Shown here: positions 1-64,000 of the stretch, in pieces | How positions within the stretch are numbered: the first letter of the stretch is position 1 | Layout of the letters: every line of letters begins with the position of its first letter | NCBI GenBank assembly: GCA_017479865.1 | Contig: JAFVBS010000012.1 | Location: forward strand, 960-64,959 | Reading direction: 5' to 3' | Length of the DNA stretch: 64,000 bases | From: Clostridia bacterium | Lineage (GTDB): Bacteria > Bacillota > Clostridia > TANB77 > CAG-508 | Translations under genes and position numbers: made by a program | The notes under the pieces: model-generated | Database searches by the model: none | Told to the model about the DNA's origin: nothing | What the model saw: only the letters and a program-made list of their open reading frames with translations

Positions 1-1
1 T

Positions 2-994
2 TTTATTTTATTAATTTTAATTAATATTTTTAATTTTATTTTTATTAAAAATAAAATAATTAATTATATTATTTTATCATTAATTCCACTTGAATTAATT
101 TTAATATTAATTTATTATTTTAAAAATAAAAAAATAAAACAAATAAAACAGGAAAAAGAAAAATTAATTAAAAAAGAAAATCAAGAAAAAATTGCAATCA
201 TTAATAGTAAAATAGACTTACTAGAAAGTGAAATAAAAAAACAAACAGAAGAGATTGAGCAAGAACAAAAAAATCAAGAAATAAAAATAGAATTGGAAAA
301 AGAAAAAATTAAAAATGAATATGCTAATATTGATATTAATGAATTATTTAGCATTCAAGAAAATGACCGAATGGAGCAAGCATTAAAGCAATCTAACGAA
401 AGAATCACTAATTATCAATTAACTTTAAATAATTTGGCACATGAAGAAAAAGAAAGGCAAGAAAAAATAGAGCAATATACTTCGTTAAAAGAGGAACAAG
501 AAAATTTACAAGAACAATTACAAGAAATTGAAAAAAATAATGAATGTTTTAATTTAGCAAAACAATTATTAGAAAACGCTTATGAAAAAATGAAAAATAA
601 TGTTACACCAAAATTTACAGAAAATTTATCAAATATGATTAACATGATTTCAAATGGAAAATATAATAAAGTAGCAGTTCACGATGAAAAAGGATTAATA
701 GTAGAAAAGGAAAACGGAGAATATATTCCAGCAGGTAGCTTAAGTGCTGGAACGATAGACCAACTATATCTATCTTTGCGTTTGTCCATGTTAAACGAAA
801 TATCAAAAGAAACAATGCCAGTAATATTAGATGAAGCATTTGCGTATTTTGATGAAGAGAGACTAGAAAATATTTTAAAATTTTTAGCAGAAAATGCGAA
901 AGCACATCAAATTATTATTTTTACTTGTACCAAAAGAGAGCAAGAATTATTCAATAAAATGCAAATTCCATACCATCTCATTAATTTAACTTGA
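2..994 (+). CDS. AAA/ABC-type ATPase, YhaN/SbcC-like, C-terminal part (5' end lies outside the window)
   Basis: The frame of the 293..994 ORF stays open back to nt 2. It reads through hydrophobic stretches (FILLILINIF.., IILSLIPLELILILIYYF) and then a long K/E/Q coiled coil. The C-terminus has an LSAGTIDQLYLSLRL signature-like motif and a PVILDEAFAYFD Walker-B/D-loop. Confidence 0.7.
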   Translation, partial: FILLILINIFNFIFIKNKIINYIILSLIPLELILILIYYFKNKKIKQIKQEKEKLIKKENQEKIAIINSKIDLLESEIKKQTEEIEQEQKNQEIKIELEKEKIKNEYANIDINELFSIQENDRMEQALKQSNERITNYQLTLNNLAHEEKERQEKIEQYTSLKEEQENLQEQLQEIEKNNECFNLAKQLLENAYEKMKNNVTPKFTENLSNMINMISNGKYNKVAVHDEKGLIVEKENGEYIPAGSLSAGTIDQLYLSLRLSMLNEISKETMPVILDEAFAYFDEERLENILKFLAENAKAHQIIIFTCTKREQELFNKMQIPYHLINLT

Positions 995-1051
995 AATTTC
1001 CATATAAATACAGTATAATGAAAAGGCAAATTAAAATTAAGGAGAATGAAT

Positions 1052-2116
1052 ATGTTTCAAAAATTAGATGACGTAGAAAAAAGATATGAGGAAATTACGC
1101 AAAAAATTGCTGACCCAGAAATTATTAGCAAGCAGGATGAGTGGAAAACGCTCATGAAGGAACATGCAGAAATTGAACCAGTTGTATTAAAATATAGAGA
1201 ATATAAAACAGTAAAACAAGCGATAGAAGATGCTAAAGAAATGCTAGGAGATCCAGAGTTAAAAGAATTGGCAGAAGTAGAAATTGAAGAAGGAAAAGAA
1301 AAGTTGCCAAAGTTAGAAGAAGAAATTAAAATTTTATTAATTCCAAAGGACCCTAACGACGACAAAAACGTAATTTGCGAAATTAGAGGAGGAGCAGGAG
1401 GAGAAGAGGCAGCATTATTTGCAGGAACGCTTTTTAGAATGTATTCTATGTATGCTGAAAAAAAACATTGGAAGTTAGAAGTATTAAATGAAAACGAAAC
1501 TGGCTTAGGAGGCTATAAAGAAATTTCTTTTATGATTACAGGAAAAGGAGCTTATAGTAGACTTAAATTTGAAAGTGGAGTTCACAGAGTACAAAGAGTG
1601 CCAGATACAGAAGCAAGTGGTAGAATTCATACCTCAACAGCGACTGTTGTAGTTCTCCCTGAAGTAGAAGATGTAGAAATTGAAATTAATCCAGCAGATA
1701 TCAAAATGGAAGTATTTAGAGCCTCAGGAGCGGGAGGACAACATATTAATAAAACTTCTTCTGCTGTTCGTTTAATTCACATTCCAACAGGGATGGTAGC
1801 GGAATGTCAAACAGAGAGGTCACAATTCCAAAATAGAGATTATGCCATGAGATTACTTCGCTCTCGTTTATATGAACAAGAAAAGGAAAAGCAAGATGCA
1901 GAAGTTGCCAATGCAAGGAAGAGCCAAGTTGGTAGTGGCGATAGAAGCGAAAAAATAAGAACCTATAATTATCCACAAGGACGTATTACAGACCATAGAA
2001 TAGGATTATCTATCTATCAAATGGACAATTTCTTAAATGGTGACTTAGACGAAATGATTGATAGTTTAATTACTGCAGATACCGCAGAAAAGCTAAAAGG
2101 AAATGAAGAAGAATAA
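1052..2116 (+). CDS. prfA: peptide chain release factor 1
   Basis: GGQ motif ([11 protein letters not shown]) and a P-x-T type recognition loop ([14 protein letters not shown]). GGAG at 1041..1044 favours the ATG at 1052 over the ORF-track ATG at 1046. Confidence 0.93.
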
Positions 2117-2179
2117 ACTCATAAATCCCACTTCTTACAAATACAATGTACTAACATTGATTTGTAAGGAGTTTTTATT

Positions 2180-2630
2180 TTGGAAGAAATATTAAAAACC
2201 ACATTAATTGGATTATTCTTTGGAACTTTTGGAACAACCATCGGTGGAATAATCGGAATTACATTTAAAAATCCATCAAAAAAATTTTTAAGCTTTATTT
2301 TATCCTTTGCTTCAGGACTCATGATTGCCATTGTTTGTTTTGATTTAATTCCAGAAGCATTTGGACTTTCGGGCCTACCGACCTCATTTTTAGGAATGAT
2401 ATTTGGTATTGTTACCATGATTATATGCGAAATGCTAGTAGATAAAAAGTTTAGTAATCATAGCAAAATTGCAAGCAATTCTTTACTAAAAACGGGGGTC
2501 ATTGTCAGTATTGGCTTGGCACTCCATAACTTTCCAGAAGGATTAGCCATTGGCTCTGGTTTTGGAGCTTCCATCAAATTAGGCATTTCCCTAGCCATTG
2601 CCATTTGCTTACATGATATACCAGAAGGAA
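2180..2630 (+). pseudogene. ZIP-family (ZupT-like) metal transporter, 5' part, interrupted by the island
   Basis: Multi-TM protein with LHNFPEGLAIG and CLHDIPEG motifs. After PEG the reading frame runs into island DNA and stops 6 codons later. The remainder of the protein is at 16429..16718. Confidence 0.85.
2621..2630. repeat. left copy of the 10 bp direct repeat CCAGAAGGAA (attL core)
   Basis: Identical 10-mer at 16419..16428. Both copies encode the PEG of the split transporter. Confidence 0.8.
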
Positions 2631-2681
2631 GACTCCAAAGTAGACAGTAAAAATAAAAAAACACAATACTTCGAAAAAATA

Positions 2682-2697
2682 AATTTGAATCCATGAT
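2682..2697 (+). repeat. AATTTGAATCCATGAT motif, copy 1 (about 50 bp inside attL)
   Basis: The same 16-mer recurs at 14687..14702. A 13 bp inverted copy is at 14743..14755. Confidence 0.7.
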
Positions 2698-2784
2698 TTA
2701 TTTTAAAATATTTTTGAAATTCATAGATTTTTAAAAGAGAAAATGATATAATAATAGTACAAATTTATGATGGAGGTAATCAAT

Positions 2785-3027
2785 ATGTCTATAGAAAAAC
2801 AAAAATTATATAATGAAATTGAAACATTGCCAGAAGAACTTGCCAATCAAGTAATTAATTTTATTGAATATTTAAAATTATCATATATAGATACCGAAGC
2901 TCCAGACACAGTAACAATAAAAAGTAAAAAAGATTTAAAAGAAAAGCTACAAAAAGGACTAGATGATATAAAAGCAAATAAAGTATATTCGCTAGATGAA
3001 ACTTTTGCTAAAATAGATAATATATAA
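2785..3027 (+). CDS. type II antitoxin (small acidic protein upstream of the RelE/ParE toxin)
   Basis: GGAGG at 2772..2776, 8 nt before the ATG at 2785. An 80 aa protein lying 20 nt upstream of the toxin gene. Confidence 0.6.
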   Translation: MSIEKQKLYNEIETLPEELANQVINFIEYLKLSYIDTEAPDTVTIKSKKDLKEKLQKGLDDIKANKVYSLDETFAKIDNI

Positions 3028-3046
3028 AAAACAGGGAGTAAATGTA

Positions 3047-3370
3047 GTGAAAAAATATATAGTGGAAATTTCGGAAACTGCTGAAGAGGATTTAGAAAAT
3101 ATTATTTCATATCTTAGAGATAATTTAGCAGGAGATATTATAGCAGATAAATACAAAATTTTATTTAAACAAAAATTAAAAGATTTAGAAGAAATAGCAG
3201 GAAGTATGCCTATTTTAGATGAAGGCTTGACAGGACATGAAAACATTAGAAAAATTAATGTAAGGAATTATATAGTATTTTATATAGTTGATGAAGAAAA
3301 TTCTAAAGCAGTAGTATTAAGAATAGGACATGCCTTTATGGATTGGGAAAAATATTTAAAAGATGAATAA
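3047..3370 (+). CDS. RelE/ParE-family type II toxin
   Basis: 107 aa. The sequence resembles RelE/ParE-family toxins (IVEISETAEEDLENI.. N-terminus, ..YIVFYIVDEENSKAVVLRIGH core). GTG start preceded by GGGAG. Confidence 0.7.
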   Translation: MKKYIVEISETAEEDLENIISYLRDNLAGDIIADKYKILFKQKLKDLEEIAGSMPILDEGLTGHENIRKINVRNYIVFYIVDEENSKAVVLRIGHAFMDWEKYLKDE

Positions 3371-3379
3371 TTAAAAAAT

Positions 3380-3416
3380 GGATAATTAACAATTAATTAA
3401 TTATCTGTTTTTTGTT
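3380..3416 (+). terminator. intrinsic terminator after the toxin gene
   Basis: GATAATTAA..TTAATTATC stem followed by TGTTTTTTG. Confidence 0.6.
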
Positions 3417-3840
3417 TTTGGCTAGAAAATAAAAATTGATAAATATACAAGTGAGAAAAAATGAAATTAATACTCGAGCGGACAGAAAAATAGCTTCAAA
3501 CGGACATGTTAAAGTATCCGAATGAGGCTTTTTTTGAAGTTTTTTTAGCGGACATTTTGACACTATGAAAAATACCTAAAAATAAAGTAAAACCGCAAAT
3601 TTAGGTGTGTCGAGTTTAGCAGGATATGACACAGGTAAAGGAAAAAAGTGGCATTAGAGGGTGTGTTGTATCTGGATAGCCAAAAAGTAAATTGAGGGGA
3701 TATAAAAAAGCGGTGCGATTATTTATTGATGTAGGTAAGTGGTTATTGAAAAGCATTTGGTTTTATGTTATAGTTTAGGTAGTAAGATAGTAATGGGAGA
3801 ATTATCATATGGCTGAGTTAAGGATATTGATAATAAAGTA

Positions 3841-3872
3841 AAAGCAAGTTAATACGTAATTTGCTTTTTTCT
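3841..3872 (+). terminator. hairpin plus T-run ahead of the sugar cluster
   Basis: AAAGCAA..TTGCTTT stem followed by TTTTT. Confidence 0.45.
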
Positions 3873-3894
3873 TTTTGATGTTTTAAGCAATTTA

Positions 3895-3923
3895 TTGACT
3901 TTTTACTGAGGAAATGGTAAAAT
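3895..3923 (+). promoter_or_regulatory. sigma-A type promoter of the sugar cluster
   Basis: TTGACT (3895..3900), 17 nt spacer, TAAAAT (3918..3923). It lies inside the ORF-track start region, so the real start is the ATG at 3974. Confidence 0.55.
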
Positions 3924-3973
3924 TATGTAAATTTAAGAATGAATTTAGAAGTAAAACTGAAAAGAGGAAAGGT

Positions 3974-5059
3974 ATGGAAAATAATAATCAGTATGCTTTG
4001 ATTTTAGCTGGCGGAAGCGGAACAAGATTATGGCCAATTAGTACAGATGATAAGCCAAAACAATTTCTAAATTTATATAAAGATGACATCATGATTAATG
4101 AAACAATCAAAAGAATAGAACCATTATTTAAACCAGAGAACATATTTATTATTATTAATCAAAATCAAAAAGAAATTGCTAATCGATATATTGATTTTCG
4201 TATTCCAAGGAAAAATATTATTTCTGAGCCAAAAGCTAAAAATACAGCTATGTGTATTTTTTATGCTACCTTAAAAATAATTGCGGCTAGAGGAAATGGA
4301 ATTATGACAGTTTTATCTTCAGATCATTATATAAAGAAAGAAAAAAACTTAAGAGATAATATAGTAGAAGGAATTCAAATTGCTATTAAAGGAGAAAATT
4401 TAATAACAATAGGAATCAAACCAACTTATCCTGCAACAGGATTTGGATATATTAAGTATACTTATAATGAAGAGAATCAATGGAATGAAGTATTAGAATT
4501 TAAAGAAAAGCCTAATTATGAGAAAGCAGTAGAATATCTAAAGAATGGAAATTACTATTGGAATAGTGGAATGTTTATTTGGCAAACTGAAACCATATTA
4601 AATCATTATCAAAAATATTTACCAGAAGTATATCAATATAAGCAAGAGATTGAAAGTAGTATTCATCATTCAAAAGAAAATGAAATGATAGAAAAAATAT
4701 ATGATGAAGTCATATCTATTTCAATTGATAAAGGACTATTAGAGAAGTCAAGTAATATTAAAATGATAAAAAGTGAATTTGAATGGATGGATATTGGAAG
4801 CATCAATGATTTTTTTGATATCAGATCCAAAAATCAAAATGATAATGTAGAGATAGGGAATATCATTACACAAGATACAGAAAGAACTAATATTTATAAT
4901 GAGAATAAAGAATGTTTAATAGCTACAATAGGAATAGAAAGTTTAAATATTATTAGCTGTAATGGAGTGATATTAGTTGCTAATAAAGAAAAAATGAATG
5001 AATTACCTAATCTAATAGAAAAGATTAAAAAGGATGTAAAATATAAAAAGTATTTATAG
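3974..5059 (+). CDS. sugar-1-phosphate nucleotidylyltransferase (mannose-1-phosphate guanylyltransferase family, no C-terminal isomerase domain)
   Basis: LILAGGSGTRLWPIS nucleotide-binding signature. RBS AGAGGAAAGG before the ATG at 3974. Confidence 0.75.
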   Translation: MENNNQYALILAGGSGTRLWPISTDDKPKQFLNLYKDDIMINETIKRIEPLFKPENIFIIINQNQKEIANRYIDFRIPRKNIISEPKAKNTAMCIFYATLKIIAARGNGIMTVLSSDHYIKKEKNLRDNIVEGIQIAIKGENLITIGIKPTYPATGFGYIKYTYNEENQWNEVLEFKEKPNYEKAVEYLKNGNYYWNSGMFIWQTETILNHYQKYLPEVYQYKQEIESSIHHSKENEMIEKIYDEVISISIDKGLLEKSSNIKMIKSEFEWMDIGSINDFFDIRSKNQNDNVEIGNIITQDTERTNIYNENKECLIATIGIESLNIISCNGVILVANKEKMNELPNLIEKIKKDVKYKKYL

Positions 5060-5068
5060 GGGTATTAT

Positions 5069-6082
5069 ATGAAATCAGACTATTTTTACGATATTGCTGA
5101 AAAAGTAAGTATTCACGACTATATAGAGAAATTAGATGGAAGAGTATTATTTATTTATTCTCCTACTTCCTTAGAAAAAATAGATATTAGACATTCAAAA
5201 ATTCTTTTTAAAAATTGGCATCATATTTCAAAAAATGTAGAAAAAATTGATGAGTATATCAAAACACTAAATAATATTGAAGAGATAATTACTTTTGGAG
5301 GAGGTAGCACAATTGATATTGGAAAATACATATCTTCTCAATTAAATATCAAATATACTTGTATTCCTTCAATGCTATCAACAAATGCTTATGCAACGGA
5401 CAAGGCTGCTTTAATCAAAAATGAAAAGAAAGTAACAATAGTAGCAAAAATGCCTGACAAGATTATTATTGATGATGAAGTCTTAAAGCTTTCAAAAGAT
5501 GAAAATTTATACGGATTAGCAGATGTCTTATCAATTCATACAGCATTGTATGACTGGAAAATAGCAAATGAAGACATAAAGGAAACAATAGATAAAGAAA
5601 TATATGAGAAAGCAAAACACTTACTAAATGAGGTGTTAGAATTTATTCAGGATAACTCTTTAGAGCACATAGTTGAGAGCAATATGAAGTTATTTCAATT
5701 TATTGGAGAAGCGGGATATATTACCAATTTATATGGAACAGGAAGACCAGAAAGTGGGTCAGAACATATTATGGCAAAAGAGATTGAAAGAAGAATAGAT
5801 ATGCCACATGGAATATCTGTATCAATAGGGATTTTATCAATGGTATTATTACAAAATAGGAACATAACACGTATATTAGGAGCAATTCAAAAAATGAAAA
5901 TTTTGGAAAGCAGTTCAAAATTTGGATTATCCGCTGAGATAATTGAAAAAAGTTTTTTAAACTTAACACCCAGAATTGACCGCTATACAATAGTAAACCG
6001 ACATACAGAAAATATGGAACACAGAAAAAAAGTAATAGAGAGTTTTTTGAAAATAGTAGATAAGCAAATAATAACTAAATAA
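5069..6082 (+). CDS. iron-containing alcohol dehydrogenase superfamily, glycerol-1-phosphate dehydrogenase-like
   Basis: FGGGSTIDIGKY, IPSMLSTNAYATDKAAL, GLADVLSIHTALYDW and GRPESGSEH motifs in the order seen in G1PDH/AraM-type enzymes. Confidence 0.5.
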   Translation: MKSDYFYDIAEKVSIHDYIEKLDGRVLFIYSPTSLEKIDIRHSKILFKNWHHISKNVEKIDEYIKTLNNIEEIITFGGGSTIDIGKYISSQLNIKYTCIPSMLSTNAYATDKAALIKNEKKVTIVAKMPDKIIIDDEVLKLSKDENLYGLADVLSIHTALYDWKIANEDIKETIDKEIYEKAKHLLNEVLEFIQDNSLEHIVESNMKLFQFIGEAGYITNLYGTGRPESGSEHIMAKEIERRIDMPHGISVSIGILSMVLLQNRNITRILGAIQKMKILESSSKFGLSAEIIEKSFLNLTPRIDRYTIVNRHTENMEHRKKVIESFLKIVDKQIITK

Positions 6083-6106
6083 AATTTCTTATAGAATGGA
6101 GAAAAA

Positions 6107-7393
6107 ATGAGTAAAAGTAATAAAGTAGGTATTATTGGATTGGGATATGTTGGTGCACCATTAGCATATTTGGCAGCAATTACTGGATATACAGTTATTG
6201 GGATTGATAATAACGAAGAGGCAATAGAAAATATGAATAGAAAAATAAATGCCCCTAATGAACTTCATGATAAACTTGATAAAGTGGAACTTATTGCTTC
6301 TAATGATTATTCGTTATTGAGAGATACAGATATTATTATTATTTGTGTTCCAACACCTACTATTAATAATAAACCAGACACTTCAATATTAAAAAATGTT
6401 ATTAGTGGAATAAGTAAATTCATCAAAAGAGGTTGTCTAATTATAGTAGAAAGTACAGTTGCACCAGGAATGACAAGAGAATATGTAGAACAATATCTGC
6501 TAAAAAAAGAAAAATTAATTATAAATAAAGATTACTACTTAGCTTATTGTCCTGAAAGAATAGATCCAGGGAACAAAAAGTTTTGGGTAGGAAATATTAA
6601 TAGAGTTTGTGGAGCATCATCAGATTATGCATTAAATAAAGCATGTGAATTTTACCAATCTATGATAAAGGCGAGAGTAATTCCTATGGAATCTATTGAA
6701 GAGGCAGAACTTGTGAAGGTTTGGGAGAATTCTATGAGAAATGTCAGTATTGCTCAAGCAAATTTATTGGCAATGATGTGTGATAAATATCATTTTTCTG
6801 TGGAACAAGTTCTAGAAGGTCTTAATAGTAAGGTTGAACAATTTGGACTAACATTAGCATATCCAGGGATTGGACCTGGAGGACATTGTATTCCAGAAGA
6901 TATTCACTATTTAATTAATACTTCAGAAAAAGATATTGATATTAATATGAATTTGCTCAAAGAGGCTGTTAAGATTAATGAGGAAATGCCAAGATATGCA
7001 TATGATAAAATAAAATCAATTATCCAAAAAAGTGGTGAAAAGGTAGAGAAAATGAAATTTTTAATGTTAGGAATTAGTTATAAACCTAATTCGGCTGACA
7101 TCCGAAAATCACAAGCTTTAGTTTTATACAATTTAATAAAAAATGACAATCAGAAAATTGATTTATATGATCCTATTGCAAAATATGATATAAAGGATAT
7201 TAGCTCAAAAAAAATATTTGAAAAGAAAATAAGTGAAGCAGATATTATTATTGTCGGCTGTGCACATGATATATTTTTACAACTTGATTATACTCATTAT
7301 AAAAATGTGAAATATATTCTAGACTGTTGGAATAAACTTGATGAATCAAAAATAGAAAAAGCAGGAATTCATTATATTGGAGTAGGAAAATGA
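6107..7393 (+). CDS. nucleotide-sugar 6-dehydrogenase (UDP-glucose/GDP-mannose dehydrogenase family)
   Basis: N-terminal Rossmann motif IGLGYVGAPLA and catalytic region GPGGHCIPED. Confidence 0.85.
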   Translation: MSKSNKVGIIGLGYVGAPLAYLAAITGYTVIGIDNNEEAIENMNRKINAPNELHDKLDKVELIASNDYSLLRDTDIIIICVPTPTINNKPDTSILKNVISGISKFIKRGCLIIVESTVAPGMTREYVEQYLLKKEKLIINKDYYLAYCPERIDPGNKKFWVGNINRVCGASSDYALNKACEFYQSMIKARVIPMESIEEAELVKVWENSMRNVSIAQANLLAMMCDKYHFSVEQVLEGLNSKVEQFGLTLAYPGIGPGGHCIPEDIHYLINTSEKDIDINMNLLKEAVKINEEMPRYAYDKIKSIIQKSGEKVEKMKFLMLGISYKPNSADIRKSQALVLYNLIKNDNQKIDLYDPIAKYDIKDISSKKIFEKKISEADIIIVGCAHDIFLQLDYTHYKNVKYILDCWNKLDESKIEKAGIHYIGVGK

Positions 7394-8263
7394 AAGATTT
7401 TATTGTATCGCCTTTTTATACCATTAGAGAAAATAAGTTATTATATTTAAATCAGTATGAAATATGTAAATTACCATCAGAGAAAACAATTAAAAATTTA
7501 ATTCTAAGAGATGAAGGGGTATTACTTAATAAAATAGATAAAGACAACAAAGAAAAATCCGTCTTAGTATTAGAACCACATCCAGATGATTTTTCTTTAT
7601 CAGCTTTAGGGTACACACTATATCAACACAATGCAATAGTTCTTAATGTATTTTCAAAAATGATGCTAGAGAGTTTTACTTGGAAAAATAATATTAATAT
7701 TAGTAAAGAACAGTATGAAAAATTACGTTTAGAAGAATCAAAATTGGCTATTGAAGTGATACTTAAGCGGTAAGTTTATTTCCTTAAAGGAAGAATCAAC
7801 GAGAATTACAAAGAAAAATTCTAGTATCATACAAAATAAAATTATTAAAAATATCAATAAAATAATCAATGAGAATTCTAAAATAGATACAATATTAATA
7901 CCTATGGGAATTGGCAAGCACCCAGATCATATCATTGTTTATGATACAGTTATGAATTATCAAATGAACAAGCAATTGAAAGTTATTTTATACCCAGAAT
8001 ACCCATATGCAAGATGTAAAAAAGCATATATTGAAAGAATGGAAGAGATAAATAAAAACTATACGTTAAAACCAATTATAGTTGATATAAAAGAAAAAAT
8101 AGATATTCTAGCAGATGCAAGTATAGCATATCGCTCACAATTTGATGATATTAATAGAAATCAAATGTTGGCAATTATACGTGAAGATGCCAGAGCAATT
8201 GCACAAGAATATTTGCAGGATAATGAATCATTAATATATTATGAAATCGGAGATAAAAAATGA
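7390..8263 (+). CDS. PIG-L/LmbE-family deacetylase, continuous only with a +1 shift at the in-frame CGG at 7768
   Basis: LEPHPDDFSL (HPDD) lies in frame 1 and GKHPDHIIVYD in frame 2. Skipping C7768 gives ..EVILKGKFISLKEES.. with no stop. Confidence 0.75.
7768..7770 (+). other. in-frame CGG at a +1 frame junction (AAG CGG TAA -> AAG c GGT AAG)
   Basis: The zero frame stops at the next codon (TAA 7771..7773). The +1 frame is open from 7760 to 8263. Confidence 0.85.
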
Positions 8264-9354
8264 AAATTAGTTTTTTGGATGATGAACCAGAAATATTTCC
8301 TCTTCAATATGGTGGAAAAGCAAGAACAATTGTAAATCTTGCGAAAGAATTTATTAAATTACCAGAAGTCGATAAAGTGACGATACTTAGTAGATCGATT
8401 GTATGTGATAAAGCAGAATTTGATCAAGATGGAATTCATTATGTTGTTTTAAATGACAATAATATAATGAGTAGAATTGCTTTTGAAATAAATGATGCTG
8501 ACATTTTAAATATTCATTGCTGTTCATTTACGTTTCCAGTGATTTTAGGAAAAGCTAAAAAATTTTACTTTTTGCATGATGTATTACTAGCTACAGCAGA
8601 AAAAGGGAGTCATTTAGATAAAGCATTAGGAGGACAGTTTGATGCAATAATTGCTCCTTCTGAGTTTGCAAAATCTGTTTATGAAGAAAATAAAAAAATC
8701 ATCAATGGCAATACCAAATGTTATGTGATTCCAAGACATATTAATACAAAAACATTTTGCGGTATAAGTAAAGAAGAAATCATGCAAGATGAAAAGGCAC
8801 CAGCATTAGTAAAAGATATTATCAACAAATACGAATATATACTATTTTTCCCTAGTCGACCAATTGAAGAAAAAGGGGGAAAATATTTAAAGGAACTATC
8901 AACAGAATTAGGAAAAAAATTTAACAATTACTGTATTGTTGGACCATTTGGTAATGATGATGTACCATCAAAGTCTTGCATCAATACTGATTGGATTAAA
9001 AGTAATAAATTGAAATATTATTATTCAATAGCAGATGTTACACTAAATTTTTCAAGTTTGCCAGAAAGTTTTTCACAAATTTGTCTTGAGTCAGCGTACT
9101 GTGGAACACCTGTAGTATCTTTTAAATCTGGTAATATTCCGACACTTAGCAAGCAAATAGATTCCATCATTTTAGTTGATAAAACAATAGACTCAATTTT
9201 AAATGGAATTAATAACGCTATAGTGATGAAAAATGATTTAGAGCGAATTGAACAAACAAAAGAAAAAATAATTGAAAATTTCGGATCCAAAAAAATTATA
9301 AATGAATATCTTAGCTTATATCAAAAATATATGGAGGGATTAGATGAAGAGTGA
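8260..9354 (+). CDS. glycosyltransferase (GT-B fold, GT4-like)
   Basis: Size, position and C-terminal ..ESFSQICLESAYCGTPVV.. (E-x7-E-like) motif. Confidence 0.7.
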   Translation: MKISFLDDEPEIFPLQYGGKARTIVNLAKEFIKLPEVDKVTILSRSIVCDKAEFDQDGIHYVVLNDNNIMSRIAFEINDADILNIHCCSFTFPVILGKAKKFYFLHDVLLATAEKGSHLDKALGGQFDAIIAPSEFAKSVYEENKKIINGNTKCYVIPRHINTKTFCGISKEEIMQDEKAPALVKDIINKYEYILFFPSRPIEEKGGKYLKELSTELGKKFNNYCIVGPFGNDDVPSKSCINTDWIKSNKLKYYYSIADVTLNFSSLPESFSQICLESAYCGTPVVSFKSGNIPTLSKQIDSIILVDKTIDSILNGINNAIVMKNDLERIEQTKEKIIENFGSKKIINEYLSLYQKYMEGLDEE

Positions 9355-11284
9355 AGATGTAAAAGTAAGAACAATCTATCAAGACCAAAGGATAGCGGAG
9401 GAATTTTGCAACTTCCGTTGTGATTATTGTGAGGGATTTTGCCCATCAGGATATTCTATTGCTACAGATAACGAAGGAAATTTAAAAGTACCTGCTGAAT
9501 GGCATGATAAAATTCATTCATTACCAGACAAAGTAAAAGTATTCTTCGAGCAAGGAAGAACAATGAACCAATTTTATCAGTTAGCAAATGAAGTAATGAA
9601 GGAAACGAAAAAAGAGGTTGCTACAGACATCTTAAAAATTTCTGGTGGAGAAGTTACTACAAATGGGCAATTACTTGAATTTGTCAAATCAATTCACCAA
9701 CAATATTCTATGATTCAAATTTTAACAAATGGGCTTAACTTAACAAATGATGATTTAGACCAATACAAACAAATGGGAAATGTCACTTTTCAAGTATCAA
9801 TTGATGGAGCAACTGCTGAATCTAATTATGCAAAATCACATAATGCACTTGTTACTAAAAGAGTTTTAGATAATCTAGATTATATGATAAAAAAAGGCTT
9901 AGGAGTAGAAATTAACTGCGTACTTACAAAGTATAATACAGATAAGTTCTTAGAATTTTTGGAAAGATTTAAAGATGCAAATGATTTTATGGTAGTCCCT
10001 CGTCCAGTAAGAGGCAAGCCGAGAGAAGTAATAGATTTTTCAACAAAGCAAGTTCTAATTTTTGAACAACAAGTTAAGGAAAATTTTGAAAGGTACAAAA
10101 AAATATTACCACCAAAAGAATACATAGACAGGTTAATTGAAATGATGAAAACTGGAAAACGAAATTCCTACTGTTATATTCCATTTTTTGTACTAAGCAT
10201 TGATGGATATGGAAATTTCGAACAATGCCCAATTGGGTTAATGCCAAGGAAAAGACAAAATATTATAGAGGGAACCGTTGAGAAAAATGAAATACTGATT
10301 CATTCAAATTATCAAGTAATTAATAACTATCAGCTATGTGAGTACTGCATTGTTCAGTATGAAATGTTAAACTTATATGTAGAAGGAAAAATATCAAAAG
10401 AAGAATTGAGAAGAATGCCATCATTAAACTCAGATATGACAACTATGCATATTGATGAAATAAAGCAGGATATTATAATGAAAGATTTAAAAAAACAGTT
10501 GGAAGGAAAATATGAGATTAAAATAAATCAAATAGAAAAGAATGAAGAATCAACTGATGGAAATGTATTTATTATTACTTCGAATTCTAATAAAAAATAT
10601 GTTATAAAAGTATACCAAACTAAAGAGCATACAAAAGAAATGATCAAAGTACATTCTCTTTTAATGTCAGCCGGTCTGAATGTTCCTAAAATTATTTCTT
10701 CAAAAGAAAATGAAGAATATGGAACATTAATTAATGGAAATTATTTTATAGTTTATTCATTTATTAAAGGAAAGCAAGTGGATTATGATCAAAAAACAAG
10801 TAAGTTAGATAGTAATATTGTAAAAGCAATTGCAAAAACCTTAAGAGGAATGCACGATATAACAAACGGAGAAAATAAATGTCATTTACCTGGTATTCCT
10901 TTTCAAAATGAGAACAATATTCATCGCTACTCAGTATTGCATTTTGATATGACAAGAAAGAATATTTTTATAACAGAAAATAATGATGAAAAAATTAGTT
11001 TTATTGATTTTGACGATGCAAAATATGGACCATCTGTATGTGATGTAGCTATTGCACTTGCTAATTTGTTTCTTTCAAAAACACGTGGTACTGATATGGA
11101 TGGAATTAACCAATTTATAGAGGAATATTATGCTGGTGATAAAGAACTTAAAAGTGAAGAACTACCATTAATTAAGACTTTAGCATTGCAATGGGTTGAC
11201 TATATTTTAGAAGGTAATGATTTTGACACATCTACAACAGAAAGTTTTGTTGTTAGACGTAAATTAATTGAAAAAAATTTATAA
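9344..11284 (+). CDS. fusion protein: radical SAM (SPASM/twitch-like) domain plus C-terminal APH/choline-kinase-type phosphotransferase domain
   Basis: CNFRCDYCEG (CxxxCxxC), SGGEVT and SIDGATAESNY, with further Cys pairs (YCYIPFF..CPIG, CEYC). The C-terminal half has HFDMTRKNIFI and FIDFDDAKYGPSVCDVA kinase catalytic motifs. Confidence 0.7.
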   Translation: MKSEDVKVRTIYQDQRIAEEFCNFRCDYCEGFCPSGYSIATDNEGNLKVPAEWHDKIHSLPDKVKVFFEQGRTMNQFYQLANEVMKETKKEVATDILKISGGEVTTNGQLLEFVKSIHQQYSMIQILTNGLNLTNDDLDQYKQMGNVTFQVSIDGATAESNYAKSHNALVTKRVLDNLDYMIKKGLGVEINCVLTKYNTDKFLEFLERFKDANDFMVVPRPVRGKPREVIDFSTKQVLIFEQQVKENFERYKKILPPKEYIDRLIEMMKTGKRNSYCYIPFFVLSIDGYGNFEQCPIGLMPRKRQNIIEGTVEKNEILIHSNYQVINNYQLCEYCIVQYEMLNLYVEGKISKEELRRMPSLNSDMTTMHIDEIKQDIIMKDLKKQLEGKYEIKINQIEKNEESTDGNVFIITSNSNKKYVIKVYQTKEHTKEMIKVHSLLMSAGLNVPKIISSKENEEYGTLINGNYFIVYSFIKGKQVDYDQKTSKLDSNIVKAIAKTLRGMHDITNGENKCHLPGIPFQNENNIHRYSVLHFDMTRKNIFITENNDEKISFIDFDDAKYGPSVCDVAIALANLFLSKTRGTDMDGINQFIEEYYAGDKELKSEELPLIKTLALQWVDYILEGNDFDTSTTESFVVRRKLIEKNL

Positions 11285-11308
11285 TGAATTCAATATTAGG
11301 AGGAGAAC

Positions 11309-12451
11309 ATGAAAATAGCAATTGTTAATACGTGGGCAATATCGAATAAAGCAATTGGAGGAACAGAAAGGTTTGTAATAGATTTAGCAAAATCTTTTGC
11401 TAGTGATAATTATGAAGTGGATGTATTTATGTTTTCTGGGAAAAGCTATTCAGAAGATAATGTGAATTATATCAATATTAATTTATTTAACATGGAAGGG
11501 GAAGCAGACGAGTATATTGTTCAAAACTATTTTGGAAATTTTGAAACAGATGAATCTTATATTAACTTAGCAAAAAAGTTAGAAGATAGGATAGATGTTA
11601 CGAAATATGACTTTATTCAACTAAACTCATTATTGTTTTTAGAGGCTTGGAAAAATAAAAAGAGAATATTTACAATTCATACCAATCCTTTTGAATATGA
11701 ACTTGCTTGGGGAGAAAAATCATATCAAAAAATGCTAGAATTAATGAGAAAGTATCAAAATGATAAAAGTACAATATTTGTTGCTCCATCTGAATTTTAT
11801 GCTAGTGAATATACTCACTTAACAGGTTGCAATATTAACTTTATTCCACATGCCATCGATATTAAACGAATACAAACGAATAAAAGTGTAGAAGACATTG
11901 TTAAGCAATATGATTTGAGTCAGAACAAATTAAAAATTATTGTTCCTAGTAGACTAGAACCAATTCAAAAGCAACCGATGATGTTATTAGAGGCGTGCAG
12001 TTTATTAAATAAAGAAGAAAAAGAAAAAATTCAAATTATTTATACTGGATTGGATAAGCAATATGAAAAGTTTGTAGATGAATTAAAAGAAAAGGCACAA
12101 GAAAATGATATTGATATAAAAATTATTCGATTTGATGAGATGGGAGAGGTGTACAAAATTGGAGATATGACTGTTTTACCAAGTAAATCAGAAAGCTTTG
12201 GATATTCTGCTTTAGAATCATTATCATTAGGAATATTTACTATATTGAATGATATACCAACATTTCATGAAATTACGCAAGAAAATGACTATTGTTATAT
12301 TTTTAAGAATAATGTGATAGAATTAAAAGAAAAAATAGAAGAACTAATAAAAAGTCAAAACAAATTAACTAGAAAAATTCCAAAAATAGAATGGCAAGAA
12401 AGATATGATTTAAAACAATTCGAAAGCTCATATGTTAATTTAATAAAATAA
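11309..12451 (+). CDS. glycosyltransferase family 4
   Basis: GGTERFVIDLAK N-terminal motif and PSKSESFGYSALESLSLG (E-x7-E). Confidence 0.8.
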   Translation: MKIAIVNTWAISNKAIGGTERFVIDLAKSFASDNYEVDVFMFSGKSYSEDNVNYININLFNMEGEADEYIVQNYFGNFETDESYINLAKKLEDRIDVTKYDFIQLNSLLFLEAWKNKKRIFTIHTNPFEYELAWGEKSYQKMLELMRKYQNDKSTIFVAPSEFYASEYTHLTGCNINFIPHAIDIKRIQTNKSVEDIVKQYDLSQNKLKIIVPSRLEPIQKQPMMLLEACSLLNKEEKEKIQIIYTGLDKQYEKFVDELKEKAQENDIDIKIIRFDEMGEVYKIGDMTVLPSKSESFGYSALESLSLGIFTILNDIPTFHEITQENDYCYIFKNNVIELKEKIEELIKSQNKLTRKIPKIEWQERYDLKQFESSYVNLIK

Positions 12452-12497
12452 TGATTACAGTGAAAATTACAATAGAATTACAAGGGAGTATTAAGTC

Positions 12498-13106
12498 TTG
12501 AAAAAAGCAATTATTTTTGATTTAGATGGTACATTATGGAATACAACAAAAGAATGTACATTAGTTTGGAGTAAAGTGGCTAAAAATTACAACTTAAAAG
12601 TAAATAGAAAACAAATAAAAGAAATAATGGGGTTAACAAAAGAAGAAATTATTAAGTATTTTTTTGAAGATAACTCAGAGCTTGGAAATAAATTTATCAC
12701 AGAATGTCAAAATAAAGAGAATGAGTATTTGAAACAATATGGAGGAACGATTTATCAAAATACAATCAAAACGATAAAAGAATTAAGCAAGAATTATGAA
12801 TTGTTTATTGTAAGTAATTGTCAATCTGGTTATATAGAAGCATTTTTAAATTATTATGATTTAGGACATTACTTTAAGGACTATGAATGTTATGGTAATA
12901 CAGGAAAAAGCAAGGAATATAATATAAATATTCTTATGGAAAGAAATAATATTAAAAATGTAGTTTATGTAGGAGATACAGAAAAGGATTATCTAGCATC
13001 AACTTGTAATAATATTCGATTTATATGGGCAAAATATGGCTTTGGAATGTGTAATTACTGTAATGACTATGTTAATGATATTTTTGAATTGCTCCGTAAA
13101 TTGTAA
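12498..13106 (+). CDS. HAD-superfamily phosphatase
   Basis: Motif I IIFDLDGTLW and late motif VYVGDTEKD. Confidence 0.8.
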   Translation: MKKAIIFDLDGTLWNTTKECTLVWSKVAKNYNLKVNRKQIKEIMGLTKEEIIKYFFEDNSELGNKFITECQNKENEYLKQYGGTIYQNTIKTIKELSKNYELFIVSNCQSGYIEAFLNYYDLGHYFKDYECYGNTGKSKEYNINILMERNNIKNVVYVGDTEKDYLASTCNNIRFIWAKYGFGMCNYCNDYVNDIFELLRKL

Positions 13107-13225
13107 ATTATGAATTTTAATTGTTATACAAATTTTAAAGGTAGATAAATCATCTACCTTTTATAGATGTTATAATTGAAAACATATAGCTAAAGTATGG
13201 AATTCAAAAGTTAGTTAACCCAATA

Positions 13226-13558
13226 TTAGTTTGACAACATTGATTCAATTAAAGCTAATACATTTCTCTTATCCTTTTTATTAAGTTTAGAAAAATTGGA
13301 ATTAAAATTATTAATATCGCCATAGCTATCTAGATCTTTGATAAATTCATGAAGAATATCATTTGGAGTTACTTTAAATGCTTCACAAAATTTTAGCATT
13401 GTTTTGATAGTACCCATATATCTACCTGTTTCTACTTGACTAATATATTTTGTGTCAAACCCAGTCATTTGAGCAACTTGCTCTTGTGTAAGGTTATTTT
13501 TAATTCTTAAATTACGTAATGATTGACCATAAATAATATTATCATTATCTTTTTCCAT
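13226..13558 (-). CDS. XRE-family helix-turn-helix transcriptional regulator
   Basis: LRNLRIKNNLTQEQVAQMTGFDTKYISQVETG HTH. GGTGA lies 5 nt before the ATG at 13558. The ORF-track start at 13570 is also possible. Confidence 0.8.
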   Translation of the reverse strand: MEKDNDNIIYGQSLRNLRIKNNLTQEQVAQMTGFDTKYISQVETGRYMGTIKTMLKFCEAFKVTPNDILHEFIKDLDSYGDINNFNSNFSKLNKKDKRNVLALIESMLSN

Positions 13559-13716
13559 TTTTATCACCATATATATAGTATAAAAAGTAGGATTAAAAAT
13601 TAACCTAGTAAATAAAGGAAAAAATCTTGAAAAACCTATTTACAATTTTCTATAAAAAATATATAATATTTCCATAGAAAAAAATCAAATTTGTGCTAGA
13701 AAAGGAACTATATTAA

Positions 13717-14392
13717 TTGATATTAATAGAAAAGAAAGGTATAAAATATACTATGGAGGAAAGAATAAGAAAAATAAAGGAAGATGCAAAGAAAATATTA
13801 AAATCCTATTCTATAGATGTATTATCTACAGACTATAGGTCTCTGGAATACTTAAAAAATATAGAAAATAGAATCATAAAAGAAGATGAAATAGAGATTA
13901 TTGAAAGAATAATAAATAATACAGAAATGTATTATCATTCACAAAGTAAAATGATATTAGCAAAAGATGATTATAGTTATCTTAAAGAAATAGCTGCAAA
14001 TTTAAGAAATCAAAGTGTTAGATTAGAGGATGGAGTTACTTTTGGAGATCCAATATTTAAAATTTCTAAAGATAGAAACGAGGAATTTATTACAAGAGAA
14101 GGTGCAAAAAAATTCAGAGAAGTAAATTCTACAACTATTAAATATGAAGAATTGAATGAAAAAGATAGTCAAGAAAGAAGAAAAAACAATGTGAATGTGA
14201 TACCTGGTTACCAGGGTAAAGCCGATATCATTCGGCATGACTTTACGATTTCGTAAAGGTAAAGTAAGTAGCAATTTTAAAAGAGCTACTTTTAGTAAAG
14301 CAAAGTTAAGGGGAGGATTGTGCCTAAAATTAAATAACAAGAAAAGACCATTGGTGATTAGTGGAGAAAATGATTATTTAGCTAAAATGTAA
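13717..14392 (+). CDS. hypothetical protein. A +1 shift at the in-frame CGG at 14233 extends it by 52 codons to 14392.
   Basis: The zero frame ends at 14256. Skipping C14233 opens GGC ATG ACT .. with no stop until TAA at 14390..14392, directly ahead of an intrinsic terminator. The start is uncertain (13717 TTG or 13753 ATG). Confidence 0.55.
14233..14235 (+). other. in-frame CGG at a candidate +1 frame junction (ATT CGG CAT -> ATT c GGC ATG)
   Basis: See the CDS at 13717..14392. A 52-codon open +1 continuation is unlikely by chance in DNA this AT-rich. Confidence 0.6.
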
Positions 14393-14412
14393 ATTGAATA
14401 AATCAAAAGTGA

Positions 14413-14450
14413 AAAAGCGATTTTTAGTATAAAACGCTTTTTTATTTTTT
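14413..14450 (+). terminator. intrinsic terminator
   Basis: AAAAGCG..CGCTTTT stem followed by TTTATTTTTT. Confidence 0.65.
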
Positions 14451-14556
14451 GCTCAAAAAGAGAAAATCACAAATCTGTGCAATGTATGAATAAAAAAGAA
14501 TGGAAAGAATATTTATGGAGAAAGAGGGTGTAAGCAGCAGGAGGGAGGAATGAACT

Positions 14557-14682
14557 ATGCAAGAAGAGTTTAAAATTAATGTATTTTTTAAAAGTGATGG
14601 TGAAAGTGTTGAAAAAATAATTACACATTATTTAATTAATTTATTAAATAGCAAAATAGATAATTTTAAATATAGTATATAA
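14557..14682 (+). CDS. small ORF (41 aa) upstream of the recombinase
   Basis: GGAGGGAGG at 14541..14549 precedes the ATG at 14557 (MQEEFKINVFFKSDGESVEKIITHYLINLLNSKIDNFKYSI). No family was recognised. Confidence 0.35.
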   Translation: MQEEFKINVFFKSDGESVEKIITHYLINLLNSKIDNFKYSI

Positions 14683-14686
14683 AAAT

Positions 14687-14702
14687 AATTTGAATCCATG
14701 AT
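14687..14702 (+). repeat. AATTTGAATCCATGAT motif, copy 2
   Basis: Identical to 2682..2697. It forms a 13 bp inverted repeat with 14743..14755 around the recombinase promoter. Confidence 0.7.
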
Positions 14703-14707
14703 AAATA

Positions 14708-14736
14708 TTGTAAGTTTTAATTAGAAACAGTATAAT
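14708..14736 (+). promoter_or_regulatory. candidate recombinase promoter enclosed by the inverted repeat
   Basis: TTGTAA (14708..14713), 17 nt spacer, TATAAT (14731..14736). Confidence 0.5.
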
Positions 14737-14742
14737 AGTGTT

Positions 14743-14755
14743 ATGGATTCAAATT
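14743..14755 (-). repeat. inverted copy ATGGATTCAAATT of the island motif
   Basis: Reverse complement of AATTTGAATCCAT. Confidence 0.7.
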
Positions 14756-14782
14756 ATTTTTTCAAGTATGAAAGGAGGAAAA

Positions 14783-16346
14783 ATGCTTGAAAAAATAAAC
14801 CAAGTAGCATATAAAATAGCAATTTATATAAGACTATCAAAAGAGGACAAGGATAGGGGATACGATGAAAGCGAAAGTATTACAAACCAAAAGGCTTTGC
14901 TACTAGAATATGTACAAAAATTGGGCTCAGAATATGAGCTAGTAGATATTTATATTGATCCAGGATATACAGGCACAAATTTTAATAGACCGGATTTTAA
15001 ACGAATGATAAATGATATAGAGAGTGGTAAGGTAAATATGGTTATCACGAAAGATTTATCTCGTTTAGGTCGTGATTATATTGAAACTGGTGAATATGTT
15101 GAAAAATGGTTTCCTGAAAAGAATGTAAGGTATGTTTCTGTAACAGATGGAATTGATACTTTTGCAACCAATAATGGGAATAATGATATAGCGCCTTTTA
15201 AATCTATATTAAATGATATGTATTCAAAAGATTTATCAAAAAAAATAAAAACAGCACTACATACAATGCAACAACAGGGAAAATGGGTCGGAGGAAAAAC
15301 TGCTTTAGGGTACACAAAAGACAAAAATGATAAAAATAAATTGGTTATTTGCGAGCCAGAAGCAAAAATTGTTAGAACCATTTTTAATATGGCAACTACT
15401 GGAAATCAAATAGGAGAAATTAGGGACTTCTTAAATCAAAACCATATTCCTACAGCAAGTCAGATTCGATATCAAAAAGATACATTTTGGGAAAATAAAG
15501 CTATCAAAAATATTTTAACGAATGAAGTGTATTGCCGGTACTACCATACAAAATAAACGAAGTAGAATCAGCTATAAAAACAGAAAACTAAGACCTAACC
15601 CAAAAGAGCAATGGAGCGTAGTAGAAAATACTCATGAACCAATTATTGAGAAAAAAGCATTTGAAATGGTGCAGAAAATAATAATTGTTCAAAAACATGG
15701 CAGAAATGAGAAAAAGCATCATTTTTTGCTAGATGGATTATTAATCTGCTATGAATGTAAGCACAAAATAGGTGTACGAGCAAGAAAAGACGGAAGGTTT
15801 GATATGGTATGCAATAATTACAGAAGAAATTCAAAATTAGGCTTATGCACTTCACATGGTTTTAATTATGAGAATTTAGAGAAAATGATATTGGAGTATA
15901 TCAAGAAACTATTTTTAGAAATTGACCACAAAAAAATTGAATTAGATATTCAAAATAGTAAAACTAAATATGATTATGGAAAAATACTACAAAAATTAGA
16001 AGCGGAAATTAAATTAATTCATGATAACATGGATCAAATGTATGTCGATAAATTAAACAAAAAAATTAGTGAAGAAATGTATCAAAGGCTATTTAAAAAA
16101 CTACAAAATGAAGAAAAGCAAAAAGAAAAAGAATACATAGCATTAAAAAGCAAGCAAGAAAACTATCAGCATGATGATACAGAAGAAATTAAAAGAATTG
16201 TAAAAGATTTTTTGAACCTAGAAAAGCCAAGCGCAGAAATGCTACGAGTGATTATTAATCGCATTGAAATACACCAAGACAAACAAGTCGATATCATTTT
16301 TAATTTTAAAAAATTAAATAATATTAATTATACAAGTTTACAATAA
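14783..16346 (+). CDS. large serine recombinase, full length only with a +1 shift at the in-frame CGG at 15536
   Basis: Resolvase-type N-terminus (IAIYIRLSKEDKDRGYDESESITNQK), then a recombinase domain, zinc ribbon (CYECKHKIG..CNNYRRNSKLGLCTSH) and coiled coil in the second ORF. Skipping C15536 gives LTNEVYCGTTIQNKRSRISYKNRKL, a motif I recall as typical of this family. Confidence 0.85.
15536..15538 (+). other. in-frame CGG at a +1 frame junction (TGC CGG TAC -> TGC c GGT ACT)
   Basis: The zero frame stops at 15554..15556. The +1 frame carries the rest of the recombinase. Confidence 0.85.
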
Positions 16347-16418
16347 AATGCGACTAATTTAATATTCAATATTATATTAGTCGGAAATATTTGTTACATA
16401 TGTCACATTTGGAATCAA

Positions 16419-16428
16419 CCAGAAGGAA
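16419..16428. repeat. right copy of the 10 bp direct repeat CCAGAAGGAA (attR core)
   Basis: Identical to 2621..2630. It is preceded by TTTGGAATC (16408..16416), the partner of GACTCCAAA (2631..2639). Confidence 0.8.
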
Positions 16429-16718
16429 TTTCCATGGCAGTGCCTATGAAGAATGGAGGAATGAAGGCACAAAAAGTTATTTTTTATGTTGTATTATCCG
16501 GTATTACTACAGGAATTGGTGCTTTCTTTGGAGCATTTTTAGGAGGAATTTCACAAAACGTTATCGCAATGTGCCTATCCTTTGCTGCAGGAGCGATGAT
16601 TTATATTGTTTCAGGAGAACTCATTCCAGAATCTAATCAATTATACCACGGAAAAACAACTGCAGTTGGTAATATTTTAGGCCTTCTTATTGGCATTTTT
16701 GCTATGTCCATTGCATAA
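16429..16718 (+). pseudogene. ZIP-family metal transporter, 3' part
   Basis: ..ISMAVPMKNGGMKAQK..SFAAGAMIYIVSGELIPES.., in frame with 2180..2630 once the island is removed. Confidence 0.85.
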
Positions 16719-16828
16719 CAAAAATACACATACTTTTTTCATGATTTGAAATATAGTAATTATCAGAAAAACATTTCATTTTTAAAAAAATGTGATAAAA
16801 TAGAAAACAAAAAACGGAGGGAACACAA

Positions 16829-17281
16829 ATGAAAATCATGTTTATTTGTACAGGGAATATTTGCAGAAGTGCTATGGCAGAAGCCATGATGAAAAAAATG
16901 GCAAAAGATAATCAAAAGAATATTGAAGTATATTCCTGCGGAATTTCTGCTGATGACGGTGACATTCCAACGCAACATGCCATTGATACCATGGAGCAAT
17001 ATGGCATTGATTTAAAAAAACATAGGGCAACGCATATTCGTTATTCCAATATTGAAGAAATGGACCTTATTTTATGTGCAACAACTTCACACAAAATGTC
17101 TGTATTGCGATTATATCCACAATTAGAAGGAAAAGTATTTACTATCAAAGAGTATGCTGGGCTCAAAGACGAAGTAAATGGAATTGATATCAAAGACCCA
17201 TGGGGGTATGATTTCAAAACTTATCAAGAATGTGCCAAAGAAATTGAAGAAAGCCTGAAAAGAATTGTTGAAAAAATATAG
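16829..17281 (+). CDS. low-molecular-weight protein tyrosine/arginine phosphatase (YwlE-like)
   Basis: Active-site loop CTGNICRS near the N-terminus and DPWG near the C-terminus. Confidence 0.85.
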   Translation: MKIMFICTGNICRSAMAEAMMKKMAKDNQKNIEVYSCGISADDGDIPTQHAIDTMEQYGIDLKKHRATHIRYSNIEEMDLILCATTSHKMSVLRLYPQLEGKVFTIKEYAGLKDEVNGIDIKDPWGYDFKTYQECAKEIEESLKRIVEKI

Positions 17282-17309
17282 AGAATTAAAAATGGGAGGA
17301 CAGAGATAG

Positions 17310-17335
17310 GGACGATTAGTAACCGTCCGTTTTTA
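17310..17335 (+). terminator. weak intrinsic terminator
   Basis: GGACG..CGTCC stem followed by GTTTTT. Confidence 0.4.
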
Positions 17336-17436
17336 CAAAGAAAATGATTAAACAAATGTTTTTAAAATACCTTGACTTATTACACCAATTTACGATATAA
17401 TTTTGAAGAAATAATTTGAAGAAAGAGAGATCTCAC

Positions 17437-19731
17437 ATGCAAGATTTAATAGAAGGATTAAATGATAAACAAAAAGAGGCAGTGTTGACAGCAGAAGGAC
17501 CATGCCTTGTCATTGCAGGAGCAGGAAGCGGCAAAACAAAAGTATTAACACACAAAATTGCTTATTTAATTTCACAAAAAAATGTGAAGCCATGGAATAT
17601 ATTAGCCATTACTTTTACGAATAAAGCAGCAAACGAAATGAAGCAAAGAGTTGAAAATTTAGTAGGAGACGTTGCACAAGAAATGTGGATGGGAACTTTC
17701 CACTCTGTTTGTGTGCGCATTTTAAGAAGATTTATTGACCGAATCGGTTTTGATAGTTCCTTTTTAATTTTTGATACCTCTGACCAAAAAACAATTGTCA
17801 AGGAATGTTTAAAAACACTCAAAATAGATGACAAAATGTTTACGGAAAGAAGCGTTTTGTCCGAAATTAGTAATGGCAAAAATGAAATGCTTACTCCTGA
17901 AGCTTACCAAACCAAATATGCAGGAGATTATCGTAGAAGCAAAATAGGACAAGTCTATGAACTTTACCAAAAAAGGCTTAGAGAAAACAATGCCATAGAC
18001 TTTGATGATATTATCAATTATACTATTGAAATTTTAAGCAACAATCCAGATGTTTTAGAATATTACACAGACAAATTCCGCTATGTCTTGGTAGATGAGT
18101 ACCAAGACACCAACAAAGCACAGTTTATGCTGGTTTCTATTTTAGCGTCACACTATGGAAACATTACAGTTGTAGGAGACAATGACCAAGGAATTTATAG
18201 CTTTCGCGGTGCTGATATTTCCAATATTTTGAATTTTGAAAAAGACTTTCCAGGAACGAAAATTATCAAACTAGAACAAAATTATCGTTGCACTGGCAAT
18301 ATTTTAAAAGCTGCCAATGCTGTCATTAAGCATAATGAGAATAAATACGAAAAAAAATTATGGACCGAAAACGAAGAAGGAAACCTACCTTGCCTATATC
18401 AAGCAGAAGACGAATATGATGAGGCAACTTATGTGGTACAACAAATTAACCATTTGAAAACAGAAGAATATTTAAAGCCATGCGATTTTGCTGTACTTTA
18501 CAGAATGAATGCGCAATCCAGAGCGATTGAGGATATTTTACGAAGAGAAGACATTCCGTACAAAGTAGTAGGAGGCGTTAAATTCTACGAGCGAAAAGAA
18601 ATTAAGGATGCCATTGCCTACCTAAGGCTCATTTACAATCCATCGGACAATATTTCTTTGAGGAGAATTATTAACGAACCAAAACGCGGCATTGGAAAAA
18701 CTAGCTTAGACCATGTGCAAGAAATTGCGGACCAGACTGGATCTTCCATGTATGAAATTATCAAAAACTGCGAACAATATGGCTTGACAAGAATCAAAGC
18801 AAATGCTGACGAGTTTACAAATTTGATTGAGGAATTAAGGTTAAAAATACAAGAACTTAGCATTTCTGAGCTTTTGAAAGAAGTACTCAAAAAATCAGGC
18901 TATACCAAAGCATTAGACCAAGAAAATACCATTGAAGCAGAAACAAGATTGCAAAACTTAGAAGAATTTTTAACAGTTGCCATCGAGTTTGAAGAAGAAT
19001 CAGCAGACAACAGCTTAGCGGAATTTTTGGAAAGTATTACATTATCTAGCGATGTAGACGAGATGCAAGACGAAGACAATAGCGTTACGTTGATGACACT
19101 TCATAGTGCCAAAGGACTAGAATATCCAGTAGTCTTTTTAGTGGGAATGGAAGAAGGAATTTTCCCAGGTTACCAATCCATCGGAGAGCCACAACAGCTT
19201 GAAGAAGAGAGACGTTTATTCTATGTAGGAATTACGAGAGCAAAACAGTTTTTATACCTCACCTGTGCAAAGCATAGAACCATTTTTGGCTCTACCAGCT
19301 ATAATGCCATTTCAAGATTTATCAAAGAAATTCCTGATAATTTACTAGACGGCGTTGTGGACAATGACCAAGAGGAAAAATTCAACGACACGAGTTATCA
19401 ATGGGAATATGGCAGAAGAGGTGCAGCAGGTAAAGTAAAAACATATACTCTTGACACAAAAGAAGTCAAACCAGTCAAAGAAACAAGTCCACTCCAATAT
19501 GGCAGAACGGCAGAAAGCTTTTTAAATTCCTTAGCACAAAAGAAAACACAAGGCGCACAAGATATTACACAATACAAAGAAGGACAGAGAATTTATCATA
19601 AAAAGTTTGGAGAAGGAATCATTCAAAAACTAGAACCGGAAGGAGATGACTACAAAGTAGACATCCTATTTGATAAAGTAGGACATAAGCGTTTAATGGC
19701 TAAATTTGCTGGGCTAGAAATTTTAGAATAA
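17437..19731 (+). CDS. pcrA: ATP-dependent DNA helicase PcrA (UvrD family)
   Basis: AGAGSGKTKVLTHKIAYL Walker A, VLVDEYQDTN, VGDNDQGIYSFRGA, QNYRC and TLHSAKGLEYPVVF helicase motifs. The likely start is the ATG at 17437. Confidence 0.93.
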   Translation: MQDLIEGLNDKQKEAVLTAEGPCLVIAGAGSGKTKVLTHKIAYLISQKNVKPWNILAITFTNKAANEMKQRVENLVGDVAQEMWMGTFHSVCVRILRRFIDRIGFDSSFLIFDTSDQKTIVKECLKTLKIDDKMFTERSVLSEISNGKNEMLTPEAYQTKYAGDYRRSKIGQVYELYQKRLRENNAIDFDDIINYTIEILSNNPDVLEYYTDKFRYVLVDEYQDTNKAQFMLVSILASHYGNITVVGDNDQGIYSFRGADISNILNFEKDFPGTKIIKLEQNYRCTGNILKAANAVIKHNENKYEKKLWTENEEGNLPCLYQAEDEYDEATYVVQQINHLKTEEYLKPCDFAVLYRMNAQSRAIEDILRREDIPYKVVGGVKFYERKEIKDAIAYLRLIYNPSDNISLRRIINEPKRGIGKTSLDHVQEIADQTGSSMYEIIKNCEQYGLTRIKANADEFTNLIEELRLKIQELSISELLKEVLKKSGYTKALDQENTIEAETRLQNLEEFLTVAIEFEEESADNSLAEFLESITLSSDVDEMQDEDNSVTLMTLHSAKGLEYPVVFLVGMEEGIFPGYQSIGEPQQLEEERRLFYVGITRAKQFLYLTCAKHRTIFGSTSYNAISRFIKEIPDNLLDGVVDNDQEEKFNDTSYQWEYGRRGAAGKVKTYTLDTKEVKPVKETSPLQYGRTAESFLNSLAQKKTQGAQDITQYKEGQRIYHKKFGEGIIQKLEPEGDDYKVDILFDKVGHKRLMAKFAGLEILE

Positions 19732-19820
19732 TATAAATATACTTGTAAAATGAAACTAAATAGTATATCATAAAAAAGCCTTTTAACAAGGTAAAACTTG
19801 GAGAAAGGAGGTACATACTT

Positions 19821-19910
19821 ATGAGTTCCTACGAGTTGATTTGGCGTTTAATTGTATTATTGCTTTTAAGTGATCATAGCAATGAATGTCAAGACAGAAA
19901 CAAAGAATAA
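19821..19910 (+). CDS. 29-aa hydrophobic peptide with charged tail, candidate type I toxin
   Basis: Strong RBS GAGAAAGGAGGT ends 8 nt before the ATG. Peptide MSSYELIWRLIVLLLLSDHSNECQDRNKE. Its start-codon region is complementary to the loop of the convergent small RNA. Confidence 0.5.
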   Translation: MSSYELIWRLIVLLLLSDHSNECQDRNKE

Positions 19911-19916
19911 TCTTTG

Positions 19917-19948
19917 AGAGCAAGTGTCCGCTTGCTCTTTCCTTTCAC
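19917..19948 (+). terminator. hairpin with TGTCCG loop after the peptide ORF
   Basis: AGAGCAAG-TGTCCG-CTTGCTCT followed by TTCCTTTC. Confidence 0.45.
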
Positions 19949-20020
19949 AAAAAAAGAGATTATGTGTCCGCATAATCTCGATACAAACTTAATATTGAGT
20001 TCCTATAAGTTTGTTTGACT
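19949..20020 (-). ncRNA. candidate antisense small RNA (about 70 nt), convergent with the peptide gene
   Basis: Minus-strand consensus promoter (TTGACA, 17 nt spacer, TATAAT) at 20027..20055. The 5' hairpin ACAAACTTA..TAAGTTTGT displays UAGGAACUCAAUAU in its loop. The terminator is GAGATTATG-CGGACA-CATAATCTC plus a run of 7 T. Confidence 0.55.
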
Positions 20021-20026
20021 ATCAAT

Positions 20027-20055
20027 ATTATAGCACTGAAATAATTATATGTCAA
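20027..20055 (-). promoter_or_regulatory. consensus sigma-A promoter on the minus strand
   Basis: The plus strand reads ATTATA (20027..20032) and TGTCAA (20050..20055), separated by exactly 17 nt. Confidence 0.65.
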
Positions 20056-20132
20056 ATATTTTTTTATTCGGTATAAAAAATCAAATTTTGTCCATAATAT
20101 CATTAGAAAATTGAGTGAAAGGAAGGATTACA

Positions 20133-20321
20133 ATGGCAAATTTAACACAAGTAGAATTGCAAAATTTAAGACATTTAATAGGAGCACATGAAACTTCATA
20201 CCAAAAATTAAATGCTTTTGCATCACAAGCCGTAGACCCACAAATTAAGCAAATGTTTACAAAATCTGCACAAGATGCTTTAAACACAAAACAAAAATTA
20301 TTATCATTCTTAAATAATTAA
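20133..20321 (+). CDS. small spore-coat-associated protein (partner of the CotF-like protein)
   Basis: MANLTQVELQNLRHLIGAHETSYQKL.., RBS AAAGGAAGG, immediately upstream of the coat-F-like gene. Confidence 0.55.
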   Translation: MANLTQVELQNLRHLIGAHETSYQKLNAFASQAVDPQIKQMFTKSAQDALNTKQKLLSFLNN

Positions 20322-20334
20322 AGGAGGTTTTTAC

Positions 20335-20580
20335 ATGGACGAAAAAACAATGGTGAACGACATATTAGGAAGTGTCAAAGCAGACCTTACTGCTTATCAA
20401 ACAGCAATTTCAGAAGCTGAAAATATGCAATTAAGACAAACTTTCCAACAAATTCGCAATAGTGATGAAAGTTTTCAATATGAATTATTCAAAGTAGCAG
20501 AAGCAAAAGGATATTATAAACCAGCACAAAAAGCTACTGTGACAGAGATACAAACACTTAAAACAGAATTAGAACAATAA
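20335..20580 (+). CDS. spore coat protein, CotF-like
   Basis: MVNDILGSVKADLTAYQTAISEAENMQLRQTFQQIRN.. resembles coat-F domain sequences as I recall them. Confidence 0.7.
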   Translation: MDEKTMVNDILGSVKADLTAYQTAISEAENMQLRQTFQQIRNSDESFQYELFKVAEAKGYYKPAQKATVTEIQTLKTELEQ

Positions 20581-20801
20581 AATTAAAAAAACTCACTACC
20601 AAAACTGATAACGAAAAAACGTCGTTACACAGATTGATAGTGATTTTTCTTTTTTTAAAGTGTTGTTGCATGGCATCTTTATTAATAGTAACCCCCTTTT
20701 GCAAAAAAAACTTCTAAATGGGCTTGTAATTTTTTTTGTTTTACGATAGAATAATAACGTAAAAATAATAAATTTCCGTAGTAAAAATAGGAGTTTTAAT
20801 A

Positions 20802-21791
20802 ATGAACCATTTTAAAAGAATTGCAATGCATATTCGTACTACCATTAAGTTTATTGTGTTAGTTATTATTTCGGCATTTTTAATTGTTACAGCAGTAGCG
20901 GTATTTTATAAACCAACGTATGCAGTATATTTTAATGATGAACTAATTGGATATACCGAAAACAAAAGTGAATTGCAAGCAAAAATCAATCAGTATATGG
21001 AAGGTGGTAGCAAAGATGGCGTTGCTTTTGCACAAATTGATTCTATGCCAGAATACGCACTTTGTTTGCTAAAAAAAGATATTATATCAAATGATGATGA
21101 AATTTATGCAACAGTCACTCAAAATGGAACAGAATATTATCGTTATTATGCCATTACTGACGATAAAGAAGAAAAGTTATATGTAAAAACATTTGAAGAA
21201 GCAGAAAAGGTTGTTAGCCAATTAAAAGAAAAAAACAGTGTTAATAAAAATGACATTGGCATTGTAGAAAAATATGACACTCAAATAAAGGAGTTTGCCT
21301 CTGTAGAAACATGTATTTCAAAATTATATGAAGCGCCAAAGCCAAAGGTAACCTATGTAGCTTCTACTTCATCAGGCTATGTCTCTGGAATGTCTAGTCA
21401 AAAGGTAAACATTGGTATTTCACTCATTAGACCAATTTCAGGCGTAATTACTTCGAGATTTGGCAGTAGGGAAAGCATTCGCTCCTATGGTCACAGAGGA
21501 TTAGATATTGCAGCCCCTGCAGGTACTCCAATTAAGGCGGCAGCATCAGGAACCGTTACTACTAGTGGTTACAATTCTTCTTATGGCAATATGATTATCA
21601 TTTCTCATGGAAATGGGGTACAAACTGTTTATGGACATTGCAGTCAATTACTAGTATCGGTAGGACAAACTGTCAGCCAAGGACAAGTCATTGGTAAAGT
21701 GGGTTCTACTGGACACTCTACAGGACCACATTTACACTTAGAAGTGCGTATTAATGGCGTATTGCAAAATCCACAAAACTATGTATATTAA
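20802..21791 (+). CDS. M23-family metallopeptidase with N-terminal membrane anchor
   Basis: HRGLDIAAPAGTPI and GHSTGPHLHLEVR (LytM-type) motifs. TM segment near the N-terminus. Confidence 0.85.
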   Translation: MNHFKRIAMHIRTTIKFIVLVIISAFLIVTAVAVFYKPTYAVYFNDELIGYTENKSELQAKINQYMEGGSKDGVAFAQIDSMPEYALCLLKKDIISNDDEIYATVTQNGTEYYRYYAITDDKEEKLYVKTFEEAEKVVSQLKEKNSVNKNDIGIVEKYDTQIKEFASVETCISKLYEAPKPKVTYVASTSSGYVSGMSSQKVNIGISLIRPISGVITSRFGSRESIRSYGHRGLDIAAPAGTPIKAAASGTVTTSGYNSSYGNMIIISHGNGVQTVYGHCSQLLVSVGQTVSQGQVIGKVGSTGHSTGPHLHLEVRINGVLQNPQNYVY

Positions 21792-21902
21792 AGTAAAAAT
21801 CAATCAAAAGTGAATCATCAAATATAATTGACAAAGTAAAACTAAAAATTCCTCTTACAAAGACATTTTATTGCCTTCGTGAGAGGATTTTTAATTCATT
21901 TA

Positions 21903-22535
21903 CTATGCTTTCGAAAAATATGTCAATCCAATTTCCAAAGCATTATGTTTTATTAAAGAATTTCCACATTCTTCCAATTTTCCGACAAATACTTTGGAGT
22001 TTGTTACATGCTTTGCAAACTCTGTAATAATAGCATAAAATTTTAATTTACTTGCAATGTCTACACAAATATTACCCATTACTAAATAGTATAACCCTTG
22101 ATATGTATACAAAACCACTGACTCTGCAATATTTTTCACATCATCTAATTCAAAATTATCCCTTAAAAATTGTACAAAGCCACAAAAGTCATCAAAGCTA
22201 TTAAAACAATATGCAGTTTGTGTGGCGGAAAAATCAACTTCCTTTCGCTTAATGGTAAATTTTTTTTTGGATAACTTCCCTTTTTCATCAGGAACAATTT
22301 TAGTAATGGTAAAAATAAAATCAGAATCTGCCATTGCCAAAGCTTCAATTTTCAGGTTATAGTCCTCTGGATCGAAACCTGTTTGCTTTTTTGCTTCATC
22401 TAACATATCTAATAAAATATTTTGTGATTCAATCGAGTTAGACATAAACACATGAAAATCAATGTCCTTTTCTACTAAATCCTGAATGGTCACAGTAATT
22501 CTAATTTTTGTATCGCTTAATTTTTCAAACTTCAT
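21903..22535 (-). CDS. mecA: adaptor protein MecA
   Basis: N-terminus MKFEKLSDTKIRITVTIQDLVEKDIDFH.. resembles MecA. Length about 210 aa. Confidence 0.75.
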   Translation of the reverse strand: MKFEKLSDTKIRITVTIQDLVEKDIDFHVFMSNSIESQNILLDMLDEAKKQTGFDPEDYNLKIEALAMADSDFIFTITKIVPDEKGKLSKKKFTIKRKEVDFSATQTAYCFNSFDDFCGFVQFLRDNFELDDVKNIAESVVLYTYQGLYYLVMGNICVDIASKLKFYAIITEFAKHVTNSKVFVGKLEECGNSLIKHNALEIGLTYFSKA

Positions 22536-22877
22536 CTACTAGCCCCCATGTTCATTCTATACTATTATTATACTACTTACCCTCTCAAAATGAAACCAAC
22601 AATTTATGGAAAATTGAGAGATTTTATTATTGCAACAGTAGCTCCCTTGGACTGTCCGCGCGAAACGCATGGCATGTGCCAAAGCCACTTTTCTTACTAT
22701 AGCACGAAAAGTTCAAAATGTCTATAGAACTTTCATGAAAATTTTATCAAAAAAGTTACAGCAAATAGGGGGAACCTCTTGAAAAAAAAGCCAAATGAAT
22801 ATATAATACTGGGGAAGCAAAAAGATTAACAGACAAACTTTTTTAATGAATTGATACAAGAGAGGAATGATATAAGC

Positions 22878-23135
22878 ATGGCAGTTAGAGAAAAAAATTT
22901 TTGGATATTAGTTTTATTTTTATTAGGGGGAATTGTCATAGGAGGATTGTTAGGAGACCTTGCTTCTAAAATTGAATTTTTATCATGGCTTTCCTATGGA
23001 CAGCAGTTTGGATTGACTAGTCCAATTGAATTAGATTTAAGCGTGATAAAAATTACCTTTGCACTAATATTTAAAATTAATATTGCAAGTATTATTGGAA
23101 TTATATTAGCAATTTTAATTTACAAAAAAGTCTAA
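22878..23135 (+). CDS. small membrane protein (DUF4321-like), upstream of radC-mreB
   Basis: Two hydrophobic segments. From memory, a conserved position ahead of radC/mreB in Clostridia. ATG at 22878 after GAGAGGAA. Confidence 0.55.
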   Translation: MAVREKNFWILVLFLLGGIVIGGLLGDLASKIEFLSWLSYGQQFGLTSPIELDLSVIKITFALIFKINIASIIGIILAILIYKKV

Positions 23136-23321
23136 GCAACATCAAAATTTTCGCTTTATCTTAAAACAATTATTTAGAAAATGACCTAGCAAAACTTCAA
23201 TTTTAATTTATAAAAGCTTTGCAATGGTTGCATAACTAACTTCTATGAGAGTTGTATCAATACACTTGACTAGAACTAAAAAATGGGGGCACACTATGAA
23301 AAGAAAGGTAGGATTTAATTT

Positions 23322-24044
23322 ATGAAAATGAAAGAGCTTCCCATTTCAGAAAGACCTTATGAAAAATTAGAAATGTATGGAGAAAGTACATTATCAAATG
23401 CAGAGTTACTAGCGATAATTATTAAAAATGGTACCAAAGAAGAGAGTTCAGTTATGTTGGCACAAAAAATACTTTCACTACGAAAAAATCAAAACTGTAA
23501 AGAGGACAACTTACGATTTTTACAAGAAATTTCAATAAACGAATTGATGTCTATTCACGGGATTGGAAAAGTCAAGGCAATTCAATTAAAGGCGGTATGT
23601 GAATTAGCTAAACGTATTTCCAGACCTATCGACCTACTAAAGCGAAAAATTACATGTCCAAAAGATGTTGCCAATTTATTCATGGACGAATTAAAAGTAG
23701 AAAAAAGAGAAATAGTGAAAGTAGTTATTTTAGATTCCCAAAATTGCATTTTAAAAGTACAAACTATTTCCTTAGGGGGAACGATTTCCGCTCAAATAGA
23801 GCCAAAAGATATTCTCACTGAGGCAATCAAAATTGGAGCACCAAAGATGATTTTATTACATAACCATCCTAGTGGTGATGCAACACCTAGTAGAGCGGAC
23901 ATGCAATTTACTAAGCGCTTGGAAGAGGCCTCTGTGATTCTAGGAGTACAACTATTAGACCATATCACTATAGGAGATGGAAATTACCGAAGTATGAAAG
24001 CTATGATGGTATTACAAAATCAAGAAAGGAATGAGACAAAATAA
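23322..24044 (+). CDS. radC: RadC-family JAB-domain protein
   Basis: HhH region (IHGIGKVKAIQLKA) and JAMM motif LLHNHPSGD. Confidence 0.88.
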   Translation: MKMKELPISERPYEKLEMYGESTLSNAELLAIIIKNGTKEESSVMLAQKILSLRKNQNCKEDNLRFLQEISINELMSIHGIGKVKAIQLKAVCELAKRISRPIDLLKRKITCPKDVANLFMDELKVEKREIVKVVILDSQNCILKVQTISLGGTISAQIEPKDILTEAIKIGAPKMILLHNHPSGDATPSRADMQFTKRLEEASVILGVQLLDHITIGDGNYRSMKAMMVLQNQERNETK

Positions 24045-25075
24045 TGAAATGGTCGGGATTAGGATTAAAAGATATTGGAATAGACCTTGGGACTGCTAAC
24101 ATTATGATGACATTAAAAGGAAAGGGCATTATTTTTCATGAGCCATCGGTGGTAGCAATTGATAATACCACAGGAAGAATTATTGCAACAGGAAGTGAGG
24201 CCAAGGAAATGATAGGAAGAACGCCAAGTGACATCAAAGCAATTAGACCAATGCAAGACGGAGTGATTGCAGACCTTACAGCGACACAATTAATGCTAAG
24301 GAGTATGCTTCAAAAAGTATGCCAAAGGTATAATGCTAAAAAGCCAAGAGTGGTGGTTGGGGTTCCTTCAGGAATTACAGAAGTAGAAGAAAGAGCAGTT
24401 GAGGAAGCAGTCATACAAGCAGGAGCAAGAGAGGTATACTTAATAGAAGAACCAATGGCTGCTGCAATTGGCGCGGGGTTAGCAGTATCAGAGCCAACTG
24501 GAAATATTATAGTTGATATTGGAGGAGGAACCACCGAGGTAGCGGTTATTTCCCTAGGGGGAATTGTAGTATGTAACTCCTTAAGGATAGCTGGGGACGA
24601 GTTAAATCAAGACATTATTAACTATGTCAAACGAGAGATGAACTTAGCCATCGGTGAGACAACGGCAGAGACAATTAAAATCAATATCGGATGCGCACTT
24701 CCGCTCATGACAGAAATGAGTATGGAAATACGAGGTAGAAATTTGTTAACAGGGCTTCCAGAAGTGAACAAAATTACTTCTTCACAGGTGCAAGAAGCAA
24801 TGAGTGAATCCATTGAAAAAATTGTAGAAATTGTAAAGCAGACGTTAGAAAAAACACCACCAGAATTAGCATCCGACCTCATGGAACGAGGTATAGTACT
24901 TGCAGGAGGAGGAGCATTGATTCCAAATTTAGATAAACTCATTGCCTATGCAACAGAAATTCCGGTTACTATTGCAGAAAATCCTCTGGAATGTGTTGTA
25001 AGAGGTGCAGAAAAAACACTAGAAGATATAGAAAGGCTAAGGACAATTCTTACCAATTCTAGAAAAAGAAAATAA
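24044..25075 (+). CDS. mreB: rod-shape-determining actin homologue MreB
   Basis: IGIDLGTANIMM, EPMAAAIGAG, DIGGGTTEVAVISLGG and VLAGGGA motifs. Confidence 0.95.
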   Translation: MKWSGLGLKDIGIDLGTANIMMTLKGKGIIFHEPSVVAIDNTTGRIIATGSEAKEMIGRTPSDIKAIRPMQDGVIADLTATQLMLRSMLQKVCQRYNAKKPRVVVGVPSGITEVEERAVEEAVIQAGAREVYLIEEPMAAAIGAGLAVSEPTGNIIVDIGGGTTEVAVISLGGIVVCNSLRIAGDELNQDIINYVKREMNLAIGETTAETIKINIGCALPLMTEMSMEIRGRNLLTGLPEVNKITSSQVQEAMSESIEKIVEIVKQTLEKTPPELASDLMERGIVLAGGGALIPNLDKLIAYATEIPVTIAENPLECVVRGAEKTLEDIERLRTILTNSRKRK

Positions 25076-25086
25076 GGAGAGGGTTT

Positions 25087-25932
25087 ATGTATAGAAACAA
25101 AAGGACAGGAACCATCGGAATCATTATCACTATTTTCCTTTTAATTCTTGTTGTCATTCTTTCCAACATGAATACACAAAAAATGTCAGGGGTAGAAAAT
25201 GCACTTGCCACATTGGTAATGCCAATTCAAAATGGACTTACTTATTTAAAGAATAAAATGGAAGGCAATGACACTTTTTTTACCAATATTAGTCGTTTAC
25301 AAGAAGAAAATGAGGAACTCAAACAAAAAAATAGCGATTTAGAGCAATCATTAAGAGAGCTAGAAATGATAAAATCAGAGAATGAAATACTCAAAGAATA
25401 TGTCAATTTAAAAGATAAATATAAAAATTATGAGACGGTTCCTGCATATATCATTCATAAGGATATTAGTAATTACAGTAATGTTATTGTCATTAATGTT
25501 GGTTCCAGTGATGGAATTGAAGCAAATATGACAGTGATTGCAGACAAAGGACTAGTGGGGTATGTTCTATCCACCACAGAAACCACGGCAAAAGTACAAA
25601 CCATTGTGGATACAGCAACTTCTGTAAGTGCCGTACTTAACACATCACGTGAAGCCATTATTTTAAATGGAATGCAAGGAAATTATACTACATTAAAAGC
25701 AACTTTTTTGCCAACAGATGCTAGTATTCTACAAAATGACAATGTAGAAACATCCGGATTAGGAGGTATTTATCCAAAAGGAATTCATATTGGAACTGTC
25801 AAAGAAATGGTAGAAACAAAAAATACAACAGATCGTTATGCTTATATTGAAACAGCTGTGGATTTTAAAAAACTTGAGACAGTATTAGTCATTAAAGACA
25901 AAGGGACGGAGATTTCGTATAACGGCTTCTAG
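25087..25932 (+). CDS. mreC: rod-shape-determining protein MreC
   Basis: N-terminal TM, coiled coil, GLVGYV and TSGLGGIYPKGI motifs, position after mreB. Confidence 0.88.
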   Translation: MYRNKRTGTIGIIITIFLLILVVILSNMNTQKMSGVENALATLVMPIQNGLTYLKNKMEGNDTFFTNISRLQEENEELKQKNSDLEQSLRELEMIKSENEILKEYVNLKDKYKNYETVPAYIIHKDISNYSNVIVINVGSSDGIEANMTVIADKGLVGYVLSTTETTAKVQTIVDTATSVSAVLNTSREAIILNGMQGNYTTLKATFLPTDASILQNDNVETSGLGGIYPKGIHIGTVKEMVETKNTTDRYAYIETAVDFKKLETVLVIKDKGTEISYNGF

Positions 25933-25935
25933 CAA

Positions 25936-26505
25936 TTGATATTAAATAAATGGAAGGTAGGTGAACCAAGTTTGAAAAAATTTCTTGTTATTGTGGGAAT
26001 TGTGATGGCCTTTTTTATAATTTATTTTTTACAAGCAAACTTTTTCACATGGTTTACTATTTCCGGAGTCATGCCGAATTTATTTGTCATCTTAATTTTA
26101 TGGATTGGACTTTTTATTGGTAAAAAAATGGGCTTTGTCTTTGGGATTATTTTTGGCATCTACTTAGATTTAGTAGTAGGAAAATCTATAGGAATTTCAA
26201 GCATTATGTTTGCCATCATCGGCATTTTAGGAGAATACTTAGATAAAAGCTTTTCAAAAGATAGTAGAATTACTATCATGTTAACTGTGATGGCAAGTAC
26301 TGCTATTTATGAAATTGGTATCTACTTATTCCGCATTATCAAATGGGGAATTCCAGTAGAAATCATGCCATTTATTTCTACTTTGCTTCTTGAGATTTTA
26401 TTTAATGTGGTTCTTGGTATCATATTATATCCGCTCATTCAAAAAACAGGATATGAGGCAGAGAATTTATTTAAAAAGAAAACGGTTTTAACGAGATATT
26501 TTTAA
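25936..26505 (+). CDS. mreD: rod-shape-determining protein MreD (start uncertain, possibly TTG at 25972)
   Basis: Polytopic hydrophobic protein directly after mreC. Confidence 0.75.
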   Translation: MILNKWKVGEPSLKKFLVIVGIVMAFFIIYFLQANFFTWFTISGVMPNLFVILILWIGLFIGKKMGFVFGIIFGIYLDLVVGKSIGISSIMFAIIGILGEYLDKSFSKDSRITIMLTVMASTAIYEIGIYLFRIIKWGIPVEIMPFISTLLLEILFNVVLGIILYPLIQKTGYEAENLFKKKTVLTRYF

Positions 26506-26512
26506 CAAAAAA

Positions 26513-26618
26513 GCTGGTAAGATATTGTTTTCTACCTTGTCGGTAATGGTATGTAATTGCTTCGCTATAACACAACCATTAAAACCTTAAGTCGCTTTGA
26601 AAACAATATTTTATCAGC
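26513..26618 (+). repeat. inverted-repeat element, copy 1 (20 bp arms, 66 nt loop)
   Basis: GCTGGTAAGATATTGTTTTC .. GAAAACAATATTTTATCAGC. The two arm mismatches are G-U compatible on the plus strand. It is related to the element at 29501..29554. Confidence 0.6.
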
Positions 26619-26699
26619 TATGTAGAACTTAAAAAAAGTTATGTCATAAAAAATGAAAATATTTTGTAAATCAATTGAAAAAAGGAAGTGGGTGAAACT

Positions 26700-36148: not shown

Positions 36149-39100
36149 ATGAAAAAAGCAGTAAACATCATCAAATGGATGCTACTTAGCCTTAGTTTTC
36201 TTACTTTTCTAATACTGGGAATTGCCATAATGATTCCAGATGAAACACAACAATTGGCAAGTGACATAACAGGTGCTGACAATATCCTTCAGGCAAGGTC
36301 CAAAGAAAATGATCTCCGAGTGATTTCCGAGGTCAAGGTAGGAAATATGTTATGGAAGCCAACAACAGAAGGCGGAGAAGAAATTTACTGTGTAGAACCA
36401 GGAACTGAACTAAAACTTGGTTCGACAAAAGAGTATATTATAGGTTTAGTTAACTCTTCTTCTCGAACTGGCCCTTCTAAATGCGGTTGTGCCAGCAGTG
36501 TTAGATATTATGGAACCAGAAGCGGCACTTATTATAAATGTGTCGGAGAACATTATAATGAAAGTGATAGTTACAAGGGGAAAAAATTATATAATGTTGC
36601 CTTTATTGCTTCTTATTTGCCAGGTGGACAACTATTGGGAGATGAAGCAGACAATGACGAATTGTGGGCAATTGTAAAGCAACAAGCTATTTGGATGTCA
36701 CAAATTTGTAAAAAAACTTATAATAAAAATGGAAGTACAGGACAAGCGCAAGGAGAACTATTTACAAGGTGGGCAGAACGCTATCGTATGTTTTATCAGC
36801 AAATTATGCAGGACAAAAAAGGAATGAAACCAAAGTCTTTACTATCAGAAAGTGACATTAAAGTAGATATTGATCGTGAGGAAAATTTGTATAAAATAGG
36901 CCCTTTCAAACTTGACTATATCAATGGAAAAAATGTTAAGGGAGGGAATGCTAAGGATGACTACTTTTCTTATGGTGGTATTTCCAATATGTATTTGGTA
37001 GATGATGAAGGAAACAAACTTGCCATTAAAAACTTTATTATTGATGGAGAAATCAAAAAAGCATATTATGGGTCTACGAAAAATGCTAATCCTGAAAAAT
37101 TAACCAGAGAACAAGAAGAAAATACATACTACAGCAATTGGAATCCAGCAATTGATGCCTATGATAACAACGATATCGATTGGTATGCCTCCCATAAGGC
37201 GGCACCACTTCCAGGAAAAGAGTTTTATGTGGAAGTAGATTACCCAGAAGAACTAGTAGGTTCTGTGAAATTACATGTAGAATTTTCATATATCAAATGT
37301 GAAGTAGAATTATGTATGAGAGATGGTATTTATTATACGGTATCTCAAAAGCATTTAGGAGATTATAATAAACATACACATCATTATCGTTGTTCAGGTT
37401 GCAAAGCAGCAGGTAAAGGAGCAGATGGAAAAACGAAATACACTTGCCCTGGACATACAAGAAGGTGTCACGACTGTAAAGGATATGAGCCAAAGTTAGG
37501 AACTGATAGCACTCCACAAGATGCTGTAGTAATCAATATGGCCAAAAGAACACTTGTCAAAGAGACTTTTGAAATTGGTATTCCAAACATTCCAGAAAAT
37601 CCAGATAAAACAGATAAATTTATTCCAATCACAATGAAAATTGGTGGAAACGTGTTTGAAGAAGCCCTAGAAGGAAAAGAGGGACTAGCTGATGGTATTT
37701 TAACAAAGTCAGATAAATTGCTAGCTAATATTGAAGTTAGCTTGTATGAAATTAATAATGGAAAACTTACTTTAGCAGAACTTGCAACTTTAAAAGAAGA
37801 AAATCCATCAGCAACAAAAGCGGAAATTAACAATAAGGAAGACTATACAAGAAGAACTAATCCAACATTAACAGATGAAAATGGCTACTATGAATTTAGA
37901 GGAGTCGATGTCATGAAAAAGTATATTGTTCAATATACTTATAATGGACAAGTGTATATGCCTACTGATTATAATGTTGATATAACCCAATATAGTTCTT
38001 GTAAGAATAATAGTAAATGGGAACAAACTTCAAAAGCAACAGAATTAGCAGGTGAAAGAAAAGAATTTGATGACATTTTTGCTTCTATTGGTTCTTCGCC
38101 AAATAATTATATTTCAAGCAATTCATTAGGAGAATTAAAGAAGGTAGCAGGAGAATATTACAATGAAACATTTTCAACTTATGAGTTAGCAGGAATTACG
38201 CTCAAGAGTAATGGAAAATATGAATATGATAAAAATAACCAATTGATTGATACTTATCTTAAGGTAGATAAAAATGGAGCAATCATTGACACTTCAACAT
38301 CGAATAAACCAGAGTTTCAAGAAGGAATGATTAGTCAGCTCATTAGAGATTACATTGATAAACATAGAGTATATCCAACCAATGTGAAATCACAAATTTA
38401 TCAACAAATTGCAAAAAAGAATGAAGAAGCATGGAAAAAATTACAATTTATTGAAGATTGCAAAATTAATGCTTATACGAAGGAGCAAAATGCTAATAAG
38501 GTATCGCAATATGACGCTTACCCTGTGTATGATCAATTTACCATTTCAATGGAAGAGGGTAAGTATAAAAATCATACCTTGATGTTCAATGGAACAAAAG
38601 CAAGCATAATTTCTGATAATCGCGCAGAAACATTTCGTGGAAAAACAGTGAAATCAAAAGGAAAAATTGAATACAAAAACATATATCCAGGACAATGTCA
38701 AATTAATTTAGGTTTATGGCCAAGACAAAAAGCGAAGATTGCTTTAAGAAAAGATGTATATAAAGCAGCATTACAAATTAATGGAAAAACAGAAGTGTAT
38801 AACTACAATAAACGTTCGGCAGATGAAGAATTGTGGGAAATTTCTGCAAGGCTTAGTGACGCTAGCTACTACGGAACAACTTATTCAAGAGAATTATATC
38901 GTTCTGACTACCAATTCAAAAGCAATACGGCAAACGAATTAAACATTTATGCTACCTATAAAATTAGCATCCGCAACCAATCACAGAGTATTTTGACACA
39001 AATTGATGAAATTGTAGACTACTATGATACAAGTTATACCTTTATGCCAAACATGTCATGGCTCATGTATGATGATGTTGGTATCACCAAAGAAGAATAT

Positions 39101-41317
39101 AGCAACATTATGATGGCAAAAAATAAAAATATTATTGGAGATAAAAAGTTTAAAAATATTCAAGTAAGTAATAATACTAATTACGGAAGCAATACAAACT
39201 TTTCTCGAAGCTTTTTAAATCAAGGGTATAATACTATTTATATCCACGGATTGGAAAATCATAAAATGGCAGTAGGAGAAGAAGTATATTTATACTTAAC
39301 ATTTAAAATAAATGGTAGTGGTAGCAACCTAGATATTGCCAATACAAAGCATAATATTGCAGAAATAAATGGATATTCAACCTTCTATGCTAATGGAACT
39401 GAACTGCCAAACGGTATTACAAAAAATGCAAAAAACACAGCCGGTTTAATTGATGTTGATTCTAATCCAGGTAATTTAACTGCCAATATGATTCAAAAAG
39501 AATATCTCTGGGAGAATGATACTGATCGTGCCAAAGGACTTAAAGTTTCTGTTATTGATTCGGTAAGAGAAATCAATGGTACTGTATGGGAAGACAAACG
39601 TAATACACAAGTGGAAGGAACAGATGCTGTAATTGGCAATGGTATTAGAGAAAATGGAGAGACAGTAGTATCAGGAATTCATGTAGAACTTTATGAAGTA
39701 ATTAATGGAAAAACTTCGGAAGAAATTGCTAAAATATGGAATGGAACTTCATGGCAAGAGGCAAAAATAGAAACAGATGGAAATGGACAATATAAATTTG
39801 AAGGCTTTATTCCGGGAGACTATATTGTTAGATTTACCTACGGAGGAGAGTACAATGCTATTTACAATGGACAAGATTTCAAGAGTACTACTTATCAATT
39901 TGATATCAAACAAGAAGGACAAAGCAATGATAATACAGATGCAAAGAGAAAATATAATGAATACATGGATGTCAACTTACAAAATGAAACAGCAACCTAT
40001 GGCTATAACATTGCTAAAGCAGATAATTTAGGAAAAAACGTATCTGATGCAAAAGATATTTGGACAGATAGACAAAAGGTAAATGCTTATAGCAGTAATG
40101 GAATTACCAATGCAAAAGCAGAAGACTTGAGTAAAATAAGTACATTGGGAAAAGATAGCGAGGCACGTAAACAAACACAAATGAGAGCAGAAACTGGTGT
40201 TATTGCTATAGAAATGGAATATAACAGAACAAATAGCAATGGAGATAATTCGGCATCCAATGGAAAAGATTATCTCAATGGTAACGACTACAATGGAAAA
40301 TACATTTTACAAAATATAGACTTTGGTTTAGTAGAAAGACCTAAAGCTCAATTAGAACTGACAAAAAAAATAAGTAATGTAAAGATTACGTTGGCAAATA
40401 ACAACATTCTATTTGATGCAAATCAAAGCATGAACAATATATTATGGAAACCATCAAAAGAATATCGTACCAATGAATTAAAAGGTGTCATCAATTCTGC
40501 AGAAGGTAAAAACAATAATATTCATAATGACTATACGGTAGCAGAAATTGTAGCGTATAGAAATAGGGTAAATAGTTTAATTGCTAATACGCAAGGCTTA
40601 ATTCAAGCAACAATGGATGCAGAACTTATGCATGGTGCTACCATCCAAATGACCTATGACTTTACAGTAAGAAATGTTGGCGAAGTAGACTATCATGAAA
40701 CCTCATTCTATTATACCGGAAAAGTAGCTGATCAAGGTGCGATTGTAAAAACATCAGCGGATACAATCATTGATTATGTAGAAAATAATTTACAATATCG
40801 AACCAGCAGCAACCAAGCAGTATGGGGCTGGAAAGCAATTACAAAAGATGAAATCAATACAAATGGCTATGTTAACCAAGAAGTATCCAATGTATTAAGT
40901 AAGTATAATACAATTCTTGCTACTAACGCATTAAATAAAAAGTTAATTCCATTAACAGAGAATACAAAGAAGGAAGCAAGCCTATATGAACAAACCTATG
41001 CCACGACACGACTTGTTTTAACACAATTAATTACGGCAGAAAATAATAGCGATGATATGGAGTATAACAATACTGCTGAAATTGTTAAAATTTCAAATGA
41101 TGTTGGTAGAAGAATGGCATTCTCTGTACAAGGAAACCAAAATCCGACACAACCAATTTCAGAAATTGATAGTGCTAGAGCAGAAAAAGTTGTCATTTTA
41201 CCACCATTTGGTAACTTACACACATACTTATATATCGGCTTAGGAGCAACAATTGCAATTCTTCTAGGAACAAGCATTGTATTCATTAAGAAAAAAGTAT
41301 TAAAACACGAAAGATAA
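36149..41317 (+). CDS. thioester-domain (TED) adhesin, 1722 aa, with SdrD-B/CnaB-type domains and an LPPFG anchor
   Basis: Cys motif EIYCVEPG (TGT at 36389..36391) and Gln motif KQQAIW (36680..36694), matching the TQxA(I/V)W thioester signature. INGTVWEDKRN..TDGNGQYKFEGFIPGDYIVRF. C-terminal LPPFG plus TM plus KKKVLKHER. RBS AAAGGGGGA before the ATG at 36149. Confidence 0.8.
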   Translation: MKKAVNIIKWMLLSLSFLTFLILGIAIMIPDETQQLASDITGADNILQARSKENDLRVISEVKVGNMLWKPTTEGGEEIYCVEPGTELKLGSTKEYIIGLVNSSSRTGPSKCGCASSVRYYGTRSGTYYKCVGEHYNESDSYKGKKLYNVAFIASYLPGGQLLGDEADNDELWAIVKQQAIWMSQICKKTYNKNGSTGQAQGELFTRWAERYRMFYQQIMQDKKGMKPKSLLSESDIKVDIDREENLYKIGPFKLDYINGKNVKGGNAKDDYFSYGGISNMYLVDDEGNKLAIKNFIIDGEIKKAYYGSTKNANPEKLTREQEENTYYSNWNPAIDAYDNNDIDWYASHKAAPLPGKEFYVEVDYPEELVGSVKLHVEFSYIKCEVELCMRDGIYYTVSQKHLGDYNKHTHHYRCSGCKAAGKGADGKTKYTCPGHTRRCHDCKGYEPKLGTDSTPQDAVVINMAKRTLVKETFEIGIPNIPENPDKTDKFIPITMKIGGNVFEEALEGKEGLADGILTKSDKLLANIEVSLYEINNGKLTLAELATLKEENPSATKAEINNKEDYTRRTNPTLTDENGYYEFRGVDVMKKYIVQYTYNGQVYMPTDYNVDITQYSSCKNNSKWEQTSKATELAGERKEFDDIFASIGSSPNNYISSNSLGELKKVAGEYYNETFSTYELAGITLKSNGKYEYDKNNQLIDTYLKVDKNGAIIDTSTSNKPEFQEGMISQLIRDYIDKHRVYPTNVKSQIYQQIAKKNEEAWKKLQFIEDCKINAYTKEQNANKVSQYDAYPVYDQFTISMEEGKYKNHTLMFNGTKASIISDNRAETFRGKTVKSKGKIEYKNIYPGQCQINLGLWPRQKAKIALRKDVYKAALQINGKTEVYNYNKRSADEELWEISARLSDASYYGTTYSRELYRSDYQFKSNTANELNIYATYKISIRNQSQSILTQIDEIVDYYDTSYTFMPNMSWLMYDDVGITKEEYSNIMMAKNKNIIGDKKFKNIQVSNNTNYGSNTNFSRSFLNQGYNTIYIHGLENHKMAVGEEVYLYLTFKINGSGSNLDIANTKHNIAEINGYSTFYANGTELPNGITKNAKNTAGLIDVDSNPGNLTANMIQKEYLWENDTDRAKGLKVSVIDSVREINGTVWEDKRNTQVEGTDAVIGNGIRENGETVVSGIHVELYEVINGKTSEEIAKIWNGTSWQEAKIETDGNGQYKFEGFIPGDYIVRFTYGGEYNAIYNGQDFKSTTYQFDIKQEGQSNDNTDAKRKYNEYMDVNLQNETATYGYNIAKADNLGKNVSDAKDIWTDRQKVNAYSSNGITNAKAEDLSKISTLGKDSEARKQTQMRAETGVIAIEMEYNRTNSNGDNSASNGKDYLNGNDYNGKYILQNIDFGLVERPKAQLELTKKISNVKITLANNNILFDANQSMNNILWKPSKEYRTNELKGVINSAEGKNNNIHNDYTVAEIVAYRNRVNSLIANTQGLIQATMDAELMHGATIQMTYDFTVRNVGEVDYHETSFYYTGKVADQGAIVKTSADTIIDYVENNLQYRTSSNQAVWGWKAITKDEINTNGYVNQEVSNVLSKYNTILATNALNKKLIPLTENTKKEASLYEQTYATTRLVLTQLITAENNSDDMEYNNTAEIVKISNDVGRRMAFSVQGNQNPTQPISEIDSARAEKVVILPPFGNLHTYLYIGLGATIAILLGTSIVFIKKKVLKHER

Positions 41318-41333
41318 TGAAATAAAAATTGAA

Positions 41334-41369
41334 AAATCTAGTAAATGATTTCATTTACTAGATTTTTTG
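41334..41369 (+). terminator. intrinsic terminator of operon 1
   Basis: AAATCTAGTAAATGA..TCATTTACTAGATTT followed by TTT. Confidence 0.8.
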
Positions 41370-41524
41370 TATATCAAATGATGATAATCAAATATCATTT
41401 GTTCATCAAAAAAGACTATGTAAATAAACGGCAAAACAAGCTATTCCGTAGAGGAAAAGAGTGGAAGAAATATTACAAAGTAATGATAAAATTTCCAAAA
41501 AAATGAAAAAAGAGTATAAAACCA

Positions 41525-41553
41525 TTGAAAAAACTGGAAAAATGTCGTATAAT
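41525..41553 (+). promoter_or_regulatory. promoter of adhesin operon 2
   Basis: TTGAAA (41525..41530), 17 nt spacer, TATAAT (41548..41553). Confidence 0.6.
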
Positions 41554-41588
41554 AGAAGATGTAGGATAATCACTTTTAGGAGGTTAAA

Positions 41589-44500
41589 ATGAAAAAAATC
41601 AATAAAATTATTGCAATGCTATTAGTTAGTATTATTATCGGAACAAACATAGCAACCTTACCAACCACCGTCATAGCGGCAAGTAGTAATTTATCACATC
41701 AAAATAGCAAAACAAATCATGATAATGTCGAATTTAATAGCTATTTTGAAGGAAATACACATGAAATACAAGCTCTAATAGGAAAAACAGTTGTCATGTA
41801 CCTCAATGTTAAAGTAAGTAACAATGGCTATTTAAAAAATGGAGTAGTCAAATTTGTTGACGGTAATTATGTCATTGATACAGAAAACCTAAAAGGAGAC
41901 ATAATCCAAAAAGCGACAGAAAATGAGTTGGTATTAAAACAAGTCAATACTTCAAGTCAAGCAACTATCATTGAAGTGCCAATTCAAATGAAACAACAAG
42001 ACAAGGTTTCAACAGATATTTTTCAAAAAGAATCTAAAGTGATTTTTTCTGGAACATATATTGATGGAAAGGGAAAGGAAAAAGAAATTACCAAAACAAT
42101 CATCAATGAAGTAAGCTTTTTAGGAAAAGCAGAAGCAGAGTTAACGGGAGAAGTTACTAAATATGTTCCTTACCAATTATCAGATGAGGCGGGAACTTTT
42201 ATGCAAATAAAAGTGCAAGCAGGCATTAAAAATAATACTTTACCATTTGCAAAAAAAGAAATTACTCTTGAAGTACCAAAAATAGGGGGAATGAATCCAA
42301 CAAGAGTTAATGTAATTGCTAGCCAAGAAAAAATAAAGTATTTTTATAATAATCAAACAGGAGTAGTGACGATTACAACCGAAAATGAAAAAGATGCAAA
42401 TGGCTTTATTACATGGACTCAAAACGAGCAAGAGGCATATTTTATTAACTGTATTTATCAAAATCAAGTACTTACTCCTATTACAGGTAATATTCCCGCA
42501 AAAACAAATCAAACAGTATACAATGCCCGAATGGCAACCATAGAAAAACAAATTGATATTTCTTATGACTTACAAAATCAAATGGGTAGTATTAATAGCC
42601 TTACTATTGAGGCACCAGCAACAGTCAGCAAGGGGTATTTATATGCTAATACCATTAGCAAACAAAAACAAGAGACCCCATATATTACTTCTTATACTAC
42701 ACAAATTGTGGATGCAAAATTTTTTGAGCAATTTGAAATAACTCTTCCAAAAGAAACATGGAACAATTATCAAGGAGAACAAGTTAGCGCCAATCAAGCA
42801 ACAGTAATTAAAACCATTTCAATTGACAAAACAGTGTTTGAACAAGTATTAGGACAAGAAGGAATTGTAGAAATTTTTGAAAAAGATGGCATGACTAAAA
42901 TAGCAGAACTCAATGCTCAAACAGCAAAAGAAGGGGCTTATCAAGTTGATATTACAGAGGCACAAGCAAATGAAGTCATTTTAAAAGCAAGTCAGCCAAT
43001 TGCAGAAGGAATTTTTACCATTACAGTAGAAAGAGCAATTGACAAACAAGCAGAATTAACAGTAAAGCAAGTGCAAAATATGGCACAATTATTATTAGAA
43101 GCACAAGTAAAAAGTAGTTTAGAAGAGCAAAAAACAGCAAAAGCTGTTTCTTTGACAGAGCCAACTACAAAAGCTGAGCTAATGCTCCAACAACAAAAGT
43201 TATCTACCATTCTTCCTAATCAAGATGTAGAAATGAGAGTAGTATTAGATACTTCTAGTACAGAACGAGCTTTATTTAAAAATCCAATTTTTGAAATTGA
43301 AATGCCAGAGAATGTAGAAACGGTAATATTAAAAAATGTTGACTTGTTTTTAGAAAACGAGTTAACCATAAAGGAATCAAAAGTAGAAAATAGAAATGGA
43401 AAGCAAGTAATTGTTATTACTTTAGAGGGAACACAAACTCAATATATTGGTAGTAACATTGCACAAGCAACAGAAAACTTAATTACCAAGGGCGGTAATT
43501 TAGTCATTAAAACAGATATTACCTTAAAGAAATTAACTCCAAGTAAAACAGAAAATGTCATTATGAACTATCACAACAACAATACCGAGATTTATGCAAA
43601 AGAAACATTAGTACCAGCTGCACAGAAAGCAAAAGCGGTAAAAACGAAAAATGCAAATAACAATTTAGAAGGCGTTTCTATTGCATCAGTTAATTTAGTG
43701 GCACCAAGTGGGGTAGTAGCAGCCAACCATGTATATCATGAAAATGATATTAATATCATGAACATGACTGATGAAAAACAAGATATTAAAATTCAAGCCT
43801 ATAGCGAAGCAAAGCAAATCAAAGTAGAAGGAATCATTGTTAATAACTATGAAAATGCTATTCAAAATGTAGTTGTGCTAGGAAGAACGCTAGCCGCAGA
43901 AAACAAGATGATTAATTCTGAAAAAGAACTAAGAAATACTTTCACGGCACCTCTTACAGGAGCAATTACTGTGGGAGAAGTAAAAAGCAAAGTATATTAT
44001 AGTGAAAATGGAGAAGCAACCAAAGACCTACAAAATGCACAAAACGGTTGGACATTAACGCCAAGTGACTTTGGCAAAGTAAAAAGCTACTGTATTGTCC
44101 TTGAGCAAGAACTTAAACAAGGGGAACAGGTAAGCTTCCAGTACTCTGTTCAGGTTCCACAAAATTTAGCACATAATCAAAGTAGCTATGAAATGTATGT
44201 AGTATCTTATGAAAATAAAACAACACAAGTTACAACACAAGAAACAAAAGTATCGGGAATTGTAGGATTAACAACAGGAGAAGGACCAGAGTTAGAAGTA
44301 ACTTTAAATGCCAATATGACCCAAAATAGCGAAGTACATGTAGGACAAATTGTTCGATTTACTGCTACTGTTAAAAATACAGGAAAGGTTGATAGTAAAA
44401 ATGTAACTGTTAATATTCCTGTACCAGAAGGAACAAAATATGTAGAATATGACTCTACCACACAAACTTATCAGGAAAAAGAAGAACAGCTTATTCAAAA

Positions 44501-46571
44501 AGCTTTAGGAACATTAAAGGCAGGAGAAACAGCTTCTTGCTACTATGAATTACAAATGCAAGAAATGGATGACGAGGAAGAGAAAACCATTACAACGATT
44601 GGAAATCAGGTAAAAGTAAATGCAGATGACTTGGATAATAGCATTCCTTCCAATGAATATTCTTTGAAAAAAACGAAGGCAAAAGTAGTTATTACCAATA
44701 CCATTCCAAATGATCCAGACTATCCAATTAAAAAAGGAAATACTCTCTACAGCACAATTATTATAGAACCAATCGAAAACATAACTAATGCTGTTGTAAG
44801 TATTGAAATTCCACAAGGAATTATCATTAAACAAGCAACATATCACGATGATGAAGGAAATGAATTGCAAAATAATATTAACGTAAAGGACAACAAAGTA
44901 ACTGTAACACTTCCAAATTTACAAGCATATTCAATGCAAGCTATTTATTTAACACTTGAAATAGGTAATATGAAAGGCAACTTTTCGTATGTAGCACAAA
45001 TGACAGCAGATAATATGCCAGTACATACTTCTAATGTACTACAATATGTAGTAGCCGTGCCAAACTTTGAAATTACTCAAACAAGTAGTAATCAAAGGTA
45101 TATTAAAGAAACACAGCAAATTACCTATCAATTTACAATCAAAAATACAGGAAATGCAGATGCTGATAATGTTATTTTTGAAAATGCTCTTCCAAAAGGA
45201 TTAAGCTTTGTGAAATTGCTGTATGAATACCAAGGTAAGACGACAGAAATTACTTCAAGTCTTCATAATACAGCAAAAATTAGATGGGCTACTTTTGAAA
45301 AAGGAGCAACCAGTCAAGTAACCGTAATTGCACAAGCAAGTTTATTACCAACGCAAGAGGAACAAGAGGTAAAAAATAGTGCAACTATTGAGGCAGAGGG
45401 ACTTGAAAAAATTACTTCGAACAGTATTACCAATATTGTGGAATATAATAAAGCACTTTATCAAGATGAAAATGGAAATACTGAAAATGACAATGAACAA
45501 ACAAATCCACAAGACCCTAATCATTCGGCAGCACAAGGCGGTTATAAAATTACAGGTACAGCATGGTTAGATAGTAATCAAAATGGACAAAAAGAAGAAG
45601 GAGAAGAATTATTATCTGGAATTCAAGTGATATTATTACAAAAAGAAACCAATCAAATTGTCAAAGACCAAAATTCTGGGGAGTCTAAAATTACCACAAC
45701 TGATGTCAATGGAAAATATGAATTTACCAACCTAGCACCAGGCAATTATTTAGTAGTATTTTTATATGATGCCGGTAACTATAACGTTACAGAATACCAA
45801 AAACAGAAAGTAAGCCAAAGTTATAACTCAGATGCAAGAACAATGAAAATTACATTAAATGGAACAAAAACTTATGCCGGAGTAACCGATACTATTTTAG
45901 TAAATGAAGATAATGTAAGAGATATTGACTTAGGACTATATGTTGCTCAAAAATTCGACTTAAAATTAGACAAATATATTAGTAAAACCACTTTAACAAC
46001 TCCAACAGTAGGAACACAAGTATTAAACTATCAAAATAAAAAGTTAGTCAAAGTGGAAGTATTGGGAAAAAACGTTAATAAAAGCAGTATTGTAATAGAA
46101 TATAAAATTGTGGTTACTAACGAAGGACAAGTTCCGGGTTATGCTAAAAAGATTGTTGACTATTTACCAGAAGATACTAAATTTAGTTCAGAGCTAAATC
46201 AAGATTGGTATTTGTCAGCGAATGGTCAAGCCGTATATAATACAAGTTTAGAAAACACAAAAATCAATCCGGGAGAAAGCAAAGAAGTAACCTTAGTATT
46301 AAGTATGCAAATTTCAGATAAAACCATTGGAAACATTGTCAATAATAATGCAGAAATTTACGAAAGTTATAATGAACAAGGTTTAGCAGATATTGACTCT
46401 CAAGGAGCAAACAGAGTACAAGGCGAAGACGATATGTCACAAGCAGATATTGTACTTGCCGTAGTAACCGGTAAAATGATATTATCTGTTACACTTGTAA
46501 TAGCTATTTTATTCTTACTAGTGTTATCAATCCTGATAATTCAAAGGAAAGTCTTATACAAAAGAAGATAA
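41589..46571 (+). CDS. paralogue of 30942..36134 (1660 aa DUF11/SdrD-B surface protein)
   Basis: Same architecture. The N-terminal NSKTNHDNVEFNSYFEG matches NSTTNHSNVEFNTYFEG. The C-terminal roughly 450 aa are highly similar, with long identical nucleotide runs (e.g. ATTGTCAATAATAATGCAGAAATTTA at 35896.. and 46336..). Tail AVVTG plus TM plus RKVLYKRR. Confidence 0.8.
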   Translation: MKKINKIIAMLLVSIIIGTNIATLPTTVIAASSNLSHQNSKTNHDNVEFNSYFEGNTHEIQALIGKTVVMYLNVKVSNNGYLKNGVVKFVDGNYVIDTENLKGDIIQKATENELVLKQVNTSSQATIIEVPIQMKQQDKVSTDIFQKESKVIFSGTYIDGKGKEKEITKTIINEVSFLGKAEAELTGEVTKYVPYQLSDEAGTFMQIKVQAGIKNNTLPFAKKEITLEVPKIGGMNPTRVNVIASQEKIKYFYNNQTGVVTITTENEKDANGFITWTQNEQEAYFINCIYQNQVLTPITGNIPAKTNQTVYNARMATIEKQIDISYDLQNQMGSINSLTIEAPATVSKGYLYANTISKQKQETPYITSYTTQIVDAKFFEQFEITLPKETWNNYQGEQVSANQATVIKTISIDKTVFEQVLGQEGIVEIFEKDGMTKIAELNAQTAKEGAYQVDITEAQANEVILKASQPIAEGIFTITVERAIDKQAELTVKQVQNMAQLLLEAQVKSSLEEQKTAKAVSLTEPTTKAELMLQQQKLSTILPNQDVEMRVVLDTSSTERALFKNPIFEIEMPENVETVILKNVDLFLENELTIKESKVENRNGKQVIVITLEGTQTQYIGSNIAQATENLITKGGNLVIKTDITLKKLTPSKTENVIMNYHNNNTEIYAKETLVPAAQKAKAVKTKNANNNLEGVSIASVNLVAPSGVVAANHVYHENDINIMNMTDEKQDIKIQAYSEAKQIKVEGIIVNNYENAIQNVVVLGRTLAAENKMINSEKELRNTFTAPLTGAITVGEVKSKVYYSENGEATKDLQNAQNGWTLTPSDFGKVKSYCIVLEQELKQGEQVSFQYSVQVPQNLAHNQSSYEMYVVSYENKTTQVTTQETKVSGIVGLTTGEGPELEVTLNANMTQNSEVHVGQIVRFTATVKNTGKVDSKNVTVNIPVPEGTKYVEYDSTTQTYQEKEEQLIQKALGTLKAGETASCYYELQMQEMDDEEEKTITTIGNQVKVNADDLDNSIPSNEYSLKKTKAKVVITNTIPNDPDYPIKKGNTLYSTIIIEPIENITNAVVSIEIPQGIIIKQATYHDDEGNELQNNINVKDNKVTVTLPNLQAYSMQAIYLTLEIGNMKGNFSYVAQMTADNMPVHTSNVLQYVVAVPNFEITQTSSNQRYIKETQQITYQFTIKNTGNADADNVIFENALPKGLSFVKLLYEYQGKTTEITSSLHNTAKIRWATFEKGATSQVTVIAQASLLPTQEEQEVKNSATIEAEGLEKITSNSITNIVEYNKALYQDENGNTENDNEQTNPQDPNHSAAQGGYKITGTAWLDSNQNGQKEEGEELLSGIQVILLQKETNQIVKDQNSGESKITTTDVNGKYEFTNLAPGNYLVVFLYDAGNYNVTEYQKQKVSQSYNSDARTMKITLNGTKTYAGVTDTILVNEDNVRDIDLGLYVAQKFDLKLDKYISKTTLTTPTVGTQVLNYQNKKLVKVEVLGKNVNKSSIVIEYKIVVTNEGQVPGYAKKIVDYLPEDTKFSSELNQDWYLSANGQAVYNTSLENTKINPGESKEVTLVLSMQISDKTIGNIVNNNAEIYESYNEQGLADIDSQGANRVQGEDDMSQADIVLAVVTGKMILSVTLVIAILFLLVLSILIIQRKVLYKRR

Positions 46572-46589
46572 ATGAAGGGAGGGAAAAAA

Positions 46590-49500
46590 ATGAATCAAAA
46601 AACAAAAACAATCGGCATAGCATTAGCATTGGCTTTTGTATTAATTTTATTAATATCTGTCATGTCAGCCATTATGGCAAAGCCAGCAGAGATGATAGAA
46701 CAAACTAGAATTAGTAAAGAAAAACTGATTGCTAATGGTTCTATTGCAAAAGGAACTATCACAGTCAAAGGAGCGCATGACAGCAAATCGTTCCAAAATG
46801 GTAGAGCATTTTACTATGAGTACACAGGAGAAACTAGTAACAAAGTATATTGCCCATCCATTAATGACATTCAATTATACTGTATTCAAAAAGGCGGTAG
46901 ATTAAAAAGTACAGGAAATTTGGTAAGTGACGTAGAAGCAAAAAATGGCAATACAGGTAGTACCAGAGGTAGCCTTCCAAGGGCAATTTACTCAAATCCA
47001 TATTATGTATGTAACAATAAACATGAAGTATTAAATGCGATTGGAGCTTATATTGTTACAGCTCCATCTAACTTTATTGCATCTGCCAAAGGAACTTATG
47101 ACTATGGAGCAAATTCAACCACTTTTGAAAAAGGCGAAAATATTAGCGAAGAAGTAAGACAAGTAGCAATTTGGTTAAATCCTGCTACTAATGTAGGAGA
47201 GAGCTGGAAAGCTAGTGGAGCCAAATTTTCTTATTTAGATCAATCACAACAACTAAGTGATGAAGCAGAAGATTATAAAACTTATGAAGCAGAATTAAAA
47301 GAAAATGTAGCAAACCCAATTAAAGAAACGACTGAAAAAGAAATAAAAATTAATGTAAATGTAAAGGAACAATATCTTATTATAGGACCATATAAACTGG
47401 ACTATGTATCAGGAATTGGAAATAATGTAGCATTTGCTGGTATTTCTAACATTCAAGTTAAAGGATATAATGAGGTTAACGCAAACAAAGAATTAAAAGA
47501 TGTAGAACTTTTAAGTTACATCCAAGATGGAAATGAAAAAGCATTTAACTATTTTCAACCAACACAAAAAGAAGGTTATGTGGATCGTAGCGAGCAATCC
47601 TATCCAGTAAGTGGAAAAGAATTTTTCTTAAAAATTAAAAATCCAAATCAAGGGGTAACAGCGGCAGCTAAAAAAGTAAACTATATTAGTGTTTTTGTAG
47701 AATATGGTTATATGACAGCTACTGGTACAAAATGTGAATTAGTGGGAAACCAAAAAGTAGCAAAAGCAGTACAATATGACTCCAGACCAATTTATAGTGA
47801 CGGTATAAGAATTGGTACCAAAAGATATTATAGATGGACGGTATCTTCTAGTCTGACCAAACCACAAAAGTTAATAGATGCTTGGGGTGAGAGAAAATAT
47901 TATACTGTTACAGTAGAGTTAGTAGCCAAACTAAAAGAAACAACAAAACCAGTTGAGCCAAGTAAGCCAGGACGTAGACAGACTTATGACATTACTTTAA
48001 GCCTTGGTGGAACTGTTTGGGAAGATGTTTTAGATACGAAAATGAACCAGGCAGATGGAATCAAAGGCGAAAATGATAAACTAATTGAAAATGTAAAGGT
48101 AACTTTATATGAGTGTGTCCTTGACAAAAAAGGAAATGTGCAATATCAGGATGGTAAACTTATTTCGCAAGTGGCAGACCTATTATCTGAAGACAATCGT
48201 AAACAAATGACAGAAGAAGAAATTGCTAGAAGAATTAATCCACAATTTACCGATAAAAATGGATATTATCAATTTGATGGGTTAGATCCATCCAATAAAT
48301 ATTATGTGGCATTTGAATACAATGGACAAGTATATATGCCTACAGAGTATTTAGTAACTGGTAAAAAAGAAGATGGAACTTTAGTGCAACAAAATTCTGT
48401 ACAGGATATGGTAACAAAGTTACCTAACAAAGAAATATGGCAAGTAAATTCAAAGGTAACTGAAAATCAAACAACAAGAAGTAATTATAACTCACAATTC
48501 AAAGACATTGGTTCTTCACCAAAAAATTATCAATCTTCTAATTCTTTGAACAGTGGAAAATTGCTAAAGGAAGATGGTAAGTATTATAACGAAACTTATA
48601 CCATTAACGAGCTAATGGGATTTGAATTACAAGCAGATGGTACTTATAAAGATGACGGTGTACACCTCATTGATGGCTTTTATGCATTAAATAAAGACGG
48701 TAGAATTGAAACAACAACTAAAATTAATGAAGGAATCATTAGTAAAAGTATCAAAGAATACATTCAAAAGAAAGCCGCATATCCAAATAAAGAAGAAATG
48801 CTAGCCATTTACAAAAATATTGCGGGAAATGATTCTACTCTTTGGAAAAAATTACAATACATAGAAGATTGTAAAATTAGTAGTTATACAGGTTCTCCAT
48901 TCAAAAATAGCAATGTTGAGCTTTACCCAGTTTACAATGATTTTGCCATTGATTCAAAAATAATGACCATTCCGGGAAAAGGAAGCAAAAAAGCTATTTA
49001 TAAAGAGCAACTACATATTAATAGCGGATTATGGAGAAGACAACAAGTAGATTTAGCATTGAGAAAAGACATTTACAAAGCTGCAACCAAAATTAATGGA
49101 AAAACCGAAATTTATAACTATAACAAACGTAGTGATGATGAAAAATATTGGCAAATTGAGTTAAGATTGCAGGACTACAATCAGTACTATGGAACTAATT
49201 ATAACCGTGAATTGTATATAGACGATTACAAATATCGTTCTGCAAACACAAATCAGTCAGGAAAAGACTTAGAATTATATATTACTTATAAAATTACAGT
49301 TCGTAATAACTCACAGGGAATTCTAGGAAAAGTAACAGAAGTAGTGGATTATTATGATAATGACTATACTTACCAACCAGGCTTATCTTGGGTAATGTAT
49401 CAAGAAAACAATGAAGACAAGCAGGCACAAGTTACTGTCAAGAAGGACGATTACGAAAAAATGATGAGCACTTTATGCAGTCCAGAGGATGCAATTCCTT

Positions 49501-51626
49501 ATGCAAGAAAAGCTCAAGTTAATTCGTCAAGCATTTATGGAAAAAATGCACAATCAGACTTAGAAAAACAATACAACGGTTTATATATTAATGGCTTAAA
49601 GGAAAAGGAACTAGCTAGTGGTGAAGAGGCATATATTTTCTTAACCTTTAAAGTAAAAAGTGATGCAAATGGTCCAGTTATTCTGGATGGAGATGATAGT
49701 TTAAAAGAAAACTATGCAGAAATTAACGGATACCAAACTTACTATGCTAATGGAACTGTTTTACCAAATAAGGTAGAAAAGTCCCATAACGATGTAGCAG
49801 GAATTATTGATTATAACTCAAACCCAGGTAACTTGGTATTAAAAGACCTAGAAGGCGAAAAGTACGAAAAGAACTTTGAAAATGACACAGACCGTGCAAA
49901 GAAAATTAAAGTAACAGTCAAAGGAACCAGAAATATTAATGGTACCGTATGGGAAGATGAAAGAACTCAAACAGTATCTGGCTCAGTTATTGGTGACGGT
50001 ATTAGACAACAAAATGAAATTGGAGTCAATGGGGTTACTGTACAACTAGTTGAAAAATTGGCAGATAACAAAGAATATGTATGGCAAACAACTAAGACAA
50101 AAGATGGTGGAAAATATCAATTCTCCAACATCATTCCAGGAAATTACATTGTTAGATTTGTTTATGGCAATAACAAAGACACTGCTTTAACAGTAGCAAA
50201 TGGCGGGGCAAATGCCGTATCTTACAATGGTCAAGACTTTAAGTCTACCATATATCAAAAAGATATGAAGGCTAACCAAGAAATTGCAGGATACCAAGAG
50301 GAATATTACAATATTCAAGCAGCAGATAGTTACAAACAAAACTTATCAGATGCAAAAGATGTTTGGTCAAGAAGAACAGCAGTCAACAATTATAGCACAA
50401 ACAATGTAACAAACTATAAAGCAGAAGTACTAGCTTCTCCATATGCACAATCTATCAATGAAGCGCAAATCAAGGAATTAATGCAAAATACCAACATGGT
50501 AGCAGAAACAGCCATCATTGTATTCGAAGGAGAATATAACAGAACGAATACAGATGGAAGCAACACTGAGTCAAATGGGGATACACTTTATATAGTAAAC
50601 AACTCGGATGGCAAAAGTGATAACTCAAATGCTTATAATGGAAATTACACATTAAACAATGTAGACTTTGGATTAACCGAAAGACCAAAAGCACAACTTG
50701 AAATTAGCAAAAAGGTAGCAGGTGTAAAGTTAACCCATTCTGATGGTGTAGTAGCATTTGATACTACAAAAGCAGTACCAGATGTGTTATGGTTATCAGG
50801 AAAAGCATATAATTTAAGTGATTCCATGAGAAAAAATCAATATAAAGACTATTACCAAGAGAGTATTAAAGATGCAAAATACAATCGTTACTCATATCGT
50901 GAGGAAGTTAGCAAATTAATTGCATCACGCTATAAAGGTGGAAATAATGGATTAATTCAAATTACTAAAGATGAAGAATTAATGCATGGCGCAACTATTC
51001 AAATTACGTATGTTCTTACGATTAAAAATGTTGGTGAAACAGACTATACCGGTGAAGACTTTTATTATAAAGGGGTTGCCAATGGAAAGGTTGTAACAAC
51101 AGCAGCAAATCAAGTGCTTGACTATGTACCAAACAATTTACAATACAGAGGGGCAGAAAATCAAGGTTGGACCGTAGTGAATGTAAATGACTTAACCAAC
51201 AATGATGCAAACCAAGTATATAGCAGACTTGTCAATAATAGTTTAACAGAAACAATTAGCAAATTTAACACCATGTTAGTAACTAAAGATTTAGCAAAGG
51301 CATTAGAGCCAGGAAAAGAAACAGATAATAAAACTTTAGTATTAACAAAAGTCATTACACCAGAAAACGCAAACGATGATTTGACCTATGAAAACATTGC
51401 AGAAATTGTACAAACTTCTAATACAGTAGGTAGAAGAATGGCATATTCTATCGTAGGAAATCAAAATCCAACAGAAAATCCATCAGAAGTTGATAGTAGC
51501 CAGGCAGAACGAATTGTCATTTTACCACCAACAGGTGAACCATACCTATACCTAGGAATTGGTGCAATTGCAATCATCATCCTCATCGGTGGCGTAATTA
51601 TCATTAAGAAAAAGGTTATCAAATAA
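46590..51626 (+). CDS. paralogue of 36149..41317: thioester-domain adhesin (1678 aa) with a canonical LPPTG anchor
   Basis: QLYCIQKGG (TGT at 46881..46883) and RQVAIW (47157..47174). INGTVWEDERT..KDGGKYQFSNIIPGNYIVRF. LPPTG plus TM plus KKKVIK. Confidence 0.8.
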   Translation: MNQKTKTIGIALALAFVLILLISVMSAIMAKPAEMIEQTRISKEKLIANGSIAKGTITVKGAHDSKSFQNGRAFYYEYTGETSNKVYCPSINDIQLYCIQKGGRLKSTGNLVSDVEAKNGNTGSTRGSLPRAIYSNPYYVCNNKHEVLNAIGAYIVTAPSNFIASAKGTYDYGANSTTFEKGENISEEVRQVAIWLNPATNVGESWKASGAKFSYLDQSQQLSDEAEDYKTYEAELKENVANPIKETTEKEIKINVNVKEQYLIIGPYKLDYVSGIGNNVAFAGISNIQVKGYNEVNANKELKDVELLSYIQDGNEKAFNYFQPTQKEGYVDRSEQSYPVSGKEFFLKIKNPNQGVTAAAKKVNYISVFVEYGYMTATGTKCELVGNQKVAKAVQYDSRPIYSDGIRIGTKRYYRWTVSSSLTKPQKLIDAWGERKYYTVTVELVAKLKETTKPVEPSKPGRRQTYDITLSLGGTVWEDVLDTKMNQADGIKGENDKLIENVKVTLYECVLDKKGNVQYQDGKLISQVADLLSEDNRKQMTEEEIARRINPQFTDKNGYYQFDGLDPSNKYYVAFEYNGQVYMPTEYLVTGKKEDGTLVQQNSVQDMVTKLPNKEIWQVNSKVTENQTTRSNYNSQFKDIGSSPKNYQSSNSLNSGKLLKEDGKYYNETYTINELMGFELQADGTYKDDGVHLIDGFYALNKDGRIETTTKINEGIISKSIKEYIQKKAAYPNKEEMLAIYKNIAGNDSTLWKKLQYIEDCKISSYTGSPFKNSNVELYPVYNDFAIDSKIMTIPGKGSKKAIYKEQLHINSGLWRRQQVDLALRKDIYKAATKINGKTEIYNYNKRSDDEKYWQIELRLQDYNQYYGTNYNRELYIDDYKYRSANTNQSGKDLELYITYKITVRNNSQGILGKVTEVVDYYDNDYTYQPGLSWVMYQENNEDKQAQVTVKKDDYEKMMSTLCSPEDAIPYARKAQVNSSSIYGKNAQSDLEKQYNGLYINGLKEKELASGEEAYIFLTFKVKSDANGPVILDGDDSLKENYAEINGYQTYYANGTVLPNKVEKSHNDVAGIIDYNSNPGNLVLKDLEGEKYEKNFENDTDRAKKIKVTVKGTRNINGTVWEDERTQTVSGSVIGDGIRQQNEIGVNGVTVQLVEKLADNKEYVWQTTKTKDGGKYQFSNIIPGNYIVRFVYGNNKDTALTVANGGANAVSYNGQDFKSTIYQKDMKANQEIAGYQEEYYNIQAADSYKQNLSDAKDVWSRRTAVNNYSTNNVTNYKAEVLASPYAQSINEAQIKELMQNTNMVAETAIIVFEGEYNRTNTDGSNTESNGDTLYIVNNSDGKSDNSNAYNGNYTLNNVDFGLTERPKAQLEISKKVAGVKLTHSDGVVAFDTTKAVPDVLWLSGKAYNLSDSMRKNQYKDYYQESIKDAKYNRYSYREEVSKLIASRYKGGNNGLIQITKDEELMHGATIQITYVLTIKNVGETDYTGEDFYYKGVANGKVVTTAANQVLDYVPNNLQYRGAENQGWTVVNVNDLTNNDANQVYSRLVNNSLTETISKFNTMLVTKDLAKALEPGKETDNKTLVLTKVITPENANDDLTYENIAEIVQTSNTVGRRMAYSIVGNQNPTENPSEVDSSQAERIVILPPTGEPYLYLGIGAIAIIILIGGVIIIKKKVIK

Positions 51627-51650
51627 GTAAAGATAATTCAATAACACTAA

Positions 51651-51684
51651 AAATCTAGTAAATAAAAATTTACTAGATTTTTTA
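51651..51684 (+). terminator. intrinsic terminator of operon 2
   Basis: AAATCTAGTAAA..TTTACTAGATTT followed by TTTT. Same stem sequence as 41334..41369. Confidence 0.8.
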
Positions 51685-51715
51685 GTGAATTTGCGATAAC
51701 AATTCAATGCTTAAA

Positions 51716-51774
51716 GTCCAGAGTATTAATGATTTACTTCATTCGTCATTTCGTAAATGATTAATACTCTGGAC
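51716..51774. repeat. long hairpin/palindrome: 22 bp arms (1 mismatch), 15 nt loop
   Basis: GTCCAGAGTATTAATGATTTAC - TTCATTCGTCATTTC - GTAAATGATTAATACTCTGGAC. Confidence 0.7.
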
Positions 51775-52028
51775 CACAATATTTATGTAATCATTCAAAA
51801 AAATCTTGTATTTTACTGGTTTTTGCGGTAAAATAGAGAAGAAGTATGTGAAAAGCTATCTAAAAAAGTCAAAAACTTTTTTGATTTAGCTCGTGAAAAC
51901 GACAAATAATTTATCATGCTTGTACTAGAATAAGAACAAACAGACGAACTTAAGAAAATGTACACCATGGTATGGCTAAATTTTCTAGAAATTCTGTAAA
52001 ATAGAAAACAAGTAGAGGTGGTACAAGA

Positions 52029-54524
52029 ATGTTTCAAAATATTTCAAGAGAATATCAAGAAGAAACAATTAAAAATGAGGAACAAACTCCAAACGAAAAG
52101 AAATCCTTCAAAGAAACCTTGTTAGGTTTGTTCAGCATACAAAAAATTTCATTTTATGTCATAGGGTTCATGCTATCAATGGTAGGTTTTAGCGAAGACA
52201 GCCTTTTGCTCAGTATGAGTCCATTTGCTATTAGCTTTTTAGCAGCAATGCTAAGCAACCGCATGCCAATAGGAATAGTGTATGTGCTTACTCTCATTGG
52301 TACTATTATTAAATTTGGACCAAACCATTGGCTTTACTATTTCCTGACAACCATTGTATTTTTTGTGTTGGTGCTTTTAAAACGACCAAAAGAACAAGAA
52401 GGAGTCAATGAACAACGAAAAGTAGGAGTTCATTTATTCTTATCTGTATTTCTGGTACAAATTGTGCCAATGTTCTTCAGAAGCTTTTATGTATATGACT
52501 TGTTAATGGGGATTATGCTCGCCATTTCTAGTTATTTATTTTATAAAATATTTGCGAATTCTATTTTAATGATTAACGAATTTGGCATTAAAAAAGTCTT
52601 TTCCATTGAGGAAGTAATTGGGACAAGTTTGTTATTGTGCATTGCAATATGCAGTCTAAGTGATGTACATATTTTTGGCTATAGTCTAAAAAATATTTTA
52701 AGTATTTTAATTGTGCTAATTCTTGGATGGAAAAATGGAATGCTAGTGGGAGCAACATCAGGAATTACCATAGGAGTAACGCTTGGCGTTATTGGTAATA
52801 GTGAACCAATGCTAGTGGCTTCTTATGCACTTTCTGGAATGATTGCAGGTATTTTCCGTCGCTTTGGAAAAATAGGAGTAGTCGTTGGATTTATTTTAGG
52901 AAATGCAGTGCTTACCTATGTTGCCAATGGAAACACCATTCCTGTCATTCAACTTCAAGAAATTCTCATTGCCTTTTTGGGGCTATTAGCAGTGCCTAAA
53001 ACCATTAAAATTGATATTGCAGATCTTTATGGAAAAGCAAAGTTATTGCCAGAAACAACTGAAAGAACCATTCGTGAAAATCAAGACACTATTTTAAAAT
53101 TAAATAGCATGTCACAGGCCATTAGTGATATGGCAAGGAGCTATGGAGAAGCGGCAAGTACTGTTCTAGAAGAAAAGGAAATCTTGCAAGAACAAGCAAT
53201 ATCTAATGAAGCAATCTTCTTTGATGAATTAAAATTAAATTTGGAACCATTAGAAGAGAATATGCTATATGAGGATATTTATGAGAATCAAAATGGCATT
53301 GTCACAGATATTTTTCAAAAGCTACTAACTGATGATATTATTACCGAAAAAGAGTTGGTTAGCATTTTTGAAAACCACAATCAATATATTGTAGGGTTTC
53401 ATGAAAAGAATAGGCAAGTAGAAGAAGATGTTTCTCAAATGATTAAGGCGATTAATTATTCTTATCGCATTAGCAAGCTAAACTTTATTTGGAAGAAAAA
53501 AATGGAAGAAAGTAAACAGAATGTATCTTCACAATTAGAGAGTGTATCACAGGCAATTTCTCACTTGGCAGAAGAAATGCAAGAGGAAGAAAAAGACCCC
53601 TTTGGGGCACAAAAGAAAGAAATTTTGAGCTTGTTAGAGCAAAAAGAAATAAAAATTAATCAAATAATAATCAAGCAAACTTCCTCCAAACGATATATGG
53701 TAGAGGTATACACCAATGTTTGTGACGAAATGGATGGTACCAAGTGTGATATTAAAAAAATTGCAAGAATTTTAGGAAAAGTATTAGGAGATAAATTTAT
53801 GATTCAAAAACAAAGTTGTGGACTAAGAGAAGACAAGCCGACTTGCAAATTTACCTATCTTTCTAGCGATAAATTAAAACTACAAGTAGGAGTGGCAACT
53901 TGTACCAAAACGGGCTCAAAAGTTTCGGGAGACAGTCATATTGAAACAAAATTAGAAGACGGTAAATACTTATTGGCTATGAGTGATGGTATGGGTTCGG
54001 GTCAAGAGGCAATGAAAAGTAGCAAAACAGCAATGAGCATGTTAGAAAAATTATTGGCAGCAGGCTTTGAGAAAGAGGTATCGTTAAAACTCATCAACTC
54101 TACATTAATTTCCAATAGCACAGAGGATATGTATGCAACATTAGACATTCAAATTTTAGACTTATTTGCAGGTAATATGGAATTTATTAAAAATGGAGCA
54201 TGCCCAACTTACTTAAAGCGCAATAACGAAGTGCAACTTCTAAAATCTGTTACCTTGCCAACAGGAATTATCAATCAAGCAGACTTGGTGGTTTATGACT
54301 ATGACATCCAGCCAGGAGATATTTTAGTTATGTGTACTGACGGCATTATCGATTCTGACAAAGAATATATTAATAAAGAGGTATGGGTAAAATACCTATT
54401 AGAAGATATACAAACGAGTGATGCTCAACAAATTGCAAATTTAATTTTAAACGAAGCCATTGACAACGACTTTGGTACACAAAAAGATGACATGACAGTG
54501 ATTGTTTGTCGCGTGTCAGAATAG
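52029..54524 (+). CDS. spoIIE: stage II sporulation protein E (membrane PP2C phosphatase)
   Basis: About 10 N-terminal TM segments, a central regulatory region and a C-terminal PP2C domain (GDSHIE..LAMSDGMGSG..VMCTDGI..DDMTVIV). Confidence 0.9.
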   Translation: MFQNISREYQEETIKNEEQTPNEKKSFKETLLGLFSIQKISFYVIGFMLSMVGFSEDSLLLSMSPFAISFLAAMLSNRMPIGIVYVLTLIGTIIKFGPNHWLYYFLTTIVFFVLVLLKRPKEQEGVNEQRKVGVHLFLSVFLVQIVPMFFRSFYVYDLLMGIMLAISSYLFYKIFANSILMINEFGIKKVFSIEEVIGTSLLLCIAICSLSDVHIFGYSLKNILSILIVLILGWKNGMLVGATSGITIGVTLGVIGNSEPMLVASYALSGMIAGIFRRFGKIGVVVGFILGNAVLTYVANGNTIPVIQLQEILIAFLGLLAVPKTIKIDIADLYGKAKLLPETTERTIRENQDTILKLNSMSQAISDMARSYGEAASTVLEEKEILQEQAISNEAIFFDELKLNLEPLEENMLYEDIYENQNGIVTDIFQKLLTDDIITEKELVSIFENHNQYIVGFHEKNRQVEEDVSQMIKAINYSYRISKLNFIWKKKMEESKQNVSSQLESVSQAISHLAEEMQEEEKDPFGAQKKEILSLLEQKEIKINQIIIKQTSSKRYMVEVYTNVCDEMDGTKCDIKKIARILGKVLGDKFMIQKQSCGLREDKPTCKFTYLSSDKLKLQVGVATCTKTGSKVSGDSHIETKLEDGKYLLAMSDGMGSGQEAMKSSKTAMSMLEKLLAAGFEKEVSLKLINSTLISNSTEDMYATLDIQILDLFAGNMEFIKNGACPTYLKRNNEVQLLKSVTLPTGIINQADLVVYDYDIQPGDILVMCTDGIIDSDKEYINKEVWVKYLLEDIQTSDAQQIANLILNEAIDNDFGTQKDDMTVIVCRVSE

Positions 54525-54597
54525 GGACGTTTGTGATTGGGACAAATGTCCCGTTTAGGGACACATGTTATCCATTGAAAAATGATAATCATAAAAG

Positions 54598-54636
54598 AAA
54601 AAAATCTAGTGATAATATCATTCACTAGATTTTTTG
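54598..54636 (+). terminator. intrinsic terminator after spoIIE
   Basis: AAAATCTAGTGA..TCACTAGATTTT followed by TTG. The stem is related to the adhesin terminators. Confidence 0.75.
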
Positions 54637-54721
54637 TGATATTCAGTAAATACTTAAAAATTGTAAGATAGATATAGGGAAGACTATTATCCGTCTCTAT
54701 CCCAGAAATATTACTGATTCT

Positions 54722-55255
54722 TTAATAATTTTCTTCACTTACTTCAAAATATGCTTGTGGGTGTTTGCAAACTGGGCAAACAGTAGGAGCTTCTAATCCA
54801 ACATGAATATGCCCACAGTTTCTACATTTCCATACGGTAATGCTTCCTTTTTTGAATACTTCACCATTTCCTAAGTTGTCAAGTAATTTTCTGTATCTTT
54901 CTTCATGATGTTTTTCAATTTCTCCAATTCCTCTAAAAGTAGCAGCAATGTCTGTAAAGCCTTCTTCATCTGCTACTCTAGCAAATTCAGCATACATATC
55001 TGTCCACTCATAATTTTCACCAGCAGCGGCAGCGGCTAAGTTTGATTTAGTATCTCCAATTCCTTGTAAATATTTGAAATGAAGCTTCGCATGTTCCTTC
55101 TCATTTTCAGCAGTCTCCAAAAAGATGCTAGCGATTTGTTCATATCCTTCTTTTTTTGCTACACTTGCAAAATAAGTGTATTTGTTTCTTGCTTCTGATT
55201 CTCCAGAAAAAGCTTTTCTTAAATTTGCTTCTGTTTTTGAACCTTTTAATTCCAT
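54722..55255 (-). CDS. rbr: rubrerythrin
   Basis: Di-iron four-helix motifs ([17 protein letters not shown], ..IEKHHEERY) and C-terminal rubredoxin-like CRNCG..CPVCKHP. ATG at 55255 after AAAGGAGAG. Confidence 0.9.
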
Positions 55256-55281
55256 TTTCAACTCTCCTTTATCTTAAAAAT

Positions 55282-55301
55282 TTGTAACCTTTTTATTACA
55301 A
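55282..55301. promoter_or_regulatory. inverted repeat TTGTAA-N8-TTACAA upstream of rubrerythrin (candidate redox/peroxide repressor operator)
   Basis: Dyad located between the putative promoter and the RBS of rbr. The family assignment (Rex/PerR-like) is a guess. Confidence 0.3.
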
Positions 55302-55414
55302 GTATAGAATAACCGAAATTCCAAAAAAAGTCAATATGATAAAGAAATTTAAAAAATTTGAGATATGTTTTCCAATATGAGATGCCAAAAGAGCCATTCT
55401 AGGCTCTTTTGGCA

Positions 55415-64000: not shown

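Follow-up and report, generated by a model that had tools for sequence, protein, structure and literature searches.

The split ZIP gene and the ends of the island

The window, by which we mean the whole 64 kb stretch of DNA that was analysed, comes from an uncultured gut Clostridia bacterium and carries a ZIP (zinc/iron) transporter gene in two pieces, both on the + strand. The 5' half (2180..2630) comprises codons 1-150 and ends in ..CLHDIPEG; its open reading frame runs on through 6 extra codons contributed by the intervening DNA to a stop at 2650. The 3' half (16429..16718) begins with ISMAVPMKNGG.. and continues to the stop codon of the gene. Joined, the two halves yield 741 nt in frame, encoding 246 aa plus stop. 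The rejoined product matches the Pfam Zip family (E = 4.9e-30) and aligns without gaps across the junction, HDIPEG|ISMAVP, with full-length homologues of 243-258 aa (76-89% identity), in which HDIPEGISMAVPMKNGG is invariant at this position. Two related contigs, L001 and L002 (81-82% nt identity), contain the uninterrupted site CCAGAAGGAAT[AT]TC[CA]ATGGCAG. As judged from sequence, the target of insertion is the DNA encoding the second HDxPEG metal-binding motif of the transporter. Because the insertion breaks a transmembrane helix where the metal site lies, it has presumably inactivated ZIP, and we regard the gene in this genome as a pseudogene due to an old, decaying insertion.

What, then, separates the two halves? 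We conclude that 2631..16428, 13.8 kb in length, is very probably a non-phage, non-conjugative integrative island whose carrier enzyme is a large serine recombinase (LSR). Its G+C content is 27.0%, compared with 32.4% in the remainder of the window. At its ends lie direct repeats of an 11 bp core, ACCAGAAGGAA, one in attL (2620..2630, +) and one in attR (16418..16428, +). The 11-mer is present in 3 copies in the window, versus 0.01 expected; the remaining one, at 44423, is unrelated. Adjoining the cores are the arms of a putative attP. The P' arm, GACTCCAAAGTAGACAGT (2631..2648, +), has 1 mismatch relative to the consensus of the island family described below, GATTCCAAAGTAGACAGT. The P arm, ATGTCACATTTGGAATC (16400..16416, +), agrees with the family consensus CTGTCTACTTTAGAATC in its inner half and deviates in its outer half, a departure that could be decay or merely lineage variation. 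The reconstructed 50 bp attP of the window is self-complementary at 28 of 50 positions, compared with 12.3 +/- 4.1 after shuffling (p about 4e-4). It has the form of an LSR attachment site, an imperfect inverted repeat of ~50 bp with a central non-palindromic dinucleotide, and the recombinase gene adjoins it, with 72 nt between the LSR stop codon and the attR core.

A sequence-only reading of this DNA had described an interrupted ZIP gene whose reading frame is restored by precise excision, and the in-frame 741 nt and the gapless alignment bear out both points; relatives with an uninterrupted gene do exist. That reading had also given the junctions a shared repeat of 10 bp. The repeat is there, but it measures 11 bp. 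Its view that the ends rebuild a palindromic attP holds, since the 9 bp halves TTTGGAATC (16408-16416) and GACTCCAAA (2631-2639) are as it described them and the symmetry reaches further out, and the recombinase gene indeed lies just inside attR.

Cargo genes and a frameshifted recombinase

The left part of the island encodes a type II toxin-antitoxin pair (2767..3370, +), made up of an antitoxin with weak VapB/RelB-like matches (2767-3027) and a ParE/RelE-family toxin (3047-3370). In the cargo cassette at 3914..13106 every gene lies on the + strand: a ManC-like NTP-transferase (3914-5059), a Fe-ADH_2 / glycerol-1-P-dehydrogenase-like gene (5069-6082), an NDP-sugar dehydrogenase (6107-7393), a PIG-L/LmbE-type deacetylase pseudogene (7390-8263), a GT4 glycosyltransferase (8260-9354), a fusion of radical-SAM and APH/CotS-like kinase (9344-11284), a second GT4 glycosyltransferase (11309-12451) and a HAD phosphatase (12498-13106). 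In the PIG-L pseudogene the frame is shifted by +1 near 7763-7772, whereas intact homologues measure 290-295 aa. No membrane or export genes were recognised in the cassette. Such cargo, which combines sugar-nucleotide, glycosyltransferase and radical-SAM-kinase genes, recurs as a mobile cassette. Its product could, at a guess, be a small glycoside or aminocyclitol-like compound, or else a cytoplasmic glycosylation activity. There is also a slim chance that the cassette is a mobile pathway whose product, an aminoglycoside-like or glycoside compound, serves in conflict with phages or microbes. The genes behind the conflict reading are the sugar-phosphate dehydrogenase-like gene, the two GT4 genes, PIG-L, the radical-SAM/kinase fusion and the HAD phosphatase. 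Farther to the right are an XRE/RstR-like helix-turn-helix regulator (13226..13570, -) and a 179-aa ORF without family match (13717..14256, +).

Could the island be a remnant prophage, or an integrative conjugative or mobilisable element (ICE), that has lost most of its genes? Phages and ICEs commonly use LSRs as integrases, an XRE/RstR-like repressor is present together with a toxin-antitoxin pair, and weak relatives of the LSR appear in phage and plasmid records. Yet capsid, tail, terminase, replication, relaxase and type IV secretion genes are absent both here and from sampled relatives, the phage LSR matches are at most 41% identical, and the attR pattern is absent from IMG/VR. A search of the island for phage structural, packaging and lysis genes found none, the PHROGs matches being confined to the regulator, the toxin and a glycosyltransferase, in agreement with Pfam; likewise, nothing in it was recognised as a transfer function (relaxase, oriT, packaging). 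We consider a prophage or ICE ancestry very improbable and retain the reading of a non-phage, non-conjugative island.

The recombinase gene (14783..16346, +) is itself a pseudogene, encoding Resolvase, Recombinase and Zn-ribbon domains and a coiled-coil tail. Its frame is shifted by +1 at about 15527-15556, which divides it into ORFs of 257 and 274 aa; after frame correction it is 520 aa long. The domain matches are PF00239 (4e-23), PF07508 (3.7e-10 and 7.2e-6) and PF13408 (1.1e-9), with the N-terminal catalytic serine in the motif R17-L18-S19 (YIRLSKED), which is invariant in the alignment; this is the domain set of LSR elements. Homologues of 515-523 aa align over the full length as single ORFs. 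Among solved structures, the TnpX N-terminal domain (1.2e-26) and SPbeta SprA (2e-23, residues 12-496) come closest.

Are the two frameshifts genuine? If they were sequencing or assembly errors, or were bypassed, the island could be fully functional and currently mobile. In favour of this, the two halves of ZIP are intact, as are most of the cargo genes, and the left arm and core agree with the family consensus. However, a separately assembled contig, L093, which is 99.97% identical to the window (4 SNPs, no gaps), reproduces the frameshifts in both LSR and PIG-L. The two assemblies may share a study or sample, which would allow a shared assembly or consensus error, but homopolymer runs are absent from both frameshift sites (GTGTATTGCCGG; ACTTAAGCGGTAAG), and all of the 120 LSR homologues among the matches listed are single ORFs. 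A functional, mobile copy is therefore unlikely. With its LSR frameshifted, the window copy can presumably no longer mobilise itself, and the frameshift in PIG-L has probably damaged its cargo pathway as well.

Upstream of the recombinase lies a control region (14686..14769, +) with a promoter-like TTGTAA-17-TATAAT at 14708-14736, which has AATTTGAATCCATGA-type sites in inverted orientation on either side. Together with the leader (14731-14769), the downstream one of these sites is the partner of an inverted copy of the recombinase promoter/5' leader at the left end of the island (ATACTTCGAAAAAATAAATTTGAATCCATGA.., 2666..2705, +), and this copy co-varies with the recombinase leader. Preceding the control region is a conserved small gene of 41 aa (MQEEFKINVFFKSDGESVEKIITHYLINLL.., 14557..14682, +). 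Small genes of 35-45 aa precede the recombinase in about 70 related loci and evolve as coding sequence, and nearly every recombinase has one; the protein had no match among known families. It is a candidate accessory or directionality factor. Both this gene and the co-varying repeat shared by the left end and the leader offer concrete leads on how the recombinase is controlled in these islands.

Related islands at the same ZIP codon

A genome scan among species representatives returned 578 relatives, and 80 loci were fetched. Homologous recombinases (65-78% identity) sit at exactly the same ZIP codon in at least 35 related genomes, with differing cargo, and in most of the 80 fetched loci the ZIP 3' half begins at residue 1 directly after the LSR. 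Throughout the family the N halves end in HD[IV]PEG and the C halves begin with I[SA]M; every locus pairs an attL-type end with an attR-type end, in constant orientation. The family attP consists of inverted arms of 18-19 bp around a 12 bp centre, and its consensus, AACTGTCTAyTTTrrAATCAACCAGAAGGwAGATTCCAAAGTAGACAGT, is self-complementary at 36/50 positions. Strand exchange maps inside CAGAAG (window 2622-2627), with GA (2624-2625) at the centre of symmetry, and this central GA is presumably the crossover dinucleotide.

Members of this LSR clade also interrupt an ABC-ATPase gene and a distant ZIP paralogue, at places where the DNA motif recurs. For the ABC-ATPase class of target, attB TCAGAAGC and attP CCAGAAGG yield attL TCAGAAGG and attR CCAGAAGC, and at L026 attL has GGT and attR GGC. 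Such hybrid attL and attR sites show conservative attP x attB exchange within a short shared core. We propose that an LSR inserted the island into the ZIP gene by attP x attB recombination, in which exchange inside CAGAAG would have left hybrid attL and attR sites at the ends; the LSR and PIG-L frameshifts of the window copy would reflect decay.

LSR genes are 90-98% identical at the nucleotide level between hosts, and the flanks only 69-78%. Since the recombinases are far more alike than the surrounding host DNA, the recombination module, in these relatives, moves horizontally between species. The closest relative of the window LSR is only 78% identical, which makes it an outlier of the family. 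Because no recombination product of its own species was seen, the mobility of the window copy would have to be deduced from its relatives.

Family islands range from 4 to 13.8 kb and bring unrelated cargo into many gut Clostridia, the islands of sampled relatives reaching down to about 4 kb. Cargo in relatives includes LysR-radical SAM/CYTH/NUDIX/kinase genes, AbiEii with sigma factors, AAA/DEAD helicase/ABC genes and RhuM. The ZIP-targeting family is large and previously unremarked. It marks a widespread hot spot at which small-genome gut Clostridia, little studied so far and related to Clostridium sp. CAG:273, CAG:567 and CAG:571, exchange cargo. A single clade of recombinases recognises the DNA of the ZIP metal-binding motif as well as a look-alike site in an ABC ATPase gene, and to these places it delivers interchangeable cassettes, many of which look conflict- or defence-related. 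With an attP of about 50 bp, a conserved attB of about 27 bp and a central GA, the att sites are defined well enough for these enzymes to be tried as integration tools.

A reversible switch? Comparison with characterised elements

That a serine-recombinase island interrupts ZIP, as the sequence-only reading held, is upheld by the occupation of the same codon in dozens of genomes, the conserved arms and the mapped crossover. Does the island also act as a reversible switch of metal uptake, comparable to the intervening elements of sporulation genes, as that reading suggested? The LSR would then excise it in response to a cue, such as metal limitation or the mother-cell stage of sporulation, and rebuild ZIP in the manner of skin/sigK, SPbeta/spsM and gin/gerE; the conserved small protein would perhaps serve as a directionality factor alongside the LSR. 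The reading frame is regained upon precise excision, the ZIP halves are still intact in most carrier genomes, and the hosts look spore-forming, with Coat_F and SspH genes near the site in relatives. The small coding-type gene that adjoins the LSR in about 70 loci recalls sprB-sprA and girX-girC, where a small gene lies beside the LSR (PMC5499854, PMC5595907). Of the recombinases characterised so far, TndX and TnpX are closest to the LSR, and they catalyse integration as well as excision (PMC4430133).

Against such a switch stand the LSR frameshift, found together with the cargo frameshift in two assemblies of this genome, and the failure to find either an empty site or a circular attP junction: scans with the exact attB and a generic attP pattern, run without a positive control, gave no matches, a collection of 5.8 billion protein clusters held no intact ZIP at >=90% identity, and no empty-site allele of the window's own species was found. 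Moreover, ZIP halves are broken in carriers (7 of ~31 C halves, 2 of 19 N halves), about a quarter of the carrier genomes having decayed halves, a pattern unexpected if the gene were routinely rebuilt. ZIP is not among the known sporulation genes. That the same clade splits an ABC-ATPase gene and a ZIP paralogue at the recurring motif points to target-sequence opportunism rather than to regulation of one gene. We therefore find the metal-uptake switch unsupported and regard excision on cue as distinctly unlikely. An equally slim chance attaches to the wider idea that ZIP-targeting islands are conditional gene-intervening elements, in which the LSR and the 35-45 aa protein would excise the island and rebuild the transporter, and the left-end leader copy would sense the integrated versus the circular state, for instance through a transcript across attL or attP that pairs with the recombinase 5' UTR.

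The analogy with skin/SpoIVCA, SPbeta/SprA-SprB, gin/GirC-GirX and yin extends to an LSR at the end of the element, an adjoining small gene, an in-frame split and spore-forming hosts, and SprA matches the window LSR over residues 12-496. It breaks down at the target, which is ZIP and not a mother-cell sporulation gene, at the decay of the split halves in a quarter of the ZIP carriers, and at the LSR, which in the window is a pseudogene.

Our preferred reading, a cargo island carried by an LSR, has parallels elsewhere. ZIP islands follow the same general pattern as the site-specific LSR clusters of Durrant et al. 2022, in which divergent LSRs share one conserved intragenic position and disrupt the gene, e.g. 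Mg-chelatase/ComM or prolyl isomerase (PMC10083194). Neither the text of that study nor the supplements consulted name a ZIP transporter among the targets (PMC10083194), and the ZIP elements differ from its clusters as small cargo islands in uncultured small-genome gut Clostridia. The staphylococcal and enterococcal cassette chromosomes (SCCmec, ECC) are mobilised by LSRs (Ccr), carry highly variable cargo and no transfer genes of their own, and have one fixed chromosomal site and terminal inverted repeats (PMC6222049). The ZIP island shares each of these traits. SCC spares rlmH by inserting at its 3' end, whereas the ZIP island cuts its target mid-gene, and the CcrB and CcrC models reach 90 and 99 bits on the window LSR, below cut-offs of 900.

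Among characterised LSRs, TndX of Tn5397 and TnpX of Tn4451, both from Clostridia, invite comparison, the TnpX N-terminal domain being the best solved-structure match. The window LSR is about 33% identical to TndX over 94% of its length, and both recognise DNA that codes for a conserved stretch of protein, which is the Fic domain in the case of TndX and the ZIP motif here. In contrast to these transposons, the island is neither conjugative nor a chloramphenicol-resistance element and lacks transfer genes. TndX and TnpX represent LSRs that are multi-targeting and independent of a recombination directionality factor (RDF), whereas the ZIP-island LSR is specific for one DNA motif. The DUF4368 C-terminal domain is typical of the multi-targeting LSR clade (PMC10083194), and PF14287 (DUF4368) scores 19.6 bits against the window LSR, below the cut-off of 25 (E = 0.0011). 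TndX and TnpX have GA at the centre of their sites (PMC4430133). This feature is held in common, GA being the symmetry centre of the window site within the mapped exchange interval.

The split ZIP gene and its restored frame

The 5' part of the ZIP gene starts at 2180 and reads to ..CLHDIPEG at 2630, where it runs into six foreign codons and a stop. Joining 2180..2630 to 16429..16718 yields an unbroken frame of 741 nt for a 246-aa product, and excision would thus restore the gene, as the sequence-only reading had claimed. The rejoined product matches Pfam Zip with E = 4.9e-30 and has more than 5,000 protein matches, the best of which are 243-258 aa long, 76-89% identical and gapless across the junction; HDIPEGISMAVPMKNGG, at the junction itself, is invariant among these best homologues. 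Comparison with related genomes, a check which that reading had proposed, identified an uninterrupted ZIP site in two contigs of related organisms (L001 and L002; 81-82% nucleotide identity). Both junctions share an 11 bp core, ACCAGAAGGAA, at 2620-2630 and 16418-16428, and the window has three copies of this 11-mer versus 0.01 expected. The island is poorer in G+C (27.0%) than the remainder of the window (32.4%). The segment 2631..16428 is a genuine island and was correctly delimited from the start: all coordinates of the sequence-only reading hold. The two ZIP fragments are unlikely to work separately, because the break falls within the transmembrane helix that holds metal-binding residues.

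A family of islands at one DNA word

Looking up gene contexts and scanning species-representative genomes turned up hundreds of relatives of the large serine recombinase (LSR) in uncultured gut Clostridia, in hosts that include Clostridium sp. CAG:273, CAG:571 and MAGs with ~1.5 Mb chromosomes. We fetched 80 of these loci for comparison. In most of them the LSR is followed by a ZIP 3' half that starts exactly at I-S/A-M, while in loci with a long enough flank the 5' half stops exactly at H-D-I/V-P-E-G; host synteny (prfA, ZIP, LMW phosphatase, pcrA) is that of the window. At every locus a left-type end is paired with a right-type end, in constant orientation. The islands of the relatives range from ~3.8 to 11 kb, the 13.8 kb of the window being the largest seen, and their cargo comes in several variants: LysR-radical SAM, CYTH, NUDIX and kinase; AbiEii with sigma factors; AAA ATPase, DEAD helicase and ABC protein; or RhuM. 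Between genomes the LSR genes are 90-98% identical at the nucleotide level, whereas adjacent host DNA reaches only 69-78% (97.7% versus 72.0% for the loci L015 and L045). An LSR identity so far above that of the flanks shows recent movement of the recombination module between species.

What kind of element is this? Neither the island of the window nor those of its relatives contain phage or conjugation genes (Pfam; PHROGs), and no relaxase or packaging function was found in the island. A prophage was ruled out for want of phage genes. Neither Rfam nor tRNA scans gave a match in the region, so the island is not tRNA-targeting. Like SCC-type cassettes, these islands combine an LSR with variable cargo and no transfer genes, but the membership tests of that family place them outside it. 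They share with sporulation intervening elements an LSR beside a small gene, but differ from them in target gene and in conservation of the halves. The island is an ordinary kind of element, and Durrant et al. (PMC10083194) describe the general pattern, in which divergent LSRs converge on a single conserved coding site. The targets named in that paper and in the supplements consulted do not include ZIP, and literature searches returned no LSR targeting ZIP or zupT.

For the window we predict an attB of ..CATGATATACCAGAAGGAATTTCCATGG.. and an attP of ..ATGTCACATTTGGAATCAACCAGAAGGAAGACTCCAAAGTAGACAG.., the latter joining the P arm at the right end of the island (16400..16416) to the P' arm at its left end (2631..2648). 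Aligned ends of the family give the attP AACTGTCTAyTTTrrAATC - AACCAGAAGGwA - GATTCCAAAGTAGACAGT, in which a 12 bp centre is flanked by 18-19 bp inverted arms and 36 of 50 positions are self-complementary. The reconstructed attP of the window is symmetric at 28/50 positions, where shuffled sequences reach 12.3 +/- 4.1. One mismatch to the family consensus lies in its left arm, and its right arm, ATGTCACATTTGGAATC, departs from that consensus in the outer half. The 9 bp inverted repeat of the sequence-only reading is therefore the inner portion of a more extended site, and the attP is better defined than first proposed.

Some clade members sit in an ABC-ATPase gene at ..HDISEAISM.., where the DNA, CATGATATATCAGAAGCAATAAGTATG, nearly matches the ZIP site CATGATATACCAGAAGGAATTTCCATG. 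Insertions of this class, at ..THDISEAISMSDR.., are found in loci L019, L024, L031, L033, L036, L041, L042, L044, L050, L054, L059 and L060. Here attB TCAGAAGC and attP CCAGAAGG give attL TCAGAAGG and attR CCAGAAGC, hybrids that place strand exchange inside CAGAAG. The symmetry centre of attP is GA, the dinucleotide that is invariably central in the target sites of TndX (PMC4430133), and GA may be the actual cleavage position. More distant clade members sit in a divergent paralogue of ZIP, at its first PEG motif. What the clade recognises is a DNA word rather than a gene.

Stretches resembling the att sites also occur elsewhere in the window. At the 3' end of pcrA, CCGGAAGGAGATGACTACAAAGTAGACAT (19634-19664, encoding EPEGDDYKVDI) resembles the attL core plus P' arm, CCAGAAGGAAGACTCCAAAGTAGACAG, with a 3-nt offset; an attL-like stretch is also present in pcrA of locus L009, and the likeness may be accidental or mark a relic. 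The core 11-mer has its third copy at 44423, inside one of four giant ORFs in tandem (1,660-1,730 aa each; + strand, 30942-51626), which are unrelated to the island and probably encode repeated surface proteins.

Decay of the island and the question of a switch

Two ORFs, 14783..15556 and 15522..16346, jointly encode the Resolvase, Recombinase and zinc-ribbon domains of the LSR. With a single base near 15533 removed, the frame encodes a protein of 520 aa, which aligns end to end with single-ORF homologues of 515-523 aa at 68-78% identity. Among solved structures it is closest to the TnpX catalytic domain and SPbeta SprA, and among annotated plasmids to TndX (~33% identity); phage matches are weaker. 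L093, an independently assembled copy of the island, is 99.97% identical to the window over 13 kb, with 4 SNPs and no gaps, and has the same LSR frameshift. A PIG-L/LmbE-type deacetylase gene of the cargo (7390-8263) likewise carries a +1 frameshift, near 7763-7772, that splits it. L093 shares this frameshift but lacks the stop codon that the window has at 7771-7773 (SNP at 7772), and two other loci, L102 and L104, have intact homologues of 290-295 aa. The LSR is a pseudogene in two assemblies and, since LSR and PIG-L are both frameshifted in both, the island as a whole is decaying. The L093 sequence, a Logan contig of 17,133 nt, begins ~157 nt inside attL (window ~2787), and branching of the assembly graph might explain why the contig breaks so close to the junction.

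Could the island act as a reversible switch for metal uptake, as had been suggested from the sequence alone? The evidence does not support such a regulatory role: both frameshifts are present in both assemblies, the island is degenerate in the window genome, and carriers have disrupted ZIP halves in 7 of ~31 distinct 3' halves and 2 of 19 5' halves. Whereas sigK, spsM and gerE must be rebuilt, the ZIP halves of island carriers are thus partly disrupted. Precise removal would restore the ZIP frame. Conditional excision may occur in relatives with intact enzymes. Empty sites and circular junctions, the search for which had been proposed alongside the switch, did not turn up. The exact 36-mer of the predicted attB had 0 matches in JGI metagenome contigs, and circular or tandem attP junctions, sought with a 31-mer like that of the window and with a 45-nt pattern generic to the family, had 0 in IMG/VR and JGI metagenomes. 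IMG/VR is uninformative for junctions because an attR control pattern also gave 0 matches there, and the JGI scans ran without a positive control save one LSR of JGI source, the intact relative P0152. The protein collection held no intact ZIP of the window species at 90% identity or above. Exact-protein look-ups for other strains returned no record for RF1 and PcrA, and for the LMW phosphatase only 2 contigs, with the island present in both.

Leads from the family: cargo cassette, partner gene and leader repeat

The chief leads lie at the family level: a mobile cargo cassette, a small partner gene and a co-varying end/leader repeat. The cassette comprises 8-9 genes (window 3914-13106; L102 5708-13724; L104 4645-14188), namely NTP-transferase, Fe-ADH_2, NDP-sugar dehydrogenase, PIG-L, GT4, radical-SAM + APH-kinase fusion, GT4, sometimes NUDIX, and HAD, with no transporter or polymerase genes in any of the three. 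In L102 it lies beside a different serine recombinase of 559 aa, between FeoB fragments, and in L104 and L105, from an abundant species, between tyrosine integrases. Recurring with other recombinases and integrases, the cassette is thus itself a mobile module. The FeoB fragments of L102 are N-terminal (2003-3217) and 'Gate' (14598-15092); the arrangement suggests that a second metal-transporter gene, feoB, may be split by an LSR island, but the junction is not clean. The radical-SAM part of the cassette has a PADLOC pVip match (2.7e-14), the only PADLOC match of the cargo, and the second GT4 falls just below threshold for PF20706 'GT4-conflict'. Assignment of the cargo to pVip defence was rejected, as generic radical-SAM similarity could account for the match.

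Nearly all LSRs of the clade have an ORF of 35-45 aa (consensus M.E.FKINvYFDEkGEElE.lI..L...L) on their upstream side, at a distance of 70-270 nt in ~70 loci; the window copy is 14557-14682. Differences between copies fall 37%/16%/47% at codon positions 1/2/3, as would be expected for a real gene. It belongs to no known family in Pfam, NCBIfam or PHROGs, and its product is a candidate for a directionality or accessory factor.

Just inside the left end of the island, the first 20-90 nt repeat the LSR promoter/leader in inverted orientation; this holds for the window and for 17 of 29 distinct loci (z > 3). The window copies lie at 2666-2705 and 14731-14769, and through a third copy at 14686-14705 the LSR promoter (TTGTAA-17-TATAAT) is flanked by inverted sites. 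The repeats could be operator sites, could form an RNA pairing that reports the integrated versus the circular state, or could be a duplicated outward promoter. Left-end and leader copies differ between lineages but co-vary, and those of locus L046 are entirely different.

Follow-up and report, generated by a model that had tools for sequence, protein, structure and literature searches.

What is encoded in a 310-base stretch between pcrA and the cot genes of this clostridial contig, and do the features crowded there amount to a genetic unit? A first-pass annotation of the window (the whole stretch of DNA analysed, 64,000 nucleotides) had proposed a type I toxin-antitoxin (TA)-like locus with a layout of the Fst/RNA II type, in which a small hydrophobic peptide gene is faced by a small RNA (sRNA) able to pair with the start of the peptide message. 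Judged by sequence comparison, the 310 bases hold one copy of a two-gene module, comprising the gene for a 29-residue hydrophobic peptide and a facing gene for an RNA of about 72 bases; this previously unnamed module of gut Clostridia is real and conserved. We consider it probable (about 0.77) that it forms a self-contained cassette of the type I TA kind, with the peptide as the presumed toxin, and our verdict is that it would represent both a new type I TA-like family and an architectural variant. The proposed layout is supported by the conserved ORF, the convergent promoter, the sRNA hairpins, the complementarity to the start region and co-variation. All features originally named were found where they had been placed, and the locus had been under-described: the start-region complementarity is longer than first noted, and a second repeat occupies the terminator loops.

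Anatomy of the locus

Coordinates of the predicted features are collected in Table 1. The 29-residue ORF, its very strong ribosome-binding site, the plus-strand hairpin that follows, the perfect minus-strand promoter and the two 9-bp hairpins of the facing RNA were all recovered as first read, and the minus-strand RNA, put at about 70 nt in that reading, is borne out as a predicted transcript of slightly greater length.

Table 1. Predicted features of the two-gene module, in window positions
Feature	Position	Strand	Details
Peptide mRNA promoter, candidate	19743..19771	+	-35 TTGTAA (19743-19748), 17-nt spacer, -10 TATCAT (19766-19771); 9/12 consensus
5' UTR	19778..19820	+	predicted helix of CCUUUU (19779-19784) with GAAAGG (19803-19808) of the SD region
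SD	19804..19812	+	AAAGGAGGT (AAAGGAGGU), 8 nt before ATG
sRNA-binding site on mRNA, predicted (repeat copy 1)	19810..19837	+	last GG of SD, spacer, AUG, codons 2-6; weaker extension to 19846
Peptide gene	19821..19910	+	29 codons + TAA; MSSYELIWRLIVLLLLSDHSNECQDRNKE; presumed toxin; homologues known
Peptide mRNA terminator hairpin	19916..19939	+	GAGAGCAAG-UGUCCG-CUUGCUCUU, loop 19925-19930, then C-interrupted U tract
sRNA gene, presumed antitoxin	19949..20020	-	about 72 nt, AGUCAAACAAACUUAUAGGAACUCAAUAUUAAGUUUGUAUCGAGAUUAUGCGGACACAUAAUCUCUUUUUUU; two hairpins, -17.9 kcal/mol
sRNA terminator hairpin	19956..19979	-	9 bp, GAGAUUAUG-CGGACA-CAUAAUCUC, loop 19965-19970, then U7 (19949..19955); terminator scan
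sRNA 5' hairpin and antisense segment	19980..20014	-	stem 19983-19991 / 20006-20014; 14-nt loop 19992-20005; repeat copy 2 = 19980-20011
sRNA promoter	20027..20055	-	TTGACA-17-TATAAT, 12/12, TG before -10

The plus-strand promoter is present as described and matches the consensus at only nine of 12 positions, yet it aligns with the -10 box of the family: in 11 of 14 family types a TATAAT box lies at this site, 50-56 nt upstream of the start codon, and the same types carry weak -35 boxes (TTGTAA or TTGTAT). The -10 box of the window, TATCAT, is weak as well. Transcription of the peptide mRNA would begin near 19778. Within the predicted leader, the outer helix encloses a small hairpin, CAAG/CUUG (19787-19800), in both the minimum free energy (MFE) and the cofold structures, and the probability that the SD is paired is 0.90, as against 0.67 when the upstream part is shuffled. 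The arrangement CCUUU...AAAGG...UCUUU...SD is recurrent in the family; all 14 types have a paired SD in their MFE structures, with a mean pairing probability of 0.82 versus 0.69 in composition-matched controls, a modest excess. These predictions are suggestive, not decisive, of sequestration of the SD by 5' UTR structure. RNAalifold, applied to MAFFT-aligned 5' UTRs and sRNAs, returned little or nothing, as indels shift the helices out of register; because indels spoiled the alignments, anchored comparisons and permutation tests (in Python) replaced alignment-based counting of structure pairs.

The consensus promoter on the minus strand is the only perfect one in the 64 kb. Since 17% of shuffled windows contain such a promoter (0.19 being expected), it is not significant when taken alone. 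Across 60 unique family modules, the promoter matches the consensus at 12 of 12 positions in 45 and at 11 of 12 in 14, at a fixed distance of 193-225 nt after the start codon, and the convergent promoter, both sRNA hairpins and the start-region complementarity recur together in 59 of the 60. All 14 family types have an sRNA of 62-74 nt with two hairpins. Its 5' loop in the window contains CUCA, which fits the YUNR U-turn motif, and its 5' end (AGCUUAAGCAA / AGCUAGCAA) is conserved across types, outside the complementary segment. Rfam gave no match to the sRNA at E-values up to 10 for the window, nor at E-values up to 1 for seven loci of other types. The two terminators are separate, differ in their stems and stand 16 nt apart, a gap that spans 17-27 nt in the other members measured.

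The peptide family and its genomic neighbourhoods

A protein identical to the peptide is on record (P0001). Queried after padding with the in-frame upstream translation (longer, mis-called ORFs were also used for look-ups), the peptide retrieved 21 proteins, all containing SSYELIWRLIVLLLL. A profile search extended these to 61 clusters at 50% identity, in which the N-terminus is invariant or shows conservative changes only (Y/F, E/D, R/K/H/Q, V/I/L), and a degenerate DNA pattern added 55 further metagenome loci; 85 family instances were recovered in contigs of gut metagenomes. The family pattern is M-[ST]-S-[YF]-[ED]-LIW-[RKHQ]-LI-[VIL]-LLL followed by a polar or acidic tail, an invariance that owes something to the route of discovery, which used 5-residue words and a fixed DNA pattern. 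Start codons in the family are GTG (33), ATG (27) and TTG (25), and frameshifted copies of the module exist. The first-pass annotation had held that hairpins conserved without the ORF would mark the region as a mere cluster of terminators; the opposite is seen, the ORF being the most conserved part of the module at the protein level. No match to the peptide was obtained in Pfam (E-values up to 10), NCBIfam or PADLOC, nor in viral contigs, sequenced phages or plasmid records; in these viral, phage and plasmid searches the BLAST low-complexity filter may have masked the Leu run. The peptide string was likewise not found in the literature.

The window peptide contains LIWRLIVLLLL ahead of a polar, acidic tail, and its hydrophobic part is shorter than is usual for type I toxins. 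An early caveat that this stretch is short for a membrane helix stands: it comprises just 11-13 residues, one of them Arg, and the best 19-residue Kyte-Doolittle window scores 0.98, compared with 2.24 for Fst and a classical cut-off of 1.6. Hydropathy below the cut-off and an Arg within the stretch together make a canonical membrane-spanning toxin doubtful. The first 16 residues hardly vary, Glu/Asp5, Trp8 (invariant) and Arg/Lys/His9 being conserved, and the tail is rich in D/E/N/Q/S/K; Pro and Gly are absent from the hydrophobic part in all family members. An N-terminus that is so nearly constant points to one particular partner more than to nonspecific disruption of membranes.

The module occurs in more than 25 different gene neighbourhoods, whose members include pcrA, a radical SAM gene, AspRS with a T-box leader, a KAP NTPase, two HEPN proteins, DUF6076, IS110, IS91, an integrase and ParE. 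In 44 related species the spacer between pcrA and cot lacks it, and neither blastn nor tblastn revealed a copy in 57 loci around pcrA of related species, where conservation is confined to the cot promoter region (window 20057-20134); this shows the module to be an insertion here. Related pcrA-cot spacers can be as short as about 60 nt and are devoid of such structure. A second copy was not found in the 64-kb window. At one locus (L075) an IS91-type element directly follows the mRNA terminator; there the ORF is intact and the sRNA gene is not visible on the contig, and it may lie beyond the insertion. Several simpler identities for the DNA were considered and rejected: a leader peptide or attenuator of the cot genes, as the neighbouring genes differ between copies; leftover pcrA coding sequence, as the short, A-rich blastn matches are not significant; and a riboswitch or T-box, as Rfam gave no match.

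Co-variation of the two pairing sites

The pairing originally noted between the first sRNA hairpin and the mRNA (15 of 16 positions, at 19822..19837) is correct and reflects a direct repeat, TGAGTTCCTA, at 19822 and 19996. More broadly, the plus strand at 19980-20011 is an imperfect copy of 19810-19837, and the two RNAs are complementary because the DNA carries two direct repeats, this one and another in the terminator loops. Cofolding predicts 26 intermolecular pairs over mRNA 19810..19837, with a gain of -20 kcal/mol, so that the complementarity begins at the two final G residues of the SD; with duplexfold it reaches 19809..19846. The duplex energy, a calculation proposed in the first-pass annotation, is -36.2 kcal/mol for sRNA nt 1-41 against 19800..19850 (z = -7.9); dinucleotide shuffles of the sRNA average -12.5 +/- 3.0 kcal/mol, and none of 1000 reaches the observed value. 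On neither strand of the whole window does the sRNA have a better target than the peptide start region, its own gene excepted.

Across the family the start-region repeat is a single imperfect one of 20-36 nt, extending from the 3' end of the SD to codon 6-8. Its sequence varies among types: TGAGTTCCTA in the window corresponds to TTGTCATCTTACGAA in L070 (TTG start), GTGTCTTCA.A.GAATT in L080 (GTG start) and ATGACATCTTATGA in L113. Both direct repeats co-vary across module types, and where codons of the peptide gene differ synonymously, the sRNA gene carries the matching change. All four bases occur at the third position of codon 3, for example, and are matched in 14 of 16 types. Duplex energies average -31.6 kcal/mol for cognate and -19.2 kcal/mol for non-cognate pairs, and the variable columns yield 156 matches, as opposed to 119.7 +/- 6.7 with permuted partners, a count that none of 20000 permutations reaches.

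The second repeat is a TGTCCG loop (plus strand) in both terminator hairpins, within a shared GTGTCCGC. Since the mRNA loop at 19925-19930 is identical on the plus strand to 19965-19970, the loops of the two RNAs are complementary (UGUCCG / CGGACA). Other modules carry other loops: the classes scored were GTGTCCGC, CCACCA, (T)GGTCAAC, CTGCGA, GCGTCCAC, CGACGA and GCGGGAA; GGGTAC was scored only under a less strict stem criterion, CTGCCA (the L090 type) was read by eye, and TGACTA and TTGCAAC belong to the more divergent loci L145 and L147. There are about 11 loop sequences in all, each common to both hairpins of one module. At least 6 nt are shared in 15 of 16 distinct hairpin pairs scored, and the exception (L081) reflects a C-to-T change in one loop that would still leave a G-U pair; among non-cognate pairs with different cores, 6 nt are reached in 3.6%. 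Terminator loops of several types were read by eye, because their hairpins contained G-U pairs or mismatches or were accompanied by a further hairpin across the stop codon.

Proposed mechanism, alternatives and relation to known systems

From these features we infer the following course of events. A promoter with a weak -35 box would yield an mRNA of about 170 nt encoding the 29-residue peptide, which may form a short hydrophobic helix bearing a conserved acidic residue together with a Trp and a basic one, ahead of the polar, acidic tail. The facing consensus promoter would produce the sRNA of about 72 nt from the other strand, each gene having its own terminator and neither overlapping the other. 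Before sRNA binding, the SD is predicted to lie in a helix formed with a pyrimidine stretch of the 5' UTR. The complementary terminator loops would make the first, kissing contact, whereupon the first 40 nt of the sRNA, among them the loop of the 5' hairpin, could pair with an mRNA segment that begins in the last bases of the SD, spans the AUG and ends at about codon 6. Pairing at the start region would block ribosome binding, such that no peptide is made while the sRNA is present; peptide released from this control would be toxic, presumably at the membrane.

Many elements of this design have counterparts in the par locus of Enterococcus faecalis plasmid pAD1, which comprises the Fst mRNA (RNA I) and the antitoxin RNA II (Weaver 2020, PMC7472228). 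Shared with par are convergent promoters with the antitoxin RNA on the 3' side of the toxin gene, oppositely transcribed direct repeats that create complementarity over the translation start, complementary terminator stem-loops able to form a second contact by kissing, non-AUG starts (GUG in fst), and a peptide of about 30 residues with a Trp in the hydrophobic part and a charged C-terminal tail; the intramolecular structure that holds the SD in par may have a counterpart in the predicted 5' UTR helix of the module. The two par RNAs overlap in one shared bidirectional terminator, whereas the module has separate terminators with different stems, of which only the loop and closing pair are duplicated, and no overlap; par uses two short repeats (DRa and DRb) rather than one long imperfect repeat of 20-36 nt; and RNA II measures about 40 nt (PMC7472228), compared with 62-74 nt for the module sRNA. 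Fst has a much longer hydrophobic stretch and an essential PXXXG motif that the module peptide lacks. The resemblance to Fst/RNA II noted at the outset lies in the mechanism; membership of the Fst family itself is not supported, the motif being missing and Pfam and NCBIfam giving no match.

Similar mixtures of likeness and difference emerge elsewhere. SprA1/SprA1as (PepA1) of Staphylococcus aureus also has a 3'-side antisense RNA that pairs with the toxin start region through a segment outside the overlap, and a peptide of about 30 residues (PMC8594479); its genes overlap at their 3' ends, unlike those of the module, and a co-varying pair of terminator loops, present in the module, is not part of the description of SprA1/SprA1as in that source. 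PepA1 is grouped with the Fst family (PMC8594479), and no sequence similarity to the module peptide was detected through Pfam or NCBIfam. TisB/IstR-1, ShoB/OhsC, Zor/Orz and DinQ/AgrB share with the module non-overlapping genes, short complementary segments and an sRNA that acts (in the module, presumably) in trans through base pairing; in these Gram-negative systems the sRNA gene is 5' of the toxin (PMC8594479), whereas in the clostridial module it is 3' and convergent, with a proposed second contact through the terminator loops. CD2517.1-RCd8, CD0956.2-RCd10 and other pairs of Clostridioides difficile share with the module clostridial hosts, convergent genes and small peptides that are hydrophobic towards the N-terminus and charged at the C-terminus, and often lie in mobile regions (PMC6563280). 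Those pairs differ in having long overlaps, for which RNA degradation has been proposed, as opposed to short imperfect pairing at the ribosome-binding region without overlap, and their toxins (34-59 residues, with Lys-rich tails; PMC6563280) are unrelated in sequence to the module peptide with its acidic or polar tail.

Three other explanations deserve consideration. That the region is simply a terminator cluster between pcrA and the cot genes, with ORF, promoter and complementarity arising by chance, might appeal in view of the 0.19 perfect promoters expected per window and the frequency of exact 10-mers common to a 330-nt query and a 64-kb window. On comparative grounds we regard it as already refuted, and its probability as negligible: 59 of 60 unique modules, set in unrelated neighbourhoods, repeat the whole arrangement, related spacers of some 60 nt do without it, the duplex has a z-score of -7.9, and both pairing sites co-vary. 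The sRNA could also act chiefly in trans on other genes, with the peptide mRNA as a sponge or secondary target, and the conserved 5' end outside the complementary segment could indeed serve another function. We find this very improbable, because no target in the window other than the sRNA's own gene surpasses the peptide start region, the sRNA gene always accompanies the ORF, and the antisense segment changes with synonymous sites of the adjacent ORF, as a conserved distant target would not allow.

More substantial, although still unlikely in our estimation, is a non-toxic role, in which the peptide would be a membrane-associated or regulatory protein with a specific partner, its synthesis tuned by the antisense sRNA. 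An almost invariant N-terminus is easier to reconcile with a specific interaction than with nonspecific harm to membranes, a classical membrane helix would need a longer hydrophobic stretch, and L075 keeps the ORF with no sRNA gene in sight. Set against these points, the module moves as a unit among unrelated sites (integrase, IS, defence-type) with no conserved partner gene adjoining. Its control is tight and exerted at several levels, as for harmful products, through weak start codons, a weak -35 box, an SD predicted to be paired and an antisense RNA from a consensus promoter; and the frameshifted copies are of a kind common for decaying toxin genes. The type I TA cassette is accordingly the reading that we prefer.

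To our knowledge, hardly any type I TA systems are known from the uncultured Clostridia that predominate in gut metagenomes. To these the module would add one new family of peptides and one of sRNAs, as well as a clear variation on the par design, with two separate terminators, duplicated loops and no gene overlap. The strongly conserved short hydrophobic peptide, with its Glu-Trp-Arg pattern, looks unlike a standard membrane-spanning toxin. Mirrored synonymous changes, together with some 11 loops varying in step, provide unusually clean natural evidence for two-site RNA-RNA recognition, and the loop and start-region variants may constitute ready-made orthogonal sRNA/mRNA pairs, usable as translational switches in Gram-positive bacteria. 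Tentatively, and at somewhat less than even odds, we propose that the module typifies an undescribed and widespread type I TA family of uncultured gut Clostridia, with non-overlapping genes and recognition through two co-evolving direct repeats, in which the terminator kissing loop of 6-8 nt is a variable address, of about 11 classes, that prevents cross-reaction between copies. If the loop is such an address, a recognition code of RNA antitoxins would be readable directly from natural variation.

Anatomy of two facing genes in the pcrA-cot spacer

The window is low in G+C (31%) and comes from an uncultured gut Clostridia bacterium that is closest to MAGs of the Clostridium sp. CAG:508 kind (PcrA 65-81% identical over its C-terminal half). 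The module, a 29-residue peptide gene facing a small RNA (sRNA) gene, lies in a 403-nt spacer between pcrA and two small coat-F-like (cot) genes. In 44 related species with pcrA beside cot this spacer ranges from ~60 nt upward, exceeding 2 kb in a few loci, and has only the cot promoter region in common; these spacers lack the 313-nt module, which in the window is therefore an insertion. The sRNA promoter abuts a motif, GTATAAAA-N14-CATAATA, that is kept in nearly all related species (spacers L001-L057) and looks like a promoter for a mother-cell sigma factor (E/K-type). At or close to the locus, public assemblies are interrupted: an identical contig, L058, begins at window position 19893, inside the peptide ORF, and the contigs of the two closest relatives (L053 and L054; ~90% PcrA identity) both end inside pcrA. 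Inside pcrA there is a weak match (36 bits, gathering score 65) to Rfam n00280, "C. difficile sRNA included into helicase gene", most likely because the coding sequence is conserved.

Features of the module and its surroundings in the window
Feature	Position	Strand	Sequence or remark
pcrA	17416..19731	+	stop codon at 19731
Rfam n00280 match	19175-19271	+	inside pcrA
-35 box of peptide gene	from 19743	+
5' UTR stretch predicted to pair with SD region	19779-19784	+	CCUUUU
SD-region partner of that stretch	19803-19808	+	GAAAGG
Predicted intermolecular pairing, mRNA side	19810..19837	+
Peptide gene	19821..19910	+	29 aa
mRNA terminator	19916..19939	+	GAGAGCAAG-TGTCCG-CTTGCTCT
sRNA gene	20020 to 19949	-	72 nt
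sRNA terminator	19956..19979	-	GAGATTATG-TGTCCG-CATAATCT (given as plus-strand sequence)
Predicted intermolecular pairing, sRNA side	19980..20011	-
GTATAAAA-N14-CATAATA motif	20066-20100		upstream of first coat-F-like gene
First coat-F-like gene	20134..20322	+
Second coat-F-like gene	20335..20580	+
Four ORFs in a row	30942-51626	+	1660-1730 aa each

All elements listed by the first-pass annotation were found in place. The minus-strand TTGACA-17-TATAAT promoter is perfect, as had been claimed, and is the sole perfect match in the window; with 0.19 expected per window and one present in 17% of shuffles, this match taken alone is not beyond chance. The minus-strand RNA, described as having two hairpins and ~70 nt, has the predicted fold proposed for it (-17.9 kcal/mol). 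Its complementarity to the start codon is likewise present, but the extent had been understated: in a cofold of both full RNAs, 26 intermolecular pairs span a stretch that starts at the final two G of the SD sequence, takes in the AUG and extends to codon 6, and folding together is favoured by -20 kcal/mol relative to folding apart. Calculated as the annotation had suggested, the duplex energy is -36.2 kcal/mol; dinucleotide-shuffled sRNAs (n = 1000) give -12.5 +/- 3.0 (z = -7.9), and with both strands of the window tiled the peptide start region was the best sRNA target, excepting the sRNA's own gene. Previously overlooked was a second repeat, of 8 nt including the closing pair: the mRNA and sRNA terminators have different stems and the same loop, and because this plus-strand loop is found in two convergent RNAs, the loops are complementary to each other.

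Conservation of the module and co-variation of its RNAs

A query padded to 48 aa retrieved 21 proteins, all with SSYELIWRLIVLLLL and, behind it, a polar/acidic tail that varies, the longer entries being mis-called starts or read-throughs. Among 1.84 billion representatives a profile search found 61 clusters at 50% identity, with conservative changes only; the family motif is M-[ST]-S-[YF]-[ED]-L-I-W-[RKHQ]-L-I-[VIL]-L-L-L. Contigs encoding such proteins, together with a single scan of metagenomes for a degenerate coding pattern, yielded 85 module instances, 60-65 of them unique, with start codons GTG (33), ATG (27) and TTG (25); part of the peptide's invariance is due to this route of finding members, the tolerated variation being that of the profile search. 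The peptide matched no Pfam, NCBIfam or PADLOC model, and a literature search with the peptide string gave no match. Frameshifted copies occur in several samples (L080-L083, L127 and L135), with six A in place of seven in the tail at about codon 25, so that the frame runs on through the terminator and sRNA gene, giving 80-104 aa ORFs. Such copies could be toxin genes in decay, or the tract could be slippage-prone.

The convergent TTGACA-17-TATAAT promoter is present in 59 of 60 unique modules, 193-225 nt past the start codon, scoring 12/12 in 45 and 11/12 in 14. The sole exception, on contig L075, has an intact ORF; the terminator of its peptide mRNA is immediately followed by an IS91-family (Y2 transposase) element (L075:1295-2944), and no sRNA gene was found on that contig. 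Either the element inserted between two genes that, because they do not overlap, need not have been parted functionally, or the antitoxin has been lost. Family sRNAs are 62-74 nt long and have a hairpin on the 5' side and a terminator built as GAGAUAUG-loop-CAUAUCUC-U7; those of the window and of seven loci of other types matched no Rfam model. On the mRNA side a -10 box (TATAAT) is paired with only a weak -35; then come a 5' UTR rich in pyrimidines, a strong SD sequence and the ORF, which is closed by a terminator of its own. In the predicted minimum-energy folds the SD is paired in 14 of 14 types (sequence variants of the module), its partner being, by type, the CCUUU at the very 5' end or pyrimidines immediately upstream; one type has an AGGGA variant paired with UCCCU. 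The predicted probability of SD pairing is 0.90 in the window; across the family it is 0.82 versus 0.69 in composition-matched shuffles, a modest excess that is no more than suggestive of sequestration by the 5' UTR.

Each sRNA gene contains an imperfect second copy, 20-36 nt long, of the sequence that begins immediately behind the SD and extends to codon 6-8, and this copy varies by type in step with the mRNA. Codons 2-3 are serine codons in the window (AGT TCC) and in the modules L070 (TCA TCT) and L080 (TCT TCA), and read ACA TCG in L092 and ACT TCA in L134; in each case the same bases recur in the adjoining sRNA gene. At the third base of codon 3, where all four bases occur, 14 of 16 types are matched. 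Mean duplex energy over 14 types is -31.6 kcal/mol for cognate versus -19.2 kcal/mol for non-cognate pairs. In a permutation test on 17 clusters, with sRNA copies aligned to the family consensus and not to their own partners, variable columns gave 156 matches versus 119.7 +/- 6.7 with permuted partners, and 0 of 20000 permutations reached 156.

The terminator loops co-vary as well, each core recurring in both hairpins of one module on differing stems: GTGTCCGC (window), CCACCA, (T)GGTCAAC, CTGCGA, CTGCCA (read by eye), GCGTCCAC, GGGTAC (scored only under a less strict stem criterion), CGACGA, GCGGGAA and, from more divergent members, TGACTA and TTGCAAC. At least 6 nt are shared in 15 of 16 scored hairpin pairs, versus only 3.6% of non-cognate pairs with different cores. 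Two modules depart from this pattern: in L081 the mRNA loop carries T in place of C, which would still leave a G-U pair, and in L134 the loops are mismatched (mRNA CTGGGAA versus CGGGTA on the sRNA side) and match the partner loops of other types, L109 and L093, as if the module were a recombinant. Contig L147 (150-300 and 350-640) has an extra sRNA gene (loop TTGCTACC, with a copy of ATGACATCATACGATTTAATTTGGCG) for which no peptide gene was seen there; a complete module with loop TTGCAAC follows ~130 nt downstream, the loops of these tandem copies differing by one base.

Genomic neighbourhoods

Genes flanking the module fall into more than 25 unrelated groups, including core genes (pcrA, aspartyl-tRNA synthetase with a T-box leader, M18 aminopeptidase, a radical SAM enzyme, dtd/Hsp33) and genes of mobile or defence type (KAP NTPase, HEPN_Apea, HEPN_Swt1, DUF6076, DUF4238, ParE, IS110, IS91, and a phage-type integrase with an HTH protein). 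This diversity argues that the module is a unit moving, or lost, by itself. The module had no match among viral contigs, phage records or plasmid records. On contig L145 (233-2185) a divergent member (MTSYDLIWQLVELLLLKD..., loop TGACTA) lies between genes for a phage-type integrase and an HTH regulator, which suggests carriage on an integrative element. The T-box leader (L060:625-807, minus strand; 70.5 bits, gathering score 93), upstream of the aspartyl-tRNA synthetase gene, adjoins one type of module. About 9 of roughly 27 distinct neighbourhoods (the window, L080, L084, L091, L093, L097, L116, L129 and L140) have a co-oriented gene upstream, pcrA in the window, whose end lies 72-103 nt ahead of the peptide start codon, placing the module promoter within ~10-30 nt of a stop codon. 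The module may favour positions immediately behind genes, or transcription may enter it by read-through from the gene upstream.

Proposed control and relation to known systems

We propose that, prior to sRNA binding, the SD would be held in a helix formed by the 5' UTR, and that the sRNA, in excess owing to its strong promoter, would first kiss the mRNA terminator loop with its own. Its 5' part, partly exposed in a 14-nt loop (with a YUNR-type CUCA in the window), would then pair with the mRNA from the SD to codon 6 and keep ribosomes off. The scheme follows the logic established for par of pAD1 (PMC7472228). For the module we infer the order of binding, the block and the toxicity of the peptide from its anatomy.

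The peptide itself admits other roles. Its hydrophobic stretch is short, as the first-pass annotation cautioned, and holds an Arg; the best 19-residue Kyte-Doolittle window is 0.98, versus 2.24 for Fst. In view of this and of the near-invariant Glu5-Trp8-Arg9 pattern, the peptide may act on a specific target, or may even be a small protein that is not toxic. The conserved anatomy and co-variation support the type I toxin-antitoxin-like, Fst/RNA II-type interpretation, in which the peptide would be toxic; the observation behind it is confirmed and extended.

The module would work like par/Fst-RNA II, but it departs from two defining traits of that family: it has separate terminators and genes without overlap where par has a shared bidirectional terminator, and its peptide lacks the PXXXG motif of Fst. 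The type I systems of C. difficile differ in their extensive overlap and Lys-rich tails (PMC6563280), the module having no overlap and a polar/acidic tail. In the T1TAdb overview (PMC8594479), the type I families without overlap are all Gram-negative and encode the sRNA on the 5' side of the toxin gene, Gram-positive families have a 3' sRNA overlapping the mRNA, and no family included combines a 3' position of the sRNA gene with convergence and lack of overlap. Set apart by these descriptions from known families, the locus is a member of a new type I toxin-antitoxin-like family, a variant of the par design.
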